64,000 nucleotides of DNA. It comes from an uncultured Planctomycetales bacterium. Its GTDB lineage: Bacteria; Planctomycetota; Phycisphaerae; SM23-33. The stretch covers positions 3,522 to 67,521 of the forward strand of contig CBFCZU010000001.1 in assembly GCA_965602635.1 (NCBI GenBank), read 5' to 3'. The notes beneath the pieces were generated by a model. It was not told where the DNA came from. It made no database searches and worked only from the letters and a program-made list of their open reading frames with translations. How positions within the stretch are numbered: position 1 is the stretch's first letter; each line of letters opens with the position of its first letter. Shown piece after piece: positions 1 to 64,000 of the stretch. A program made the position numbers and the translations under genes.

Positions 1-2
1 GG

Positions 3-135
3 GCCGACGGGCGGGAAGTGGCCACCATCGATGCTCCCCAGTGCAAGCGCCGCTCGATCATCCTCGACCGCAACAGCCTCAAGCTCTTCCGGCGTTCGCT
101 GTCCGAGGGGAACTTCCACGCCGCCTGGCGATGAA
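3..135 (+). CDS. 3' end (last 44 codons) of an upstream gene; product unknown
   Basis: Frame 3 is open from the window edge to TGA at 133-135 (…ADGREVATIDAPQCKRRSIILDRNSLKLFRRSLSEGNFHAAWR*); a sigma70-like promoter follows immediately. No family recognised. Confidence 0.3.
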
Positions 136-145
136 GGGGGTCGTT

Positions 146-175
146 TGACAGACCGCGCCCGCCGGGCCTACTATC
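146..175 (+). promoter_or_regulatory. sigma70-like promoter: TTGACA (146-151), 18-nt spacer, TACTAT (170-175)
   Basis: Seen directly: gtcgTTGACAgaccgcgcccgccgggccTACTATcttgcc, upstream of the DedA-family gene. Confidence 0.4.
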
Positions 176-336
176 TTGCCCCGAGCGTTTCGTGAGCAGC
201 CTGATTCAGGGAGCCAGCCATCAGCGAGTCGGCCTCGGACGCCGCGGCGATCACCTGCCGGCAGTGCCGGACGGACAACGCGCCTGGGGACCAGCGCTGC
301 GCACAGTGCGGGGCCGCCCTCGCCCCGCGCGGCCCC

Positions 337-972
337 GTGCCCTGGTGGCACATTCATCGCAGGCTCTACGACTGGACGCTGGCGTGGGCGTATCGCCCGT
401 CGTCTTCGGTGGCGCTGGTGGTGCTGAGCTTCCTGGAGAGCATCATCTTCCCCGTCCCGCCCGACGTGCTGCTGATACCGCTGACGCTGGGCAACCGCCG
501 CAAGTGGGCCAGGTACGCCGGCCTGTGCAGCGCCGCCAGCGCGGCCGGCGCGGTGGCGGCGTTCCTCATCGGCTGGCTCGCGTGGTGGGCCGTCGAGGGC
601 TGGGCATACCAATACCTCGGCTGGAGCGGGCTGACCGAGAAGAACTTCAACGACGTCTCGAAGCTGTTCGAGAAGTGGAACTTCGTGATCGTCTTCGCCG
701 CCGGCTTCACGCCGCTGCCCTTCAAGGTGTTCAACATCTTCGCCGGCGTCTTCGGCACCGGACCGGCCGTCGCCAACCCGGTGATGTTCTTCGTCTGGTT
801 CGTCGTGGCGGCGACCGCCAGCCGGGCGGCGCGGTTCTTCATCGTCACCGGCCTGATGCGGGCCTACGGGGCAAGGATCACGCCACTCATCGAGAAGTAC
901 TTCAACTGGCTGACGCTGGTCTTCGCCGTCCTGCTCGTCGGCGGCTTCGTCGTCGCGAAGTACGTGCTGTGA
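337..972 (+). CDS. DedA/YqaA (VTT/SNARE-associated) family membrane protein
   Basis: 211 aa with several TM helices; the motif run …FLESIIFPVPPDVLLIPLTL…FVIVFAAGFTPLPFKVFNIFAGV… matches the DedA/YqaA signature. ATG at 337. The same frame is open upstream to 205 and encodes a 4-Cys segment (see findings). Confidence 0.75.
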   Translation: MPWWHIHRRLYDWTLAWAYRPSSSVALVVLSFLESIIFPVPPDVLLIPLTLGNRRKWARYAGLCSAASAAGAVAAFLIGWLAWWAVEGWAYQYLGWSGLTEKNFNDVSKLFEKWNFVIVFAAGFTPLPFKVFNIFAGVFGTGPAVANPVMFFVWFVVAATASRAARFFIVTGLMRAYGARITPLIEKYFNWLTLVFAVLLVGGFVVAKYVL

Positions 973-1009
973 CGGGGCAATGCCGAACGTCCAGTGCCCC
1001 GGCCCCCGG

Positions 1010-1438
1010 TCAGCGGAGCTTCTTGAATTCCTGCCAACTGTCGCGGTCCGAGTGCGTCCCGCCGAAAATGACCAGGGGCGGCCGGCCGGCGCTCTCGACG
1101 AAGTACCATGACGCAGGCACCGCGACCCACCCCTCCTGGTCACTGTAGCCCTCATGTGTCAGCACTTTGTCCAGCTTGATATCTGCCCCGTCGAGCGTCC
1201 AGGTCCCGCCTTGCTGGAGGGGCTCGGAATTGCCCGCCAACTTGACGACCTGATGGAACTTGCCGTCGGTGCGGATCTCGATGGTGATGGTAGTCTTGCC
1301 GTGATCCGCCGTGTACTGCCACGTGCCGACTGCGTCGGCGGCGGCAACCTTCTTCTTCGTCGGTGTCGGCAGGAAGGCATGCCCGCATCCGCTGAGGATG
1401 AGGGCGAATAGGACTATCGGGAAAGAAGTTCTCATCAT
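1010..1438 (-). CDS. small lipoprotein, unknown function
   Basis: 142 aa; N-terminus MMRTSFPIVLFALILSGCGH has a lipobox (LSGC); no recognisable domain. Confidence 0.55.
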   Translation of the reverse strand: MMRTSFPIVLFALILSGCGHAFLPTPTKKKVAAADAVGTWQYTADHGKTTITIEIRTDGKFHQVVKLAGNSEPLQQGGTWTLDGADIKLDKVLTHEGYSDQEGWVAVPASWYFVESAGRPPLVIFGGTHSDRDSWQEFKKLR

Positions 1439-1472
1439 GCCGCCCCGCTGACGGCCAGGCCTGCCGCCCCGG

Positions 1473-3245
1473 TCAGCGCTGGTTGTTGTTGCCCTCGTCG
1501 CCCTCGTCGTCCTCGTCTTCGCCGCCGGGCTGCTGCGAGGGGTAGGGCACGCGGGCGTGGTACACGCCGCAGAGGCTCTTGACCAGCGACGACTCGATGC
1601 CGTGCACCTGCTTGAGCGTCATCTCGCAGTCGTCGAGCTGCCCATCGGTGAGGCGCTTGGTGACGATGGCATGGACCTGGTTCTCGATCCTCCCGGCGGT
1701 CGGCTCGGGCATGGCGCGGACGCTGGACTCCGCCGCATCGGCCAGCATGAGAATGGCCGCCTCCTTCAGCCGGGGCTTCGGGCCCGAGTAGCGGAACTCG
1801 ACCTCGTCGGGTGCGCTCTCGCCGTTGCTCTTGCGCTGGCGGGTGGCGGCGTGGTAGAAATACTCCACCAGCGTCGTGCCGTGGTGGGTGGCGATGAACT
1901 CGTGCAGAACTCGCGGCAGGGAGTACTCCTTCGCCATCTCCAGCCCGTCCTTTACGTGCCCCTTGATCAGCAGCAGGCTCATGGCCGGCGAGAGCTTGTC
2001 GTGCTTGGACGGCGAGCCCGACTGGTTCTCCACGAAGTAGGCTGGCTTGAGGATCTTCCCGATGTCGTGGTAGTAGGCCCCGACCCTGGCGAGCAGCCCG
2101 CGGGCGCCGACGGACTCGGCGGCGGCCTCGCACATCGTGCCCAGCAGCAGCGAGTGGCTGTAGGTGCCCGGCGCCTCCAGGGCCAGGCGCTTGAGCAGGG
2201 GGCGGTTGGCGTCGCACCATTCCAGCAGCGTCATGGAGGTGACGATGCGGAAGATCTTCTCGGTCACCGGGAGGATCCCCTGGGCGATGAACCCACCGGC
2301 GACGGCGGCGGCTGCGGCGAAGCCTCCGTCAACGAGGGTGAACCGCGCGGGCACGCCCGAGGCCATCTGCACCATCCACACCGCGACCAGCACCACGCCG
2401 GCCGCCACGCCGCCGGTCTCGATGAGCTTGCTGCGGGTGCGGACGTCCCGGAGCTGGAAGACGGTCGCCGCCGCCGTGGACCACAGCACCAGCATCTCGC
2501 CCAGCGACGCCCGCATCTGAAGCGCAGTGAGCACCACCAGGGCACCCGCCACGGCGAAGGCGAATCGCTGGTCGTAGGCGATCGTCAGTATGGCCGAGGC
2601 CATGAATATCCCGAATACCGCCAGGTAGCGGTTAAGCTCGCCCGTGCCGACCGCAACCTTGTTCAACAGCAGCACCCCCGCCAGCAGGGCCGTCATGGCG
2701 AAGCCGCGCCAGAAGTTCTCCATCACCCGAGGCTGGTACTTGCGGACGTAGAGCCCCAGGAGCACGACCACTCCGCCGACCATTCCCGCCCGCCCCAGCA
2801 GCAGCAGCCACCTCCGCCAGGGCCGCCTGGTCCACTGGTCGGCGAGGTAGGCCTCGTGCTCGCGGTCGAGAAGCTCAAGCTCGGAGGTCTTCAGTCCGGT
2901 TCGGATGGTCCTGCGCGCCAGCAGCGTGCCTTCCTCGACGGTCCTCGCCCCGCGGGCGGCGGCGGGGGCGCTGTCGGGGGCCTGCCTGGCGCCCGCGTCG
3001 GGCAGTGGCATGCTGAAGCGGACACGGGCGTAAGCGTCGTGGTCGAGGTATCCCCCGCGCCTGTGGGCCGGCGGATCGAGGGGCATCGCGTCGAGGAACA
3101 GCGCGGCCGAGAACAGCAGCACGGCCAGCAGAGACGAGCCCACCCCGCCGGCCTCGCGGAAGCGGGGCCACCAGCCCGGGACGGCGGGCTTGGCCCTGCG
3201 GACCTCCAGCCGACGCTGCGGAAGCTTTTTCTTAAACGGCCACAT
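1473..3245 (-). CDS. 7TM receptor with intracellular HD-domain phosphohydrolase (YqfF/7TMR-HD family)
   Basis: 590 aa; N-terminal TM/extracellular region, a central 7-TM block, and a C-terminal HD domain (…YYHDIGKILKPAYFVENQ… HHGTTLVEYFYHAA…). It follows phoH, the arrangement seen in phoH/yqfF/ybeY clusters. Confidence 0.8.
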   Translation of the reverse strand: MWPFKKKLPQRRLEVRRAKPAVPGWWPRFREAGGVGSSLLAVLLFSAALFLDAMPLDPPAHRRGGYLDHDAYARVRFSMPLPDAGARQAPDSAPAAARGARTVEEGTLLARRTIRTGLKTSELELLDREHEAYLADQWTRRPWRRWLLLLGRAGMVGGVVVLLGLYVRKYQPRVMENFWRGFAMTALLAGVLLLNKVAVGTGELNRYLAVFGIFMASAILTIAYDQRFAFAVAGALVVLTALQMRASLGEMLVLWSTAAATVFQLRDVRTRSKLIETGGVAAGVVLVAVWMVQMASGVPARFTLVDGGFAAAAAVAGGFIAQGILPVTEKIFRIVTSMTLLEWCDANRPLLKRLALEAPGTYSHSLLLGTMCEAAAESVGARGLLARVGAYYHDIGKILKPAYFVENQSGSPSKHDKLSPAMSLLLIKGHVKDGLEMAKEYSLPRVLHEFIATHHGTTLVEYFYHAATRQRKSNGESAPDEVEFRYSGPKPRLKEAAILMLADAAESSVRAMPEPTAGRIENQVHAIVTKRLTDGQLDDCEMTLKQVHGIESSLVKSLCGVYHARVPYPSQQPGGEDEDDEGDEGNNNQR

Positions 3246-3287
3246 GCCCTTTAGAGTCCGTAGTCAGCAGCCGGCCAGCCGCCCCGG

Positions 3288-4241
3288 CTACTGACCCGCG
3301 CTGTCCTGTTGCCGGTCTTTGCCGTAAGCGTCCACGATGTTCTGCACCAGGCGGTGGCGGACAATGTCCTGGCGCTCGAGCCGGATGAACATGAGCCCCT
3401 TCACGCCCGCCAGTAGCCGCTGGGCCTCCACCAGCCCGCTGGGGGTCTCGTCCGGCAGGTCGATCTGCGAATCGTCTCCGGTGACTATCATTTTTGACCC
3501 GTGCCCCATGCGGGTCAAGAACATCAGCATCTGGGCGGAGGTGGAGTTCTGGGCCTCGTCCAGAATGATGATCGAGTCGTTCAGCGTCCGCCCGCGCATG
3601 AACGCCAGCGGGATGACCTCGATGACGTCGTTGTCCATGAGCCGGCGGCTCTGCTCGAACTCCATCATGTCGTGCAGGGCGTCGAAGAGGGGGCGGAGGT
3701 ACGGGTTGACCTTGGCCTGCATGTCGCCGGGCAGGAAGCCGAGCTTCTCGCCGGCCTCGACCGCCGGGCGGGCCAGGACCATCCGCCGGGCCGTGCCCGC
3801 CTTGAGCATGTTCACGGCGATGGCCACCGCCAGGTAGGTCTTGCCCGTCCCCGCCGGGCCCATGCAGAAGACCATGTCGTGTTTGCGCATGGCCTCGATG
3901 TATCGCCTCTGGCCCGGCGAGCGGGGGCGGATTACCTCGGCGGCATAGACGTCGATTGCATCCACGCCGTCGGACGCCTGATCCTCGGCGGACGCCGAGG
4001 CCATGGCGTCGGCGATCGCCTTCGGCGTGACGGGCTCGTCGTGGCGAATCCTCCGCTGCAGCGCCGCCAGCACGGCCGCCGCCCGAGAGACGTTCTTCGC
4101 CGCCCCGGTGATCTTCACCGCGTTGCCGCGGGCGAACATCTGGACGTTCAGCACCTCGCGGATGGTCCGCAGGTTCGCGTCCGCCGGGCCGAACAGCGCC
4201 GACCGACGCTCAGGATGCTCCAGCGTGACAGTCAGCTCCAA
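3288..4241 (-). CDS. phoH: PhoH-like ATPase (PhoH/YbeZ)
   Basis: 317 aa; Walker A GPAGTGKTYLAVAIA, DEAQN box, and the PhoH C-terminal motif …MIVTGDDSQIDLP…. Confidence 0.9.
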   Translation of the reverse strand: MELTVTLEHPERRSALFGPADANLRTIREVLNVQMFARGNAVKITGAAKNVSRAAAVLAALQRRIRHDEPVTPKAIADAMASASAEDQASDGVDAIDVYAAEVIRPRSPGQRRYIEAMRKHDMVFCMGPAGTGKTYLAVAIAVNMLKAGTARRMVLARPAVEAGEKLGFLPGDMQAKVNPYLRPLFDALHDMMEFEQSRRLMDNDVIEVIPLAFMRGRTLNDSIIILDEAQNSTSAQMLMFLTRMGHGSKMIVTGDDSQIDLPDETPSGLVEAQRLLAGVKGLMFIRLERQDIVRHRLVQNIVDAYGKDRQQDSAGQ

Positions 4242-4280
4242 GCCTGCTACCTCCCATCTCCGGGCCGCTTCGGTGGCGGC

Positions 4281-5174
4281 TCATCGCAGCCACGCCAGCA
4301 GCACCAGCGCCACCGGCGCCGCCAGCAGTGGCGAGTCGATGACGTCGAGCACGCCGCCGAATCCGGGCACGGCCTGCCCGGCGTCCTTTGTGCCGGCGTC
4401 GCGCTTCAGGGCCGACTCGCACATGTCGGCCGCCTGGCCGAACAACCCCACCACGACGGCGAACGCCGCCACGGACGCCAGGGACATCCCGGCGATGTCG
4501 TGCGGGGCCAGCAGCGGCTCGATCGCGGCCACAAAGACAACGGCAGCCCCGGCCGCCAGCGCCAGACCGCCGACCAGGCCTTCCCAGCTCTTGCCCGGGC
4601 TAAGCGAGGGCGCGATCTTGTGCCTGCCGATGGCCGTGCCCGTGAAGTACGCCCCGATGTCGGCGAACTTGACCGACACCAGGAACAGGATCAGGGTGGC
4701 GACGCCGAAGATCATTCGTATCTCGAGCACCACGGCCGAGCATATTCCAAGATAGCAGATGCCCCCCAGCGTGGCGCCGATTCTTCGGATGGCGTCGGCG
4801 GCGCGGTAGCCGGAGACCTGGGCGGCGAAGACGCCCATGACGACCACGGCCATAACCGCCAGCAGCTCGGTGCCGGCGGTGTCGGTCATCTGCCGCCAGA
4901 ACGGCCAGGTGCCCACCATCATTGCCCCGAGCGTTCCTACCAGCTTCGGGACGGCGATACCCACGGCCGCGGCCATGCGGGCGTACTCCAGGTACCCCGC
5001 GGCGATCAGCAGCAGCATCAGGCACGTCAGGGGCAGTGCCCGCAGTGGACCTGCCTGCCCGCCGGGTCCGACGGCGAGCCGAGGCCAGCCCAGCCGCTCC
5101 AGATGCCAGTCCAGCCAGCCCAGGCCGCCGACGAAGGCTATCAGAATGGCTCCGACCAGGATTCGCTTGAGCAT
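4281..5174 (-). CDS. cdsA: phosphatidate cytidylyltransferase
   Basis: CdsA signatures …SPGKSWEG… and …GFGGVLDVIDS…; multi-TM. Start chosen at MLKRILVGAIL (ATG at 5174) rather than the ORF-track start at 5330, which adds an Arg-rich GC-artefact extension. Confidence 0.85.
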   Translation of the reverse strand: MLKRILVGAILIAFVGGLGWLDWHLERLGWPRLAVGPGGQAGPLRALPLTCLMLLLIAAGYLEYARMAAAVGIAVPKLVGTLGAMMVGTWPFWRQMTDTAGTELLAVMAVVVMGVFAAQVSGYRAADAIRRIGATLGGICYLGICSAVVLEIRMIFGVATLILFLVSVKFADIGAYFTGTAIGRHKIAPSLSPGKSWEGLVGGLALAAGAAVVFVAAIEPLLAPHDIAGMSLASVAAFAVVVGLFGQAADMCESALKRDAGTKDAGQAVPGFGGVLDVIDSPLLAAPVALVLLAWLR

Positions 5175-5236
5175 GGTTGCACCATTACAAGCTCTGGGCG
5201 GGGCAAATGGAAGTCCCGTCCGCCCCTGCGGGCCTG

Positions 5237-7435
5237 TCAGTCGTCCATCGGCTCTTCTTCCAGGCCGGCGACGGGCACGCCGTGGGCGGCGGCGTAGGAG
5301 TGGATGATCTCGCCCAGGGCCTGGCGCCACTGGGGCAGCTCGATGCTCTGCTCGGGTGCGATCATATAACTCATGTCGGCCCGGCGGTCGGCGAAGTGGT
5401 CCTTCACGTCGTCCATGACGTGGATGAACTCGCGCCCGCCGGCCGGGGCGTTGCGGGGATAGCAGCTCTTCTCCCAGACCGTCACCAGCCTCCGGTAGGT
5501 GATCTGGAGGTCGTCGACGATCCGCCCGACGGCGGCGTGGGCGTCGAGCATGATCCCGACGGCCTGGGCCGGCTGGCCATCAACGTTAGCGGCGGCGGCG
5601 CGGGTGAGGGTCCGCTCCGCCCCGGCCAGGGCCAGCAGCATCCGCAGGTGGTGGCGCTGGAAGTACGCCAGGGCGAGGAATACCTCCAGGTTGAACCGGT
5701 TGCGGCTGGCGCGGGGCAGGTTGGCCTGAAGCCGGGCGAGGAGGCGGTCGTTGGCGGCGAGCAGGCCCGGCGCCTCGGCCAGAAGGTTCTCGTATCGCGA
5801 GCTGAACGAGGCCGTGAACGCCAGGTCAGGCAGATTCGGCAGCGCCGGTGGCAGCAGCGTCATGTCGGACCGCCCGACGGGGCGCTTGCCGCCCGAGTAG
5901 CCGTAGCCCGGCCCGCGGACCTTCGACGGGCGGCTGTCCCAGGAGGATTGGAAGAACCTCCCCCCGGCCTGGAGGTCGCGATAGACCTCGACCATGTCGG
6001 TCACCTGCCGCCCGTAGTACAGGTCCATGAACTCCGCGACGGTCTGCTCGACGGCGGCCGCTCCGGGCGTCCATCCGCCGGCGGCCATGACCGCCCAGCC
6101 GAGCCAGAATGTCTCGTTGTGCAGACCCGAGTCGTCCCAGGCCGTCACGTAGTTGCCGATGAGCTGCCCGTCGTCGTCCTTGGTCATGGCGCAGACATCC
6201 ACGGCATCGTTCAGCCGGCCCCTGCTGAGCCGCCCGCCGGCGCTCGCGTGGTCGAAGTAGGACGGGAAGGGCATCTCCATGCCCTGGATCGGGCAGTAGG
6301 CGAACTGCCGGATGCCGTGGGCGGCCTCGGCCTGCATGTGAGCGGGGCTCTTGCCGGGGGACGCGATGCCGTCGAGGACGTCCGGCGGCAGCAGCTTGAC
6401 GTGCTCGGCCAGAAGGGGGTACTCCAGCCAGATTAACACCCGCCGCCCGCGCTTCGAGAGGAACTCGTGGGCGGCGTTGACGAAGTCCACCCACGTCAGC
6501 GAGCGGTTCTCCGGGTTGTAGGGGCGGCGGAACTTCTCGCAGATGCCCGCGTAGTACACCTCGTCGGTGGAGACGTGGAAATACTCCACCCCGGGCGTCG
6601 CCTCGCAGGCGTCCTCGTACATGTCGAAGATGAGCTTCCGCGCCTCTGGCTCGTCCATGCATATCTGGTAGTTGCTCTCGTCGCAGCGGAGGTGGGCGAA
6701 CTCCTCATGCTTGAGGACGTAGCCCAGGTGGGCCGGGGCCTGGACGTTGGGGATGATCTGGATGTGCCGCTCCAGGCCGTAGCGCGTCAGCTCCTGCATC
6801 TGCTCGGTCGTGAAGGCCTGCGGGGTGCCGATGACCGGGTGCGAGGGGTACTCGAACTTGTCCTCCAGCTCGAAAGCGATGGCGTTGGCCTTGAACCGGG
6901 CGGTCCAGTCGAGGTATCGCTTGAGGGTCTCGACGCGGTCCTGGTGGTGCTTGGTGTCCCAGTGGATGACGCGGAGCTGACATGATGGCCAGTCGCGGAT
7001 GACGCCCACCGGCAGCAGGCCGGGTTGGCGCCCGTCGCCCGCCAGCAACTGCGCGAGCGTCTGGACGCCGTAGAAGAGCCCCGCCGGGGCGTTGCCGACG
7101 ACCTCCACGGCCTGGGGCGAGATTCTCAGCAGGTACGCCTGTTCGTCGCGCGGATCGCCGGTGTTGGTCTCGACCGCCCCGGGGCGGACGGCCAGGACGA
7201 TCGTCTTGCCGCCGCCGGCCTTGCCGGATTCCAGCTCCGGGCCGATCTCGCAGGCCAGCGCCGACCGCAGCGTTCGGACGGCGATGTCGTCTCCGTCCAC
7301 CTTCTCCAGCGCAAGCTTCCATTCGGCGTCGAGGCGGGCCGAGCCGTCTTCCAGCTCCACCTGCCGGGGGGTCGGCAGCACCGCGTAGCCGCGGGCCCGC
7401 AGCTCGGTGACCACGCCTGTCTTGTCCGTGTCCAT
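5237..7435 (-). CDS. glycoside hydrolase, GH20-like (beta-N-acetylhexosaminidase-like) TIM-barrel enzyme
   Basis: ~732 aa; N-terminal alpha/beta domain followed by a barrel carrying …RVIHWDTKHHQDR…NAIAFELEDKFEY… and …YFHVSTDEVYY…, which resemble GH20 catalytic motifs. GGAGG RBS upstream of ATG 7435. Family assignment is tentative. Confidence 0.5.
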   Translation of the reverse strand: MDTDKTGVVTELRARGYAVLPTPRQVELEDGSARLDAEWKLALEKVDGDDIAVRTLRSALACEIGPELESGKAGGGKTIVLAVRPGAVETNTGDPRDEQAYLLRISPQAVEVVGNAPAGLFYGVQTLAQLLAGDGRQPGLLPVGVIRDWPSCQLRVIHWDTKHHQDRVETLKRYLDWTARFKANAIAFELEDKFEYPSHPVIGTPQAFTTEQMQELTRYGLERHIQIIPNVQAPAHLGYVLKHEEFAHLRCDESNYQICMDEPEARKLIFDMYEDACEATPGVEYFHVSTDEVYYAGICEKFRRPYNPENRSLTWVDFVNAAHEFLSKRGRRVLIWLEYPLLAEHVKLLPPDVLDGIASPGKSPAHMQAEAAHGIRQFAYCPIQGMEMPFPSYFDHASAGGRLSRGRLNDAVDVCAMTKDDDGQLIGNYVTAWDDSGLHNETFWLGWAVMAAGGWTPGAAAVEQTVAEFMDLYYGRQVTDMVEVYRDLQAGGRFFQSSWDSRPSKVRGPGYGYSGGKRPVGRSDMTLLPPALPNLPDLAFTASFSSRYENLLAEAPGLLAANDRLLARLQANLPRASRNRFNLEVFLALAYFQRHHLRMLLALAGAERTLTRAAAANVDGQPAQAVGIMLDAHAAVGRIVDDLQITYRRLVTVWEKSCYPRNAPAGGREFIHVMDDVKDHFADRRADMSYMIAPEQSIELPQWRQALGEIIHSYAAAHGVPVAGLEEEPMDD

Positions 7436-7549
7436 GAATGTCCTCCTCTGGCCAGGGAGCCCCAACTACAGCGCCGTGGCCCCGCCCGCAACCTTCTTGT
7501 CGTGGAATGACGCCCCCCGGGCGCAAACAGCTCCGGTCACGGCCTGTGC

Positions 7550-9259
7550 CTATCCCCCGTTCGACGCGGCCAGATCGCGGCGGCGGAGGATCTCCGCCGA
7601 CAGCGCGCGGTTGACGGCGCGGAGCACGAGCATGCCCGCCAGCCGGGTCTTGTCGTCGGCCCGGACCACGGGGAGGAACTCCAACTGCTGGCTGCGCATC
7701 AGCGCTATCGCGTCGGCCAGGGAAGTGTCCTCGGCGACGGTGTCGGGCACCGGCTGCATCAGGTCGGCTGCCACCAGCCAGTTGCCCATCTCCTGGAAGC
7801 GGAAGCTCTGCTTGAATTCGTGAATTGTGATCACGCCGGTGAGCTGCCCGTCGGCGTTGCTGACGGGGAAGGCGTTGGCGTCCGAGTCGGCGATAGTGGC
7901 GAGAATCTCCACCAGCGTGGTGCCCTCCTTGAAGCTGGGCGAGCTGCTGTCCATGACGTCGGCGGTGCGGTACGAGGCGATCAGATCCTCCTCGGTGACG
8001 TTCAGGCCCACTTCGCCCGCCTTCTTGACGGCGAGCTTGACGAACGGCGGGCCCACGATCTCCACCACGAAGGTCGTCACGGCGATGATGAGCATGATGG
8101 CGCTGCCGATCTCCATCCCGGCACGCTCGTCGGCGCCGGCGAAGCCGGCGCTGGCGATCAGCCCCAGCCCGACCGCAACGCCGCCCTGGCAGAACAGGCA
8201 CATCCCCAGATACCTGCGCATCACCACGGACGCGCCGGCCAAGCGCGCCCCGAGGTAAGCGCCCCCGACCTTGGCGAAGATTCGCCCCAGGCAGTATGGC
8301 AGGGCCAGCAGCCACAGCCGGTAGTCCATCCCGCCGAAGCTCAACTGCGCCCCGACCACCACGAAGAACAGCACGTAGATGGGGGCGGCGAAACGCTCAA
8401 CCAACTGGAACGCCTCCTGGCTCCGCCGCGGGGCGAGGTTCACCAGCGCCGCCCCCAGCACCATCGACGCCAGGATCAGGTTGAGCGTCAGCGCCATGGC
8501 GCCGCCCAGGACTATCGCGAGCATGCCGATGGTGAAGGTCATTGACCGTCCCTGGTCCTGCACGCGGCGGAGGACGAAGTTCAGCAGGAAAGCCGCCGCG
8601 GCGCCCAGCACCGCCGCCCCGGCCAGCTCGTACGTCACCAGGCCCAGCATTGTGAGGATCCCCCCCGAGGCCGTGCCTATCAGGCGGGAGGCGATGCTGA
8701 AGGCCAGCGCGAACAGGATAAGCGCCAGTCCGTCGTCGAGCGCCACGATGGCGTAAACCGCCCTGGTCAGCGGCCCCCGGGTCTTGTACTCCCACAACAC
8801 GTTCACCGTCGCCGCCGGCGCGGTGGCCGAGGATATCGCCCCCAACACCAGCCCCAAAGCGACCGAGACGGTCATATCGCGCGTCAGCATGAACGCCACG
8901 CCCCAGACGAGAAGGGCGACAACCACGAACGCCCCGATCCCCTGTGAGAGGAGGATAATCAGGAACTGACGGCCTTGTTCCCGCAGCGCCTTGGCGCGAA
9001 GCTCCCGCCCGATGAGGAAGCCGATCACGCCCAGGGCGAAGAAGTTGAACGGCATGAACTTGTCGATCATGGCGTCGTTGATGACGCCGAGGCCCGACTT
9101 GCCCACGAGCACGCCGATGGCGATGTACCCGACCACCTGGGGGATGCGCAGGCGCTGGAAGATCCTCGCCCCGATCGTCCCGGCAAGGATCGCAAAGCCG
9201 ATCACCAGCAGGATCGGCAGGTGTGAGAAGTCCCGGGTTGCAATAATCAGGGTCGCCAT
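7550..9259 (-). CDS. monovalent cation:proton antiporter (CPA/NhaP-Kef type) with C-terminal CBS pair
   Basis: ~12 TM helices, then two CBS-like repeats in the C-terminal ~200 aa. Start set at MATLIIATRDF (9259); the ORF-track start is 9289. Confidence 0.75.
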   Translation of the reverse strand: MATLIIATRDFSHLPILLVIGFAILAGTIGARIFQRLRIPQVVGYIAIGVLVGKSGLGVINDAMIDKFMPFNFFALGVIGFLIGRELRAKALREQGRQFLIILLSQGIGAFVVVALLVWGVAFMLTRDMTVSVALGLVLGAISSATAPAATVNVLWEYKTRGPLTRAVYAIVALDDGLALILFALAFSIASRLIGTASGGILTMLGLVTYELAGAAVLGAAAAFLLNFVLRRVQDQGRSMTFTIGMLAIVLGGAMALTLNLILASMVLGAALVNLAPRRSQEAFQLVERFAAPIYVLFFVVVGAQLSFGGMDYRLWLLALPYCLGRIFAKVGGAYLGARLAGASVVMRRYLGMCLFCQGGVAVGLGLIASAGFAGADERAGMEIGSAIMLIIAVTTFVVEIVGPPFVKLAVKKAGEVGLNVTEEDLIASYRTADVMDSSSPSFKEGTTLVEILATIADSDANAFPVSNADGQLTGVITIHEFKQSFRFQEMGNWLVAADLMQPVPDTVAEDTSLADAIALMRSQQLEFLPVVRADDKTRLAGMLVLRAVNRALSAEILRRRDLAASNGG

Positions 9260-9456
9260 GGCTTCATCTGACTCCGGCCAGACACGCAAAGATGAACATT
9301 GTACCCCGCGCGGAGGCGGCGGGCAATATGCCGCCGGCCCGGCTGGGGCCCCCTCTTGTTTATCGCTTCTGTGTCCCCGTGAAGATAAGATAAACGGCGA
9401 GGCGAAGTGGGCTTTTCGCGGGCGGAGGCATTCGCGCCGGGGGCGGATGGGAAGCT

Positions 9457-10542
9457 ATGCAAAGGCGACCTTCGACGATACTGGCGGCCGCCGGGGTGTT
9501 CCTGCTGGCGGCGATGCTGGTGCACCTGGTGCTCCAGACCCGTCCCCGGCAGCTCGCCTATCAGCCGCGGGAGGTGATGGGCACCCACTGCCTGCTGATG
9601 GCCGCCGGCTCGCGCCGCCGGGTCGATCTGAAGAAGGCGCTGAAGGCCGCCGAGGCCGAGCTACGGCGGGTCGAGGCGCTGATGAGCGTCTACCTCGCCG
9701 ACTCCCAACTGTCGCGGCTGAACTCGGCCCCGTCCGCCGAGGCCGTGGAACTCGCCCCGGAGCTGATCGGCCTGCTGCGGCGGTCGCGCGAGCTGACCGA
9801 CAGGACGCGCGGGGCATTCGACGTGACCTGCTTGCCCATCATCCGCCTGCGCAAGGCCGCCGCCGAGTCGAACAGCGACCCCGACGACCAGGCCCGGGGC
9901 AAGGCCCTGGCCCTGGCCGGTTGGCGGCACTTCCGCCTCGCGGGCGACTCCGTGACCAAGCTCGAGGCCAAGGCCGGTATCGACCTGGGCGCCGTCGCCA
10001 AGGGCTATGGCGTGGACCGGGCCGTCGAGGCGCTCAAACAGGCCGGGGCCAGCGGCGCCCTGGTGGAGGTCGGCGGCGACATCCGCTGCTTCGGCACCAC
10101 GGCCTGGAAGGAGCCTTGGCCGGTGCGCCTGCAAAGCCCGTTCGGGGAGGATCTGCTGCTCACGCTTTCGCTGACGGACAAGGCCGTCGCCACGAGCGGC
10201 GACTACCGGCGGTTCACCATTGTCGAAGGCAAGCGTTACAGCCACGTTGTCGATCCGCGCACCGCCCGACCGGTGGAGGGGTCCAGCTCGGTGACGGTGA
10301 TCGCCGACGACGCGACCACCGCCGACGCATGGGCGACGGCCCTGAGCGTGCTGGGGCAGGGCGGGCTCGAGCTGGCCGAGGCCGAGGGGCTCGAGGTGCT
10401 GATGATCCTCGGCCCGCCGGACGACTGCCGCGTCGTGCTCACGCCGGGGTTCCGCCGGTTCGTCTCGGAGGGCTGGCCCGTGCGGGCGGCGACCGCGCCG
10501 GCCGCAACTGACACCAGGCCGGGGGCGGGAAACAGCCCATGA
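9457..10542 (+). CDS. apbE: FAD:protein FMN transferase (ApbE family)
   Basis: 361 aa; N-terminal signal/TM anchor; ApbE motifs …GAVAKGYGVD…, …SHVVDPRTARP…, …TADAWATALSVLG…. Its stop overlaps the next start (ATGA). Confidence 0.85.
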   Translation: MQRRPSTILAAAGVFLLAAMLVHLVLQTRPRQLAYQPREVMGTHCLLMAAGSRRRVDLKKALKAAEAELRRVEALMSVYLADSQLSRLNSAPSAEAVELAPELIGLLRRSRELTDRTRGAFDVTCLPIIRLRKAAAESNSDPDDQARGKALALAGWRHFRLAGDSVTKLEAKAGIDLGAVAKGYGVDRAVEALKQAGASGALVEVGGDIRCFGTTAWKEPWPVRLQSPFGEDLLLTLSLTDKAVATSGDYRRFTIVEGKRYSHVVDPRTARPVEGSSSVTVIADDATTADAWATALSVLGQGGLELAEAEGLEVLMILGPPDDCRVVLTPGFRRFVSEGWPVRAATAPAATDTRPGAGNSP

Positions 10543-11936
10543 AGCGAACCTGGCGGGCATTGCCTCTGACGGTTGTCTGTGCGATGGCGCTCGGGGCGGC
10601 GGCGTCGCGGGCGGACGTGGCCTCGGAGGTCCGCGCCGCGACGGGGGCGCGGACGCGCATAGTCTGGTGCCGCGACGCCGGCAACGGGGCCGACGCATTC
10701 GCCCGCGGTGACAAGCTCCAGTTGGTGGGCTTCGACAGCCACGACGGACGGGGCGTCCGCACGATCCTCGACCGCCCGGCAAACTACGCCAAGCCGATGA
10801 TCGCACCCAAGGGAGATCGGGTCGTCTTCTCCGATCGCCTCCGGGGCAAGGTCTTCGTGGTCAACTTCGACGGCACCGGCCTGCGCGAGCTGGTGGGCGG
10901 CTTCGCCCTGGACGTCTGGGCCGAGCCCAAGACCGACCGGCTGTGGGTGTACGTCAAGACCGGCAAGGCCGAGCGGAAATCCCCCATCCGCCGCTACCGG
11001 ATCGATCGCCCGGGCGCGGGGGAGCTTGTCTGGGACAAGTCGGCGACGGACCTCGACAGCTTTCAGCTCTCGGCCGATGGGACGCGCGGCGGCGGGCAGT
11101 TCCCCTGGCCGGCGTGCGGGCTGGCGGCGCTGCCCAACCGCTCCTTCAAGCAGTTCGGCCGGGGGTGCTGGACCGCCCTGGCGCCCGACAACAGCTACCT
11201 GCTGTGGTATTTCGACGGGGTCCACCGCAACCTCACGATCCACGCCCCAACCGGGCGGCGGATCGCGAAGATCGCCATCAACTCCGCCCCCGGCATCAGC
11301 GGATACGAGGTCTACCACCCGCGGTGGAGCAACCACGTCCGCTTCATGACCATGACCGGCCCTTACAAGGTCGGGCGGGGCGCCGACCGGATTCGCGGAG
11401 GCGGCACGGACGTCGAGGTATATCTCGGGCGGTTCAGCAAGACGCTCACCGACGTCGAGAAGTGGGTCCGCATCACCTACGACAGGAAGGGCGACTTCTT
11501 CCCCGACGCGTGGGTCGAGCCCGGCAAGGGGCCTCACGAGAACGCCTACGCCGCGCCGAAGCCGACCATCGGGCCGACTACCTCCCGGCCGGCGACCAAG
11601 CGCAAGAAGCCCGAGCGGGTCGTCGTCCGCGCCAGGCTTGTCTCGGTCACCGCCACGCCAGAGCCCAGGAGCATACTGCCGTATCGCCGGGCGCTGGTGG
11701 CCTACGGCTACGAGGTGGTGGAGGTCGTCTCCGGCAAGTGCCCCGACAGGAAGATCCTGGCCGCCCACTGGTGCATCGTGGACGGCAAGGTTCAGCCGGT
11801 CGCCGGCCTCAAGCCGGGCGTAACCCGGCGGCTGACGCTCGAGCTGTTCGACGAGAAGCCCGAGCTGGAGAGCGAGCGACTCATCATGCACCCGGCTCAG
11901 TTGGACATGCCGCTGTACTATGACGTGGGCAAGTGA
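10539..11936 (+). CDS. secreted protein with TolB-like beta-propeller region; unknown function
   Basis: 465 aa; signal peptide MKRTWRALPLTVVCAMALGAAASRA; propeller-like repeats; translationally coupled to apbE. Confidence 0.55.
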   Translation: MKRTWRALPLTVVCAMALGAAASRADVASEVRAATGARTRIVWCRDAGNGADAFARGDKLQLVGFDSHDGRGVRTILDRPANYAKPMIAPKGDRVVFSDRLRGKVFVVNFDGTGLRELVGGFALDVWAEPKTDRLWVYVKTGKAERKSPIRRYRIDRPGAGELVWDKSATDLDSFQLSADGTRGGGQFPWPACGLAALPNRSFKQFGRGCWTALAPDNSYLLWYFDGVHRNLTIHAPTGRRIAKIAINSAPGISGYEVYHPRWSNHVRFMTMTGPYKVGRGADRIRGGGTDVEVYLGRFSKTLTDVEKWVRITYDRKGDFFPDAWVEPGKGPHENAYAAPKPTIGPTTSRPATKRKKPERVVVRARLVSVTATPEPRSILPYRRALVAYGYEVVEVVSGKCPDRKILAAHWCIVDGKVQPVAGLKPGVTRRLTLELFDEKPELESERLIMHPAQLDMPLYYDVGK

Positions 11937-12035
11937 CGGGTAAGTGATTTTGGGACCGCCAGAGGAGTAACGCCGCCGGCACCGGGCTCGCGTCGAGCCG
12001 CCGGGCCGCCGGCCAACCGATCAAGCGGATAGCGG

Positions 12036-13490
12036 ATGGTATTCAGCTCTCACCTGTTCATGTTCTACTTCCTGCCTCTGGCGCTGGTCGTTTACTACGT
12101 GCTGCCGCGGCGGGGCAAGCACCTGGCGCTGACGGTGCTGAGCTACGGCTTCTACGGCTGGGCCAACCCGCTGTTCATGGTGCTGATGCTCGCCTCCACG
12201 GCGGTGGACTATTTCTGCGGCCTGGTGATCTCGGGCGCCCGGCCGTGGGGGCGGGAACCCATCGGGCAGCTCGCCGCCGGCGGGCCGCGCCGCCGGACGC
12301 AGAAGGTCGCCCTGGCCGTGTCCATCTGCTCTAACCTCGCGCTGCTGGGGTTCTTCAAGTACTTCAACTTCTCCCTGGCCAACTACAACGCCGCGGCCGC
12401 CGCCCTGGGAATGCAGGGGCTGAACCTCGACCTGGCATTCAAGGTGACGCTGCCGCTGGGGATCAGCTTCTACACCTTCCAGTCGATGAGCTATTCCATC
12501 GACGTGTACCGCGGCGGCGCACGGGCGGTCCGCAGCTTCATCGACTTCGCCTGCTACGTCTCCATGTTCCCGCAGCTCGTGGCCGGGCCCATCATCCGCT
12601 TCGCCGAGGTGGCCGATCAGCTCCAGCAGCGCACCCACACCCTCGAGAAGTTCGCCCGCGGGGCCGCCTTCGTGTCACTGGGGCTGGCCAAGAAGGTCCT
12701 GCTGGCCAATCCCTGCGGCAAGGTCGCCGACCTGGCCTTCGGCGCCGCGAGCGTCTCGGCGCCCGACGCCTGGTACGGCGCGGCCGCCTACGCCTTCCAG
12801 ATATACTTCGACTTCAGCGCCTATTCCGACATGGCCATCGGCATGGGGCTGATTCTCGGATTCGTGTTCCCCAAGAACTTCGACTCGCCATACCTGGCCG
12901 GGTCGATCACCGAGTTCTGGCGGCGGTGGCACATGTCGCTGTCCAGTTGGATGCGCGACTACCTCTACATCCCTCTGGGCGGCAGCCGCAAAGGCCGCGC
13001 CCGAACCTACGCCAACATCGCCGTCGTCATGCTGCTGGGCGGGCTGTGGCACGGGGCGGCGTGGAACTTCGTCATCTGGGGCGGGATGCACGCCGCCCTC
13101 CTGGCGGCCGAGCGCGTCGCGGGAAAGCGCAGCCTCTACCACCGGCTGCCTCGCCCGGGGAGGATCGCGGTGACCTTCGTGATCCTGCTGTTCACCTGGG
13201 TGTTCTTCCGCGCCGACTCGCTGCCAGCGGCGCTGGCCTACTGCGGCAGCATGCTCGGCCTGGCCCCGGCCGGCGAATCGGCCAGGTTGCTGGCGGGCGT
13301 CATGTACCAGCCGTACTACCTGGGCACGTTCGCGATCGCGGCAGTGGTCGCCTGGGCCGCCCCCCAGACGTGGGACTTCACCAGGAGGTTGACCGCCCCC
13401 AGGGCCGTGGCGGTACTGGCGGCCCTCGCGGCGGCGCTGATCGTGCTCGCGACGCAGGCGTACAACCCGTTCATATACTTCATCTTCTAG
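12036..13490 (+). CDS. MBOAT-family membrane O-acyltransferase (AlgI/PatA/DltB-like)
   Basis: 484 aa; conserved MBOAT block …FWRRWHMSLSSWMRDYLYIPLGGSRKG… with the catalytic His region …GGLWHGAAWNFVIWGGMHA…. Confidence 0.85.
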   Translation: MVFSSHLFMFYFLPLALVVYYVLPRRGKHLALTVLSYGFYGWANPLFMVLMLASTAVDYFCGLVISGARPWGREPIGQLAAGGPRRRTQKVALAVSICSNLALLGFFKYFNFSLANYNAAAAALGMQGLNLDLAFKVTLPLGISFYTFQSMSYSIDVYRGGARAVRSFIDFACYVSMFPQLVAGPIIRFAEVADQLQQRTHTLEKFARGAAFVSLGLAKKVLLANPCGKVADLAFGAASVSAPDAWYGAAAYAFQIYFDFSAYSDMAIGMGLILGFVFPKNFDSPYLAGSITEFWRRWHMSLSSWMRDYLYIPLGGSRKGRARTYANIAVVMLLGGLWHGAAWNFVIWGGMHAALLAAERVAGKRSLYHRLPRPGRIAVTFVILLFTWVFFRADSLPAALAYCGSMLGLAPAGESARLLAGVMYQPYYLGTFAIAAVVAWAAPQTWDFTRRLTAPRAVAVLAALAAALIVLATQAYNPFIYFIF

Positions 13491-13529
13491 TCCACGAACT
13501 ACAGTCCACGAATTACACGAATTGCACGA

Positions 13530-15275
13530 ATGACAACAACGAAGGCCATGTCGGCGGGCGGGAACCCGGGCGAGAAGAAGCGGCAATTGAGTCGCAAGGA
13601 GATCGCGCTGGCTGAGCTTGGGCGAACGGCCGTCTCCCGGCCGGTGGCGTGGGCGATCGCGTGCGCCTTTGTCGGCGCGATCTTCTCGGTCTCCATCGCC
13701 CAGCACGTTCACGAGGTGGCCGCGCACCTTGCCGGGCGGCGCGACTCGCCCCTGCCGGGCTGCCTGGGCATCTTCATCTCCGGCCCGCGGGCGGTCGCCT
13801 CGGCCAGAGCCAAGCCAGGGCCCCTGGGCGGGCTCCGCGGCCGCAACGCCGCCCTGATGCGGGAGATCGATCGCTACGAGGACGCCCTGGAGGCCGATTC
13901 CGTCGTCGCCGGGGCACTCATTGGGCCCGCCCAGGCGGTGCTGACAGGCCGGCTGGGCGCGGGAAACGAGCAGGCCTACGTCGGGCGCGACGGGTGGCTG
14001 TTCTACCGCCCGGGGGTGGACTACCTGACCGCCCCGGGCTTCCTCGAGCCCGCCTGGCTCGCCCGCCGCGGCGAGGAGGGCGACGAGTGGACGCCGCCCC
14101 CGCAGCCGGACCCGCGAAAGGCCATCCTCCAGTTCCACGGGCAGCTCGCCGCTCGCGGCATCCGGCTGATAATCGTGCCCGCTCCGGCCAAGGCGGCGAT
14201 CCACCCGGAGAAGTTCTCCGCCCGCTGCGACGGGAGCGAGGCGCCGCGGAACCCCTCGCAGGGGCAGTTCAAGAGGGAGCTGGCGGCGGCGGGGGTGCTG
14301 GTCTTCGACCCGGCCGAGGCGCTGCTGGCCGCCAAGCGCCGCACCGCCCAGCCGCAGTTCCTCGAAAACGACACGCACTGGAGGCCTGAGGCGATGGAGC
14401 TTGTCGCCGAGGCCCTGAAGGCCTTCATCGACGAGCGCGTCAAGCTGCCGCCCGCGCCCCCGGCCGGCTACAAGCGCGACGCGGCGGAGATCGCCAACCT
14501 CGGCGACATCGCCGTCATGCTCAACCTGCCCAAGGGACAGACGATCTACCGCCCCCAGAAGGTCCGCATCCACCAGGTCCTGACAAAGCGCCACGAGCTT
14601 TGGAGCCCGAGCCGCTCGGCCGACGTGCTCGTGCTGGGCGACAGCTTTGCCAACGTCTATTCGCTGGAGACGATGGGCTGGGGCGACTCGGCCGGGCTCA
14701 TCGAGCAGCTCAGCTTCGTCATGCAGCGCCCGCTGGACCGCATCGCCCGCAACGACGACGGGGCCTTCGCCACCCGGCTGACCCTCAGCCGCCGGCTCGC
14801 CCGCGGGGACGATCGACTGGCGGGCAAGCGGCTGGTGATCTGGCAGTTCGCCGCCCGGGAGCTTGCCTTCGGCGACTGGAGGCTGCTGCCGATGACGCTC
14901 GGAAAGGCCGGGGACAGGCGGGTCATCGTGCCCGAATCCGGAGGGGAGATGGTCGTCAGCGGTACCATCGCGGCGATCTCCGCCGCGCCCAAGCCGGCCC
15001 GCGTGCCGTACCGCGACCACATCCTGGCCGTCCACGTGACCGACCTGGAAGGCGAGAAAGGCCCGATCCCCGACGCCGAGGCCGTCGTATACATGTGGAG
15101 CATGCGGGAGAAGGTGCTCACGCCCGCCGCGAGGTACCGCCCGGGCAGGCGGATCAAGCTGAGACTGCGGCCCTGGGGCGACTTGGGCGAGACATTCCGA
15201 AAGATCAACCGCAGCGAACTGGACGACGAGGAACTGACGCTCGAAGAGCCGTGCTGGGGCGAGGAGGTGAAATGA
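13530..15275 (+). CDS. AlgJ/AlgX-like SGNH O-acetyltransferase, membrane-anchored paralog
   Basis: 581 aa; N-terminal signal anchor (…VAWAIACAFVGAIFSVSIA…); DTHW motif (…FLENDTHWRPEAM…) and GDSF (…VLVLGDSFANVY…), as in AlgJ/AlgX/PatB. Confidence 0.7.
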   Translation: MTTTKAMSAGGNPGEKKRQLSRKEIALAELGRTAVSRPVAWAIACAFVGAIFSVSIAQHVHEVAAHLAGRRDSPLPGCLGIFISGPRAVASARAKPGPLGGLRGRNAALMREIDRYEDALEADSVVAGALIGPAQAVLTGRLGAGNEQAYVGRDGWLFYRPGVDYLTAPGFLEPAWLARRGEEGDEWTPPPQPDPRKAILQFHGQLAARGIRLIIVPAPAKAAIHPEKFSARCDGSEAPRNPSQGQFKRELAAAGVLVFDPAEALLAAKRRTAQPQFLENDTHWRPEAMELVAEALKAFIDERVKLPPAPPAGYKRDAAEIANLGDIAVMLNLPKGQTIYRPQKVRIHQVLTKRHELWSPSRSADVLVLGDSFANVYSLETMGWGDSAGLIEQLSFVMQRPLDRIARNDDGAFATRLTLSRRLARGDDRLAGKRLVIWQFAARELAFGDWRLLPMTLGKAGDRRVIVPESGGEMVVSGTIAAISAAPKPARVPYRDHILAVHVTDLEGEKGPIPDAEAVVYMWSMREKVLTPAARYRPGRRIKLRLRPWGDLGETFRKINRSELDDEELTLEEPCWGEEVK

Positions 15276-16390
15276 TTCACCGGCTCCTCTTGACCTGCCT
15301 GGCGGCGGCGGCTCTGGCCGCCGGCGAGCGCGGGCCTGCAAGCCGGCCCGCGACGGCCCCGGCCGTGGTCGAGCCCGAGGCCGCCCGCGCCTTCCGCGCC
15401 CTCTGCGCCGCCAAGGCCGCCGCCGCGGAAAAGGCCGGCAACTTCACAGCCGCCGGCAGGGACGAGTGGCTCTTCTTCGGTCCGGAGCTGCGCCACCTGG
15501 GCATCGGGACCTTCTGGGGCGGCGCGGCGGCGAAGGTCTCGCTGGCGTCAAAGAGCGACTGGGCCGACCCGATCGGGGCCATCCTCGACTTCAAGGCCCA
15601 ACTCGACCGCCTGGGCGTCGAGCTGATCTTCCTGCCCGTCCCGCCCAAGGCGATCATCTACCCCGACAAGCTTTCCGATAAGGTCGCCGTCGGCAAGGAC
15701 GGGATGCCGCCCCGGCTGGACACGCATCTCCGCGCGTTCTACAGGCTTCTCCGGGCCAGGGGGGTGGACGTCCTGGACCTGACCGACGAGTTCCGCAGGC
15801 AGCGGAAGCGCCTGGGCGGGAAGCGCAAGCTCTACTGCCAGTCTGACACGCACTGGTCGCCGACGGCCTGCTGGGTCGCGGCCCGGGCCATCCGCCGGCA
15901 CATCAAGGCGCGACCGTGGTTTGTAAAGCTCGCGCCGAAGAAAGGGCCGTTCTCTTTCTCCGGGCGGAAGATCACCATCCACGGCGACCTCTGGCGGATG
16001 CTGGGCCGAGAAGCATCCGCCAGGGAGACGCTCACCGCCCGCTACGTCTGGTACACCAATGACAAGGACCGCAAGGGCGTGCCGGACGACCGGAGCAGCC
16101 CCATCCTGCTGCTGGGCGACAGCCACTGCCTGGTCTTCCACGGCGGCAAGGAGATGCACGCCGCGGGCTCGGGCCTGGCCGATCACCTGGCCTGGGAGGC
16201 GCACAGGCCGATAGACGTGCTCGGCGTTCGCGGCTCCGGGGCCACGGCCTCGCGGATCAGCCTCTACCGGCGCGGGCGGCGCAGCGAGGGCTACCTTGCC
16301 GGCAAGAAGCTCATCATCTGGTGCCTGTCGGCCCGCGAATTCACCGAGGCCGACGGGTGGCGAAAGGTGCCGCTGGTCAAGCCCATGTAG
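15272..16390 (+). CDS. AlgX/AlgJ-like SGNH O-acetyltransferase, periplasmic paralog
   Basis: 372 aa; GAGGAGG RBS and ATGA overlap with the previous gene; cleavable signal MIHRLLLTCLAAAALAAG; …LYCQSDTHWSPTA… and …LLLGDSHCLVFHGG… motifs. Confidence 0.7.
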   Translation: MIHRLLLTCLAAAALAAGERGPASRPATAPAVVEPEAARAFRALCAAKAAAAEKAGNFTAAGRDEWLFFGPELRHLGIGTFWGGAAAKVSLASKSDWADPIGAILDFKAQLDRLGVELIFLPVPPKAIIYPDKLSDKVAVGKDGMPPRLDTHLRAFYRLLRARGVDVLDLTDEFRRQRKRLGGKRKLYCQSDTHWSPTACWVAARAIRRHIKARPWFVKLAPKKGPFSFSGRKITIHGDLWRMLGREASARETLTARYVWYTNDKDRKGVPDDRSSPILLLGDSHCLVFHGGKEMHAAGSGLADHLAWEAHRPIDVLGVRGSGATASRISLYRRGRRSEGYLAGKKLIIWCLSAREFTEADGWRKVPLVKPM

Positions 16391-16565
16391 CCGGCAGGCG
16401 GGGTGCATTAAGGTTTTGGGGGTACTGACCGCGGTGGCACACCTGCCTGCCGGTCAGGCAGGGGTTTCCAACCTGTGCGCCTGGACAGCCGGGCGCGTGC
16501 ACAGGCTACAAGCCTGTGCCACCAGAGCCCCATCCCCAAAACCTTAATGCACCCCCGGCAGGCGG
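16391..16565. mobile_element. MITE-like element: 11-bp direct repeats (ccggcaggcgg) flanking 21-22 bp terminal inverted repeats (gggtgcattaaggttttgggg) around a ~110-bp hairpin-rich core
   Basis: Seen directly: left DR 16391-16401 and left TIR 16402-16422; right TIR 16534-16554 and right DR 16555-16565. Internal perfect hairpins include CAGGCTacaaAGCCTG and cctgcctg…caggcagg. Confidence 0.55.
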
Positions 16566-16599
16566 TTTGGGCTTGCCTCGGGCGGCGTCCTGGGGGACA

Positions 16600-18333
16600 A
16601 TGTCTGTGAGGGAAAGAGGGCCGGGAATGTCCGCGCGACCTGACAGGAAGAGGCGTGCCAAACGAGGCCCGTCGCGCGTCCAGGCCGCCCTTCGACGGGC
16701 CCGCGTGCGTTGGGGGCTGAACCTGTTGCTCCAACACGCGGCCGTGGGTCTGCTGGCGGCCGGGCTGGCGGTCGCCTTGGCCGTCGCGGCCGAGCGGACG
16801 ATGGCCGTCACCGTCGTGAACCTCTGGACGGCCGCCGCCCTTGGCGGGGCGGTCGTCCTGGCCACCGTGGGGTGGTGGTATCTGACCTTTCCCAGCCGGA
16901 TGCGCGTCGCCGTGATGGTCGATGAGCGCCTGGGCCTGCGCGAGCGATTCAGCACAACCCTGGCATTTGCCGGCAGCGCCGACCCGTTCGCCGAGGCGGC
17001 CCGGTCCGAGGCCCGGGGGAAGGCGGCCCGCCTCCGGCTGCGGGAGCGGTTCCCGATACGCCTGTCGCGCCGGTGGGCGCTGACGGCCACGGCGTGGGCG
17101 ATCGCCGCGGCGGTCATCGCCTTCCTGCCGACGATGGACCTGCTGGGCAGCCTGGCGCAGCGACTCCGCCAGGAGCAGCGGCAGACCCAGCTCTCCGAGG
17201 CCCGCGCCGAGGTCCGCCAAGCGGCCCAGGCCGTCCAGGCGAAGGTCGGCGAGCTGGGCGACGCCGAACTCACTGAGGACCTGGCGGGCCTGGAACGGAT
17301 CGAGGCCGCCCAGGGCAGCGACGTCCGCCGCCAGGCCATCCGCAAGCTCGGCGATCTCTCCGAGCTGCTCAAGAAGAAGCTCTCCGCCGATGAGCTGGCG
17401 GCGACCCATGCAATGCGGCAGATGCTCAAGGGCCTGCGCGGCTCCCGCGAGGCGCTGTCCCGCGAGCTGAGCAGGGCCCTTGCCAAGGGAGACTTCGCCG
17501 CCGCGGCCGAGATGGTCAAACAGCTCCAGAAGAAGCTCGCCGAAGGCAAGCTGTCTGACCAGGAGGCCCAGGCCATGGCCAAGCAGTTGGCCGATCTCGG
17601 CAAGCAGCTTGACGACTTGGCCGAGAAGCAGAAGGAGGCCGAGAAGCTCCTCGAGCAGGAGGGGCTGGACAAGAAGCTCGCGAAGATGGGCCAGAAGGAC
17701 TTGCGGCAGGCGCTCAAGGACAAGGGGCTCAGCGACGAGGAGATCGAGAAGCTGATGCGCAAACTCGCCGCCTGCAAGGCTGCCTGTGAGAACTGCCGCG
17801 GCCTGGCCGAGGCCCTCGCCGGGGCGGGCGAGGGCATGACGCTGACGCCCGAGGAGCTCGCCGAGCTGCTCGACCGGCTCGAGGAGCTTGATGCGGTCGC
17901 CGGCAAGCTGGAGGCGGCCCAGGACTCGCTGGAGGAGATCGAGCGTGCAATCGCACTGCTGGGCGAGGGCGACTGCGAGGGGGGGGGGGCCGGCGACTGG
18001 CGGCCGGGGCTGGCTCTGGTGCAGGGCCGGGGCACCGGCGGGCCCGGCCGAGGGGCCGGTCCTCGCAAGGAGGACCCCAGCGGCCTGACGGGCACGAAGG
18101 CGACTCGCAGCCCCTCCCAGACCGGCAAGGGCAAGATCATCGCCGCCTCGTACTTCAAAGGCCGGCAGGTCAAGGGGGAGTCGAAGAAGGACTTCGCCAG
18201 GGTCGCCCAGGCAGCCAGGGACCGGGCCGCCGACGCCATCGACGAGAACAAGATTCCCCGGAAGTACGCCCCGGCCGTGAAGGACTATTTCGACAAGTTC
18301 AATAGGTCCGGCGGCCGAGAGAAGCCGCAGTGA
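16600..18333 (+). CDS. membrane-anchored coiled-coil protein, unknown function
   Basis: Two N-terminal TM helices, then a long Ala/Glu/Lys/Leu-rich coiled-coil (…KQLADLGKQLDDLAEKQKEAEKLLEQE…) and a Gly-rich C-terminal region. Start moved from the ORF-track 16516 to ATG 16600 because the upstream part overlaps the MITE. Confidence 0.5.
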   Translation: MSVRERGPGMSARPDRKRRAKRGPSRVQAALRRARVRWGLNLLLQHAAVGLLAAGLAVALAVAAERTMAVTVVNLWTAAALGGAVVLATVGWWYLTFPSRMRVAVMVDERLGLRERFSTTLAFAGSADPFAEAARSEARGKAARLRLRERFPIRLSRRWALTATAWAIAAAVIAFLPTMDLLGSLAQRLRQEQRQTQLSEARAEVRQAAQAVQAKVGELGDAELTEDLAGLERIEAAQGSDVRRQAIRKLGDLSELLKKKLSADELAATHAMRQMLKGLRGSREALSRELSRALAKGDFAAAAEMVKQLQKKLAEGKLSDQEAQAMAKQLADLGKQLDDLAEKQKEAEKLLEQEGLDKKLAKMGQKDLRQALKDKGLSDEEIEKLMRKLAACKAACENCRGLAEALAGAGEGMTLTPEELAELLDRLEELDAVAGKLEAAQDSLEEIERAIALLGEGDCEGGGAGDWRPGLALVQGRGTGGPGRGAGPRKEDPSGLTGTKATRSPSQTGKGKIIAASYFKGRQVKGESKKDFARVAQAARDRAADAIDENKIPRKYAPAVKDYFDKFNRSGGREKPQ

Positions 18334-18383
18334 CACCCCAGGCCCGCCCTGCCGGGCCCAGCCATCCGCCGGAGGTCCGATCA

Positions 18384-19391
18384 ATGAGATTACCGGCATT
18401 ACTGGCGTGTCTGCTGGCAGCGGGGGCCGTCTCCTGCGGCGGCAAGGACAAGGACCGGGACCGGCAGGTGGTGCTTTACTGCTCCGTGGATCAGGCGATC
18501 GCCGAGCCGATCGTCGCCGAGTTCGAGAAGCGCACGGGCATCGAAGTGCTTGCCCGCTACGACACCGAGCAGAGCAAGACGGTGGGGCTGGTGGCGAAGA
18601 TCCGGGCCGAGGCCGGCAGTCCCGCCGCCGACGTGTTCTGGTCCAACGAGGTCTTCCACACCGTCCGTCTTGCCGGCGAGGGGCTGCTGGCCCGGTACGA
18701 CGGCGAGGGTGTCCGCGACTGGCCCCGGCGGTTCGCCGACCCGAAGGGGCGCTGGCACGGGTTCGCCCTGCGTTGGCGTGTGATCGGCTATCACACCGCC
18801 CGTGTCTCGGCCGACGATGCCCCCAAGAGCCTTGAGGAATTGCGCGACCCGCGGTGGAAGGGGAATATCGCCATGGCCCGACCGGCGTTCGGCACCACCG
18901 GCGGCGACGTGGCCAGTTGGTTCGCCCGCTACGGCCCGGAGCAGGCCCGGGAGATCCTTCGCTCGCTCAAGGCCAACGGCGTGCGCATGGTTGACGGCAA
19001 CAGCACGGCCGTGCGCATGGTCGCCACCGGCCAGGCGCTCGTCTGCATGACCGACACCGACGACGTGTACGCCGCCCAGCGCAGGGGCTGGCCCGTCGCC
19101 ATGAACCCGCTCGACCAGGGCGGGCGCGGCGCCCTGTCGATCCCCAACACCGCCGCCCTCGTAAAGGGCGGGCCGAACCCGGCAACCGCCCGCGAGCTGA
19201 TGGCCTTCCTGCTGAGCGAGGACGTCGAGGAGATGCTCGCCGCCAGCGATTCGCACAACATGCCCATCCGCCCCGCGCTGGCCAAGCGCTTCGCCGCCTA
19301 CGCCGTCGGCAAGACGCTGGACATGAGCTACGAGCGGGTGGCCGAAGAGCTGCCCCGGGCCATCCGCGAAGCCGGGGAGATCCTCCCCTGA
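18384..19391 (+). CDS. ABC transporter periplasmic substrate-binding lipoprotein, Fe(III)-type (FbpA/AfuA-like)
   Basis: Lipoprotein signal MRLPALLACLLAAGAVSCGG; FbpA-like N-lobe …VVLYCSVDQAIAEPIVAEFEKRTGIEV…ADVFWSNEV…. Confidence 0.7.
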   Translation: MRLPALLACLLAAGAVSCGGKDKDRDRQVVLYCSVDQAIAEPIVAEFEKRTGIEVLARYDTEQSKTVGLVAKIRAEAGSPAADVFWSNEVFHTVRLAGEGLLARYDGEGVRDWPRRFADPKGRWHGFALRWRVIGYHTARVSADDAPKSLEELRDPRWKGNIAMARPAFGTTGGDVASWFARYGPEQAREILRSLKANGVRMVDGNSTAVRMVATGQALVCMTDTDDVYAAQRRGWPVAMNPLDQGGRGALSIPNTAALVKGGPNPATARELMAFLLSEDVEEMLAASDSHNMPIRPALAKRFAAYAVGKTLDMSYERVAEELPRAIREAGEILP

Positions 19392-19450
19392 TCCGTTCGG
19401 CGTCGCCAGCCCGGCAGCGGCACCTGGGCCCCACGGGCGGCCTGGCGGGA

Positions 19451-21925
19451 ATGCTGCTGGCGGGCGCGGGACTAGCGGGATGGCTGGCGGTGATCGTGGT
19501 CCCGCTGGGGTTCCTGTTCATCTCATCCTTCTCCGGTCCCTCGGCGGGCGCAGCCGCCTGGCCGGTGGGGCGGATCGCCGCCTTGACGGGCCGTTCCTTT
19601 GCCCTGGCCGGGGGAATCGCCGCACTGGCGGTCGTGCTGGGATACCTGCCCGGCAGGTGCCTGGGAACCACCCGCCGACCGGGGTTGATGCTCGCCCTGA
19701 TCCTCGCGCCGCTGCTGCTGCCCCGATACGTCGCGTATTACGCATGGTGGCTGCCGCTGAGCCCGACCACGGCGATCGGCAGGTTCCTGGCCCAGCACGG
19801 CGAGCTGTCGCGGTTCGTCCACGGCGCAACGACCTGGATGGCGCTGGTGCTGTGGTTCTGGCCCCTGGCGGCTCTGCTGATCGGGCAGGGCTGGCGGGGG
19901 ATGGACGAGGAGGTCCTCCAGAGCGCCCGCCTCGAGGCCGGCAAGGCCAGGCGCTTCGCCCGGGTGACCCTGCCGCTGCTGGCGCCCTCGCTGGTGCTGG
20001 CATTCGGAGTGTGCCTGGTGCTGGCGCTGTCGGAGCTGGGGACGTTCGACCTCGCCGGCATCGAGACCCTCGGCACGAAGATCGGGCTGGAGCTGGCGCG
20101 GACCTACCAGTTGACCGGCTCGGCCGCCGCCACTGCCCGGGCGGGCGCGCCGCTGACGGTCGTGGCCCTGGTGGTGGGGATCGCCCTGTCCCGGCGGCTG
20201 CGGGGCGAGTCGGTTCAGCCGCCCGCGGGCCCGCCAAGGGCGCCGCTGCCGGCCGCCGGGCGGGTCGTCGTCGCGCTGCTGGTGGGGCTGTCGGTTCTCG
20301 GGCCGCTGGGACTGCTCGTCGGGCACGTCAGCGAAGCGGGCCCCTACAGGGACTTCTGGCGACTGCACTCCGACGAGGTGGGCTGGTCGCTGATCACCGC
20401 CGCCGCCGCGGCAGGCCTGGCCCTGGTCATCGCGGCGGGTGCGCTGCTCAGCCGTGGCCGGGGGAGACTGGGCAGCTGGCTGTCGGGGGCGGTCTATTCC
20501 ACTATCTTCCTGGCAATGTTCCTGCCCGGGGCGCTGATCGGCATCTCGCTGCTCCGCCTGGCCTCGTCCGCGGGCCTCCCGGCGAGCATCCGCGGCGGGT
20601 GGTACTTCGTCTCGCTCGGGCAGGCGGCGCGGTTCGCCGGGCTGGCCCTCATCGTCCTGCAACTGGCGCGGGACAGCCGCGACAGACACCTGGCGGAGAT
20701 GGCCTCGACTGACGGGGCCTCCGCCGTGCAGCGCTGGCGGTACGTGCACCTTCCGCGTGTCTGGCCGACCGCGGTCGCCGCCTTCGTGCTCGTGGCCATG
20801 TTCAGCATGACGGAGCTTGCCGCCACCATGGTCCTGCTGCCGGCCGGGGTGCCGAACTTCGCCCAGAGCCTGCTCAACCAGATGCACTACCTCCGCGATC
20901 AGCAGGTGATCGCCTCCTGCCTGGCGCTGGTGGGCGTTTACGCGGCGCTGGCGGGGCTGATTGCCGGCCTGGTCTGGCTCATCCGCGCCCGCCCGGGGCG
21001 TCTGGTGGCGGTTGTGGCCCTGGCGGCGCTGGCGGTGGGCGGGTGCGAGTCGAAGCCCTCCGACAAGGGCTCGGCGAAGGTCCTGGGCGTCATCGGCCGC
21101 AGCGGCCCCGGCGACGGCGAGTTCATCTACCCCCGCGCCATCGACCTGGCCGGCGACGGGACAATCTACGTGGCGGACAAGACAGGGCGGATTCAGCGTC
21201 TCAGCCGCGACGGCCGGGCGCTGGCGGTCTTTCGGATGCCGCAGGTCCAGGCCGGCAAGACCACGGGCATCAGCCTCGGGCCCGACGGCAACCTCTACGT
21301 CGCCGACACGCACTACCACCGAGTGGTGGTCTTATCGCCGGCCGGGAAGATCGTCCGCGAGTTCGGCAGCTTCGGCACCGGCGGCGGGCAGTTCGTCTAT
21401 CCGACCGACGTGGCCTTCGCGCCCGACGGGCGCATCTTCGTCAGCGAGTACGGCGGCAACGACCGGGTCAGCGTGTTCACCGCCGCCGGCGAGTTCCTCT
21501 CCAACTTCGGCTCGCGCGGGGGCGGCGCCGGCGAGCTGTCGCGCCCGTCCGCGCTGTGCGTGGACAGCTCGGCGGGGGTGCTCTACGTCGCCGACGCGTG
21601 CAATCATCGCATCGCCCGGTACAATCTTGACGGCCGGTTGCTGGGGTACATGGCCTCGGCCGGGCAGGGGAGGGGTCAACTGCGGTATCCTTACGACCTG
21701 GCGCTGCTGCCCGACGGGCGGCTGCTGGTGTGCGAGTACGGCAACAACCGCATTCAATTGTTCAGCCGGGGCGGCGAGTCGCTGGGCGTCTTCGGCGGAC
21801 CCGGGCGGCGGCTGGGGCAACTGGCATACCCCTGGGCAGTGGCCGCCGACGCCGCCGGCCGCGTGTACGTCGTAGATGCCGGCAACGATCGCGTGCAGAT
21901 ATGGGACAACCTCCGACCATACTGA
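19451..21925 (+). CDS. two-domain ABC permease (FbpB-like) continuous with a C-terminal periplasmic NHL-repeat domain
   Basis: 824-aa single ORF. Residues 1-~518 hold two permease halves, each with an EAA-like loop (…EAGKARRFARVTLPLLAPSL… and …VQRWRYVHLPRVWPTA…). Then comes the basic tail RARPGR, a hydrophobic helix LVAVVALAALAVGG, and six NHL repeats (…YVADKTGRIQRL…, …LYVADTHYHRVVVL…, …IFVSEYGGNDRVSVF…). There is no stop and no ATG between the two parts. If separate, the NHL lipoprotein would need a GTG/CTG start near 21002-21005 and a signal peptide with no positive n-region. Confidence 0.6.
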   Translation: MLLAGAGLAGWLAVIVVPLGFLFISSFSGPSAGAAAWPVGRIAALTGRSFALAGGIAALAVVLGYLPGRCLGTTRRPGLMLALILAPLLLPRYVAYYAWWLPLSPTTAIGRFLAQHGELSRFVHGATTWMALVLWFWPLAALLIGQGWRGMDEEVLQSARLEAGKARRFARVTLPLLAPSLVLAFGVCLVLALSELGTFDLAGIETLGTKIGLELARTYQLTGSAAATARAGAPLTVVALVVGIALSRRLRGESVQPPAGPPRAPLPAAGRVVVALLVGLSVLGPLGLLVGHVSEAGPYRDFWRLHSDEVGWSLITAAAAAGLALVIAAGALLSRGRGRLGSWLSGAVYSTIFLAMFLPGALIGISLLRLASSAGLPASIRGGWYFVSLGQAARFAGLALIVLQLARDSRDRHLAEMASTDGASAVQRWRYVHLPRVWPTAVAAFVLVAMFSMTELAATMVLLPAGVPNFAQSLLNQMHYLRDQQVIASCLALVGVYAALAGLIAGLVWLIRARPGRLVAVVALAALAVGGCESKPSDKGSAKVLGVIGRSGPGDGEFIYPRAIDLAGDGTIYVADKTGRIQRLSRDGRALAVFRMPQVQAGKTTGISLGPDGNLYVADTHYHRVVVLSPAGKIVREFGSFGTGGGQFVYPTDVAFAPDGRIFVSEYGGNDRVSVFTAAGEFLSNFGSRGGGAGELSRPSALCVDSSAGVLYVADACNHRIARYNLDGRLLGYMASAGQGRGQLRYPYDLALLPDGRLLVCEYGNNRIQLFSRGGESLGVFGGPGRRLGQLAYPWAVAADAAGRVYVVDAGNDRVQIWDNLRPY

Positions 21926-21944
21926 AGATGAGCTGGAGTCGCCC

Positions 21945-24914
21945 GTGATCGCCGCGGTGGGATTCCGTTTCGCCCAGCCGTGGTGGCTGCTGGCCTGTGC
22001 GCTGGCGGTGCCGGTGGTCTGGCTGGGCTGGCGCAGCCTCGCCTCGCTCGGCAGGGCGCGGCGCGTCGCGGCCATCGGCCTGCGCGTGCTGGTCATCTGG
22101 CTGCTGGCGGCCCTGCTGGCCAGGCCGATGCTCAGCTCCAAGCACGAGGAGCTGACGCTGATCGCCGTCATCGACCGCAGCCGGTCCATCCCCACCGAGC
22201 CGGTGGACGTGCAGGCGGAGGCGATGGATTACCTGGCCCAGGCCGTCGCGAGCAAGCCCCCGGGCGACCAACTGGCCGTGATCGACGTCGGCGAGCAGGC
22301 CCTGATCGCCCGCCTGCCGTCGGTGAGCACGGAGGTCCCTCAGCGGAACATCTCGCTTCCGGGCGAGCAGAGCGCCCTGGCCGGCGGGGTGGAGCTGGCG
22401 CTGGCCATCGCGCCTCCCGATACGGCCACCAGGATATTGCTGATCAGCGACGGGAACGAGACTGCCGGCGACCTGGCCGGGGCCGCCAGGGTGGCGGCCG
22501 CCAACTCCATCCCCATCGACGTCCTGCCGGTGAGGTACAAGTACGAGCGCGAGGTGGTGTTCCGCCGGCTGGTCGCCCCGTCGCGGGCGCGGAGCGGGCA
22601 GACGGTCGACCTGCGGTTCGTGCTGGCAAGCACGGCCAAGGCACAAGGCCGGCTGACCCTCAGCCTCAACGGCCGGCCCGTGGACCTCGACCCGACCACC
22701 GTCGGCATGGCCGTGCCCGTCACCCTCCAGCCCGGCACCAACGTCAAGACCATCTCCCTGCCGCTGGGGACGCGGGGGATGCACGACTTCGAGGCTATCT
22801 TCATCCCCGACCAGGCCGACCCGCCCTTCGACCGGCTGGCCGCCAACAACCGCGCCGCGGCCATGACCTTCGTCGCCGGGCCCGGCCACGTGCTGGTCGT
22901 GGACGGCGACGGCAAGTCCGGCGCCGACCTGGCCGGCGCCCTGGGCAAGGCCGGAATGGACGTGAGGCACTGCCTGGCGTCGGAGCTGCCCGAGAACCTC
23001 ACCGCCCTGCTGGACGCCGACGCCGTCGTCCTGGTCAACGCCGAGAACAGCTCCTTCACCTTCCGCCAGCAGGAGATGCTCTGCCGGTACGTCGCCGACA
23101 TGGGCGGCGGGCTGGTCATGGTCGGCGGCCCGGAGTCGTTCGGCGCCGGCGGCTGGATCGGCTCGCCCGCCGCCAGAGTCATCCCCGTGGACCTCGACCC
23201 GCCACAGAAGAAGGTCATGCCCAAGGGCGCGCTGGTGCTGATCATGCACGCCTGCGAGATGCCGCAGGGCAACTTCTGGGGCAAGCAGACCGCCATTGCC
23301 GCGGCGAAGAGCCTCAGCCGGCGCGACCTGGTGGGTGTGCTGGATTACGGCTGGCAGGCCGGCGCCCCCAACTGGGTCTATCCGCTCAGCGAGGTCGGAG
23401 ACAAGCAGGCCGTCACCGCCGCCATCCGGAGGATGACCATGGGCGACATGCCGGACTTCGGCCCGCCCATGCAGGTGGCCTACGACAAGCTCAAGGCCTG
23501 CGACGCCGCCCAGAAGCACATCATCATTATCAGCGACGGCGACCCGCAGATGCCCAAGAAGGAGAAGGGTTTGCTCAAGAAGCTGCGCAAGGCCGGCATC
23601 ACCTGCAGCGGGGTGGCGGTGTTTCCGCACGATCCGGGGCACGTGGCCTCGCTGGTGAAGATCGCCCGGGCCACCGGCGGGCGGTTCTACAACGTCAAGG
23701 ACCCCAAGCAGCTTCCGCGGATCTTTATCAAGGAGGCACAGGTCGTCCGCCGGGCGCTGATCGTGGAAGAGAAATTCACCCCCAAGGCGACCGGCAGCAT
23801 GGCGATTCGCGGCCTGCCGCTTCGGTCGCTGCCGGACCTCGACGGGTACGTGCTCACCGGCCCCAAGAAAGGGCTGACGCGCGTGGCGCTTACCTCGGCC
23901 AGGGGCGACCCCCTGCTGGCGACCGGGCAGATGGGCATGGGCCGGGCTGTTGCCTTCACCAGCTCAGCCGACAGCCGCTGGGCCTCGCGCTGGCTGGCAT
24001 GGGGCGGCTTCCAGCGCTTCTGGGAGCAGATCGTCCGCTGGGCAGGCAAGCCCGCACAGGCGTCGGACTGCGAGGTGTACACCGACGTGCACGGGCGCAA
24101 CGTCACCGTCAGCGTCGAGGCGGTCAACGCCGCCGGCGAATTCGTGCAACTGACCGACATCGGCGGGCACGTCATCGCCCCCGACATGTCCAGGAAGGAG
24201 CTGACCGTCAGCCAGGTCGGCCCGGGCTCATACCGGGCCGGCTTCGACGCCGCACAGTTCGGCGGCTTCCTTGTCAGCCTGCGCTACCGCAAGGCCGGGG
24301 CCGACAGTACGTCGCTGATCCAGACCGTGGCCATCGTCCCGTACGCGCCCGAGTTCGAGGACCTAACCGACAATCTGCCCCTGCTCGCCCGGGTGGCGGC
24401 GAGCACGGGCGGGCGAGTTCTCGGGGGCGATCCGAGCAAGGTCAACCTGTTCGATCGGTCGGGGCTGCGCTTCCCCGAGACGCCGCTTCCGCTCACGAGG
24501 CCGCTGATGCTGATCTGGCTGGGGCTGTTCCTGCTGGACGTTGCGGTCCGGCGGGTGGCGTTGGACGTTCGCTCAGCCGCTCGACGGGTGGGGGCGGCGC
24601 TGGGGCGCCTGCGGCCGCGACGCGACGCCGCCGGCCGAACGCTGGCACGGCTCCAGGCCCGGCGACGCCAGGTGCGCGACCGGCTCGTCGCCCGTGGCCG
24701 GAAGGGCGCCGCGGCAAGACGCTACGAGGCGCCCGAGGGCGGCCCCGAGCCGCCGGAGCTTCCCCTGGCCGAGCAGCGGCCGGAGGCGCCGGCCGTCGAG
24801 CAGGGCGAAGCCCAACGCCCAACCGAGCAGCCAGAGGATGAGAGCCACCTGGGCCGGCTGCTACGCGCCAAACGCCAGGCGCGAGATCGCATGAAAAAGG
24901 ACAAGGACAAGTAG
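21945..24914 (+). CDS. large BatA-like membrane protein with VWA domains
   Basis: ~990 aa from GTG 21945 (GGAG RBS 7 nt upstream); the in-frame ATG at 21876 overlaps the previous gene. N-terminal BatA_N-like double-TM (…FRFAQPWWLLACALAVPVVWLGW…); VWA-like blocks (…LIAVIDRSRSI…, …IIIISDGDPQ…); C-terminal TM followed by a basic Arg/Lys tail. Confidence 0.7.
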   Translation: MIAAVGFRFAQPWWLLACALAVPVVWLGWRSLASLGRARRVAAIGLRVLVIWLLAALLARPMLSSKHEELTLIAVIDRSRSIPTEPVDVQAEAMDYLAQAVASKPPGDQLAVIDVGEQALIARLPSVSTEVPQRNISLPGEQSALAGGVELALAIAPPDTATRILLISDGNETAGDLAGAARVAAANSIPIDVLPVRYKYEREVVFRRLVAPSRARSGQTVDLRFVLASTAKAQGRLTLSLNGRPVDLDPTTVGMAVPVTLQPGTNVKTISLPLGTRGMHDFEAIFIPDQADPPFDRLAANNRAAAMTFVAGPGHVLVVDGDGKSGADLAGALGKAGMDVRHCLASELPENLTALLDADAVVLVNAENSSFTFRQQEMLCRYVADMGGGLVMVGGPESFGAGGWIGSPAARVIPVDLDPPQKKVMPKGALVLIMHACEMPQGNFWGKQTAIAAAKSLSRRDLVGVLDYGWQAGAPNWVYPLSEVGDKQAVTAAIRRMTMGDMPDFGPPMQVAYDKLKACDAAQKHIIIISDGDPQMPKKEKGLLKKLRKAGITCSGVAVFPHDPGHVASLVKIARATGGRFYNVKDPKQLPRIFIKEAQVVRRALIVEEKFTPKATGSMAIRGLPLRSLPDLDGYVLTGPKKGLTRVALTSARGDPLLATGQMGMGRAVAFTSSADSRWASRWLAWGGFQRFWEQIVRWAGKPAQASDCEVYTDVHGRNVTVSVEAVNAAGEFVQLTDIGGHVIAPDMSRKELTVSQVGPGSYRAGFDAAQFGGFLVSLRYRKAGADSTSLIQTVAIVPYAPEFEDLTDNLPLLARVAASTGGRVLGGDPSKVNLFDRSGLRFPETPLPLTRPLMLIWLGLFLLDVAVRRVALDVRSAARRVGAALGRLRPRRDAAGRTLARLQARRRQVRDRLVARGRKGAAARRYEAPEGGPEPPELPLAEQRPEAPAVEQGEAQRPTEQPEDESHLGRLLRAKRQARDRMKKDKDK

Positions 24915-24961
24915 TCGCCCACTGACGGCGGCAACGATACGAGCGAAGGAGAAAAGCGGAC

Positions 24962-25987
<1,026 letters not shown>

Positions 25988-26005
25988 GCGACGGGCAAAT
26001 GTCTA

Positions 26006-26920
26006 ATGACGAATGACGGGATCGCGAAAACTCGCAGCCGCCTGACCGAGCTTCTGGATCCGCAATTCATGGCCCGGCTGGACGCGCTGGACATACTCTC
26101 GCGGAAGATCCTTCAGGGCAAGGTCCATGGCGAGCGGCGGAGCAAGCGCCGCGGCCAGAGCGTCGAGTTCGCCGACCACCGCCCGTACGTGGCGGGCGAC
26201 GACCTGCGGTTCGTGGACTGGAACATCTACGCCCGGCTGGACCAGTTGTTCCTCAAGCTCTTCCTGGCCGAGGAGGACCTGACGGTGCACGTGCTGCTCG
26301 ACGCCACGGCCTCGATGGCCGGCGGCGAGCCGCCCAAGAGCCGTGCCGCCAGGCGCCTGGCCGCCGCCCTGAGCTACATCGCACTGGTCAACAACAACCG
26401 CCTCACCGTCAGCACCTTCGCCGACGGGCTGACCGGGCAGATCGCAAACATGCGCGGGCGGGGGTACCTCCACCAGATGGGCGAGTTCCTCCTGGAAGCC
26501 CCGGCCGAGGGGTCCTCCGACTTCGACAGGGCGTGCAGGCAGGTCGCCGCCGGGCGGATCGGCTCGGGGGTGATGATCGTGCTGTCGGACATGCTTCTCA
26601 AGGAAGGCTACGCCGACGGCCTGCGGCGGCTGATGAGCGGCAACTATGACCTGTACGTAATACAGATGCTCAGCCCGCAGGAGCTCTCGCCGGATCTGTC
26701 GGGCGACCTGAGGCTGCTGGACATGGAGGACGCCGACGAGGCGGAGGTGACCGTCAGCGCCGCCCTGCTGAGCTACTACAAGCGGACGGTGTCGGCCTAC
26801 TGCAACGAGCTGAAGGCCTTCTGCTCCCGGCGCGGGGCGGTGTACGTGCTGACCGACTCGGGCAAGCCCGTCGAGCCGCTGGTGCTGAACTACCTCAGGC
26901 GGAGAGGACTGTTGAGATAA
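26006..26920 (+). CDS. DUF58 protein (VWA-like partner of MoxR)
   Basis: 304 aa; DUF58 signature …GERRSKRRGQSVEFADHRPYVAGDDLRFVDWN…. Confidence 0.85.
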   Translation: MTNDGIAKTRSRLTELLDPQFMARLDALDILSRKILQGKVHGERRSKRRGQSVEFADHRPYVAGDDLRFVDWNIYARLDQLFLKLFLAEEDLTVHVLLDATASMAGGEPPKSRAARRLAAALSYIALVNNNRLTVSTFADGLTGQIANMRGRGYLHQMGEFLLEAPAEGSSDFDRACRQVAAGRIGSGVMIVLSDMLLKEGYADGLRRLMSGNYDLYVIQMLSPQELSPDLSGDLRLLDMEDADEAEVTVSAALLSYYKRTVSAYCNELKAFCSRRGAVYVLTDSGKPVEPLVLNYLRRRGLLR

Positions 26921-26985
26921 TGCATGATGACGAATGACCGATGGCCAGGCAGTCGCAGGGCCTGGCCGACAGGTACTGACCGATC

Positions 26986-28974
26986 ATGGAATTTCTTTCG
27001 CCCTGGACAGCTTTGATCGCCGCAGCGGCTGCGGTGCCGCTGTTGGTTCTGCTCTACTTCCTGAAGCTCAAGCGACGGGAGCAGTTGATCACCAGCACGC
27101 TGCTGTGGAAGCGGGCGGTGCAGGACCTCCAGGTCAACGCGCCGTTTCAGCGGCTTCGGCGGAACATCCTGCTGCTGCTGCAACTGCTCGCGATGCTGGC
27201 GGTGCTGCTGGCGCTGGCTGGGCCCGTGTCGCGTTGGATCGCCGGCGGCGGCAGGCGGTACGTGCTGCTGATCGACCGGTCCGGGAGCATGAACGCCGCC
27301 GACGAGCCGCCCCACACCCGGCTGGAGCAGGCCAAGCGCAAAGCCAAGGCGCTTATCGAGTCCCTCCGCAGCCGGCCCGGCCTGGGAATGGACGACCGGT
27401 CAGACCAGGCCATGGTCATCGCCTTCGACGACCATGCCAAGGTGCTGTGCAACTTCACGTCCGACAAGCGGCAGCTCTCGGCGGCGGTGGAGGCCGTCAG
27501 GGCGACCGACGGGGGCTCCTCGCTGGCCGAGGCCGTCGCCGTCGCCAGGGCCTTCGCGACGTCGCCTGGGGAGGATGCGAACAATCGTTCCGCCACCGAG
27601 GCGGCTGAGCTGGTGCTGTTCAGCGACGGAAAGATCCGCGATCTGGACGACGTTGTGGCGGGCCCGGACGAGCTGAAGTTCCACCGCGTGGGCGAGTCGT
27701 CCGACAACGTGGCGGTCGTCGCCATGCAGGCCAGGCGCTCTTACGAGCATCCCGAACAGGTGGCGGTCTTCGCGGGCCTGGCCAACTGCGGCGGCTCGCC
27801 CGTCAACTGCGAGGTGCAACTGAGCGTTGACGGGCACGTCCGGTCGGTCAGGCCGGTGCGCCTGCCCGCCTGGCAGGGCGGCCGCGACAAGCTGGGGCGC
27901 CTGGGCCAGGCATCGGTGAGCTTCTCGTTCTCCCAGCCGGGCTCGGCGACCGTGGAGGTCCGGCTGCTGGCCGACGATCCCCTGCCGGCCGACAACGCAG
28001 CCTGGGCGATCCTGCCCCCGCCAAAGAAGCTCAGCGTGCTGCTGGTCAGCGCGGGCAACCCCGCCCTGGCAGCGGCGCTGGAGTCCTGCTCGCTGGCCGG
28101 GCTCGACGAGGTCACGCCCGAGCAGTTCGACAAGATGGACAGCTCGGCGCTTGCCCTGAAAGAGCGCTACGACGTCATCGTCCTCGACGGGCACGCCGCC
28201 GCCAAGGCCGAGTCCCTGCCGCGGGGGCAGTATCTCGTTTTCGGCCCGCCGCCGCAGGGCATCGGCGTCCAGACCCGGCGCGTGAACGCCGGGCGTGTGA
28301 TCGTTGACTGGCAGCGGCGTCACCCCGTCCTCCAGCACGTGGACCTGGGCGGCCTGTTCGTCTCGGCCTATCAGCGCATGGTGCTTCCCCGCGACGGCCT
28401 GGCGCTGGCGGAGTTCGCCGACGCCCCGGCCGTGGCCATCCTCCGCCGCGGCGGAAGCGTCTTCCTGCTGGCCGGCTTCGACGTGATGGAAACGAACTGG
28501 CCGTTCGAGCCGGGGCTGGTGATGTTCTGCTACAACGCCACCCGCTACCTGGGCATGGAGCTGGTCCAGACGCAGCAGGCGTCGCTGGCGGCGGGCTCGG
28601 CCCTGGCGGTGCGGGCTCCCGCAGGCGATGTCTCGGAAGCGCACCTCACCGGGCCGGGCGGGCTGGACGTGAAGCTGACCCGGGACTCGTCCGGGACGTT
28701 CCGCTACCCCAAGGCCGCCCGGGCGGGCATATACACCCTCGCCGCGGGCAGGGCCGATACTCCGACCATCACCCGGCGGTTCGCCGTGAACTTCCTGAAC
28801 CCCCGCGAGAGCGACATACATCCGGCCAGTGGGCTGGTCCTCTCAGGCCGGGAGGTCCAGGCCGAAACCGCGCCGGCCCGATCCAACCGAGAGCTTTGGC
28901 CCGTGCTGGTGGCAGTGGCCTTGGCGCTTGTGTGCCTGGAGTGGCTCATCTATAATTCAAAGGTCAGAATCTGA
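26986..28974 (+). CDS. BatA-like VWA-domain membrane protein
   Basis: 662 aa; BatA N-terminus MEFLSPWTALIAAAAAVPLLVLLYFLKLKRR; VWA block …YVLLIDRSGSMNAAD…; C-terminal TM. Confidence 0.8.
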   Translation: MEFLSPWTALIAAAAAVPLLVLLYFLKLKRREQLITSTLLWKRAVQDLQVNAPFQRLRRNILLLLQLLAMLAVLLALAGPVSRWIAGGGRRYVLLIDRSGSMNAADEPPHTRLEQAKRKAKALIESLRSRPGLGMDDRSDQAMVIAFDDHAKVLCNFTSDKRQLSAAVEAVRATDGGSSLAEAVAVARAFATSPGEDANNRSATEAAELVLFSDGKIRDLDDVVAGPDELKFHRVGESSDNVAVVAMQARRSYEHPEQVAVFAGLANCGGSPVNCEVQLSVDGHVRSVRPVRLPAWQGGRDKLGRLGQASVSFSFSQPGSATVEVRLLADDPLPADNAAWAILPPPKKLSVLLVSAGNPALAAALESCSLAGLDEVTPEQFDKMDSSALALKERYDVIVLDGHAAAKAESLPRGQYLVFGPPPQGIGVQTRRVNAGRVIVDWQRRHPVLQHVDLGGLFVSAYQRMVLPRDGLALAEFADAPAVAILRRGGSVFLLAGFDVMETNWPFEPGLVMFCYNATRYLGMELVQTQQASLAAGSALAVRAPAGDVSEAHLTGPGGLDVKLTRDSSGTFRYPKAARAGIYTLAAGRADTPTITRRFAVNFLNPRESDIHPASGLVLSGREVQAETAPARSNRELWPVLVAVALALVCLEWLIYNSKVRI

Positions 28975-29005
28975 AGTGCAATCGCGTTTCCTAACGGGTG
29001 TTGAT

Positions 29006-31165
29006 ATGGGGCGACGTTGCCTGTGGATTCTCCTGGCGCTGCTTCTTGGGGCTCTCGCGCTGCCGGCGGTCTCCCTGGCGGCCGAGGAGTTCAACGTCAC
29101 GGTCACCGTGGGCTGGGAGAACTACTATCGGCCCATGGAGTGGACCCCGATAGAGATCAACATTGCCAACAGCAAGCTCAAGAAGCCCTTCGGGGGCACG
29201 CTGTTGGTTTCGGCCCAGCAGGACGGCCTCAACAAGCTGACCGTCGGGCGCGAGTTCGTGCTCACCCGCGATAGCCCCGTGGACTGCGCCATGGTGACCA
29301 AGTTCACGTACGGGGTCGCCGATTGCCTGGTGCGGATTCTCAACGCTGGTGGGCGGACGTCCTGGTCCACTGACTTCAGCTTGATGGATTTTTCCAAAGG
29401 CGTCGAGCTGGTGCCGGTGGACGACGACGCGCTGCTTATCGGCGTGGCGGGGAGGATATCCTCCAGCCTGCTGCGCCTGGGAGGCAACAGCGCCTGCGAG
29501 CACGGGAGCGAGCGAGGGAAGGTCCACGTCAAGCGAAAGGTCCTTAACCGCCTGCCCCACGACTGGACCGGCTATGCCGGGCTTGACCTTCTCGTCCTGT
29601 ACGACCCGGACTGGGACACCCTCTCCGTTCACCAGAGCCGGGCGATCGCCCTATGGGTCACCAACGGCGGGAGGCTGCTGATCGTCCTGGGCACGCGTCC
29701 GCTGCCTGCTTCGGGCCCGATAGCGGGGCTGGTCCCGTTCCGCCCGGGTCCGCTGCGGCAGATCAAGATACCCGCTTCCGCCCTGAGCGCGTGGGGCTTC
29801 GGGCGGGCAGTTGCCAACGCCGGCGCGGAAGTGAGCTGCTGGCCCCTCGACGGCGCCGCCAAGGCCGGATGGACCGCCGACGGCGGGAAGAGCAGCTTCT
29901 TTGCTTACGGGCCGGTCGCCTTCGGCAAAGTGGCCGTGCTGGGCTTCGACCCGTACCTGCTTGTCCGGCGAACCGGCCGACCGGCCACGACCGGCAGGCC
30001 GTACCTGGGCGTCCAGCCGGCACGGGCGGCGTCAGAGCTGGCCAGGTTCTGGACGGCGCAGCTCCGACACGTCCTGGGCCCCCGTCAGATCGGCCATCAG
30101 TCAGGCGGGTGGCGCGGAGACCCGGGCTACGGCTACTATGGTGGTTTCGAGCTTGGCCGCGTCGGGCGGGGCTCCAACGCCGTCGTGGGACACCTCATGA
30201 GCATCCCGGAGATGCGCCCGTTGAGCATCTGGTGGGTGATACTCCTGCTGGCCCTGCTGGCGGTGCTGCTGGGGCCGGTGGACTACATCGTCCTGAAGCG
30301 CCTGGGCAAGCTGCCGCTCACGTGGATCACATCGACGGCCCTGATCGCCCTGTTCTCGGTTGGGGCATACTACGGCGTCCAGGCCCTCCGCGCCGGGACG
30401 ATGAAGGTCCGGGTGGTATCGGTCATCGACGCGGTGGAAGGGTCCAAAGCCGTCTGGTCCACGCAGTACGCGGGCATCTTCGCCCCGGCCAGCAAGAACT
30501 ACGGCCTCAGCGGCACCCGCCCCAACGAGTGGTGGTCCGGCATAACCGCGTCCAGGGACGAGCGCTCCTTCTACCGCCCGCGCGAAATCGCCACGAGGCA
30601 AATCTCCTGTCTCCAGGAGGACGGAGGCAACAGGCCCGCGTCCCTGCCCATCAACATATGGACCATGCAGTGCCTGTTGACCGAATCGCCCGAGGAGAAG
30701 CCGCCCTTCTCGGCCAGCGTGGAGCGGGCCGGAGGCGACCTGAAGGTCAGCATCGTCAATCACTCTGACGTTCCCATCCGCAGGGGCTACGTCCGAATGG
30801 ACGGGGATCAGAAGATGGAGTTCGGGTCCGTTGACGCGGGCGGCAAGAAGGCACACCAGGGCCGGCTGTCTCGCGCCAGGGCCTGGGACGACTGCCTCTC
30901 CAGCAGCGAAACCTACGTGACGGGCTATCCGAACGGGCGGGAGGCGTTTCCCTATTTCGAGACCGACTCGGCCTACTTCGCCAGGGGCAGCCTCCGACGG
31001 ACCGGCGCCATCCAGGAATACCTGCGCCGCGGCGCGGCGGTGGTGTGCGTGGAATACCGCGAGGCGCCCGTCTCCTTCGGCGTGGCCGGAAGAACGTGCG
31101 AGTACCACCACGTCCGGTTGGCGAGGATGGTGGTCTTTCCCAAGAGATTAGCCCGCTTGCCGTAG
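29006..31165 (+). CDS. secreted/membrane protein of unknown function (two extracytoplasmic domains around a central TM pair)
   Basis: 719 aa from ATG 29006 (ORF-track start is 28829). Signal peptide MGRRCLWILLALLLGALALPAVSLA; central TM hairpin (…LSIWWVILLLALLAVLLGPV…LIALFSVGAYYGV…); sits between the Bat/MoxR genes and the ABC-2 exporter. Confidence 0.5.
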   Translation: MGRRCLWILLALLLGALALPAVSLAAEEFNVTVTVGWENYYRPMEWTPIEINIANSKLKKPFGGTLLVSAQQDGLNKLTVGREFVLTRDSPVDCAMVTKFTYGVADCLVRILNAGGRTSWSTDFSLMDFSKGVELVPVDDDALLIGVAGRISSSLLRLGGNSACEHGSERGKVHVKRKVLNRLPHDWTGYAGLDLLVLYDPDWDTLSVHQSRAIALWVTNGGRLLIVLGTRPLPASGPIAGLVPFRPGPLRQIKIPASALSAWGFGRAVANAGAEVSCWPLDGAAKAGWTADGGKSSFFAYGPVAFGKVAVLGFDPYLLVRRTGRPATTGRPYLGVQPARAASELARFWTAQLRHVLGPRQIGHQSGGWRGDPGYGYYGGFELGRVGRGSNAVVGHLMSIPEMRPLSIWWVILLLALLAVLLGPVDYIVLKRLGKLPLTWITSTALIALFSVGAYYGVQALRAGTMKVRVVSVIDAVEGSKAVWSTQYAGIFAPASKNYGLSGTRPNEWWSGITASRDERSFYRPREIATRQISCLQEDGGNRPASLPINIWTMQCLLTESPEEKPPFSASVERAGGDLKVSIVNHSDVPIRRGYVRMDGDQKMEFGSVDAGGKKAHQGRLSRARAWDDCLSSSETYVTGYPNGREAFPYFETDSAYFARGSLRRTGAIQEYLRRGAAVVCVEYREAPVSFGVAGRTCEYHHVRLARMVVFPKRLARLP

Positions 31166-31202
31166 GACTGCGTTCGACGGGCGGGCAGCGAGGAGCCGGA
31201 GA

Positions 31203-32129
31203 ATGATTCAGACCAAGGGCTTGACCAAGTACTACGGCACGCTTGGGGCACTTGTGGACCTGGACCTGAACATCGAGGGGGGTGAGATCTTCGGGTACAT
31301 AGGCCCCAACGGCGCGGGCAAGACCACCACCATGCGAATCCTGGCGACGCTGCTGGAGCCCACCAGCGGCACGGCCACCATCGACGGCAAGCTGGTCACC
31401 CGGGAGGGCAAGCGCGTCCGCAAGGTCGTCGGATACATGCCCGACTTCATGGGCGTGTACGACGACCTGAAGGTCTTCGAGTACCTGGAGTTCTTTGCCG
31501 CGGCCTTTGGCGTGCACCGCTCCAAGCGCAGGGGTGTCGTCGAGGGTGTGCTGGAGCTGACCGACTTGCAGTCCAAGGCCGCATTCAGGGTGGATAGCCT
31601 CTCACGCGGCATGCAGCAGCGACTGGGGCTGGCGCGGGTGCTCATCCACGACCCCAAGGTGCTGATCCTGGACGAGCCGGCCAGCGGGCTGGACCCCCGG
31701 GCGAGAATCGAAATCCGCGAGCTGCTCCGCGAGCTGAAGCGCATGGGCAAGACCATCATGATCTCCAGCCACATACTCAGCGAGCTGGAGGAAATGTGCG
31801 ACCGGGTGGGGATCATCGAGCAGGGCAAGATGGTCTTCAGCGGCACGCTGGACGACGTTCGCGAGCGCATGGGAGTTCATCGCAAGGTCCGCCTGCGTGT
31901 GGCCGGGGACGAGGAAAAGGCGGTCAAGCTCCTCTCGGCCCTGCCGGCGGTCGAGTCGGTCGAACGCCTCGAGGACGCCATCTTGGTGACCCTGGGCGAC
32001 AGCGGCGCCGAGGCGGGCCTCATCGCCCGGACGCTGGTCCAGGGCGGCGTGGCCGTGGCTGAACTGGTGCCCGAGAAGCTCAAACTGGACGAGGCATTCC
32101 TGCAACTGACAGAAGGGCTGGTGCACTAG
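31203..32129 (+). CDS. ABC transporter ATP-binding protein (ABC-2 exporter type)
   Basis: 308 aa; Walker A GPNGAGKTT, ABC signature LSRGMQQRLGLA, Walker B LILDEP. Confidence 0.9.
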   Translation: MIQTKGLTKYYGTLGALVDLDLNIEGGEIFGYIGPNGAGKTTTMRILATLLEPTSGTATIDGKLVTREGKRVRKVVGYMPDFMGVYDDLKVFEYLEFFAAAFGVHRSKRRGVVEGVLELTDLQSKAAFRVDSLSRGMQQRLGLARVLIHDPKVLILDEPASGLDPRARIEIRELLRELKRMGKTIMISSHILSELEEMCDRVGIIEQGKMVFSGTLDDVRERMGVHRKVRLRVAGDEEKAVKLLSALPAVESVERLEDAILVTLGDSGAEAGLIARTLVQGGVAVAELVPEKLKLDEAFLQLTEGLVH

Positions 32130-32132
32130 CCC

Positions 32133-32313
32133 GGATGTTGCACGATGCGCGTGCAACATCCGCCCCGCGGGCTTCGACGCGAGCGACTTACGTCGCTCTT
32201 GCTCGGGGCCAGCCTTGAGCGAGGCGCGAAGCGCCGAGTCGAAACCTTTGCGAGAGAACCGTCTCTCGCAAAGGCGCTTATTGCATAGACCCGGAAGGGG
32301 TCATGCAATAAGC
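32133..32313 (+). repeat. cluster of perfect hairpins in the ABC ATPase-permease spacer
   Basis: Seen directly: a 12-bp stem at 32133-32161 (ggatgttgcacg/cgtgcaacatcc); GAGCGAC/GTCGCTC at ~32181-32199; a 12-bp stem at 32246-32273 (ctttgcgagaga/tctctcgcaaag); and a nested 11+5 bp stem at 32276-32313 (gcttattgcat…gaccc ggaa ggggtc…atgcaataagc). Confidence 0.6.
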
Positions 32314-32346
32314 AGACTAGCGCTGCGGCGCTGGTCTGGTGGAAAC

Positions 32347-34128
32347 ATGGCGGCAGAGCTTGCCAGGACGTTGCTGCGACTGATCAACCCGGGTTCGATC
32401 ACCGGGCCGATCTTCGGCAAGGAGCTGCGCGTCTCCAGCCGGCGGAAGCGGAACTACGTTGTGCGCACCGCTTACGTGGCCCTGATGGCGCTGTTCATTA
32501 TCTTTACCTGGATGATGTCGATGGATGAGATAGGCTCGGCTTGGTCCAGGGTCCAGATGGCCCGGGTCGGCAGGTTCATCGTCGCCGCCATCGTCTTGTT
32601 CCAGTTCTGCGCCACCCAACTGATCGTGGTGTGCATGTTCTCCACGGCGATCAGCGACGAGATATACCGCCGCACGCTGGGCCTGCTGATGACCACGCCC
32701 ATCAACAGCTTCCAGATAATCATGGGCAAGCTCTTCAGCAAGCTGCTCCAGTTGCTGATCCTGCTGGCGATCAGCCTGCCGATGCTGGCGGTGGTGCGCG
32801 TCTTTGGCGGGGTGCCCTGGGAGTTCGTCGTCGCGGCCCTGTGCGTGACGGTCACCGCCGCGGTCTTCGCCGGGTCGGTCAGCATGTTCTTCTCCATCGG
32901 CAACCGCCGGGCCTACGTCGCCATCCTCAAGGCCATCTTCACTCTGCTGGCCCTGTTCCTGGTGGTTCCTTTCGTGACGGAGGCACTGTGGCGGCCTCGT
33001 CCGCAATGGCTGTCGATGGTGCTCACCTACGCCAACCCCTGGGGTGCGATGGCGAGGGTGTTTAGGAACTTCGTGTCGCCGTTCCCGGCGGCGCTCAGTT
33101 GGCAGGTGCACTGTCTGGTCATGCTGGGTGCCTCGGGGGCGGTGCTGGCAGTGTGCACGGCCGTGGTGCGCAAGGTCGGCCTGCGCCAGGCCACCAGCGA
33201 GGCGGGCCTGTTCGTGCGCCGCAGACAGCGCAGGCCCAAAGCCGCTGTCGCCGGCGGGGAGCAGGCGGCCGGACGCATCCGCCGCGTCCGGGGCTCGCCG
33301 GTCGTCTGGCGGGAGCTCCGCACGCCTATGTACCGAAGCAGGCTCAAGGGGATCATCGGCGCGGGCATGGTCATTGGCGGCCTGGGGGCGACATACCTGG
33401 CCTGCGCAGAGAGCCTCGACGCGGGAGTGACGCACTTGGTCTATGCGATCATCTTCATCGGCATCGGCGGCGTGGCCACGGCCGTGCTGTCCGCCACAAG
33501 CATAACCTCCGAGAAAGAGGCCCGAACCCTCCCCATACTGCTGGGCACGCCGCTGAGCGACCTGCACCTCATCGCCGGAAAGGCCATGGGCGTCTTCCGC
33601 CGATGCGTGCCCGTCTGGCTGCTGCTGGGCGGGCACATGCTGCTGTTCACGATACTGGGGTTCGTGCACCCCATCGTCCTGGTCCACCTTGCCATGCTGG
33701 TTGTGTGGCTTGTCCTCTTCCTGACCGGCACGGGAATGTATTTCAGCGCCCGCCTGCGGCGAACGACCGCGGCGGTGATGGCCAACCTCGGCCTGGGGCT
33801 GGCGCTGTGGGCCGTCCTGCCAATACTGCTGGGCCTGACGATGGCACTGTCCAAGGGCGATTCTGACTACATTAACATCGTTTTCTGCGCCAACCCGGTC
33901 GTCCAGGGGACCGTGGTTACCATCGCCGGTGCCGGCGAGGACCAAGCCTCTGAGTCGATCGAGGGCCTGGAGTACCACTGGCCCGATGATTCGGTGGGGC
34001 CCTACGCCGGCGCCCCCGGGGCGGGCGACACTACCGCCCGAATGTTCGTGAGCATCCTCGGCTACGGACTGGTGGGACTTGCCTTCGCCCTTCGGGCAAA
34101 GGCTCACCTCAGGCGGAAGCTCTTCTGA
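32347..34128 (+). CDS. ABC-2 family permease, duplicated/fused (about 12 TM)
   Basis: 594 aa from ATG 32347 (ORF-track start is 32215); two consecutive blocks of hydrophobic helices typical of ABC-2/NosY/GldF-like permeases. Confidence 0.7.
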   Translation: MAAELARTLLRLINPGSITGPIFGKELRVSSRRKRNYVVRTAYVALMALFIIFTWMMSMDEIGSAWSRVQMARVGRFIVAAIVLFQFCATQLIVVCMFSTAISDEIYRRTLGLLMTTPINSFQIIMGKLFSKLLQLLILLAISLPMLAVVRVFGGVPWEFVVAALCVTVTAAVFAGSVSMFFSIGNRRAYVAILKAIFTLLALFLVVPFVTEALWRPRPQWLSMVLTYANPWGAMARVFRNFVSPFPAALSWQVHCLVMLGASGAVLAVCTAVVRKVGLRQATSEAGLFVRRRQRRPKAAVAGGEQAAGRIRRVRGSPVVWRELRTPMYRSRLKGIIGAGMVIGGLGATYLACAESLDAGVTHLVYAIIFIGIGGVATAVLSATSITSEKEARTLPILLGTPLSDLHLIAGKAMGVFRRCVPVWLLLGGHMLLFTILGFVHPIVLVHLAMLVVWLVLFLTGTGMYFSARLRRTTAAVMANLGLGLALWAVLPILLGLTMALSKGDSDYINIVFCANPVVQGTVVTIAGAGEDQASESIEGLEYHWPDDSVGPYAGAPGAGDTTARMFVSILGYGLVGLAFALRAKAHLRRKLF

Positions 34129-34216
34129 CGGCCGCGCCTCCCTCATTTGCCCTTTCGGGCCTTGCCTGCTGCGCTTCCCTCGATTACAAGCCGGGGGCCG
34201 CGGTTCATGAACGCTG

Positions 34217-35410
34217 GTGGGAGTGCGTTGGTTGAAGAACATCGCCAGGCTTTCGGCCAGGCGGTCGCTTCGCGTGGCGGGGCTGATGTCAGGCACCTCG
34301 GCCGACGGGGTGGACGTGGCCCTGGTGGACACCGGCCCCGCGAGCGTGAAGCTGCTGGCCTTTGAGACGTTCCCCTACCGGCCGGTGGTCCGTCGGGCGA
34401 TTCTCGATCTCTGCGGGCAGGCGGCCCGGGCCGCCGACGTGTCCAGCCTGAACTTCCTGCTGGGCGAGGTATTCGCCTCGGCCGTGGTCGCCCTCGCGAG
34501 GCGCAGCGGCATTGACCTCAAGTCCATCGACCTGGTCGGCTCCCACGGGCAGACGGTCTGCCACCTCCCCGAAGGCCGCCGCCTGGCCGGGCGGCGGGTC
34601 CGCTCGACGCTCCAGATTGGCGAGCCGTGCGTGATCGCCGAGCGGACGGGCATCGCCACCGTGGCGGACTTCCGCCCGCGCGACGTTGCCGCCGGAGGCG
34701 AGGGCGCGCCGCTCGTGCCCTGCGCCGACTTCATGCTCTTCGCGGACTCCCGCCTCAACCGGGCCGTGCAGAACATCGGCGGCATCGCCAACGTCACCTT
34801 CCTGCCCGGCGGCTGCAAGATAGAGCAGGTCGTCGCCTTCGACACCGGGCCCGGAAACATGATCATCGACCGTGCGGCGGCTCGTCTAACCCGGGGGAAG
34901 CGGCGTTTCGACCGCGGCGGCAGGCTGGCGGCGGCGGGGGAGGTCAATAAGCCGCTGCTGGCCGAGCTGATGAGGCACCGGTTCCTGCGCCGTCGCCCGC
35001 CCAAGTCCACGGGCAGGGAGGAATTCGGCTGGGCGTTCGCCGACGATCTCTACCGCCGCGCCCGCCGCCGGCGGATCGCCCCGCGCGACATCCTGGCGAC
35101 GGTGACGGCCTTCACCGCCGCCAGCATCGCCGAGGCGTACCGCCGCTTCCTGCGCGGCGAGGTGCACGAGGTGATCCTCTGCGGGGGCGGGGCGCGGAAC
35201 CCGACGCTGGCAAGAATGTTGCGGGAGCGTCTGCATCCGGCGAAAGTCAGGATGTGCGATGAGTTCGGCATCAGCGCCGACGCGAAGGAGGCCGTCTCCT
35301 TCGCCGTCCTCGCGGCAGCGACGGTCCGCGGCCAGGCCGGCAACGTCCCAGCCGCCACGGGCGCGCGCAGGCCCGTCGTGCTCGGCAAGATCATCCCGGC
35401 AGGAACATGA
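34217..35410 (+). CDS. anmK: anhydro-N-acetylmuramic acid kinase
   Basis: AnmK N-terminal motif …GLMSGTSADGVDVALV… plus the conserved kinase fold blocks. The start codon (34217 versus a downstream alternative) is uncertain. Confidence 0.8.
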   Translation: MGVRWLKNIARLSARRSLRVAGLMSGTSADGVDVALVDTGPASVKLLAFETFPYRPVVRRAILDLCGQAARAADVSSLNFLLGEVFASAVVALARRSGIDLKSIDLVGSHGQTVCHLPEGRRLAGRRVRSTLQIGEPCVIAERTGIATVADFRPRDVAAGGEGAPLVPCADFMLFADSRLNRAVQNIGGIANVTFLPGGCKIEQVVAFDTGPGNMIIDRAAARLTRGKRRFDRGGRLAAAGEVNKPLLAELMRHRFLRRRPPKSTGREEFGWAFADDLYRRARRRRIAPRDILATVTAFTAASIAEAYRRFLRGEVHEVILCGGGARNPTLARMLRERLHPAKVRMCDEFGISADAKEAVSFAVLAAATVRGQAGNVPAATGARRPVVLGKIIPAGT

Positions 35411-36351
35411 AAGACCGATCGAAGCTGACGACTGAGAAGCCCAACCCCCGCAGCCGCTCCATCGACCGGCGCTCGGCGCTTGAGATCGTGGACATCATCA
35501 ATGCCGAGGACGCCAAGGTCGCCCCGGCGGTGGGGCGGCAGCGGCGGCAGATCGCCGCGGCCGTGGTGATTGTCGTCGAGGCGTTCGGGCGCGGCGGGCG
35601 GCTGTTCTACGTCGGGGCGGGCACCAGCGGGCGGCTGGGAGTGCTCGACGCGGCCGAGTGCCCGCCGACCTTCGGCACCAGGCCCGCGCAAGTCCAGGGC
35701 GTCATCGCCGGCGGGCGGCGGGCGCTGGTCCGCGCCGTCGAGGGGGCTGAAGACTCCGCGCCCGACGGGGCCGAAGCCTTGGACAAGTGCGGCGTGACGG
35801 CCAGGGACGTGATCGTGGGCATCGCCGCCTGCGGGCTGACTCCCTACGTCCGCGGCGCCATGCGCCGGGCAAGGCGGATCGGAGCCGCCACCGTGTTCAT
35901 CACCTGCGCGCCCCAGGGCCGCCAGGGCGTCCGCGCCGACGTAATCATAAACCCGGTCGTCGGGCCGGAGGTCGTCGCCGGCTCTACGCGGATGAAGGCC
36001 GGCACCGCCACTAAGCTGGTCCTCAACACACTCACCACCGCCGCGATGATCAGGACGGGCAAGGTGTACGGCAACCTGATGGTGGACCTCCGCCCGGGCA
36101 GCGCCAAGCTCCGCGAGCGGTCGGAGCGGATCGTCATGAGCGTGACGGGCTTGGCTCGCCGCCCGGCCAGGCGGCTGCTGGACCGCGCCCGAGGCCACGT
36201 AAAGATCGCCCTGCTGATGCACCTGCGGGGGCTGGAGTTCACACCCGCCGGGAAACTGCTGAAATGCTGCGGAGGTTCGCTGCGTCAGGCCGTCCGGGAC
36301 GCGCCCGCCAAGCGCAGCCGCTCTGGGCCCGAGATACGGGAGGTGACCTGA
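35407..36351 (+). CDS. murQ: N-acetylmuramic acid 6-phosphate etherase
   Basis: 314 aa; SIS-domain motifs …LFYVGAGTSGRLGVLDA…, …GSTRMKAGTATKL…; overlaps the anmK stop (ATGA). Confidence 0.85.
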   Translation: MKDRSKLTTEKPNPRSRSIDRRSALEIVDIINAEDAKVAPAVGRQRRQIAAAVVIVVEAFGRGGRLFYVGAGTSGRLGVLDAAECPPTFGTRPAQVQGVIAGGRRALVRAVEGAEDSAPDGAEALDKCGVTARDVIVGIAACGLTPYVRGAMRRARRIGAATVFITCAPQGRQGVRADVIINPVVGPEVVAGSTRMKAGTATKLVLNTLTTAAMIRTGKVYGNLMVDLRPGSAKLRERSERIVMSVTGLARRPARRLLDRARGHVKIALLMHLRGLEFTPAGKLLKCCGGSLRQAVRDAPAKRSRSGPEIREVT

Positions 36352-36352
36352 G

Positions 36353-38116
36353 TTGGCCGTCGTTGACTGGGTCATCGTCGCGGCGTACCTCGCCTTCGCA
36401 ATGGCGGTGGGGCTGTTCTTTGCCCGTCGGGCGGGCAAGAGCACTAGCGAGTTCTTCATCTCCGGCCGGAACCTGCCCTGGTGGCTGGCGGGAACCTCCA
36501 TGGTGGCCACGTCCTTCGCCGCCGACACGCCGCTGGTGGTCAGCGGCTGGGTCCGCGACGAGGGCATCAGCTTCAACTGGCTGTGGTGGTCCTTCGCCAT
36601 CGGGGGCATGTTCAGCGTGTTTCTGCTGTCGCGCCTCTGGCGCCGGGCGGAGGTGGTCACCGACGTGGAGCTGAGCGAGCTTCGCTACGGCGGCCGGCCG
36701 GCGGCCGTGCTGAGGGCCGCACGCGGGGCCTACATGGCCATACCCGTGAACTGCATCACCCTGGCGTGGGTGATACTGGCGATGGCCAAGCTGATGAACG
36801 TGCTGCTCGACATCGACCCTGGCCTGTCTGTGGCCATCTGCCTCGTGCTGACAGTGGCGTACGCGGTCCTGTCGGGCTTCTGGGGAGTGGTGGTCACCGA
36901 CCTGCTGCAATTCGTTCTGGCGATGGCCGGAGCGATAGGCCTGTGCGTGGTGACGGTAAGCAGGCTCGGCGGTCTGGCGGCCTTGCGGGCCAAAGCCGAG
37001 GCCGCAAGCCCGATGGGAGAGAGGCTCACGCACTTTTTCCCCAGGCCGCCGGCCGGGACCGGGCCCCTCCAGGCGGAGTTCTGGTCCGCGCCCATCTTCG
37101 CCTTCGCGGTGTTCATCTTCGTGCAGTGGTGGGCAAACAAGAACGCCGACGGCGGCGGAGTCGTCGTGCAGCGCATGTCCGCCGCAAAGGACGAAAGGCA
37201 TTCGCTGCTGGCGACACTGTGGTTCAACATCGCTAACTACGCCCTCCGCCCATGGCCGTGGATACTCGTGGCGCTCGGATCGGTCGTGCTCTTCCCCGAA
37301 GTCAAGGGCGAGGATGCGTATCCTCGCATGATCAAGGAACTCGCCGTGCCCGGGCTGATGGGAGTGATGATCGCCTCCTTCCTCGGAGCGTTCATGTCCA
37401 CCGTGGACACGCACCTGAACCTCTCTGCCGCGTACATCGTCAACGACGTTTACAGGCGGATGATCCGCAGGGACGCGTCGGATAAGCACTACGTGCTGGT
37501 CTCGCGAGTCGCCTCGGTGGGCTTCATGCTCCTGGCGGGCGCGATCGCCCGGGGTAGCGATTCCATCTCCGGGCTGTTCGTTTTCCTGCTGGCCTTTACC
37601 TCCGGGATCGGGCTGGTGCTGATCCTGCGCTGGTTCTGGTGGCGGATCAACGCCTGGTCGGAGCTTTCGGCCATGATCGCCTCGGCGGTGATAGCCAGCG
37701 GGCTCTATGTGCTGAAGGGCTACGTATACCCCGAGCAGCTTGGTTGGCTGACCAAGCAGCACATTCTGGCGATTACGGTCGCCGGCTCGACGGTCGTCTG
37801 GGTGGCAGTGACGTTCCTGACCGCCCCGGTGGCCGAGGAGAAGCTGGTGGCGTTCTACCGGAAGGTGCGGCCGTACGGGGCCTGGGGCCGCGTCGCCGCT
37901 GCCAGCGGCGTAACGCCGCCCAAGGGGCTGGGGCGGATGCTCACAAGCTGGCTGGCCGGGTCGGTCATGGTGCTGGCCGCGACGTTCGCCGCCGGCAAGT
38001 TCCTGCTCGCCTCGCCGGGCGAGGGGTGCGTGTACCTCACCCTGGCAGCCGGTGGGGCAGTCGTCGTCTGGCTGGACCTCCGCGGGCAGGGCAAGGGACC
38101 CGTCGCCGGGGGGTAG
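36353..38116 (+). CDS. sodium:solute symporter (SSS) family transporter
   Basis: 587 aa; TTG start with GGAGGTGA RBS immediately after murQ; SSS N-terminal motif …ISGRNLPWWLAGTSMVATSFAADT…; 13-14 TM helices. Likely imports (anhydro-)MurNAc for the operon. Confidence 0.75.
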   Translation: MAVVDWVIVAAYLAFAMAVGLFFARRAGKSTSEFFISGRNLPWWLAGTSMVATSFAADTPLVVSGWVRDEGISFNWLWWSFAIGGMFSVFLLSRLWRRAEVVTDVELSELRYGGRPAAVLRAARGAYMAIPVNCITLAWVILAMAKLMNVLLDIDPGLSVAICLVLTVAYAVLSGFWGVVVTDLLQFVLAMAGAIGLCVVTVSRLGGLAALRAKAEAASPMGERLTHFFPRPPAGTGPLQAEFWSAPIFAFAVFIFVQWWANKNADGGGVVVQRMSAAKDERHSLLATLWFNIANYALRPWPWILVALGSVVLFPEVKGEDAYPRMIKELAVPGLMGVMIASFLGAFMSTVDTHLNLSAAYIVNDVYRRMIRRDASDKHYVLVSRVASVGFMLLAGAIARGSDSISGLFVFLLAFTSGIGLVLILRWFWWRINAWSELSAMIASAVIASGLYVLKGYVYPEQLGWLTKQHILAITVAGSTVVWVAVTFLTAPVAEEKLVAFYRKVRPYGAWGRVAAASGVTPPKGLGRMLTSWLAGSVMVLAATFAAGKFLLASPGEGCVYLTLAAGGAVVVWLDLRGQGKGPVAGG

Positions 38117-38194
38117 GTGGTGCTGTCGGCGGCGTGTCGTCAGCCCTTGCAGAACGCGGCCAGATGTGTTATACGATCGTGCAGCTAATCCCAG

Positions 38195-38268
<74 letters not shown>

Positions 38269-38277
38269 TTTCCGCAA

Positions 38278-38305
38278 GTCCCTGTCAGTCAGGGACTTTC
38301 TCTTT
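38278..38305 (+). terminator. rho-independent terminator after tRNA-Arg
   Basis: GTCCCTG-tcagt-CAGGGAC (7-bp stem) followed by TTTCTCTTT. Confidence 0.6.
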
Positions 38306-38315
38306 GGGCCGGCAG

Positions 38316-39612
38316 CTGTCCTTCCCGAAAACCTCATCCGCACAGGAAGCAACGGCCTTGCGGGCTTGACTGTGGGGCCGGCGGGGATGATCGGCGCGTG
38401 ATCGGAGTGGTCGGCGATGCCGGGGGCGCTTGAGCATGGCCAAATCTGGGCATGGCGCATGGTTCTCTCGTGTGCCAGACGGGACAGGATTGATGCGGGT
38501 CCGCTACGCCGCTCTCGTGTAGCGGTGGTGCAGACCACCGAGATACGCCTTGGCTACGACCTTGCCCTGCGCCGGCGGGCAGACAGGCCGAGTAAACGGC
38601 GAGTTGCGTTCCAGCGACAGGTGCAACCGCGCCTCGTGATAATAGGTGAAGAATTCGGACAGCGTGCGGCGTAGATGATCCTCGTTCAGCACGATCAGGT
38701 GGTCCAGGCATTCACGGCGGATGGATCCGATCAGACGTTCCACGTAGGGATTCTGCCAAGGAGCCCGTGGCGCAATGAGCACTTCCTCGATCCCCATGTG
38801 CTCCACCCGGTCACGGAAGTCCTGGCCGTAGATGCCGTCGCGGTCGCGAAGCAGAAAACGAGGAACTTGGTCGTAAGGAAATGCCTCTACGATCTGCTGA
38901 GCAGCCCACTGGGCGGTGGGGTTGGCCGTCACGTTGAAGTGGACCGCTTGGCGGCGATCATGCCGCAGGATGAGGAAGACGTACAGCACGCGGAACGTCA
39001 CCGTCGGAACCGTGAAGAAGTCGACGGCCGCGATCTGGCGGGCGTGATTCTTCAGGAAGGTTCGCCAGTTCTGGGAAGGCGCCTTGGGCTGTCGGATCAT
39101 GTACTTGGCGACCGTGGATTCGGCCACCGCGTGGCCCAGCAGAAGCAACTCGGATAGAATCCGCGGGGTGCCCCACATCGGGTTCTCGCGAGACATGCTG
39201 ACCTTCTCCACGAATGGTGGGCGCGGAGCTTGTGGTTATCCGGTCATGCTTTCGAACTCGGCGGGGCTGACGTAGCCCAGCGTCTCGGGCTGGACAAGGG
39301 CCAGCGCTGACCGCCAACCTGACCAGAGCCTCGACAGCCAGACCCAGAAGATCCGGTCCCGCGTGCGGAGTTTGGGGCGCTTGACGGAGCGCTGGAGCAC
39401 AGCGATCTAGCGCCGCAGGGCCAGGTTCTCGGCCATTAGTGCGGCACGACCGGCAAAGAAGCCTCGAACGAACAACCACACTGCCTGAAGAACGGCCATC
39501 CCTGAACCTCCGTTGCCGAGATAAACAGCCGGATCCTACGGCCGATGAGGCTCTGCGGCAACGGTGCAAGCCCTTCACCTGCAAGGTGGACGGAGTTTTC
39601 GGGAGGGACAGG
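38316..39612 (-). mobile_element. defective IS481-family insertion sequence (~1.3 kb) with ~20-bp imperfect terminal inverted repeats
   Basis: Right end ctgtccttcccgaaaacctc (38316-38335) matches the reverse complement of the left end (…ggagttttcgggagggacagg ending at 39612), about 17/20. It contains the transposase pseudogene below. It lies 10 bp past the tRNA-Arg terminator. Confidence 0.6.
38504..39436 (-). pseudogene. IS481-family DDE (rve) transposase, disrupted by two in-frame stop codons
   Basis: One reading frame from ATG 39436 to stop 38504: MAENLALRR-TAG-IAVLQRSVKRPKLRTRDRIFWVWLSRLWSGWRSALALVQPETLGYVSPAEFESMTG-TAA-PQAPRPPFVEKVSMSRENPMWGTPRILSELLLLGHAVAESTV… rve core …LGGLHHRYTRAA*. 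The segment between …LVQPE and SRENPMWG looks internally deleted or rearranged. Confidence 0.65.
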
Positions 39613-40182
39613 TGTGCGCTTGGCTCATAGTCGCCCGGCATGGCAGCGGCTCTGGCCCGCCCCTTGGACAATCAAGAAAACCTGCCCAACTCAGGTGATC
39701 ACCCGATTGACAGAAACAGGATTCATGATATGATTCTGTCTCAGTGAGGGGCCTCATTGCCGGGGCCATGCCTACTCGGAGGGTAGTTCCGTCCCGAAGG
39801 GACCAGCTCAATCGCTCAGCGGTGTTGTTGTGCGCTGAGGAGCGGGTCGCTCACCCGCCTTCGCCGACGCTTCGGCGGGCGGGCCTGTTTCGTCAGCCTG
39901 AATCGGCTCAGGGCGGACGGTCCGCGCTGGACTAAACGGCTGGAATGGCCCCCAGCCGGGGAACACGGCAGGCATGAGGACGCTTCGCCCGTGAGAAGCC
40001 GACGCTTGCACGCGGAGCTTTCAGCGATGAAGGCCCACGCCGGTCGTCGGGAGAAGGCCACATGGGGAATGGCGGTTCACCTTAGGCCGGTGCGGTTGGT
40101 GGCGGATTCCGTCCTGGAACTGTCCACAGCGCCGCGGTGTCGCTGCGCCTGACCTATCGGCCGGAGAGAACAGGAGAGGGAG

Positions 40183-41259
40183 ATGGCAACGAGGAGCCTT
40201 GAACTTCGGTTTTGGGGTGGCGCTGCGTTCGTGCTCGCCGTGCTGGCGGGCACTTCCCAGCTCGGCGCGATCAACTACACGGTCACGAAAGTCGCCGACA
40301 GCGGTCAGAGCGTCGTACTAGCGGAAAACCCGTACGGAGAGATTGCCTTCAGTACGAACGGAGTGATGCTGTACTCAGACGGGGAAGTGCATGACGTGGG
40401 GCCCACCCCGCAGTACTACGCCGGTCCGGACATCAACTCCTCCGGCATGGTCGTGTTCTGGGGCTGGCCGGGCGACACTTCCCGGGGCGGGGTCTGGCTG
40501 TATGACCCCGCGGCAGGGACGACGAACATCAGCGACGATCCCACGGCGCGCTATCCCAAGATCAACGATTCGGGGACGATCGTCTGGCAAGAACAGGGCG
40601 GCATCTGGAAGTATCACAACGGTCAGATCGGCTCCGTCGCACCGGACGGAACGGATCCGGAAATCGGCAACGGCGGTCATATCGCGTGGGTAACCGCGGC
40701 GCATAGGTTACAGATCACCGACGGCGTCTCCACAGAGACCTTGCCGCAAACGGTGGTGCACCACTGGAAGGTGAGCATCAACTCATCGGGACAGGCTGCC
40801 TACGCCGCGCAGGAAGGCGGCGGCTACTCCACGTACCTATATGATGGCACCGAGGCCATCCGGGTAGGGAACGGTGGCCAAAGCTGCCCCCAGCCCAAGA
40901 TCAACGACGGGGGAGACGTTCTCTACGCCCTGGAAGATGGGAACGACGATGTCCTTGTCCTGCGCCGCGAATCGGGTGAAGAGGTCGAACTGCACCGATC
41001 AAGCTGGTCAGGGATCAACGGCTTCGACCTGAACAATCTCGGCAACTCCGTCTACTACGCCGACTACTCCAACCTGACCGTCGTGATAGGCCAGGAGCGG
41101 ACCTACCTGCCCGGCTCGGCCTCCTATGTGAACATCAACGACCACAACTTTGTCGCCTGGGCACGAGACGGCGTCTACCTGGCGGTCCCCGAACCCGCCA
41201 CGCTGTCGCTGCTGGCGATTGGGGGGCTGGCACTGATCAGGCGTCGAAGAAGGAAGTAG
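40183..41259 (+). CDS. PEP-CTERM sorting-domain protein (secreted, unknown function)
   Basis: 358 aa; signal peptide; C-terminus …VPEPATLSLLAIGGLALIRRRRRK*. Confidence 0.8.
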   Translation: MATRSLELRFWGGAAFVLAVLAGTSQLGAINYTVTKVADSGQSVVLAENPYGEIAFSTNGVMLYSDGEVHDVGPTPQYYAGPDINSSGMVVFWGWPGDTSRGGVWLYDPAAGTTNISDDPTARYPKINDSGTIVWQEQGGIWKYHNGQIGSVAPDGTDPEIGNGGHIAWVTAAHRLQITDGVSTETLPQTVVHHWKVSINSSGQAAYAAQEGGGYSTYLYDGTEAIRVGNGGQSCPQPKINDGGDVLYALEDGNDDVLVLRRESGEEVELHRSSWSGINGFDLNNLGNSVYYADYSNLTVVIGQERTYLPGSASYVNINDHNFVAWARDGVYLAVPEPATLSLLAIGGLALIRRRRRK

Positions 41260-41502
41260 CAGCGAGAGGGTGTCGCAATGCCGAGGAGCCTTGAGGGACA
41301 AGTATCACACACATGCTCCGACCTCCGCTCGGGGAAGCGGCGGAGTGGCCGGCTGAGCCTTCCCCGCCAGTGGTTCGGCGGGCGCCGGCCAAAGTCGAGG
41401 GGCAGGGCGAGTCTCGCTCGTTCGTCCCTTCCTGCCTGGCCCGCACGGGCGAGGTTCCGAGTCACGCATCCTATAGCTGGAATCTTCTGAAAGGTCACCG
41501 CA

Positions 41503-43368
41503 ATGACTACTGCCAGGCTTGCCGGAGTTTCATTGACGCTCCTCCTTCTGAGCCCCTCGACGCTGACAGCCCAGGTCGCACAGGGCGACCCTCTCTGCTT
41601 TGACTCCCAGTGGGGCGCTCTTTTCAAGTACGACATGCAGACAGGAGCCAAGACCCTTATAAGTGGCTACGGGAACGGTCCCGATCTTGTCGGGGATGGA
41701 CCAATCTGGCCCGTAAGCACGCATATCATCTACTCCCGTCAAAGGCTGCACGCGGGTACCGATGGAACCGTGTTCCTAGCGTACAGATCGCAGTTGTATG
41801 CAGTGGATCCAATGACCGGCAACCGCCGGATGTTCGACTTCGGTGGGGACTACAACAACTTAACTTGCTTGTCCGATCCCGCAGATCCCGACAGAGTTTA
41901 CGTCTTCGCCGCGGCTACCTCTACCGCATACGAGAGGCACAGGGACGTCTACGAACTCACCCTATCGACAGGCTCCAAGGTCAAACTGGCAACTGACTTT
42001 ACCATTCCTCCCGACCGGAACCCGGGATGGACTTTCGCCGAGTCCGACCCGAATGGCAGAATCGTTTTCGTCGGTGGCAGGTGGACCGGAAGCGTCGAGC
42101 ACGGGGCTTGGGTCTATGGCAGCCCCACGGGCACCGCCATTCAGCAAATTGACACATGCCCGATGTACAACCTAACGGACATCCACTTTGATTCCACGGG
42201 CAACCGCCTGCTGCTATCAGGCGACTTTGGTATATACGTCTCCCAGCTTGCGCCGGCGGGCGACTACGCGCCAATAGCGCCCATCGACATTCCGACCAAT
42301 GCATTCACAGGGCTTCAGGGCTTGTGCAATAGCGGCGGGCGCTTGTTGGGAATAGATGGTGCGCGCGTCAAGATCGTTGATATTGACGCGAGAACGACTG
42401 TCGATCTACCGAACGGTCCCGGTGTGGGATATGGGTTTGCTGCTCCACCTGGGCGAGGCATCATGAGTGGTTCGACAATACTGGGGGCCGGCGATGGTGA
42501 GTTTCTATGGGTCGATCCCGCGGCCGGCAACACCTGGACGGCGAGCGCCTTATGCCAATCGAACGACAGGATTGCGGGCGAGACTCCTGACTCTATCTAC
42601 TATAAGCAGGGGTACTACCGGGGGCCGGTGACGCGGTACGACAAGGCCACCGGCGAGGAGGAGGAGATCTTCACGCCTTCAGATATGATTACCGGCCTGG
42701 CTATGCTGGACTCGACTCACTTCGCATACACACGCGGGGCCTATGAGACCGGGTGTTTCGTATATGACACGGCTACGCAAACGACTCAAAAGGTTGCATC
42801 GGAGCACCTCTACAATGTCTATCCCGATGGACATGGGGGCATGTACGTTCTGTCGAAGTCGGATGGGTTCCATAAGTGCACGGTCGAGCGGATGTCCGCG
42901 GATGGGCAGGAGAGGGAGGTTGTTTACACGTACGATTCGCCATCGTATAGCGGATTCACGCAGTTCGTCGTTAACGCTGACGAGGAGGTGATCTACTTCG
43001 TGCCACACCGGGAGTTGGCTCTGTATTCTGGGCTCTTGGGCGGCGACACCGCTACTCGGATAAGTGGTTGCGGTGCAAACGACTATGAAAGTCCCTCGGA
43101 GTGGGTCGGAACAGGCCCTTCGTGGGGAGGAGGGCTCGTGCTATATGGCATAGCGGACGGCTTCGCGTATCTGGGTGACTCATATCACAACGGTCTGTTC
43201 AGGGTCGACCTGGCTACCGGAGAACGCGAGCTGCTCTCGGCGACGGAATACTACCGGTGGGTGGCCTTAGACGGGATTTGCACCTACATCCCCGAGCCCA
43301 CCACGCTGTCGCTGCTGGCCCTCGGGGCGGTAACGTTGATCCCCCGCAAGAGACACGCCTTTGTGTGA
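41503..43368 (+). CDS. PEP-CTERM sorting-domain protein (large beta-rich secreted protein)
   Basis: 621 aa; signal peptide MTTARLAGVSLTLLLLSPSTLTAQ; C-terminus …YIPEPTTLSLLALGAVTLIPRKRHAFV*. Confidence 0.8.
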   Translation: MTTARLAGVSLTLLLLSPSTLTAQVAQGDPLCFDSQWGALFKYDMQTGAKTLISGYGNGPDLVGDGPIWPVSTHIIYSRQRLHAGTDGTVFLAYRSQLYAVDPMTGNRRMFDFGGDYNNLTCLSDPADPDRVYVFAAATSTAYERHRDVYELTLSTGSKVKLATDFTIPPDRNPGWTFAESDPNGRIVFVGGRWTGSVEHGAWVYGSPTGTAIQQIDTCPMYNLTDIHFDSTGNRLLLSGDFGIYVSQLAPAGDYAPIAPIDIPTNAFTGLQGLCNSGGRLLGIDGARVKIVDIDARTTVDLPNGPGVGYGFAAPPGRGIMSGSTILGAGDGEFLWVDPAAGNTWTASALCQSNDRIAGETPDSIYYKQGYYRGPVTRYDKATGEEEEIFTPSDMITGLAMLDSTHFAYTRGAYETGCFVYDTATQTTQKVASEHLYNVYPDGHGGMYVLSKSDGFHKCTVERMSADGQEREVVYTYDSPSYSGFTQFVVNADEEVIYFVPHRELALYSGLLGGDTATRISGCGANDYESPSEWVGTGPSWGGGLVLYGIADGFAYLGDSYHNGLFRVDLATGERELLSATEYYRWVALDGICTYIPEPTTLSLLALGAVTLIPRKRHAFV

Positions 43369-43515
43369 GGGAATGGAGGAGGCCGTGGCGTACCGGACGG
43401 CCGCTCAAGTGCTCACGGGTTGTTGTTTGCTGATGAGCGGGCCGCTCAGCCCTTTCGTCAGCTGGAGTGAGAGAGTGTGTGCGTCGTGCGGATGCAATAG
43501 GAGAGGAGCGGGACG

Positions 43516-46500
43516 ATGAAAAGGCAAGTTGCGGCGATGTGTGCTGCTGGGCTGGTCTTGGCCTTGGGTTCGGCGGCAACGGCGACAGTGAACATCGAGA
43601 CCGTCGCCGTGGGCAACGCGGGCAATGCGCCGGACACAAGGTATGAGACGCCCGGCTATGGGGCGGTGAGCTACGAGTACAACATCGGCAAGTACGAGGT
43701 GACGGCCGGGCAGTACACCGAGTTCCTCAACGCCGTGGCGGCCACAGATACCTATGGTCTGTACAGCGGGCGTATGGCCCTGCCAGTGGCCCCGGACAAG
43801 GGCTGCAACATCCAGCGCGGCGGCAACCCGGGCAGCTACACGTACAGCCTGGCTGTCGACTGGGCGGACCGCCCGGTGAACTTCGTGAGCTGGGGCGACG
43901 CGGCGCGATTCGCCAACTGGCTGCACAACGGCCAACCGACCGGGGCGCAGGACCTGACCACGACGGAGGACGGGGCGTACTACCTTAACGGCGCCACGGG
44001 CGGTGGGCTCCTGCTGGCCGTCAGCCGCGAGGCGGACTGGACGTGGGCGATCCCGACCGAGGATGAGTGGTACAAGGCGGCCTACTACGACCCGGAGACA
44101 GCCAGCTACTACGACCATCCGACGAGCAGCCACACCCGGCCGGGCTACGTGAACGACAGCGGCAACCTGAGCGGGACGGGGAATCCCTTCGTGGAAGGGG
44201 GAACGGACCCCGGCGGCTACGCGACGTGGGACGGTGACGGCGGGACCGACGGGATCGGGATCCCCTACTACCGCACCGTAGTCGGGGAATGGGAGAACTC
44301 GGACAGCCCCTACGGCACGTTCGACCAGGGGGGCAACGTCTGGGAATGGAACGAGGCCTTCCCGTACGGTCGCGGCTTGCGGGGCGGGTCGTTCCTCAAC
44401 TCCGGCGACTTCCTGCGCGCGTCGTACCGGGGCTCGCGCGACCCGACGGACGAGGATATGAACTTCGGCTTCCGCGTTTCCGATGTCCCCGAACCCGCCA
44501 CACTGTCGCTGCTAGCGCTGGGCGGGCTGGCGTTGATCCGCCGGAGGCGGCGCGGGCTGCTGCCCGTGCTGGTGGTAGCGGCGATCGCCGTGGCGGCACT
44601 AGGGTTGGCAACGCCATGTCAGGCGGGGGGCGACTGGGTCATAAGGCCGATCGCCTCGGACCTGGTGGGCGATGCGGCGGTCGCCGTAGACAGTCAGGGG
44701 AATCCACATGTCGCATGGAGCTGCTTCACCGGGACTGGCTGGGGTGGCGACAAAGAGGAGTGGCAGTACAAGTACGCAAGGTGGGACGGCTCGAGCTGGC
44801 AAACGACGCAGTTCACTGCCCTCGCCACGCACCGGAGCAGGGACACATCGCTGGTCGTAGACGGCCAGGACAGGCCGCACATGGCTTTTTATGTCTACGA
44901 TCGGAACACTGCCATGAGCCGGCTCGTCTATGTCACGCCCGGCAGCGGCGGCGCGTGGTTGACCGAGGACGTCTTCAGCGGCCCAAGCGGGTCGGGCGCT
45001 GACCCAGATCTGGCCCTGGACAGCCAGGGGCGGCCGCACATCAGCCACGTGGGCCGGTACTCCCGCTTCGACGGGACCCAATGGCAGACGGAGGACGCTT
45101 GGCCGATCGGTTTCCGCAATAGCCTGGCCCTCGATGCCCAGGACACCCCCCACGTGGCATCGCCCGACGGTATGTACGGGTACCCCAGCTACGGCACCAA
45201 GCACCAAGGCCAATGGACCCAGACCTTCATCGTGACCCCGACAGATGCCTGGGGAATGTCCATCGACCTCGATGCCCAAGACAAGCCCCACGTTGCCTGG
45301 TGGGACTCGTCCAAGGCCGTGCCGGCGTACAGCTGGGACACGGGAAGTGGATGGGACACGGAATGGATCCCCGATCAGCACCACAGCAGCTTCGGCAGCA
45401 AGGGCGTCTCCCTGGAGCTGGACGACCAAGGCCGGGCCCACATCGCCTACAGGAGGTTCTACTCCTCCACGTCCAAAGACGCGGCGTATGCCGTGTGGGA
45501 CGGCGCATCGTGGCATCTCGACACGATCGCAGAGGATAGGTACGTCGTGGGTAAGAACTCCCTCGCGCTCGGGCTGGCCGGAGACGCCCATGTCCTCATC
45601 GGCGAGGTAACCGGGAGCATAAGCGGCGAATTCTATCACGCCTACATCCCCGAGCCCGCCACGCTGTTGCTGCTGGGCCTTGGTGCGGCGGTGCTTCTCG
45701 GCAGGCGCAGGCGTCGGGCAGCGTGGGTACCTGTGCTTGCGGCCTGCGCGGCGCTTTCGTGGCTCTCCCCATTGACAGCATCCGGTGCAACCCCCCGCTT
45801 TCAGCCGTTGGGCCATTTGGCATCGGGGCATGACGAGAGTCATGCGCACGGGGTCTCTGACGACGGTTCCACTGTCGTCGGGTCCAGCCGAGAATCTGAG
45901 TCGGAGGCCTTCCGTTGGACGGAGGAAACCGGGATGCTGCCCTTGTCGGGGGGGCGAAGTGCAGCACTGGCCGCGTCAGCGGACGGGTCCGTCGTGGTGG
46001 GCTTCCGTTGGGGCTTGTCCTCGACCGGCCAAGCGTTCCGCTGGACCGAAGAAAGCGGGACGGTGTTCTTGCCTGACCTCCCCTCTCCCCTACCGAGGAG
46101 CTGGGCCTACGACGTGTCGGCCGATGGATCAGTGGTAGTGGGGAAGAGCAACACTGATTACGATGACTCCAGTTTGCAGAATAGCGAGGCGTGGCGCTGG
46201 ACGGCCGAAGCGGGCACGGTCGGGCTCGGCGATCTGCCGGGGTGGAGATTCGACAGCATAGCCAGAGGCGTCTCGGCCGATGGTTCCGTGGTGGTGGGGC
46301 AGGGAGTCACTGGCGTCCCTTCGAAGGGCTCGCTGGCCTTTCGCTGGACCCAGGAAACCGGAATGGTGCCGTTGGGCGACCTGCCGGGGAGCCGTAGCAC
46401 CGTGGACGACAACAGTTATGCCTTTGGTGTGTCGGCCGATGGTCTGGTGGTGGTTGGCCACGGCAGCACCGACCAGGACAAAGAGGCCTTTCGCTGGACG

Positions 46501-46749
46501 GCCGCTACCGGCATGGTCGGGCTCGGTGACTTCCCCGGCGGGACTGTCCAGAGCAGCGCGTATGCTGCGTCGGGAGATGGGTCGAGAGTCGTCGGCTTCG
46601 GTGCCGCCGCCTCGGGCGTGAGGGCCGCCATCTGGGACGCCGGCCACGGCATGCGCGACTCGGGGACCTGCTTGTCAACGACTACGGCCTGGACCTCACC
46701 GGCTGGACGCTCAAGGAAGCTCACGACATCACCCCCGACGGTACAGTAA
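43516..46749 (+). CDS. fused tandem PEP-CTERM modules in one ORF: FGE-sulfatase (SUMF1-like) module, beta-propeller-repeat module, HAF-repeat module (C-terminus frameshifted)
   Basis: 1077 aa without a stop. Module 1 (43516-44553): signal peptide; FGE-sulfatase motifs (…VNFVSWGDAARFANWL…, …GNVWEWNE…, …RGGSFLNS…, …GFRVSDV…); then PEPATLSLLALGGLALIRRRRR. Module 2 (44554-45717) starts directly with GLLPVLVVAAIAVAALGLATPCQAGG, holds ~7 repeats of …DxQGxPHxAW…W.G..W…, and ends …IPEPATLLLLGLGAAVLLGRRRRR. Module 3 (45718-46749) starts directly with AAWVPVLAACAALSWLSPLTASGA and holds HAF-family repeats (…EAFRWTEETGM…GVSADGSVVVG…). The frame is lost near 46655. Confidence 0.6.
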   Translation: MKRQVAAMCAAGLVLALGSAATATVNIETVAVGNAGNAPDTRYETPGYGAVSYEYNIGKYEVTAGQYTEFLNAVAATDTYGLYSGRMALPVAPDKGCNIQRGGNPGSYTYSLAVDWADRPVNFVSWGDAARFANWLHNGQPTGAQDLTTTEDGAYYLNGATGGGLLLAVSREADWTWAIPTEDEWYKAAYYDPETASYYDHPTSSHTRPGYVNDSGNLSGTGNPFVEGGTDPGGYATWDGDGGTDGIGIPYYRTVVGEWENSDSPYGTFDQGGNVWEWNEAFPYGRGLRGGSFLNSGDFLRASYRGSRDPTDEDMNFGFRVSDVPEPATLSLLALGGLALIRRRRRGLLPVLVVAAIAVAALGLATPCQAGGDWVIRPIASDLVGDAAVAVDSQGNPHVAWSCFTGTGWGGDKEEWQYKYARWDGSSWQTTQFTALATHRSRDTSLVVDGQDRPHMAFYVYDRNTAMSRLVYVTPGSGGAWLTEDVFSGPSGSGADPDLALDSQGRPHISHVGRYSRFDGTQWQTEDAWPIGFRNSLALDAQDTPHVASPDGMYGYPSYGTKHQGQWTQTFIVTPTDAWGMSIDLDAQDKPHVAWWDSSKAVPAYSWDTGSGWDTEWIPDQHHSSFGSKGVSLELDDQGRAHIAYRRFYSSTSKDAAYAVWDGASWHLDTIAEDRYVVGKNSLALGLAGDAHVLIGEVTGSISGEFYHAYIPEPATLLLLGLGAAVLLGRRRRRAAWVPVLAACAALSWLSPLTASGATPRFQPLGHLASGHDESHAHGVSDDGSTVVGSSRESESEAFRWTEETGMLPLSGGRSAALAASADGSVVVGFRWGLSSTGQAFRWTEESGTVFLPDLPSPLPRSWAYDVSADGSVVVGKSNTDYDDSSLQNSEAWRWTAEAGTVGLGDLPGWRFDSIARGVSADGSVVVGQGVTGVPSKGSLAFRWTQETGMVPLGDLPGSRSTVDDNSYAFGVSADGLVVVGHGSTDQDKEAFRWTAATGMVGLGDFPGGTVQSSAYAASGDGSRVVGFGAAASGVRAAIWDAGHGMRDSGTCLSTTTAWTSPAGRSRKLTTSPPTVQ

Positions 46750-46751
46750 TC

Positions 46752-47375
46752 GTGGGCTGGGGCATCAATCCTGCTGGCGATCACGAGGCTTGGCGTGCCG
46801 TCATTCCCGAACCCGCCACGCTGTCGCTTCTGGCCCTCGCCGGTCTGGACGGCGTTTTTGCGCCGTCGGTGGGGAACTATGGCCGAGGGTTTCTTGCGGC
46901 TTACGGCAGCTGCGACGTCGAGGTGACCTACAACGTCGGCGACGAGACAATCGAGGGCGCCTGGGCGGTGCTCATGGGCTCCTTGTACCAGGACGACTCC
47001 GATGCGGGGCTGGCCGAGGGCCATTTCAAGGACGTTACGATCCTTCTCAACGATGCGCAGGGGCAGGCCCTACTAGAGGGATCCGTCCCTTCGCTCTACC
47101 TCCGCGAGCTGACCGACGCCGAGGGTGTGCTGGTCGGCACCGGGCTCCTGGAGATCACCGACGGCGACCTGGCCAGACGGTTTCCCTATGTCGAAGGCAA
47201 CTTCCTGGACGTCCACATCGAGCTTGACCCGCCGGAGATCGACGGCTTCGGGCAGAGCTTCGGTGGGGTATGCGAGTTGACGATCCGCCCGATCCCCGAG
47301 CCCGCCACGCTGGCGTTGCTGGCGGTTGGCGGTCTGGCTCTGATTCGGCGTCGCAAGAGACACGCCTTTGTGTGA
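46752..47375 (+). CDS. frameshifted continuation of module 3 plus a fourth domain; carries one degenerate internal and one terminal PEP-CTERM
   Basis: GTG-started ORF …GWGINPAGDHEAWRAVIPEPATLSLLALAGLDGVFAPSVG… (a PEP motif whose TM/Arg tail has been replaced) … ending …IRPIPEPATLALLAVGGLALIRRRKRHAFV*. Upstream in this frame the sequence reads DLLVNDYGLDLTGWTLKEAHDITPDGTVIV, the expected end of the HAF module. Confidence 0.55.
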   Translation: MGWGINPAGDHEAWRAVIPEPATLSLLALAGLDGVFAPSVGNYGRGFLAAYGSCDVEVTYNVGDETIEGAWAVLMGSLYQDDSDAGLAEGHFKDVTILLNDAQGQALLEGSVPSLYLRELTDAEGVLVGTGLLEITDGDLARRFPYVEGNFLDVHIELDPPEIDGFGQSFGGVCELTIRPIPEPATLALLAVGGLALIRRRKRHAFV

Positions 47376-47535
47376 GGGAATGGAGGAGGCCGTCGGGTAC
47401 CGCACGGCCGCTCAAGTGCTCAGCGGTGTTGTTGTGCGCTGAGGGAACGGGGCGCTCGCCTGTTCCGTTGGCCTTGACAAGAAGATGCGCGCCGCGTGCA
47501 ACATGCGGCCTGTCAGGCAGAAAGGGAGCGGAGCG

Positions 47536-48690
47536 ATGAAGGCAGACCGGATAGGTCGTTTGGCGATGTTGGTGGTGTGCGCAGCCGCCGGATCGGCGTT
47601 CGCGTCTGGATTCCCCCACACCACGGACACGCTCTCCGAGGCGCGGTACTACTTGTCCGCCACCACGGTGGGCAGCAAGGCCATTTTCGCTGGCGGGGCC
47701 GCCTCGACCGGCTACAGCGACGTTGTCGACATTTACGACGCCGACGCGGGCCTGTGGTCCACGGACACACTCTCCCAGGGGCGGTATTACCTGTCCGCCA
47801 CGTCGGTGGGGAACAAGGCGATCTTCGCGGGCGGATTCACCGGCCCGCCAGGCGCGATCCCCAGCAACGTGGTGGACATCTACGACGCCAGCACGGGCCT
47901 GTGGACCACGGACACGCTGTCAAAGGCGCGAGGCATAATGGCCGCGACGACGGTCGGCAGCAAGGCCATCTTCGCAGGGGGATACGTAGACGGCGTCGAG
48001 GGCTACAGCGATGTCGTGGACATCTACGATGCCGATACCGGCCTGTGGTCCACGGATACGCTCTCGCAGGCACGCTGTTATCTCGCCGCGACGACAGCAG
48101 GCGGCAAAGCCATCTTCGCGGGGGGCAGCGGTGACAGTGATGTGGTCGACATCTACGACCCCGATACAGGCTTGTGGTCGACGGACGCACTGTCGCAAGG
48201 GCGGCACTGGCTGGCGGCAACTGCGGTAGGCGACAAGGCGATTTTCGCCGGCGGGGCCATTGGTGACAGCGCCTACAGTGACGTCGTGGACATCTACGAT
48301 GCCGTCACAGGGCTGTGGTCCACGGACACGCTCTCGCAAGCGCGAGGTTATCTTGCTGCGACATCACTGGACGGCAAGGCGATGTTTGCAGGAGGCAACG
48401 GCCCCAGCGATGTCGTGGATATTCTCGATCCGGGCACGGGGCAGTGGACCACGGACGCGATCTCGCAGGGGCGATACTATCTATCCGCGACGACCGTGGG
48501 CGACATGGCGTTCTTTGCCGGTGGCGCTACTGGACCTGGACCTGACCCCAGCGGCTACAGCAACGTCGTGGACATCTACACTATTCCAGAACCGGCCACG
48601 CTCGCCCTGCTGGCCTTGGGCGGTCTATCGCTGATCCGGCGAAGGAAGAGCGGAGGAGGGTTGTTCCGCTCTATCGCTCAGCGAAGTTGA
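47536..48690 (+). CDS. Kelch-repeat PEP-CTERM protein
   Basis: Start MKADRIGRLAMLVVCAAAGSAFA. Eight ~40-aa Kelch-like repeats (…ARYYLSATTVGSKAIFAGG…SDVVDIYDADAGLWSTDTLSQ…). C-terminus …IPEPATLALLALGGLSLIRRRKSGGGLFRSIAQRS*. Confidence 0.8.
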   Translation: MKADRIGRLAMLVVCAAAGSAFASGFPHTTDTLSEARYYLSATTVGSKAIFAGGAASTGYSDVVDIYDADAGLWSTDTLSQGRYYLSATSVGNKAIFAGGFTGPPGAIPSNVVDIYDASTGLWTTDTLSKARGIMAATTVGSKAIFAGGYVDGVEGYSDVVDIYDADTGLWSTDTLSQARCYLAATTAGGKAIFAGGSGDSDVVDIYDPDTGLWSTDALSQGRHWLAATAVGDKAIFAGGAIGDSAYSDVVDIYDAVTGLWSTDTLSQARGYLAATSLDGKAMFAGGNGPSDVVDILDPGTGQWTTDAISQGRYYLSATTVGDMAFFAGGATGPGPDPSGYSNVVDIYTIPEPATLALLALGGLSLIRRRKSGGGLFRSIAQRS

Positions 48691-48716
48691 TGTGCGCTGA
48701 GGGAACGGTCGCGGGC

Positions 48717-51596
48717 CTATTCTTCGGCCAGCATGGCCGCAACGGCGGCTCGCACGCGGGCGAACTGTTCGCTGGAGAGGTTGTGGAAGATGGTCTCGCC
48801 GGCCTCGTCAAGGAAGCGCTCCTGCGTTTGGCCCTTCAGTTCGAGCAGACCTTTGAGCATCGCGCCGAGCTGTCTCCTGTCGTAGCCGCGCTTGCGGGCG
48901 AGCAGGGCGAGATACTCAACGTCCTGCTGGCCTCGCCGCAGGGCCTTCAGTCGAACGCTACAGACCACCTGCTCCTTGGGACCGCCGGGCGGCGGGGGGA
49001 CAAGTATGGCCGTCGTCGAGGCCCTGCGATGGTTGGCAGGCGAGCCGATGGTATTCCACGGCAGCAGCCCGTCGGCTCCGAGCAGATAGGCGGATACGGG
49101 CCAGGCCTCGGCGTTGAGATTGCTGGCGCGAATCGGGTTGAGGCTGCCGTAGTTATAGAACGTCATCCCCCTGCCCATCATCTCGGCGCACCGCTCGTGC
49201 TTGGTGTAGAAGGTCTTTGAGACGCACATCAGATCCACCACGCCATCCAGCCAGCGGCGCTGGCGGTGCGGGCGGCTTATGTCGCCGCGGTATATGAACC
49301 GCCCCCCCTCGGCGCCCGCGACCGCCTGCTTGAACAGACGCCCCCAGTAGGCTATCGCAAGCCAGTCGTCGCGGTTCTGCGGCTCGTCCAGGCACCAGAA
49401 GCCGAGCTTGCCCTTGGTCCACGTGGGCTTGTTGTTCAGGTAGAACTGCATCTCAGTGCGCGTCCAACCCTTTTTCTCAAAGTGGCGCATGAAGTCAGCA
49501 GTCACCGCCCGAAAGCCCCGGCCGTACTCCTCGTCCATCAACTCCTCTATGGGCCCAGCCGTCAGGAAGTGCTTCTGCAGGTCGGTGGACTTGAATGCGT
49601 AATGGTCGCGGAAGTTGATCGGCCAGGCCTCGCAGAACGGCAGGTATTGGCTGGCCAGGGGCATGCCCGCGCGGGGCATGTCCGCAAAGGCCGACCCGTC
49701 CAGCAGCGGGCCGAAGTATGCGTCGTAACCGCTCCAGTCGGCCACGCGCATCTCCGCACCCTTGCCCTGGAGCGGAATCGCATATCGCGTCTTGGCCGAG
49801 CCGTCCTGCGAGTAGGGCAGGACGTTCAGCGTGGTCCTGTGGGCGTGGGCCAGACGGAACCAGGCGTAGTCGCCGGTCAGCGGACGGGAGGAGTATGCGT
49901 TAAGCTCGCAGTTGAATGAGAGCGTATCGGGCAGGACGGGCGAGCGGACCTCCAGGCTGACGGGCACGTCGAAGGGCTCGGCGCCCTTTATCGCCACCGT
50001 GATCGTACCTCGATACCGGCCGGGCGCTGTGTCCTTCGGTATGCGGATGTCCACCAGCAGCGACTGATTGCGCTGGGAGGGCACCTTGTTGTCGGCGTTG
50101 GGTATTGCGAACGTGGTGCCCGGCCCCAGCGGAACGCACAGGTCGCCCATCCATTCGCCGTCGCGGATGTACCACTGTCGGAAGACGGATATATTGCTCG
50201 CCGGAACCTTCGCCCCGCCAGGCCCGCTGAGCGAACCAGCCGTGATACCGATGTCCGCAACCGGCGTCTCGACCGCTTCGATAAGTAATTGGAAGGCGAC
50301 TATCTCGTTTCGACAGCCCGCCAGGGTCACCACCCCGTCTCGTCCGTTCCAGTAGATGTTGCCCTTACGGTACTCGCCGGCCGGCTTGGCGCCGTATTGC
50401 TTCAGGCCCACCTCTTCCAGCAGGTTGCCCGTTACGGGGTGGGCGCTCTCGCAGTCGCCATATGCCCACAGGCGGACCTTGCCCGTGCGGATGGTCGGAG
50501 AGCCTTTGGGATTGGCCTTTATCGCCACATCCGGCACGACCGGCACCGCTAGGGCCGCCGACGCTCGCCCGTCGGTCTCTGTCGTTGTAGAAGCCAGACC
50601 GCTTGCGCCTATGGACCTGACAGCGACCGTGACGTCGCCCCTCGGCGGCAGGTCGGTTATCACCAGCGACATCTTCCCCCCACCTTTCGGCGGACGCGGG
50701 ATTTGCCAGAGCGGAAGGAGGGTGTTCGGCTTAGTCGATCCGCGCCGGCGGTATGAGACCTCTGCCCTGGCCAGGTCCTTCGGGACCGACACCGAGACCT
50801 TGACGGCCCCGGCAGTCGGGGACGCATGCGCCGGCGCGGGCCTGACGCTGAACGTCGGGGCAGTTGGCCTGCCGGTTGCCTTGCCGGCGGAGTCGACCAG
50901 GAGGTAAGGCCCGTGGCCCGACTCACGAGTGTGGAGGCGGTAGGGGATCTTGGTCTGGCCCTTCTCCTCGAACAACGCCAGTCCATACGTGCCGCCGTTT
51001 ACAAGCGCCTGGACTATCGGCGCCGGCAGTTCGATGGCCACCCAGTCGCCCTGGAGGTGACGCACGGTGGCGGTGTGACTGATGGAGTTGCCCAGGTCGA
51101 ACGTGACGTCCGTCAGCTCGCTCTGGAACCCAGCCCATCGCCGCCGGCCGAAGTCGGCCCAGTTGGCCATCGCCCCGCCGCCGGGCCTGGCGGGTTTTGT
51201 GCCCGTGCCCGTGCCTTCCTTCCAGGGCGTCGATATGGTCGACACGCTCACCACGCGGAGCTTGTCCGCATCCGGCGAGGCCGCCTGGCGGATCATCAGC
51301 ACCCCGCCGGTCAGCTCGCGGCCGCGAACCTTGGATGTGTCGAAATCGGCCAGGAAGTAAAACGCGCTGTCCTTGGCCTCCTTCGTATAGTGGATGCCGT
51401 GAAACGCCACCTCCTTGGCCGCGCCGTAGTTGATCTTGTAGATGTCGGCGCTGCTGGGGGCCTTCTTGATGTGGATGGCTGTGTCGGCTGTGCACTCAAG
51501 GCGGATGGTCTTTCGCTCTGCACCCAGTGCAAAGCATGCTGCCAGAAGAACCGTCATTACCGCTGCCCAAGTGGCCGGTGAACCAGACGTACTCAT
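48717..51596 (-). CDS. large secreted protein, possible glycoside-hydrolase-like (family unassigned)
   Basis: ~960 aa from MSTSGSPATWAAVMTVLLAACFALGA (ATG 51596; ORF-track start is 51860); long beta-rich N-terminal region; C-terminal part contains …FWCLDEPQNRDDWLAIAYWGRLFKQA…. No confident family. Confidence 0.5.
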   Translation of the reverse strand: MSTSGSPATWAAVMTVLLAACFALGAERKTIRLECTADTAIHIKKAPSSADIYKINYGAAKEVAFHGIHYTKEAKDSAFYFLADFDTSKVRGRELTGGVLMIRQAASPDADKLRVVSVSTISTPWKEGTGTGTKPARPGGGAMANWADFGRRRWAGFQSELTDVTFDLGNSISHTATVRHLQGDWVAIELPAPIVQALVNGGTYGLALFEEKGQTKIPYRLHTRESGHGPYLLVDSAGKATGRPTAPTFSVRPAPAHASPTAGAVKVSVSVPKDLARAEVSYRRRGSTKPNTLLPLWQIPRPPKGGGKMSLVITDLPPRGDVTVAVRSIGASGLASTTTETDGRASAALAVPVVPDVAIKANPKGSPTIRTGKVRLWAYGDCESAHPVTGNLLEEVGLKQYGAKPAGEYRKGNIYWNGRDGVVTLAGCRNEIVAFQLLIEAVETPVADIGITAGSLSGPGGAKVPASNISVFRQWYIRDGEWMGDLCVPLGPGTTFAIPNADNKVPSQRNQSLLVDIRIPKDTAPGRYRGTITVAIKGAEPFDVPVSLEVRSPVLPDTLSFNCELNAYSSRPLTGDYAWFRLAHAHRTTLNVLPYSQDGSAKTRYAIPLQGKGAEMRVADWSGYDAYFGPLLDGSAFADMPRAGMPLASQYLPFCEAWPINFRDHYAFKSTDLQKHFLTAGPIEELMDEEYGRGFRAVTADFMRHFEKKGWTRTEMQFYLNNKPTWTKGKLGFWCLDEPQNRDDWLAIAYWGRLFKQAVAGAEGGRFIYRGDISRPHRQRRWLDGVVDLMCVSKTFYTKHERCAEMMGRGMTFYNYGSLNPIRASNLNAEAWPVSAYLLGADGLLPWNTIGSPANHRRASTTAILVPPPPGGPKEQVVCSVRLKALRRGQQDVEYLALLARKRGYDRRQLGAMLKGLLELKGQTQERFLDEAGETIFHNLSSEQFARVRAAVAAMLAEE

Positions 51597-51823
51597 TTGA
51601 AATGCTCCCGTCGCGGCGCGTCTGCGTGAGGCGTATCGTATCACCACGCCGCCGCCATGCCAAAGGTCATCCACATACAGCATGCTCGGTCCGCCGGCAT
51701 GTCGCTTCAGGCTAAGTTGCCCAATTGACTGTGGCGTGACGGCGTGGGACATATTGGGCTTAATCCTCATCGCCCGGCCCCACGCCGAGCGAGGCCAGCG
51801 CAACGTGCAGGGCGGCCGTGCCA

Positions 51824-51860
51824 GTACCTGCAAGGTGGACGGGGTCTCCGGGAGGGACAA
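51824..51860 (+). repeat. diverged partial copy of the IS481-like left-end repeat
   Basis: acctgcaaggtggacggggtctccgggagggacaactacc matches the terminal ~37 bp of the 182-bp IS end (39576-39612 / 62550-62586). Confidence 0.45.
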
Positions 51861-54827
51861 CTACCTGGTGGACTTTCCGGTGACCGATATGTCCAGTACG
51901 AGCGGAGTGTACGGCTTCATCTTGACCCAGGCGCGGACGGGTTTGATGGTGGCGGTGCGCTTGAGGCTGTAGGGGTTGACGGTCTTGAAGTCCCGCTGGA
52001 GCGCGACCAGCAGGCTGGTCTTGATGGCCACGTCGCCGAAGCTGAGCGTGGAGGTCTCCTTGTCGCTCTTCAGGTCGGCGCTGCGCCTGACGGCGGGGAA
52101 GAAGCTAAAGATCACCGGCTCGTCGCCTTTTACGTCCAGTACACGGACCGTCACTCGCGCGGCCGTGGGCGAGATCACCTGGACCTCCAGGCGGGCCGTG
52201 AAGGTGTCGAACTCCAGCACGACCTCGTGGCCCTCGTCGGTCCGCTCCACGCGCCCCGCGGTGGGCATGTAGAAGGTTCGGCCTTTCACCTTGCGGTGGA
52301 ACGAGCCCGCCTCGGCCTGCTGTTGCGAGTTGGAGGCAGCGAGAATCGTGCCCGCGCCGCGGTGATACAGCTCGACGGCGTTCTGCGGGTCCACCCAGTA
52401 CATCCGCTCGACGATGGGGTCGATCGACAGGGCGTTGAGCCCGTAGACGAATCCGTCGCGCCGCGCGATCAGGCCCTGGCCGTCGAGGAAGGTGAATTCC
52501 GCGCGGTTGGGCATTGGCTCTTCGTCGCCGGGCTTGAAGTAGACGGCGTTTTCCGCCGTTCGGAACCAGTATTCCGGACTGGACGCGCTGGGGCGGCTGG
52601 CCGAGCGTATGCGCCGGGCGGCGCGAACGCGGGCCAGGTGTCGCCCGCGCGCCGACAGCGACAGCACGAAGTCGCCATGGGTAAACGGGTTTGCCCAGAT
52701 CACCCTGCCGTCGTGCAGCAGCGTCAGGTTCCCGGTCGGCAGGGAAGTGTGACACGAGAACTCCACGCATCGGGCCAGGCTCGGCAGGACGCTCTTGTCG
52801 GCGCTCTGCCAGTAGTACTCGCCCAGCGCGTTCATGGTCAGCCAGGTGTAATGCGTAGCCGGCACGACACGCCGCTCGGGGAAGTGCCCGTCCCGCTCAT
52901 GGGCAGCCATTGCGCGCATCTCCCTCCGGCCCAGCTCTCGCCACTTGGCGTTGTCAAGCACGACGCCGCCCGTATAGACGTTGGCTGCGTGGTAGGCGTA
53001 GTGGTTCGTGCCCGTGCCGGTCTCCGAGCTGAAGCGAGACGTCCGATTGCTCACCGGCGTTATCCAGACGGTGATCGTCGCCTCGACCAGTTCGCCCAGC
53101 CGGCGTCGCCAGTAGGCTGCCTGCTCGGCAGGCACGTCGTTCTTGAGCAGCTCGTATGTCTGGAGATAGCCCTGCAGGTGTCGGTTGGGCGGGTGCTCCA
53201 ACTGCTCGTACCAGATGGCTGGGTCGAGCGCCGCTTCCATGCCCGCCGCAGCCGAGGCCAGCATTCGCTTGTCGCCGCGATGCGGGTTCTCGGGCCAGTC
53301 GGACTTGTAGACCAGGGCGAACGGGTAGCACGCCCCGTAGCTCCATTCACTTGCGCGGAGCCTGCCGGATCGGCCAATCGAGCGATACCGTCCGTCGCCG
53401 GCCTGGATAATGTGGTAGAAGTTGCACGCGTCTGCCAGGCCCGCCCGATAGAGGGAAAGCGTTTTCAACTCGTCGATGCCCTTGCGGAACTTGTCCCACG
53501 CAGTTCGCTTCTGGGCGACGGCGCACCAGTGCTCGGCCGCTATGTCGATCGCGCCGCCATCGCCGCCGCCCGCCTTGGCCGCGGCGTAGAGATGCAGCTC
53601 GCCCTCCTTGGCACCCGACAGCTCGATCGACACCTTGCTCTTGCCGGGCATCAGCTTCTGGACCGCCCGCCCGACGCTACGATTGCCCTGCACGGCCTCG
53701 AGCGTAACCTCCGCGCCCGCCGGATCGGCGATCGCCAGCCAGAGGGCCACCTCGATGGGCCCGGCCTCGTCTGCCGTGAACGGCTTGCCCGTCTCGATGA
53801 CCAGCGGACGGGCGACCTCGGCACGATAGCTGGCGACTTTGTGCCCTTCCGCGTCCGTGATCTCGATGGCGGCCGAGCCATGGCGCTCGATCCGGGCTAT
53901 CGCCAAGCCGTCATCGCCGACGGGCACGGGGGCGCCGTTTACCCTCATGGTGCAGCCGGCCCGCCAGTTGATCAGCTTCAGCTTGCTGGACCCGACCGCC
54001 AGCGAGACAGGAAGCCGCAGCGCCGCGGATGCGGGCGGCGCTTCGTCCACCACGTCCACTCGCCCCAGGCGCGTCGGGCGGTGGGCCCAGCCGCCCCACA
54101 GATCGCGCCACGCGAAGTGCGAACCGTCGGCAGGGCGGTTACGCATGACGTTGGCGTAGAAGCGACCTTCCGGCACGCCGAGCGTCTTCATGGGCAGCGC
54201 CGCAACCATCCACCAGCCCCGCTTATCGACGCCCGCCCGAACGCGGATAGATGTCGGGTCGATTGGCTCGATAACGCCCAGTTGGTCGCGCCGGGCGCAC
54301 GGGCGAAGATACCGCAGGACGGCTGCCCTGCCTCCGGCGTTGACCTGCACGTTGACGTACGGATAAGCCGGCTTCTGCGAGTTGGTCAGCAGGACCTCAA
54401 GCGAGTCCGCTTGCCACACCTCCTGCGAGGCAGACGCCAGCAGTTCGGTGGCCTCGGCCTCCCACGCCCTATGGCCGCCCGTGCCGCGCACGATGGTGTC
54501 CGGCGTGGGGTCCAGGCACCGCGCCGCCAAGTAAAGCACCGACTCGTGCACCACCACGCGAATGTCCGTGGCCCTGTTAGCCGGCTCGGGCCTGCCTCTC
54601 GAGAACAGGCGCCCAAGCGGCTTGGCCTGCTTCCAGACGGGGTCGCCCATTGGCTCGTCGCCGTCCAACGCCGGCGCCTTGTCCACGCGCAGCACATGCC
54701 CCGCAGGGCTGTCGCACCAGACGGGCCCGGCGCCGGAGACGCCCTGGCCCCAAACGGTAGAGATCAACCATAGAACCGTTACCGCCGCCGCCACTGCGGA
54801 TTCATTGCGCATGATCGCCTCCATCAT
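51861..54827 (-). CDS. secreted polysaccharide-lyase-like protein (heparinase II/III-like core with CBM9-like N-domain), paralog 1
   Basis: ~988 aa from MMEAIMRNESAVAAAVTVLWLISTVWGQG (signal peptide). Shares long blocks with the paralog at 57753-60704 (YRAGLADACNFYH / YRAGLADAINYYR; WPENPHRGDKRML / WPENPYKGDKRFL; GTGTNHYAYH / GTGTNVFSHY; DPQNAVELYH / DPQNAIEIHH). The family name is tentative. Confidence 0.55.
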   Translation of the reverse strand: MMEAIMRNESAVAAAVTVLWLISTVWGQGVSGAGPVWCDSPAGHVLRVDKAPALDGDEPMGDPVWKQAKPLGRLFSRGRPEPANRATDIRVVVHESVLYLAARCLDPTPDTIVRGTGGHRAWEAEATELLASASQEVWQADSLEVLLTNSQKPAYPYVNVQVNAGGRAAVLRYLRPCARRDQLGVIEPIDPTSIRVRAGVDKRGWWMVAALPMKTLGVPEGRFYANVMRNRPADGSHFAWRDLWGGWAHRPTRLGRVDVVDEAPPASAALRLPVSLAVGSSKLKLINWRAGCTMRVNGAPVPVGDDGLAIARIERHGSAAIEITDAEGHKVASYRAEVARPLVIETGKPFTADEAGPIEVALWLAIADPAGAEVTLEAVQGNRSVGRAVQKLMPGKSKVSIELSGAKEGELHLYAAAKAGGGDGGAIDIAAEHWCAVAQKRTAWDKFRKGIDELKTLSLYRAGLADACNFYHIIQAGDGRYRSIGRSGRLRASEWSYGACYPFALVYKSDWPENPHRGDKRMLASAAAGMEAALDPAIWYEQLEHPPNRHLQGYLQTYELLKNDVPAEQAAYWRRRLGELVEATITVWITPVSNRTSRFSSETGTGTNHYAYHAANVYTGGVVLDNAKWRELGRREMRAMAAHERDGHFPERRVVPATHYTWLTMNALGEYYWQSADKSVLPSLARCVEFSCHTSLPTGNLTLLHDGRVIWANPFTHGDFVLSLSARGRHLARVRAARRIRSASRPSASSPEYWFRTAENAVYFKPGDEEPMPNRAEFTFLDGQGLIARRDGFVYGLNALSIDPIVERMYWVDPQNAVELYHRGAGTILAASNSQQQAEAGSFHRKVKGRTFYMPTAGRVERTDEGHEVVLEFDTFTARLEVQVISPTAARVTVRVLDVKGDEPVIFSFFPAVRRSADLKSDKETSTLSFGDVAIKTSLLVALQRDFKTVNPYSLKRTATIKPVRAWVKMKPYTPLVLDISVTGKSTR

Positions 54828-55130
54828 GCTATCTCGCGCCGCTTGGAAATGGCCATTGCTCCCGGCCGCGCAACCTGCATCGGGCCAGACGGCACCATAA
54901 GCCAAGCATGGCCATTTGTCCCAGGAGCCTGTGTAATCCGGGATTTCCCAGGTAAACGCCAGCCCACGACCAGCGTGGGCCTTTTCGACGATTCTATCGC
55001 GGCCCGGGAGATCAACAAGCCCTTTCGCAGCTCCGGCAAGGGGCCATTTGCCTGCCCTCGGGCCATGGCGATCTCCTCCCAGCAGATCGAGGAGGCTATC
55101 AAGGAGGCGATTCTCCCCTGACGCGATGGC

Positions 55131-55390
55131 TTGCCGCTCGCCGCTACAATTCCCGGCCCTATGACTTGGACACCATGGCGATTCTTCCTCGTAGCCGTTA
55201 CGGGATGGATGGACCGCAGGCAGCAAGAGGTGATCGATTACCTCAGGGAAGAGAATCGAATCCTGCGTGAGCACGTTGGCCGCAAGCGGCTTCTGCTGAA
55301 CGATGAGCAGAAGCGACGCCTGGCGGTCAATGGCAGAACCCTCGGGCGCAAGCTGCTCCAGCAGTTCGGGACGCTTTCAGCCCGGGCGGC
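55131..55390 (+). pseudogene. N-terminal remnant of an IS481-superfamily transposase gene
   Basis: …MTWTPWRFFLVAVTGWMDRRQQEVIDYLREENRILREHVGRKRLLLNDEQKRRLAVNGRTLGRKLLQQFGTLS… with no catalytic domain downstream; a second, internally deleted copy lies at 61883-61990. Confidence 0.5.
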
Positions 55391-55491
55391 GTACTCAGGT
55401 CCCATCGCCGCGAGGCCGCTCGAGCCGGATTCCCGCTGCCGTAGCGCCACTGAAACTTGGCGCTGTGTGCCCGCTGACGTATATAGACGGT

Positions 55492-56784
55492 ATGCACTCC
55501 TCTGCGGGCAGCCGAGTTGGGATCGCCAAGGCCTTGCTGAGTTTGGCCCTGCTGCCAGCGGCGGCGGACAGACGTGCTGGGGCCAAGGACTGGCCTCAGT
55601 GGCGGGGGCCCCGGCGCGATGGGGTCTCCGCCGAGAGTGGCTTGCTCAAACGCTGGCCCACGTCCGGTCCGAAGCTGTTGTGGGTTACTGAAGGCCTTGG
55701 TTCCGGCTGGGGCTGCCCGGTCATCGCCGGCAAGAGGATCTACGTCACCGGCAAACTAGGCAGGGAAGGCCTGCTCTTTGCTCTCGACTTGGACGGTCGC
55801 GTGCTGTGGAAGAAACCCTACGGCCTTGAGTGGAGCCGGAACTACCCCGGCGCCCGCCATCCGCCAACATTCGACGACGGCAGCGTGTATGTGATGAGCG
55901 GCCGGGCCGGACTGACCGCCTTCGACGCCCGCAGTGGGCAGCAGCGGTGGTCGGTCGATCTGCTCGAGCGATGCGGCGGCCGGCTGCTGGGGTTCGGGTT
56001 TACCGAATCAGTGCTGATCGACGGCGATCGACTCATCTGCTCCCCCGGGGCCCCCGATGCGTCGGTCGTCGCCCTCGACAAGCGCAACGGCAAGACCGTC
56101 TGGACGAGCAAGGGCCTCAGCGATGCGTACGGCTACTGCGCGCCGCTGCTGGTCGATCATGGCAAGACCCGTTTGGTTGTGACCATGACGGGCACAGCGA
56201 TCGTCGGCATCGAGGCCGCCACGGGCAGGCTGCTCTGGCGTCATCCCTACCGCAACAGGAACGGCGGCCATCACATCACGCCCATCTATCACGAGGGACG
56301 CGTGTTCGCCACGTGTGGCTACGGCAAAGGCGGCGTGATGCTGAAGCTGTCACCGGATGGTCGACGGGTGACCGTTGTGTGGACCAATCCTCGCCTGGAT
56401 CCTCACTATGGCGGCGTCGTGCTGCTGGACGGGCACCTGTACGGATCCACGCACAAACGCAAGACGTGGGTATGCCTCGAGTGGGCCACCGGCAAGCTCT
56501 GCTACGAGGAGAAAGGCGTTGGGAAGGGCTCCGTGGCCGCGGCCGACGGAATGCTGTACTGCTACGGCGAGAATGGAGTGGTCGCCCTTGTCAGGCCAGA
56601 CCCGAAGCGCTTCGAGGTGATCAGCTCCTTTCGGATCAGGTGGGGCACAGGCCAGCACTGGGCACATCCGGTGATCTGCGGCGGCCGGCTTTATATACGG
56701 CATGGCGACAGTCTGATGACCTTCGACGTCAGGGGCGGTGCGGGTCTTGCTGGAGACTCCAACGGCCCAGCCGCCCGCGACTGA
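55492..56784 (+). CDS. PQQ-repeat beta-propeller protein (BamB-like/PQQ enzyme repeat), secreted
   Basis: 430 aa from MHSSAGSRVGIAKALLSLALLPAAA; repeated …DWPQWRGPRRDGVS…, …GRVLWKK…, …GRLLWRHPY…, …GKLCYEE… propeller blades. Confidence 0.7.
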   Translation: MHSSAGSRVGIAKALLSLALLPAAADRRAGAKDWPQWRGPRRDGVSAESGLLKRWPTSGPKLLWVTEGLGSGWGCPVIAGKRIYVTGKLGREGLLFALDLDGRVLWKKPYGLEWSRNYPGARHPPTFDDGSVYVMSGRAGLTAFDARSGQQRWSVDLLERCGGRLLGFGFTESVLIDGDRLICSPGAPDASVVALDKRNGKTVWTSKGLSDAYGYCAPLLVDHGKTRLVVTMTGTAIVGIEAATGRLLWRHPYRNRNGGHHITPIYHEGRVFATCGYGKGGVMLKLSPDGRRVTVVWTNPRLDPHYGGVVLLDGHLYGSTHKRKTWVCLEWATGKLCYEEKGVGKGSVAAADGMLYCYGENGVVALVRPDPKRFEVISSFRIRWGTGQHWAHPVICGGRLYIRHGDSLMTFDVRGGAGLAGDSNGPAARD

Positions 56785-56966
56785 AGCAGATACCAGCGGG
56801 CGGCCAGAATCGCCTTCTGGGCCGTCCCAGACGAAACATGTAGGGGCTGAGCAAGAACGCCTGGGCCGTGGCGAACCCCCTCATGCCGAAGGTGCAGGCC
56901 GACAGGCAGGGCACTGACGGCAGGGGAGGCCAGAAGAGTGCTGGGGCCTGATTCCACCCGCCGGGG

Positions 56967-57164
56967 TCATACCCCGGAGGTCGCGATTCCCCCCCAAATT
57001 GTACATCAAACTGTACATCATTTTCTGGTAAACATGGTAAACATGGTAAACATGTGATACATGGAACGTCGATCGGAATTCGTAACGTGTTGTGGTTTCG
57101 TTAGTCCCGATCTGACAACTCTTTACGGGGAGGCCTTCGGGGTCTCATAACCCGGAGGTCGCGG
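56967..57164. repeat. two direct copies of a 19-bp tRNA-Met-like core (tcata[c/a]cccggaggtcgcg) flanking an AT-rich patch with tandem repeats
   Basis: Core copies at 56967-56985 and 57146-57164. Between them: tgtacatca x2 (57000-57008, 57012-57020) and ggtaaacat x3 in perfect tandem (57027-57053). Local GC is far below the window average. Confidence 0.6.
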
Positions 57165-57166
57165 AG

Positions 57167-57406
57167 GTGAGCAAGGGCGCCAAGGCCTGGACGGCCGAGT
57201 TTGCCATCCCATTCAAAGAGCTGGTCGAGGACCCCAAGAAGCTCAATCGTGCCTGGGCGGTCAACTTCGGCCGGATGGCGTACCTGCTTGCGCAAACCGA
57301 GGACACCGCCTGGAGCCCCGTGGGCCAGACAGACTCTCACCTTCCCGCCAAGTTCGGCTGCCTGTGGCTTGACGTCGGGAGGATGGAAAGGACGGTAGCC
57401 AAGTGA
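57167..57406 (+). pseudogene. C-terminal fragment of a CBM9-like domain
   Basis: 79-aa ORF …WTAEFAIPFKELV…WAVNFGRM…AWSPV…HLPAKFGCLWLDV… resembles the C-terminal strands of CBM9/DOMON-like modules. It begins exactly at the second att-like core with no N-terminal part. Confidence 0.4.
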
Positions 57407-57752
57407 ACGGTCGATATGTCGCATGGATCGCGATCCCCTGTATCTGTGGAATTGGGGGTCCCGTTCCTGTGCCTGGGGATGGGGCCGCCACCGATCAGCC
57501 GTATAACACGGGCGACGAGCAATGGGTCTTCAACGATAACTGGCGCAACCGCAATTCAAGGAGTGGATCGGGCAAGTCGTCGGGAAGGAAGGAGAGGATG
57601 CCTGTCGTCACGACAAGTGGTGTTGCATGATGTATCCGAGGCTGATGCTGCTCCGTGACCTACTAAGGCATAGCAGCACCTTGGAGGCCTACCTGCGCGT
57701 GATCAAGCTTCTCCGGAGATTTCTATACCGATCGGGACAGTAGCGCAGACCG

Positions 57753-60704
57753 TTAGTCCAAGACACTAACGCGAATCTCGAATGCTTCCGATTTTTTCAA
57801 CGTCACATAGGCGCGGACCGGCTTGTAGTTGTTCTCGAATCTCAGTTTATAGGGGTTGAACAACTTGTTGTCTTTCTGGATCTCTACGGGCCGGCTGCAC
57901 TCCAGGAGGACACTGTTGAATCTCAGCGTACTGTTGCCCTTCCGCACCTGGATATCGCTCGACCTGCGCACGCCGGGGAAGAAGCTGTAGACGACAGGCT
58001 CGTCTCCCTCGGCCGAGATGAGCTCGACGATTACCTTCGCGGCCTTGGGGCCTGTCACTTTGCAGCTGAGCTTGACCGAAAACGACTTGTAGGTCAGAAG
58101 CACGTCGTGCCCGTTGGCTGCCGATTGGATCTTGCCATCGGCGGGCAGGAACTCTGTCTGATCCTTCAACTTCCTCATGAAGGATCCGCCGGTGGGATGC
58201 TGCTGGGAGTTGTTCCCCCACAGAATCGGTCCAGCCTTCGCGTGGTGGATCTCTATGGCGTTCTGCGGGTCCAGCACGTACTTGTCGATAATGGGTTCCA
58301 GAGACACAGCCGACATGCCATATATGAATCCTTGCTGCCTTGCAATGAGGGCTTTGTTCTTGAGGAAATAGAACTCTTTCTCTTGCGGCCAGTCCCGTTC
58401 GTCGCCCGGCATGAAGTAGTTGGCAATGTCTGCGGCGCCACTCCAGAAGCCAGGCCCGGCCTGGCTTGGCCGACGATCGGGGTTGATGACATGAAGCAGT
58501 CTGACGCGCGCGAGTCTTCGGCCCTGCGGCGTCAGCGACAGGACGAAATCGCCCTCGCCGATCATTGGAAGCATGTAATAATTCTGGCGTCCGTCGTGCA
58601 GGCAGATCTTGAAGCCGTCGGGCAGGGAGGTCTGACAGCCGAATCGTACGCAATCGAGAAGTGCCGGTAGGACCTGCTTGTCGCGGCTGCGAAAATAGTA
58701 GTGTCCTACCGCGCTCATTGTTGTCCAGGTGTAAGCTGTAGCGGAAATGCCTTCTCGTTCTGCGAATTGGCCGTTTTCAGCGTGTCTGGCCAGACCTCGC
58801 ATCAGCTTTCGCCCATATCGCCGCCACTCGGGCCTATCAAACACTACACCGGCTGTATAGACGCTGGAAAGGTAGTGAGAGAACACATTCGTGCCGGTCC
58901 CCACGTCCCGCGTGTAGAATGTCTTGTTGTCGAGGGCCGGGGTGATCCAGATTCTAGCCAGTTCCTCCGACAGCTTCAGCAGGCGCCTTCGCCAGTAGGC
59001 TGCCTGCTGAGGTGGGATGTCGTCCTTCAGCAATTCATAAGTCAGCAGATATGGCTGCACGTACCAGGCAGGTGGGCGTTCGAGCATCTTGTGCCAGTTT
59101 GCCGGATCCAGCGCCTCCTCCATTCTCGCCCTGGCCTCGTTCAGGAAACGTTTGTCGCCCTTGTAGGGGTTCTCAGGCCAAGCGGACTTGTACACCACGG
59201 CGAGCGGATAGGCCATCCCGCCTGACGGAATGAACCTGTAGTAGTTGATGGCGTCGGCGAGTCCCGCCCTGTACATGGCTCGCGTGGGGAGCTTTTCGAT
59301 GCCCGGCCGAAAACGGTCGTACGCAACCTTACCTACGCCCAGAACGCAGGCTCGCAAGGCGGAAATCCGAATCGGTTTGGATTGATCCTCGCCGATAAGG
59401 GCCGTCGCCTCGATCTCTACCTCGCCGGTGACGGGGCTGTGAGGCAAGTCCAGCGTGTGTACGCCCGCCCTGAGATGGGCTACGCCCTTGCCCACAATCT
59501 TGCCTTGCCGTCGCGCCGTCAGCGTGGCTCTGGTCGATGTGCCGGCCGTGGTGTTCAGCGCGATGCGAAGTCGTATGGGCTTACTGACGTCATCCTGGAA
59601 AGGCTCAGTCACCGTAAGGATAAGGCCCCTGCGTACCTCGGCTGCGTACTGTACAGCTTGCGAACCATCCGGCGCCTGTATCTTCAGCCGTGCGGTACCA
59701 TGGCGCCCTATCGGGACAATGGCCTTGCCGCCGGGATCGACGACAATTGCCTTACCGTCGACGAAAAAGGTGTAACCGTCTCGCCAATGCTCCAGCAGAA
59801 TATTGTTGACGCCAATGGCCAGGCTGGACGATGGCTTTATCCGCGGGCGCGGCCGGGCCGGGCGATTGACTACAGTCAACGGGTTGAAGCGGTGCGGCAT
59901 GTTCGTGGGATATCTGAGGCGGTCAAGGCCCTTCCAGAGGTCTACCCAGGCATACTCGGACCGGTCGGCCGGCCGATTGCGGACAACATTGCCATAGAGC
60001 GTCTTATCCGGCAGATTGTGCTTCGCCAGCGGAAGAACAAGCCCAAGCCGCCAATTGTCCTTGCCGACCGCGGTTCGTACCGTGATCGAGGAGGTGTCAA
60101 CAGGCACAACGGCCGCTGGATAGTCGCCAGCAGAGCCTGGCTGTGGGTACGCCTGCCACTCAATATGGCGCCCCGATATGGTCCGATCGGCAACCAGGGC
60201 ACCGGCGGCGTTTATCAGCAGGTGAAGATAGGGATATGATCGGTCCGATTCCTCGGCAAGGAGCAACTCGATCGAGTCGTCCTGCCAGATATCCGTATCG
60301 TCCGCCCCCGGGGTAAGTGTTGTGATATCGGGCTCGAGGCATTCGGCAATGATATAGAGCGACCCCTTGTATCGCAGAAATCGCAAGGTTGTCCGTCGCT
60401 TGGGAGGCTCGGGCACGCCTTGCCTATAGAAGGGCGTCATCAGTTCCGCCGATTCCCAGACGCCCGATGCAAAAGCCTCGCCCAGATCGAGAGAGGGCGG
60501 GGTGTCAACTTGAAGAATCCTGTAGGCGGGCTCCATTGGCCAGATTGGCGCATGTTCGATCGCCTGGGACTCCTGGACGCCAAGGGCCGGCGCCCTGTCC
60601 TGGGTTGTGCCTGGCGAGTGCGGAGAACATGATACTAGAGGCAGCAACAGGCATAATGCCAGGAGGCTAATACCGCATAGAAACCTGGAGGACCGTGTGT
60701 TCAT
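57753..60704 (-). CDS. secreted polysaccharide-lyase-like lipoprotein (heparinase II/III-like core with CBM9-like N-domain), paralog 2
   Basis: 983 aa; lipoprotein signal MNTRSSRFLCGISLLALCLLLPLVSCSP; AGGAG RBS; homologous throughout to 51861-54827. Confidence 0.6.
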   Translation of the reverse strand: MNTRSSRFLCGISLLALCLLLPLVSCSPHSPGTTQDRAPALGVQESQAIEHAPIWPMEPAYRILQVDTPPSLDLGEAFASGVWESAELMTPFYRQGVPEPPKRRTTLRFLRYKGSLYIIAECLEPDITTLTPGADDTDIWQDDSIELLLAEESDRSYPYLHLLINAAGALVADRTISGRHIEWQAYPQPGSAGDYPAAVVPVDTSSITVRTAVGKDNWRLGLVLPLAKHNLPDKTLYGNVVRNRPADRSEYAWVDLWKGLDRLRYPTNMPHRFNPLTVVNRPARPRPRIKPSSSLAIGVNNILLEHWRDGYTFFVDGKAIVVDPGGKAIVPIGRHGTARLKIQAPDGSQAVQYAAEVRRGLILTVTEPFQDDVSKPIRLRIALNTTAGTSTRATLTARRQGKIVGKGVAHLRAGVHTLDLPHSPVTGEVEIEATALIGEDQSKPIRISALRACVLGVGKVAYDRFRPGIEKLPTRAMYRAGLADAINYYRFIPSGGMAYPLAVVYKSAWPENPYKGDKRFLNEARARMEEALDPANWHKMLERPPAWYVQPYLLTYELLKDDIPPQQAAYWRRRLLKLSEELARIWITPALDNKTFYTRDVGTGTNVFSHYLSSVYTAGVVFDRPEWRRYGRKLMRGLARHAENGQFAEREGISATAYTWTTMSAVGHYYFRSRDKQVLPALLDCVRFGCQTSLPDGFKICLHDGRQNYYMLPMIGEGDFVLSLTPQGRRLARVRLLHVINPDRRPSQAGPGFWSGAADIANYFMPGDERDWPQEKEFYFLKNKALIARQQGFIYGMSAVSLEPIIDKYVLDPQNAIEIHHAKAGPILWGNNSQQHPTGGSFMRKLKDQTEFLPADGKIQSAANGHDVLLTYKSFSVKLSCKVTGPKAAKVIVELISAEGDEPVVYSFFPGVRRSSDIQVRKGNSTLRFNSVLLECSRPVEIQKDNKLFNPYKLRFENNYKPVRAYVTLKKSEAFEIRVSVLD

Positions 60705-60843
60705 TCTTTTTCTCCTAGCCCACCTTATTCACGAAGTAACGAGCCTAGCGGGCGCAAGTGGTATGAACTGACAAGGTTACGACAAGAATCCGGCGGCTTA
60801 CGCCATACTTCGTTACGGCCGCGGAGCGGCGTTGACAGTCTGT

Positions 60844-61611
60844 TCAGGAAGATCGGACCGCCAGCATGCACCAGGTGTGAACAAAGGTGCTCTCGCTGCC
60901 GTGGAAACTCAGTTCAATGCCGGCGGTTCGCCCGGTCTCGCAATAGGCCCTCATGACCCCCAATACCAGGTCTGCTCGCCCCGGACTGTTGGTGATCGCA
61001 ATCCAATCCTTGAAGTCACGCCGGGTCCTCCATACGCGATCGGAGACAACTTGCAGGTCAAGTTGCCGGACGATGCCGTGCAGTTCCGATATCGGCATGG
61101 CGCGGACATGGGATGGATCGCGCAGGGTCTCCAGGGCGTTGTGCAGGCCGGCTTCCACCTTGTTCTCGCTCGTCACGATGTCAGCCAGGACAACCATGCC
61201 CCGGCGTCTGGTCACGCGGCGGAGTTCCGCGACGGCCCGAATCGGGTCCTCCAGGTGATGCAGGGCCAGTCGGCAGAAGGAGGCATCGAAATGCCCATCG
61301 GGATACGGGATGCTATCGATGTCCCCACACGCGAACTCCACGTTGCAGGCATGCGCGTCGCGGCATCTTTGTCGAGCCAGATCCAGCATCCGCTCGGTCA
61401 GGTCCAGAGCGACAAGTCGCCCGACTATCGGCGCGACCGCCACAGACAGAAGGCCCGGGCCACAACAGGCATCCAGGACAACGTCGTCAGCCTGTACGCC
61501 GCTGGCCGACAGGATGTGGTTGATGGATTCCTTCTGTCGGAGAGACAGCGACGCGGCGAAAGCCTCCGCCTGTGCAGCGAACTCTCTCTGAACGCGCTGC
61601 CTATGGTCCAT
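60844..61611 (-). CDS. class I SAM-dependent methyltransferase (Methyltransf_11/UbiE-like)
   Basis: 256 aa from MDHRQRVQREF… (ORF-track start is 61824); SAM motif I …VVLDACCGPGLLS…, post-I …ALDLTERML…, motif II …HFDASFCRLALHHL…. Confidence 0.7.
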   Translation of the reverse strand: MDHRQRVQREFAAQAEAFAASLSLRQKESINHILSASGVQADDVVLDACCGPGLLSVAVAPIVGRLVALDLTERMLDLARQRCRDAHACNVEFACGDIDSIPYPDGHFDASFCRLALHHLEDPIRAVAELRRVTRRRGMVVLADIVTSENKVEAGLHNALETLRDPSHVRAMPISELHGIVRQLDLQVVSDRVWRTRRDFKDWIAITNSPGRADLVLGVMRAYCETGRTAGIELSFHGSESTFVHTWCMLAVRSS

Positions 61612-61882
61612 CCGAAAGGGCCTCCTCGGGTATCGGGCAGCCAGGCGGCTGGCCAGAGGAGGTTCGCTGCATCTGGCCACCAGCCGGACGCTGAGCATAG
61701 CCATCTTCTCAAGCCCCGGCAAGTGAACTGACGCATGGAACGGACCAACGCAATCAGAGCCGGCCGCGCCTATGTGGAGCTGTTCACCAAGGACGGCCGA
61801 CTGGTGAAGGGCTTGCCCCTCCAAATTCCGTCCGCAGGATCGCTCCTACGGCTTCTGGCACGGCTCGTAGCCCGTCGCTACA

Positions 61883-61990
61883 ATGCCCCGTCCCATGAGA
61901 CCTTGGACATTCTTTCTGGCAGCCATCGCGGGATGGATGAACCGCAGGCAGCAGGAGGTCATCGAGTATCTCAGGGAGGAGAGCGGCCGG
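61883..61990 (+). pseudogene. second, internally deleted remnant of the same transposase N-terminus
   Basis: MPRPMRPWTFFLAAIAGWMNRRQQEVIEYLREE then a ~150-bp deletion relative to 55131-55390; DNA similarity is obvious on alignment. Confidence 0.45.
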
Positions 61991-62386
61991 GCGGACTGCT
62001 CAGGAGCCACTGCCGCGAGGCGGCCTGAGGCTCGGACGCAACCTGGAACCCCTGCTGTCTTGCAGTGCAGCAGCCCAGCAAGAGCTCCTGCCGAACGAAC
62101 GCTTCTCACTGCCCACTCTCTTGGGGCTGCAGCGATGGCAATGCATCTGTCGTAGGCAAGAGACGCCGTTCGATTGAGGCCGTCAGCGAAGCTGCATGCG
62201 CTGCCGTTTCTCGGACCTGCTCTGCCCCGTTCAGACGACTACCGGGACTACCGGATTAAGGTCGAAATACCGCGTCTACTCGCAACTGTATGCGTCTGTT
62301 TGCTACCCTTTGCGAAAGTGCCCCAACCTGGTAAGATATTGTAGGCAAAGCACTCATGGGCTTTTCGGCGGAGTGCTTACGTCGCC

Positions 62387-62586
62387 TCATAACCCGGAGG
62401 TCGCGGCCATTAGTGCGGCACGACCGGCAAAGAAGCCTCGAACGAACAACCACACTGCCTGAAGAACGGCCATCCCTGAACCTCCGTTGCCGAGATAAAC
62501 AGCCGGATCCTACGGCCGATGAGGCTCTGCGGCAACGGTGCAAGCCCTTCACCTGCAAGGTGGACGGAGTTTTCGGGAGGGACAGG
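62387..62586 (+). repeat. third tRNA-Met-like att-like core (62387-62406) abutting a solo copy (62405-62586) of the 182-bp left end of the IS at 39431-39612
   Basis: 62405-62586 appears identical to 39431-39612, including the transposase ATG on the minus strand, which is truncated after a few codons here. Confidence 0.65.
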
Positions 62587-62769
62587 GCGGAGTGGTTGAC
62601 AAGAGCAATGGCTCGAGGTCGTCCTGGTCCACGAAGAAACCTACGGTTCTCATAACCGACCTCGTAGCCCCTTGTCAGCCACGCGAGGGCCGGCTATCCT
62701 TGCGAGCATTCCGGGGCTGCATTGGCTCCTCGCGGACGACAGCAATATGCCTCTTGCAAGGAGCGCAGG

Positions 62770-63594
62770 ATGGACAAGCTACAGTTCGAGCCGATGACGG
62801 TGGGGCAGATTCTGGACAGGACATTCAGGCTTTGGCGAGCTAACTTCGTGCGATACATCGCCATGGTCGCCGTGGTGCTCGTCCCGCTCCGTATCGTCCA
62901 GTTCTTCTGGCAGACGGCTTTGATAGGGGCTGCGAACGCACGTGACCCGTCGCTGGCAGTGCCCATCATCGGGGCCATCGTCGTTATCATCCTAGCCGTA
63001 GTGGGCCAGAACCTCAGTCGCGCGGCGTTGATGAAGAGCATCTCGGAGTCGTACCTGGGCGGTGAGGCGACGGTCGGTCAATCGTACCGCGCGATCCTGC
63101 CGAGGCTGGGCGGCGTGATCCTGGCCTCCGTCATGGTGGGTTTGGTGGTCGGCCTGGGGATCCTGCTTCTTGTCGTGCCGGGCATCATCTTTTCCCTCTG
63201 GTATGCGCTGACGATCCCCGTGCTGATCCTGGAAGGCAGCAAGGCCGGCGCGTCCATGGGCCGCAGCAGGGCGCTAGTGTCCGGCAACCTCGGGAAGGTG
63301 TTCGTCCTAGCCCTCGTGGTGTTCCTCATCACGTGGATCATTAGTGCGGCCTTCGGCCTGATCGGAAGGCAAGTCGGGCTGGCCGTCAGCGGCCAAAGCG
63401 TACGCCTCTTCACATTTGTGTCCAGCCTGTTCTCGCTCGTCAGCGAGATCCTGACTGTGCCGATCAGCGCGGCCGCCTATATCCTGCTCTACTATGACCT
63501 GCGAATTCGCAAAGAAGGCTTCGACCTGGAGATGCTCGCCCAGAGCCTCCGGACCAAGGGGACAATCGCCGATGCGCCGCCGACCACACCGTAG
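62770..63594 (+). CDS. polytopic membrane protein, unknown function (DUF975-like)
   Basis: 275 aa from MDKLQFEPMTVGQILDRTF… (AGGAG RBS); 5-6 TM helices. Confidence 0.5.
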   Translation: MDKLQFEPMTVGQILDRTFRLWRANFVRYIAMVAVVLVPLRIVQFFWQTALIGAANARDPSLAVPIIGAIVVIILAVVGQNLSRAALMKSISESYLGGEATVGQSYRAILPRLGGVILASVMVGLVVGLGILLLVVPGIIFSLWYALTIPVLILEGSKAGASMGRSRALVSGNLGKVFVLALVVFLITWIISAAFGLIGRQVGLAVSGQSVRLFTFVSSLFSLVSEILTVPISAAAYILLYYDLRIRKEGFDLEMLAQSLRTKGTIADAPPTTP

Positions 63595-63597
63595 GGG

Positions 63598-64000
63598 CCG
63601 ACACGCAGTACCAGCGGCGGCGACCGTGCTGGTGGCCCTGCTGTGGGCGCCCGGCGGTGTGGCCGAGGCGGCCGGTTTGCAGTGGGCCCAACGCTCCGGT
63701 CAGAGGCTGCGCGCCCGTGCCCCCGGAGAGGCGCCTTTCGACTCGGGTCCCCGGCGCGACCTAGCCCAATGGACAAGCGGGCGGGCAGACGATGCCACCA
63801 TTCGCCAGGAGACTCAACGGGTCGTCTCGCAACCGCGGTTCGCCGCGCGATGGAACTTCTGGGAATGGCTGGGTGGGAGACTCTCGCGATTGCTGCGCTT
63901 AGCCCAGCCGGCAGGTATTTGGGGCAAGGTCGTCTTCTGGATCGTAGTCCCCTGGTGCGTTCTGGCGCTCCTGGTAATCCTGGGGCATCTTGTCTGGACG
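63598..64000 (+). CDS. partial CDS running off the window end; hypothetical, N-terminal hydrophobic segment
   Basis: Frame 1 is open from 63598 to the window end (…AATVLVALLWAPGGVAEAAG…WNFWEWLGGRLSRLLRLAQPAG…VVPWCVLALLVILG…). Start not identified; may be a GC artefact. Confidence 0.25.

What the first reader, a model, noticed from the sequence alone, without database searches (positions are those of the whole stretch)
46600..47445. Frameshift inside a G-run, a degenerate internal PEP motif, and a 70/73-identical 3' cassette shared by two different PEP-CTERM genes
(1) The HAF module loses frame at ~46655 (gactcggggacctg; one extra G would read DSGDLLVNDYGLDLTGWTLKEAHDITPDGTVIVGWGINP…, the expected HAF end). 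(2) The continuation (46752-47375) has a PEP motif whose TM/Arg tail has been replaced (PEPATLSLLALAGLDGVFAP…) and runs into a fourth domain ending with a proper PEP-CTERM. (3) The last ~8 codons (…RKRHAFV*) plus ~50 bp downstream are 70/73 identical between 43341-43413 and 47348-47422, although the upstream proteins are unrelated. The start contexts of the genes at 43516 and 47536 are also similar (ggagcgg[g/a][a]cgATGaa). Together this points to recombination between the conserved PEP-CTERM-encoding ends shuffling modules in this island.
Basis: seen in the sequence. Interest (0 to 1): 0.6.

Follow-up and report, generated by a model that had tools for sequence, protein, structure and literature searches.

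The report
Decaying end of a multi-protein secretion gene
The flagged spot is the broken 3' end of one long gene that strings several complete surface proteins together, each with its own export and anchoring signals. The break itself is an ordinary fixed one-base deletion, but the in-frame stringing of such proteins appears to be undescribed.

Summary
All three observations are real.

1. **Frameshift.** The HAF module loses frame at about 46657-46660. Every public contig of this population that reaches the site carries the same break, so it is not a read or assembly error. Thirty of 31 HAF homologues have Leu, Val or Ile where frame 0 gives Ser. The lost base is therefore most likely a C in GA(C)CTC, just upstream of the GGGG run. 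There is no slippery site, so I read it as a fixed inactivating deletion.

2. **Degenerate PEP motif (46803-46847).** This is a fusion scar. The end of the membrane helix, the Arg cluster, a signal peptide and a few residues of the next domain are missing. The next domain belongs to an unnamed ~150-aa all-beta family that normally sits just before a PEP-CTERM tag.

3. **Shared 3' cassette.** It is 71/76 identical between the two genes. It is the best-preserved pair of a four-copy hairpin element found only in this island. The pair flanks the big gene as direct repeats 4,007 bp apart. One population variant carries a 44-nt deletion inside it.

The larger point is that ORF 43516-47375 is an in-frame chain of complete PEP-CTERM proteins. 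Each Arg cluster doubles as the start of the next signal peptide. 44 of the 120 top homologues show the same junction, and I found no literature on it. Recombination at gene ends is plausible but not proven.

The parts
39775..39850 (+). Orphan copy of the island's intergenic hairpin element (hairpin GCTCAGCG-N11-CGCTGAG at 39814-39839). It lies upstream of PEP-CTERM gene g1 (40183-41259) and downstream of a sigma-70-like promoter match (39707-39734).
   Evidence: (D12)
43288..43368 (+). PEP-CTERM variant and tail of gene g2 (41503-43368): IPEPTTLSLLALGAVTLIPRKRHAFV*
   Evidence: (TIGR02595, 17.2 bits against a 16-bit cutoff)
43345..43420 (+). 3' cassette, copy A. It comprises the last 8 codons (RKRHAFV*) plus 52 nt downstream. 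The rest of the intergenic region, to about 43451, is homologous at lower identity and holds a degenerate copy of the hairpin element.
   Evidence: (D13, 93%)
43516..43584 (+). N-terminal signal peptide of the multi-module ORF (MKRQVAAMCAAGLVLALGSAATA|TV)
   Evidence: Its position relative to the first conserved FGE motif matches other N-terminal modules.
43585..44484 (+). Module 1 passenger: FGE-sulfatase (SUMF1-like) domain
   Evidence: PF03781, E 1.1e-19, aa 53-321
44485..44553 (+). Internal PEP-CTERM 1, complete: VPEPATLSLLALGGLALIRRRRR
44554..44625 (+). Internal signal-peptide-like segment 1 (GLLPVLVVAAIAVAALGLATPCQA|GG). The preceding RRRRR serves as its n-region.
   Evidence: Standalone homologues P0227 and P0228 have an N-terminal signal peptide at this point.
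44626..45645 (+). Module 2 passenger: BNR_4-like beta-propeller
45646..45717 (+). Internal PEP-CTERM 2, complete: IPEPATLLLLGLGAAVLLGRRRRR
45718..45786 (+). Internal signal-peptide-like segment 2 (AAWVPVLAACAALSWLSPLTASG|ATPRFQPLG)
   Evidence: Standalone HAF genes have N-terminal signals before the F-Q/L-P/T-L-G start.
45787..46659 (+). Module 3 passenger: HAF repeats, read in frame 0
   Evidence: TIGR02913, E 5.9e-23; D7, D10 repeats
46657..46660 (+). Most likely site of the 1-nt deletion: ancestral GAC CTC, now GACTC.
46660..46749 (+). Out-of-frame tail (SGTCLSTTTAWTSPAGRSRKLTTSPPTVQ) and TAA stop of the 1077-aa product
46659..46802 (+). Intact end of the HAF module in the -1 frame (LGDLLVNDYGLDLTGWTLKEAHDITPDGTVIVGWGINPAGDHEAWRAV)
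46803..46847 (+). Degenerate internal PEP motif (IPEPATLSLLALAGL), a fusion scar. It lacks the rest of the TM helix and the Arg cluster, and no signal peptide follows.
   Evidence: (D3)
46848..47294 (+). Module 4: an unnamed ~150-aa all-beta domain of a family that normally lies directly before a PEP-CTERM tag. Here it is truncated by a few N-terminal residues.
47292..47375 (+). Terminal PEP-CTERM with tail: IPEPATLALLAVGGLALIRRRKRHAFV*
47352..47427 (+). 3' cassette, copy B. Positions 47368-47411 are deleted in population variant L062.
47418..47443 (+). Hairpin GCTCAGCGGTGTTGTTGTGCGCTGAG of the intergenic element that follows module 4
48583..48710 (+). PEP-CTERM of the Kelch gene g5 (47536-48690), followed by a fourth copy of the element. 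A ~22-nt deletion relative to the cassette removed the usual stop, so the ORF reads into the hairpin (48676-48701).

Best explanation
The finding is the decaying 3' end of a multi-module exosortase-substrate gene (43516-47375).

**Modules 1-3.** Each module is a complete secreted-protein unit consisting of a passenger domain followed by a PEP-CTERM tag (PEP motif, TM helix, Arg cluster). The passengers are an FGE-sulfatase domain, a BNR_4-like propeller and HAF repeats. The units are joined in frame so that the Arg cluster of one tag is immediately followed by a hydrophobic segment and a small-x-small site. Together these form the signal peptide of the next unit.

**Inferred mechanism.**
- The PEP-CTERM helix acts as a stop-transfer segment, with its N-terminus outside and its C-terminus inside the cell.
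- The Arg cluster stays in the cytoplasm.
- The next helix re-initiates Sec export.
- Signal peptidase I and exosortase then release each passenger, leaving small TM-Arg-TM hairpins in the membrane.

**Module 3 to module 4 junction.** Here a deletion fused the start of the HAF tag directly to the body of a small pre-PEP-CTERM beta-domain protein. The helix end, the Arg cluster and the signal peptide were lost.

**Frameshift.** Later, a 1-nt deletion in the HAF module became fixed in this population. It was most likely a C lost from GAC-CTC at 46657-46660. Translation now stops at 46749. The HAF end, module 4 and the last tag are a recent, still intact-looking remnant.

**3' cassette.** The cassette is the best-conserved pair of a four-copy hairpin element that follows or precedes the island's genes. 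The pair brackets the multi-module gene as direct repeats, which fits recombination or gene conversion at gene ends.

**Shown:** the anatomy, the reality of the frameshift, the homologies and the recurrence of the junction type. **Inferred:** processing, inactivation and recombination history.
For: Anatomy.

The frameshift is fixed and reproducible. Five loci at 99.9% identity, carrying 7-24 SNPs each, show none at the site. Further contigs agree.

Indel position: 30 of 31 homologues have Leu, Val or Ile where frame 0 gives Ser.

There is no X XXY YYZ slippery heptamer at GAC UCG GGG ACC.

Population SNPs, in tiny numbers: 2 of 2 are synonymous in the 3.2 kb upstream of the shift, and 2 of 2 are non-synonymous in the 0.62 kb downstream. 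Further non-synonymous variants appear in P0121 and P0218.

The junction type recurs:
- 44 of the 120 best homologues carry 68 internal PEP-TM-Arg -> hydrophobic -> AxA junctions.
- Internal FGE modules are preceded by a hydrophobic segment at the same distance as N-terminal ones (median 13.5 versus 12 aa). A small-x-small site is present in 58/60 internal and 47/47 N-terminal modules.
- One example lies on a 4.63-Mb contig.

Modules are autonomous elsewhere:
- The closest relatives of module 2, P0227 and P0228, are standalone signal + propeller + PEP-CTERM proteins.
- The module 4 family has 87 hits. Many are ~200-215-aa proteins built as signal + domain + PEP-CTERM.

Fusion scar: homologues read ..NATYLDSTFSPTGGxHGLGxL, and the window reads PEPATLSLLALAG-LDGVFAPSVGNYGRGFL.

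Cassette.

PEP-CTERM topology (PEP motif at the periplasmic face, basic cluster in the cytosol): Haft et al. 2006, PMC1569441.
Against: No protein-level data exist. Cleavage by signal peptidase or exosortase at internal sites is untested, and no exosortase gene lies in the window.

The junction architecture is a minority form. It was found in 0 of 120 module-2 family hits, 3 of 86 module-4 family hits, and none of 56 loci with HAF genes. The 44/120 figure comes from a score-ranked list that favours multi-module proteins.

All sequences carrying the frameshift are about 99.9% identical. Its age, and selection on the downstream part, therefore cannot be measured.

The downstream frame is still fully open for 282 codons, and a GTG lies 2 nt after the stop. 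Some expression of module 4 cannot be excluded.

The SNP contrast (2 versus 2) is not significant.
Confidence: 0.65

Rival explanations
1. The frameshift is a sequencing or assembly error in a short homopolymer, and the gene is really one intact 1286-aa ORF.
For: The site lies next to a CC and a GGGG run. A homopolymer-length difference (T5 versus T4 at 37034) does exist between assemblies of this population.
Against: The same frameshifted product is found in at least 9 contigs from ENA, JGI, NCBI and Logan. These were assembled independently with SPAdes, MEGAHIT and other tools, and none varies at the site.
Confidence: 0.03
2. The shift is bypassed in vivo, so that module 4 with its PEP-CTERM tag is still made. 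The bypass could be programmed -1 frameshifting, or termination-reinitiation at the GTG 2 nt after the TAA stop.
For: The -1 frame is intact over 282 codons and ends in a perfect PEP-CTERM tag. The shift is fixed in the population. TAA (46747-46749) is followed by an in-frame GTG at 46752.
Against: There is no slippery heptamer and no Shine-Dalgarno-like sequence before GTG 46752. A product starting there would lack a normal signal peptide, because its n-region is acidic. HAF relatives are unshifted single frames. The only SNPs downstream of the shift are non-synonymous.
Confidence: 0.1
3. The shared 3' cassette is conserved because it is a functional element that serves the island's genes, such as a terminator, a leader RNA or a protein-binding site. 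On this view it does not reflect recent recombination or gene conversion, and it says nothing about module shuffling.
For: There are four copies, all intergenic or at gene ends within this island. The hairpin occurs 3 times exactly where 0.68 matches are expected by chance. The three substitutions in the 76-nt core all fall in the apical part of a first hairpin, and both versions still fold. One copy lies downstream of a strong promoter match.
Against: - The most identical part includes 8 codons of two otherwise unrelated genes.
- No U-tract follows the hairpins.
- Fold z-scores are modest, from -1.5 to -2.9.
- Rfam finds nothing there.
- A population variant lacks 44 nt of the core, and the copy in gene g5 lacks ~22 nt.
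- Only a 64-kb window of this genome could be searched.
Confidence: 0.3
4. The in-frame PEP-CTERM -> signal junctions are accidental fusions of neighbouring genes and have no working processing. The long ORF is then a dead or misfolding product, not a functional polyprotein.
For: The architecture is rare in unbiased family samples. This very gene is decaying at its 3' end. Such genes sit next to mobile elements.
Against: 68 junctions in 44 diverged proteins keep the frame. They also keep a tight spacing between the Arg cluster and the hydrophobic segment, and a small-x-small site at the normal distance from the mature start. Junction units are themselves tandemly duplicated in some proteins, for example five times in P0001. 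The two SNPs within the window's first 3.2 kb are synonymous.
Confidence: 0.15

Closest known systems
PEP-CTERM / exosortase (EpsH, XrtA) protein sorting (TIGR02595, PF07589; Haft et al. 2006, PMC1569441)
   Same: The tripartite tag (PEP motif, TM helix, Arg cluster) is present and scores above the family cut-offs. The passengers (HAF repeats, FGE-sulfatase, small beta domains) are typical cargo. The genes are clustered.
   Different: The family is defined as a C-terminal tag on proteins that mostly come from single-gene operons. Here two complete tags are internal and are followed in frame by a signal peptide and another cargo. A third tag is a truncated scar.
Viral envelope glycoprotein polyproteins (flavivirus, bunyavirus GPC) with alternating stop-transfer anchors and internal signal peptides cut by signal peptidase (for example PMC7926653)
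   Same: The inferred logic is the same. One ORF carries alternating TM segments, which put successive ectodomains on the same side of the membrane. Resident membrane proteases then release them.
   Different: There is no homology. This is a bacterial chromosome. The second protease would be an exosortase rather than a viral or host protease. Nothing here has been shown experimentally.
Ordinary frameshift pseudogene in a tandem surface-protein gene family
   Same: A single-base deletion is fixed in the population, there is no recoding signal, and the downstream frame is not yet degraded.
   Different: The deletion truncates only the last units of a multi-unit ORF. The upstream units keep their own export and anchoring signals and may be unaffected.
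Integron gene cassettes with attC sites
   Same: An imperfect inverted-repeat element lies at the 3' end of successive, unrelated, same-strand genes.
   Different: There are no R''/R' core sites (RYYYAAC/GTTRRRY). No integron integrase is present, only an rve_3 fragment. The genes have their own start contexts.

Membership tests
PEP-CTERM sorting domain (TIGR02595 / PF07589) | PEP motif followed by a hydrophobic helix and a basic cluster, scoring above the curated cut-off | tested here: met
   Three stretches in the repaired ORF are detected (aa 323-345, 711-734 and the C-terminus). Scores are TIGR02595 66.1 bits against a 16-bit cutoff and PF07589 46.4 bits against 20.7. Genes g1 and g5 are also above the cut-offs, and g2 is marginal at 17.2 bits.
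PEP-CTERM sorting domain (TIGR02595 / PF07589) | The tag lies at the extreme C-terminus of the protein | tested here: not met
   Tags 1 and 2 are followed by 731 and 343 further residues of the same ORF. Only the tag at 47292-47375 is terminal, and it is now cut off by the frameshift.
PEP-CTERM sorting domain (TIGR02595 / PF07589) | The motif at 46803-46847 is a PEP-CTERM domain | tested here: not met
   Neither HMM reports it. It has PEP plus 11 hydrophobic residues, and then Asp-Gly with no basic cluster.
PEP-CTERM / exosortase system | An exosortase (EpsH/Xrt) gene is present in the same genome | not testable with these tools
   None was found among the window's genes. The rest of the genome (GCA_964461575.1) could not be read.
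HAF repeat protein (TIGR02913) | HAF repeats above the cut-off and the conserved C-terminal block GMRxLxDxL..(D/E)YGLDLxGW...IVG.G.NP.G..EA | tested here: met
   80.5 bits against a 22.65-bit cutoff. The C-terminal block is present but split between two frames.
FGE-sulfatase / SUMF1 domain (PF03781) | Domain match above the gathering score | tested here: met
   71.5 bits against a 23.3-bit cutoff, aa 53-321. Catalytic competence was not assessed.
Programmed -1 ribosomal frameshift | A slippery heptamer X XXY YYZ at the shift site | tested here: not met
   The sequence is GAC UCG GGG ACC. No heptamer of the required form lies in the 0 frame.
Programmed -1 ribosomal frameshift | The shift is conserved in diverged relatives | tested here: not met
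   All 31 diverged HAF C-termini examined are in a single frame. The only sequences with the shift are ~99.9% identical to the window.
Intrinsic (Rho-independent) terminator | A G+C-rich hairpin followed by a U-tract | tested here: not met
   The hairpins at 47418-47443, 39814-39839 and 48676-48701 are followed by GGGAACGG.., not by T runs. The one terminator-like hit at 46838-46854 owes its T5 run to Val-Phe codons of a conserved motif.
Integron gene cassette / attC | R''/R' core sites and a nearby IntI integrase | tested here: not met
   No RYYYAAC...GTTRRRY pair is present in the four aligned copies. The only integrase-like gene is an rve_3 fragment.
Secretory polyprotein with internal signal peptides (functional analogy only) | Cleavage at internal signal peptides that releases separate mature proteins | not testable with these tools
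   Only sequence features are available: a hydrophobic segment plus a small-x-small site at the normal distance from the mature start.

The most novel reading that the evidence does not exclude
Some Planctomycetota encode 'exosortase polyproteins'. These are single ORFs in which two to six complete surface proteins are concatenated through a PEP-CTERM tag and signal peptide hairpin. The ORF is threaded through the Sec channel as alternating stop-transfer and re-start segments. Exosortase and signal peptidase I then cut it into separately anchored products. The conserved junction-coding DNA would double as the recombination substrate that duplicates, swaps and deletes modules. The window would then show one such gene caught with a fusion scar, a fixed frameshift and flanking repeat cassettes. 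I found no description of this architecture in the searchable literature.
Probability: 0.45. Interest if true: 0.75.

Novelty: new variant of a known kind. Interest (0 to 1): 0.55.

Why it matters
If the in-frame junctions are processed as inferred, bacteria would have a polyprotein route for exporting several surface proteins from one ORF. That logic is otherwise known from viral glycoprotein precursors.

Such genes would provide natural internal PEP-CTERM substrates for working out where and how exosortase cuts, which is still poorly defined.

They also matter for annotation. Gene callers and family models label these ORFs by one domain only (for example 'SUMF1/EgtB/PvdO family enzyme') and treat PEP-CTERM as strictly C-terminal.

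The frameshift, the fusion scar and the unstable cassette show how such arrays gain and lose modules.

The frameshift on its own is an ordinary lineage-specific pseudogenisation.

Tried and rejected
- **Integron attC reading of the repeated element:** rejected. It has no core sites and no IntI integrase.
- **Terminator-like hairpin plus T5 at 46838-46854, on the fusion point:** rejected as coincidence. The T run encodes the conserved Val-Phe of the module-4 family.
- **Small ORF inside the cassette (MEEAV[A/G]YRTAAQVL..):** two of its three differences are synonymous, but there is no usable ribosome-binding-site spacing and too few sites. Not pursued.
- **Sigma-54 or Haft-type upstream motifs:** these are described only for Proteobacteria. 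No convincing -24/-12 match was seen by eye.
- **Rfam on 38-50 kb:** found only tRNA-Arg.
- **DNA scan of metagenome contigs with the cassette core:** 0 hits. The collection evidently lacks this organism.
- **Genome-contig scan:** found no close relative. Best HAF identity was 52%, and no locus had module 4 behind HAF. The three apparent long matches are tandem separate HAF genes.
- **Word-indexed homologue search for module 4:** found only itself. The exhaustive search was needed.
- **Single-sequence AlphaFold of module 4:** useless at pLDDT 42.6. With an alignment it reached pLDDT 95.5.
- **Foldseek against PDB:** no significant match. The top weak hits are Lpt beta-jellyrolls at E 0.24.
Full report
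**Setting.**
The window has about 65% G+C and an ordinary planctomycete-type gene content: a MoxR/BatA/VWA operon, ABC transporters, GH20 and PhoH. Between 40183 and 48690 lies a same-strand cluster of PEP-CTERM genes:
- g1 (40183-41259);
- g2 (41503-43368);
- a 1077-aa ORF (43516-46749) followed immediately by a 207-aa ORF (46752-47375);
- a Kelch gene, g5 (47536-48690).

The cluster follows tRNA-Arg(ACG) at 38195-38268 and an rve_3 integrase fragment. G+C is somewhat lower there.

**Observation 1, the frameshift.**
Frame 0 reads ...AIWDAGHGMRDSGTCLSTTT...TVQ* and stops at 46747-46749. The -1 frame, open from 46530, continues with LGDLLVNDYGLDLTGWTLKEAHDITPDGTVIVGWGINPAGDHEAWRAVIPEP..., which is the canonical end of a HAF protein. 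The break is real.

Several results show it is not a reading error:
- The exact 1077-aa product, including its out-of-frame tail, is encoded on contigs from three ENA assemblies, one NCBI MAG (GCA_964461575.1) and one JGI metagenome.
- These loci are 99.89-99.96% identical to the window. They differ from it at 7-24 positions each, none of them at the shift.
- Four further cluster members and locus L062 show the same tail.

I compared 31 distinct HAF C-termini from the fetched loci and homologues. In the block GMRx-L-xDxL..(D/E)YGLDLxGW, the position that frame 0 reads as Ser (TCG) is Leu in 26, Val in 3, Ile in 1 and never Ser. The -1 frame supplies Leu (CTC, 46659-46661) at that position. The switch must therefore lie upstream of it. 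The ancestral sequence was most likely GAC CTC GGG GAC CTG (MRDLGDLL), and one base of GA(C)C was lost. Both repairs give the same length.

The site GAC UCG GGG ACC contains no X XXY YYZ heptamer, and no diverged relative is shifted. I conclude that this is a fixed single-base deletion. Population SNPs point the same way but are too few to carry weight. Two of two are synonymous in the 3.2 kb before the shift, and two of two are non-synonymous in the 0.62 kb after it. Further amino-acid variants of the downstream ORF exist in other samples.

**Observation 2, the degenerate PEP motif, and what the ORF really is.**
With one base restored, the ORF (1286 aa) contains:
- an FGE-sulfatase domain;
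- a BNR_4-like propeller;
- HAF repeats;
- three PEP-CTERM stretches above the curated cut-offs, at aa 323-345, 711-734 and the C-terminus.

The first two tags are complete and internal. Each Arg cluster is followed directly by a hydrophobic segment and a small-x-small site:
- RRRRR-GLLPVLVVAAIAVAALGLATPCQA|GGDW;
- RRRRR-AAWVPVLAACAALSWLSPLTASG|ATPRFQPLG.

The next passenger domain then begins.

The closest relatives of module 2, P0227 and P0228 (41-44% identity over 99% of the query), are standalone proteins. They have an N-terminal signal peptide at exactly this point and a terminal PEP-CTERM tag. Standalone HAF genes likewise begin with a signal peptide before the ..F-Q/L-P/T-L-G.. start. 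Each module is thus a full precursor whose Met and n-region have been replaced by the preceding tag's Arg cluster.

This arrangement is not peculiar to the window.
- Among the 120 best homologues of the repaired ORF, 44 carry at least one such junction, 68 in all. One protein carries five.
- In FGE modules, the hydrophobic segment ends a median of 12 aa before the first conserved motif when the module is N-terminal (n=52). The median is 13.5 aa when the module is internal (n=61).
- A small-x-small site is present in 47/47 N-terminal and 58/60 internal modules.
- One example lies on a 4.63-Mb contig.

The ranked list favours multi-module proteins, so 44/120 is not a prevalence. In less biased samples the architecture is rare:
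- 0 of 120 module-2 family hits;
- 3 of 86 module-4 family hits;
- none of 56 loci with HAF genes.

Published PEP-CTERM topology puts the PEP motif at the periplasmic face and the basic cluster in the cytoplasm (Haft et al. 2006, PMC1569441). Given that, two hydrophobic segments per junction place both neighbouring passengers outside the cell. The natural reading is a polyprotein threaded as alternating stop-transfer and re-start segments, then cut by exosortase and signal peptidase I. This step is inference.

I found no description of internal PEP-CTERM tags or of such polyproteins in the searchable literature. Haft et al. instead stress that these genes mostly sit in single-gene operons.

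The third junction (46803-46847) is different. It reads IPEPATLSLLALAGL and then DGVFAPSVGNYGRGFL..., with no Arg cluster and no signal segment, and the HMMs do not call it.

The 149 aa that follow (46848-47294) had no word-indexed homologue other than themselves. The exhaustive search found 87 relatives. Many are proteins of ~200-215 aa built as signal peptide + this domain + PEP-CTERM. Others carry the domain as the last domain before the tag on large proteins.

The family has no Pfam or NCBIfam model for its body. With a 48-sequence alignment it folds as an all-beta domain with mean pLDDT 95.5. It has no significant PDB match.

Homologues read ..NATYLDSTFSPTGGxHGLGxL where the window reads ..LALAG-LDGVFAPSVGNYGRGFL. 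The fusion therefore removed four things: the end of the HAF tag's helix, its Arg cluster, a signal peptide and a few residues of the mature domain. At DNA level, similarity to the other tag-coding segments stops at GGTCTGG|ACGGCG (family D3).

**Observation 3, the 3' cassette.**
- 43345-43420 and 47352-47427 are 71/76 identical, with a 42-nt exact run. This stretch covers the last eight codons (RKRHAFV*) of two otherwise unrelated genes and about 52 nt beyond them.
- Identity is 68% over the tag-coding part upstream and 91-93% in the core. It decays to noise by about 43455/47465. The start contexts agree at 14/18, which is little more than GGAG plus ATG.
- The downstream half belongs to an element with four copies in the island: upstream of g1, after g2 (degenerate), after module 4, and at the end of g5. 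Its hairpin GCTCAGCG-N11-CGCTGAG occurs three times exactly where 0.68 matches are expected, and nowhere else in the 64 kb.
- In g5, a ~22-nt deletion relative to the cassette removed the stop codon, so the ORF reads into the hairpin.
- One population variant (L062, ERZ25073495, 3x coverage) lacks 44 nt of the core (47368-47411), again removing the stop.
- The two best copies are direct repeats 4,007 bp apart that bracket the whole multi-module gene.

These facts fit repeated rearrangement or gene conversion at gene ends. They do not exclude that the element is kept by selection as a terminator-like or leader structure. Both hairpin versions fold, and the three core substitutions lie in the apical part of the first hairpin. 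Against a terminator role, no U-tract follows, fold z-scores are modest and Rfam has no match. Whether the element occurs genome-wide could not be tested, because the one DNA scan that might have answered it returned nothing.

**Verdict.**
The observations hold, with the indel moved a few bases upstream of the G-run. It remains an inference, because no related genome with a different module order was found.

The frameshift is ordinary gene decay. The interesting part is the architecture in which it sits: an in-frame chain of exosortase substrates joined by tag-plus-signal hairpins, which recurs in dozens of planctomycete proteins and appears to be undescribed.

Noticed in passing
window 38195-39235: tRNA-Arg(ACG) at 38195-38268 (+) is followed by an rve_3 integrase-core fragment at 38504-39211 (-). 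G+C drops from ~0.70 to ~0.61-0.66 over 38-50 kb. The PEP-CTERM cluster therefore sits in an island-like stretch next to a tRNA gene.
   Followed up: partly
window 39427-39612, 62401-62586 and 51826-51859: A 186-nt repeat is 99% identical between two sites 23 kb apart, with a 34-nt partial third copy. Its nature is unknown. All four public contigs that extend that far end at window position 56749, which suggests a repeat boundary there.
   Followed up: no
window 37034: A T5/T4 homopolymer-length difference exists between assemblies of the same population, inside the sodium:solute symporter gene. The window and L005 give a 587-aa product, and L001-L003 give a 390-aa call. It is either a real polymorphism or an assembly error. 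The HAF shift site, by contrast, is invariant.
   Followed up: partly
window 46848-47294 (and P0122-P0207): An unannotated ~150-aa all-beta domain family sits directly before PEP-CTERM tags. It occurs both as ~200-aa standalone proteins and as the last domain of large proteins. The AlphaFold model with a 48-sequence alignment has pLDDT 95.5. No Pfam or NCBIfam body model exists and no significant PDB fold match was found. The top weak hits are Lpt beta-jellyrolls.
   Followed up: partly
window 47620-48548: The Kelch PEP-CTERM gene g5 is built of seven tandem units of ~129-147 nt, 68-83% identical at DNA level.
   Followed up: no
window 39707-39734: A strong sigma-70-like promoter match (TTGACA-16-TATGAT, 11/12, with TG) lies just upstream of the orphan copy of the hairpin element and ~450 nt before g1.
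   Followed up: no
window 51861-54811 (-) and 57753-60704 (-): Two ~983-aa ORFs have no Pfam match and share patches of ~70% DNA identity. They are probably paralogues of unknown function.
   Followed up: no
window 47380-47442 and 43373-43519: A short ORF begins inside the cassette (MEEAV[A/G]YRTAAQVL...). Two of the three differences between the copies are synonymous in this frame. There are too few sites and no proper ribosome-binding-site spacing, so it is probably meaningless.
   Followed up: no
L063 6001-8586 (ENA ERZ25039495 contig_3253, 4.63 Mb): Another multi-module FGE/PEP-CTERM ORF with two internal junctions. It is flanked by IS21, IS110, group II intron and Mu-like transposase genes, so such genes may tend to lie in mobile-element-rich regions.
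   Followed up: partly
P0227-P0346 (homologues of module 2): The same BNR_4-like propeller carries a PEP-CTERM tag in planctomycete relatives and a T9SS type A C-terminal domain in other phyla. This is an example of sorting-tag exchange on one passenger.
   Followed up: no

Follow-up and report, generated by a model that had tools for sequence, protein, structure and literature searches.

Three tRNA-Met-like repeats in a planctomycete-type locus as probable right ends of rve/DDE transposase elements

tRNA-Met-like repeats and element remains in the window

The window, a 64,000-nucleotide stretch of DNA from an uncultured Planctomycetales bacterium, carries the short pattern (C)TCATA[A/C]CCCGGAGGTCGCG(G) three times, on the plus strand only, where about 0.05 occurrences are expected by chance. 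An exact-pattern search with TCATA[C/A]CCCGGAGGTCGCG placed the copies at 56967-56985, 57145-57163 and 62387-62405, all within 5.4 kb. An earlier note had described this triplicated 19-bp core, correctly placing copies 1 and 3 and missing copy 2 by one base. No further copy was found on either strand of the window at up to 3 mismatches, and none of 100 shuffled sequences gave three matches. Copies 2 and 3 have a 21-mer in common, CTCATAACCCGGAGGTCGCGG, and copy 1 also takes in the 5′ strand of the anticodon stem. The features discussed below are as follows.

38311-39611, minus strand: decayed full IS481-like IS, with inverted repeats TGTCC[T/C]TCCCGAAAAC and an rve_3 transposase with an in-frame stop
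55161-55391, plus strand: unit 1, N-terminal fragment of the rve transposase of the family described below (aa 7-83, 73% identity, tblastn)
55492-56784: PQQ beta-propeller gene after the unit 1 transposase fragment
56826-56850, plus strand: block variant AGACGAAACATGTAGGGGCTGAG, 140 nt upstream of copy 1; the same variant occurs in L038/L048
56961-56985, plus strand: copy 1, variant CCGGGGTCATACCCCGGAGGTCGCG, tRNA-Met positions about 27-51; putative first member of a tandem right end
56986-57143, plus strand: AT-rich right-end module, 44% GC, with repeats and a spacer of about 80 nt
57000-57008 and 57012-57020: module repeat type 1, two copies of TGTACATCA
57027-57053: module repeat type 2, three copies of GGTAAACAT, to which one GTGATACATGG is added
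57144-57164, plus strand: copy 2, canonical 21-mer CTCATAACCCGGAGGTCGCGG, putative right terminus
57167-57406: 79-aa ORF fragment to the right of copy 2
61820-62406, plus strand: unit 3, internally deleted element that opens with a left region of putative limit
61901-61984: unit 3 transposase codons about 11-38, fused to the last 13 codons (GGLLRSHCREAA*)
62029-62054: unit 3 conserved block, followed by the right-end module and copy 3
62386-62406, plus strand: copy 3, canonical 21-mer, putative right terminus of unit 3
62401-62586, minus strand: truncated IS481-like IS, with the transposase 5′ end and the terminal inverted repeat ...GGGAGGGACA

The 158 bp separating copies 1 and 2 are AT-rich, as had been noted before, with 44% GC against 66.5% for the window. 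The ORF fragment to the right of copy 2 had been taken for a CBM9-like gene truncated by that copy; it gave no Pfam match, had only two short homologues and was unlike the neighbouring large proteins. Over its last 200 nt, unit 3 was 97% identical to L099, a full-length element, and the match stops exactly at ...GCGG. Copy 3 indeed abuts a solo IS end: this 186-bp piece is 99% identical to 39427-39612, at the decayed full copy. The junction lies inside a shared CGG, and at that point the IS sequence (AGGTTCTCGG) is similar to the last bases of the 21-mer (AGGTCGCGG). Judged from these alignments, copy 3 is the end of a deletion derivative abutting a truncated IS481-like IS. The junctions were reproduced in three independent assemblies, and contigs of other assemblies break at copies 1 and 3. 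Only 16 non-tRNA matches were found in 185,579 species genomes, and the features of REP/BIME-like dispersed repeats (many genome-wide copies, intergenic palindromes) were not found. The three repeats are not a generic GC-rich repeat, one of the cases in which the earlier note would have failed.

The 21-mer matches positions 32-52 of real tRNA-Met genes exactly, as first proposed for the core. Among the exact matches in viral contigs, 25 of 31 were inside tRNA-Met genes called by ARAGORN, with CAT in register; both the A and the C variant were present among these genes, and the copy 1-type variant TCATACCCCGG was also found in real tRNA-Met genes. We take CCC at positions 39-41 to be the initiator-type signature, that is, of tRNA-fMet. 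At the three sites the tRNA part is limited to positions 32-52 (27-51 in copy 1), and neither ARAGORN nor Rfam detected a tRNA at 56.9-57.2 or 62.3-62.5 kb, upholding the view that none of them holds a complete tRNA. Moreover, ARAGORN found no tRNA-Met gene within the window, and the T-loop, the acceptor end and the tRNA-Met 5′ part are absent from every window copy.

A conserved right-end module downstream of an rve transposase

In at least 12 independent loci of planctomycete type, a conserved non-coding module was found that invariably finishes with the 21-mer. The module consists of short direct repeats of two kinds, resembling arm sites for protein binding, then a spacer of 85-150 nt and then the 21-mer, a layout present in L038, L048, L064, L065, L077, L087, L094, L095, L096, L100, L102 and L103. 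Closely related copies match as far as the final G of the 21-mer; beyond it their sequences part, in many cases running into truncated genes. L038/L048 (96% identity), L087/L088 (identical) and L099/window unit 3 (97%) are such pairs, with unrelated sequence from there on. Over 16 ends, the 21 positions were about 100% conserved against 30-60% in the flanks, with variation within the 21-mer only at T-stem positions 50 and 51 (GCGG, GTGG, GCAG), and no conserved terminal bases were found in the module just before the tRNA part. As far as the compared copies go, the element is shown to end, or to recombine, exactly after the last G of the 21-mer. Copies 1 and 2 of the window are 178 nt apart and a pair in L102 is 181 nt apart; a second end module straight after the first 21-mer in two loci argues that this edge may be a preferred joining point. 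The two window copies had been read as attL and attR bracketing an insert; the layout, recurring in L102, is instead that of a tandem right end.

In all cases the module is found downstream of an rve transposase gene of the IS3/IS481-like type and in the same orientation, frequently with defence-type cargo genes in between. In the pattern scan without ordinary tRNAs, the same transposase family was found upstream and co-oriented in L038, L048, L064, L065 and L077. In the converse test, 11 homologues were picked by transposase similarity alone (L087-90, L094, L095, L096, L099, L100, L102, L103), and 8 of them had the 21-mer 0.4-4.7 kb downstream on the same strand, counting L100, whose contig stops at CTCATAA, inside the 21-mer. 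The transposase is about 360 aa long with Pfam rve_3 and HTH_32 domains, and it scored 84-106 bits for IS3 (cut-off 160) and 68-100 bits for IS481 (cut-off 224) in NCBIfam; on these profile scores, it is related to IS3 and IS481 and is a curated member of neither. The 21-mer stays invariant across transposases that are 67-88% identical. Compact elements (L095, L096, L099) encode the rve protein only, and we infer that this protein is the likely recombinase, since its gene is the only one always present. The cargo of other members comprises restriction-type nucleases (Mrr and PD-(D/E)XK), a 2H phosphoesterase and small HTH proteins. After the transposase or cargo genes comes a conserved block, GGAYGAAACNTGKAACCCCW, and cargo can also sit between the block and the 21-mer (L087, L103). 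A search of viral contigs with the transposase query gave one distant relative only. A transposase present on several contigs (P0033) was considered as a source of both ends and rejected: its three contigs are one locus, all stopping 320-460 nt past the gene.

No tRNA was found in any of the fetched family loci, and no member was seen beside an intact tRNA-Met gene; the genome and metagenome scans left out ends continuing ...GCGGG, and tRNA-adjoining cases were not findable by them. Every Met-type copy halts at tRNA position 51/52 and is followed by unrelated DNA. Relatives end in other tRNAs. In L101, whose transposase is 51% identical, the same module ends in the 3′ half of tRNA-Asn(GTT), complete to CCA; in L002, just past the window end, a module of the same layout is followed by a tRNA-Arg fragment, in which identity to an intact tRNA-Arg begins at C32. 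These Asn and Arg segments reach the tRNA 3′ end, unlike the Met-type copies. The region is also surrounded by a genuine tRNA-Arg attL/attR-like pair, the only pair here that has an intact target tRNA; the tRNA-Arg island extends from 38.27 kb to about 70.3 kb. Two further matches were set aside as unrelated to the family: a 16-nt inverted copy of the repeat in L062, which proved to be part of a gene duplicated in inverted orientation, next to a tyrosine recombinase in a low-GC genome, and L069/L086, a chance match within a coding gene.

No inverted or direct copy of the 21-mer was found above shuffled controls upstream of the transposase gene in 12 elements. A left end derived from a decayed tRNA-Met 3′ part (T-arm, acceptor, CCA) was rejected, with a summed score of 300 against 276-322 in shuffles; single cases such as L100 (p = 0.013-0.04) were suggestive. 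A CGCTAYNAT box is conserved 12-16 nt before the ATG and may simply be a -10 element. Possible target duplications were seen, post hoc, in at most 2 of about 10 elements (GGGCC, 5 bp, in L087; GGCT, 4 bp, in L099), and no target-site duplication was consistent across elements. The block motif is of the TGGGG...CCCCA type and has the appearance of a right-hand inverted repeat bounding an ordinary IS core. Reverse-complemented, the L102 block agrees with the L065 left region at 17/17 positions, and the pair within L065 agrees at 12/14, but inverted repeats within an element were not significant in most members. If the block is the end of the IS core, the 21-mer would lie about 340 nt or more outside this core, and the module might be hitch-hiking or be part of another host element.

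Origin of the tRNA-derived terminus

Taken together, we favour the explanation that the repeats are right ends of a planctomycete-type family of mobile elements with an rve/DDE transposase and a tRNA-Met-derived terminus. A complete element would contain, from left to right, the rve/DDE transposase gene, optional cargo, the block, the repeat module, the spacer of 85-150 nt and the 21-mer, and in some members the module may also carry an outward sigma70-like promoter. Since the 21-mer is a constant right terminus downstream of the rve gene in many unrelated loci, it presumably travels with the element. The tRNA piece would be the half of an attachment-type site that the element carries, a stretch of identity taken over from the targeted tRNA gene and starting at the first anticodon-loop base, a start that would mirror classical tRNA-integrating islands. 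In the tRNA-Met clade the segment is cut at G52, with copies at non-tRNA sites, often next to truncated genes, and window units 1 and 3 may be decayed copies nested in a larger island following tRNA-Arg. Several points weigh against this explanation. No DDE transposase is known to require an identity segment, and, with no family member seen beside an intact tRNA-Met gene, canonical tRNA targeting by the Met clade is hypothetical. The 21-mer has no partner upstream of the transposase gene, target duplications are scarce, the block could be the end of an IS core, and promoter-like sites are limited to 6 of 18 ends. We also think that the repeats probably mark real mobile-DNA boundaries and not a tRNA gene split at this spot. 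More tentatively, and with the balance against it, an rve/DDE lineage may have evolved into tRNA-gene-specific integrases with an attP-like site, composed of arm-type direct repeats and a segment of identity to tRNA-fMet, tRNA-Asn or tRNA-Arg from anticodon-loop position 32, the Met clade being promiscuous and joining at the G52 edge. If true, this lineage would converge on the logic of tyrosine-integrase islands, using transposase chemistry.

An ordinary IS (TGGGG...CCCCA) might instead have captured a flank of about 340 nt, with a surrogate outer end in a tRNA in an ISEcp1-like manner. The IS ancestor would have been upstream of a tRNA-Met gene, and the 21-mer would be a fossil of the capture and a new cleavage site without att function. 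The IR-like block after the transposase or cargo genes and the cargo found between block and 21-mer in L087 and L103 are consistent with this; judged by eye, the 21-mer in its first half (CATAACCC) is similar to the core of the block (TGTAACCCC), and the genes on the right flank are frequently truncated, a pattern like that left by one-ended events or by deletions next to the element. However, capture leaves unexplained why the tRNA-Asn and tRNA-Arg ends of relatives start at the same position 32 and why the module lacks conserved terminal bases before the tRNA part; the cut lies 14 nt beyond AACC, compared with 5 nt in the block, and the inverted repeats within elements are mostly not significant. 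We consider such a capture unlikely, and an origin of the 21-mer as its fossil similarly doubtful.

The earlier note had proposed att-site scars; in the classical form of this reading, one or more tyrosine-integrase elements in a tRNA-Met gene at this place left the copies as attL/attR blocks. The note's claim of mobile-element boundaries stands, and the left edge of the repeat is the start of anticodon-loop-type att blocks (L013, L028, L032); this base is where the att-like tRNA-Met fragments of phages begin (L013, L028, L032, L051, L067). Arm-like direct repeats beside the core and the tRNA-Arg pair around the region also fit. But a duplicated 3′ tRNA segment left at a tRNA-Met gene is not what is seen, since all copies end at 51/52 and have no 5′ part, T-loop or acceptor. 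Elements at more than 10 unrelated non-tRNA sites terminate in this same truncated 21-mer, in every case downstream of an rve gene. The earlier note had suggested looking nearby for an integrase or recombinase gene; a crude tblastn search with two fragments as queries gave no tyrosine integrase in 38-64 kb of the window or in L002, the adjoining 6.7 kb. For this locus, the reading as att scars is very improbable and largely refuted already.

A function at the RNA level, with the module transcribed outward and the tRNA-like 21 nt serving as, say, a processing signal, decoy or guide, draws on outward sigma70-like sites on the sense strand, which precede 6 of 18 ends where about 1.3 would be expected; in L102, TTGACA-17-TATAGT and TTGCAA-17-TATAGT precede the two copies. 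The window copies have no such site, though, and Rfam at permissive thresholds gave no match in the window region and five loci. The 21-mer also has no conserved pairing partner, the 5′ strand of the anticodon stem not being conserved, and we regard such a function as a far-fetched prospect. A generic GC-rich repeat, a chance match or an assembly artefact is already refuted: about 6 random matches are expected by our own estimate for the 19-mer scan of 596 Gb, and that of L069/L086 inside a coding gene is clearly random, but the three copies in 5.4 kb, the rarity of non-tRNA matches, the junctions identical in three assemblies and the strong linkage to one transposase family leave next to no room for it.

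tRNA genes are classic landing sites for tyrosine-integrase islands. If the repeats are the ends of an rve/DDE family, a DDE family with conserved tRNA segments at its ends, differing by clade (fMet, Asn, Arg), would open a second and independent path to tRNA-associated mobility. The family would also supply small defence-gene carriers in Planctomycetota, because its cargo includes Mrr, PD-(D/E)XK nucleases and a 2H phosphoesterase. Moreover, the 21-mer and repeat module would be a precise marker for delimiting elements and decayed remnants, which current annotation shows as 'transposase fragments' only, and would also account for assembly breaks in host genomes.

Comparison with known systems

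Literature searches turned up no DDE element described as having tRNA-derived ends. The islands and prophages that tyrosine integrases place in tRNA genes are catalogued in Islander (PMC4383910). Like them, the family carries a tRNA gene segment starting in the anticodon loop, arm-like repeats beside this segment and a recombinase gene near one end; its relatives use tRNA-Asn and tRNA-Arg, and its cargo often consists of defence genes. Unlike them, its sole conserved enzyme is an rve/DDE transposase, its tRNA-Met segment ends at position 52 and not at the tRNA 3′ end, and none of its copies restores a tRNA-Met gene or lies next to one; they are flanked by arbitrary genes, many of them truncated.

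The family resembles IS3 and IS481, including members with passenger genes, in its single rve DDE transposase with an N-terminal HTH, its probable TG...CA-type inverted repeats (TGGGG...CCCCA), its internally deleted MITE-like derivatives (window unit 3, L077) and its nested insertions into other IS. In contrast to them, it scores below both curated cut-offs, has a structured non-coding module of at least 340 nt beyond the putative right repeat, and has a tRNA-derived outer end with no inverted partner at the left end.

The ISAba32 subgroup of the IS1202 family inserts 5 bp from XerCD recombination sites, and later recombination has been invoked for copies without target duplications (bioRxiv 10.1101/2022.12.17.520857). 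Both this subgroup and our family are rve-type IS lineages consistently found beside a site of the site-specific recombination type. In ISAba32, however, the xrs is part of the target, keeps a constant distance of 5 bp to the left repeat and does not travel along with the IS, whereas the tRNA-like site of our family lies on the right side at a variable 0.35-4.7 kb and moves with the element. ISEcp1-type transposition units use variable, weakly similar surrogate right ends. As in ISEcp1, mobilisation of the IS extends past its right repeat into downstream DNA, as far as a second, outer boundary, but in our family this boundary is one invariant 21-mer.

The repeats and tRNA-Met genes

An exact-pattern search of the window recovered TCATA[A/C]CCCGGAGGTCGCG at three positions:
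56967-56985, + strand: copy 1
57145-57163, + strand: copy 2
62387-62405, + strand: copy 3
The triplicated tRNA-Met-like core described in the earlier note thus stands, against a chance expectation of ~0.05, and no further copy with up to three mismatches occurs in the window. The 21-mer CTCATAACCCGGAGGTCGCGG is common to copies 2 and 3; copy 1, the variant CCGGGGTCATACCCCGGAGGTCGCG, additionally takes in the anticodon stem's 5′ strand. ARAGORN and Rfam identified tRNA-Arg(ACG) at 38195-38268 as the sole tRNA in the window and none at the three repeat sites, bearing out the absence of a complete tRNA there. The same window sequence was found in two ENA assemblies and one Logan assembly at 99.9-100% identity, and this agreement ruled out an assembly artefact as the source of the junctions. 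Contigs from these assemblies stop at 62400 and 56978, which lie in copy 3 and copy 1, respectively; breaks of this kind are expected where sequence is repeated or variable.

The exact 19-mer had 31 matches in viral contigs, 25 of them within tRNA-Met genes called by ARAGORN, in register with the CAT anticodon, which upholds the proposed match to a tRNA-Met segment; both the A and the C variants were found in viral tRNA-Met genes. The repeat corresponds to tRNA positions 32/33 to 51/52, comprising the anticodon loop, the 3′ strand of the anticodon stem, the variable loop and the 5′ strand of the T-stem, and its CCC at 39-41 is the initiator-type signature. Three viral loci (L013, L028 and L032) are att-like 3′ tRNA-Met fragments with the same starting base, indicating that the repeat's left edge lies where anticodon-loop-type att identity blocks usually begin.

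The earlier note had allowed that the 19-mer might be a generic repeat common genome-wide. This was not the case: a scan of 185,579 species, one genome per species, with a pattern that left out ends continuing as ordinary GCGGG gave only 16 matches (~6 expected by chance, by our own estimate), and the same pattern gave 36 in JGI metagenomes. Several matches were decayed tRNA-Met 3′ fragments, and the L069/L086 match, lying inside a gene, was set aside as chance; the coherent remaining group consisted of Planctomycetaceae MAGs and related metagenome contigs. Separately, a low-GC metagenome contig (L062, 10189-10400) carries an exact 20-mer and a 16-nt inverted copy 190 nt apart, located between divergent paralogous small genes, with direct repeats between them and a tyrosine-recombinase fragment close by; it is probably a tRNA-Met att region with no relation to the repeats here.

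An rve transposase gene is linked to the 21-mer

In loci L038 (= L078, L085), L048, L064, L065 and L077, an rve-domain transposase gene lies upstream of the 21-mer in the same orientation, and its N-terminus contains ...WMNRQQQEVIEYLREEN.... Fragments of the same family lie upstream of repeat copies in the window:
55161-55391: N-terminal transposase fragment
61901-61984: second N-terminal transposase fragment
The transposase has >4,600 relatives and falls between IS3 and IS481, under both curated NCBIfam cut-offs. In the reverse test, 8 of 11 loci picked solely by transposase similarity (L087-90, L094, L095, L096, L099, L100, L102 and L103) have a same-strand 21-mer 0.4-4.7 kb 3′ of the transposase gene, L100 being counted on the first seven bases of the 21-mer, where its contig stops; in the remaining three, a different gene or the end of the contig intervenes.

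Zero to several cargo genes lie 3′ of the transposase gene:
L038, L102: conserved 138-174-aa ORF
L065, L100: LexA-like HTH protein and 2H phosphoesterase
L087: Mrr and PD-(D/E)XK nucleases
L094, L103: others
The conserved block GGAYGAAACNTGKAACCCCW is found 3′ of the transposase or a cargo gene. It is followed by the right-end module, in which an 8-10-mer occurs two to three times, then a second motif, with a 9-11-bp period and often with CATG, two to six times, then an unconserved spacer of 85-150 nt, and finally the 21-mer. The module repeats vary in sequence from element to element, while the 21-mer is constant: over 16 ends it is essentially invariant, varying only at T-stem positions 50/51 (GCGG, GTGG, GCAG), and the flanking 40 bases 5′ and 20 bases 3′ are conserved at 30-60%. 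Sigma70-like sites directed at the 21-mer were found in 6 of 18 modules (~1.3 expected), and none in the modules of the window copies.

The conserved block, as CMTGKAACCCCW preceded by GGAYGAAAC, was observed at L103 8210 and 9005, L087 7149, L102 8136 and window 62042, and the flavodoxin cargo gene of L103 sits between two block copies. Candidate identities for the block are the right repeat of an IS, a terminator-like element and the boundary of a cassette. Judged by the regions left of the transposase gene, the elements of L087-L090, L095, L102 and L103 lie within or adjoin defence-type clusters (Qat-like KAP NTPase, QatB and QueC; DndB and SNF2 helicase; NACHT-Mrr; HerA; WYL), and Mrr, PD-(D/E)XK and 2H-phosphoesterase genes are carried by the elements themselves.

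A true boundary at the right edge of the 21-mer

L038 and L048 are 96% identical as far as the final G of the 21-mer and unrelated thereafter. Likewise, L087/L090 and L088/L089 are identical to the final G, beyond which L087/L090 enter a phage portal gene and L088/L089 the interior of a zinc-finger ORF, and the full-length element of L099 matches window unit 3 at 97% over the last 200 nt, the alignment ending ...GCGG. Truncated genes are frequent right flanks, including other transposases (L038, window copy 3), a Prim-Pol primase-polymerase (L095) and a 79-aa ORF after copy 2. The bases 3′ of the 21-mer are non-random (16 ends plus L102 9157): AGGT five times in independent flanks, CCAT/CCAA/CCC six times and GG three times. 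The right flank of L077 (CCATCTTCGTCC) equals the 12 nt just 5′ of the L038 transposase start codon. In metagenome Ga0114922, two elements of 72% identity (L065 and L078 versus L085) are both joined via the 21-mer to a 100% identical right flank; a branch in the assembly graph, reuse of one site or recombination through the 21-mer could account for this.

Unit 3 (~61820-62406) is an internal-deletion derivative, in which transposase codons ~11-38 are fused to the final 13 codons (GGLLRSHCREAA*); the block, the module and copy 3 come next in order. L077 represents a remnant of the same sort. As the earlier note had it, copy 3 is joined to a solo IS end: unit 3 adjoins a 186-bp IS481-like end. 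The joint lies within a shared CGG (interrupted IS AGGTTCTCGG, element AGGTCGCGG), and this likeness is a pseudo-site or microhomology. The IS has inverted repeats TGTCC[T/C]TCCCGAAAAC...GGGAGGGACA and occurs as:
38311-39611: full copy, decayed, with an in-frame stop, 42 nt after tRNA-Arg
51826-51859: solo end
62401-62586: solo end adjoining unit 3
L002 (the sequence past the window end) ~212-308 and ~790-880: MITE-like derivatives, ~100 bp, just past the window end
Ends of the same IS type also lie 8 nt from the L093 left region and 78 nt from the 21-mer in L084.

Unit 1 runs from the transposase fragment at 55161-55391 through a PQQ propeller gene and a variant block at 56826 to copy 1. The AT-rich stretch of ~160 bp reported between copies 1 and 2 is present (158 bp, 44% GC), but it is a complete end module immediately 3′ of copy 1 and leading to copy 2, rather than a bracketed insert. 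L102 has the same tandem end, with two 21-mers 181 nt apart and a promoter-like module of its own before each. Two unrelated loci with a second end set directly behind a first speak for the G52 edge as a site where joining is favoured. Unit 1 is flanked by paralogous − strand genes (51861-54812 and 57753-60704; ~980 aa, lipoprotein-like signal peptides, weak alginate-lyase match), the first of which is bounded by a solo IS end. Further left, a gene run at 41183-48644 has PEP-CTERM-like sorting signals at the gene ends (a 64-nt repeat seven times), and a gene at 47.6-48.5 kb contains six or seven tandem coding repeats of 129-147 nt.

Other tRNAs, interpretation and known systems

A relative with a 51% identical transposase (L101) carries the same module, with six GCAATG repeats, a ~100-nt spacer and, by eye only, a promoter-like site; its end is the 3′ half of tRNA-Asn(GTT), complete to CCA, followed by a terminator-like hairpin (by eye). 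In L002, ~6.3 kb past the window end, a module of the same layout, in which arm-like direct repeats (two GTGCGTCA, three to four GCCACTTGT) are followed by ~75 nt, precedes a tRNA-Arg fragment:
L002 282-395 (~70.3 kb in window terms): tRNA-Arg 3′ direct repeat, ~32 kb from the intact tRNA-Arg(ACG) at 38195-38268
The fragment is 97% identical to the intact gene from C32 through the tRNA end and 72 nt downstream, and there is only one 5′ half. GC content is 68.8% left of tRNA-Arg versus 63.2% right, and no integrase was found in the readable parts of the island. The repeats thus sit within a ~32-kb island of the classic tRNA-flanked type, and linkage of the module to a tRNA is general in this lineage.

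For each of three different tRNAs the left edge falls at position 32, in the anticodon loop, and no conserved terminal base lies just 5′ of it in the 16 ends; these features fit an element-borne att identity segment, not a transposase-cut terminus. The only conserved gene is the DDE transposase, and a crude tblastn with two query fragments found no tyrosine integrase in window 38-64 kb or L002. We therefore rank first, as the probable reading, that the right end of a mobile element bears a tRNA-derived attachment-type segment, which the rve protein would probably serve. The anatomy of the elements, their linkage to the transposase and the boundary are shown directly; statements on the chemistry, on the natural target or on the left end are inferences at most. 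The 21-mer had no inverted partner, the left end held no significant tRNA remnant, and no consistent target duplication was found.

Ranked second, and rather unlikely, is an ordinary IS that mobilises captured flanking DNA as far as a surrogate end lying in what was once a tRNA-Met gene. The block looks like an ordinary IS's right inverted repeat: the reverse complement of the L102 block matches the L065 left region at 17/17 (motifs TGGGG...CCCCA), and the module would then be outside the IS core. The remaining readings, namely classical att scars, a role as RNA and chance, come last as a group.

A limited full-text literature search found no published description of DDE elements with tRNA-derived ends. 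The elements would combine some workings of tRNA-integrating islands (PMC4383910) with some of IS3/IS481 elements that carry passenger genes. For the association of a DDE IS with a recombination-type site, the nearest published case found was the ISAba32 subgroup of IS1202, which adjoins XerCD sites; there, however, the recombination site is part of the target (10.1101/2022.12.17.520857).
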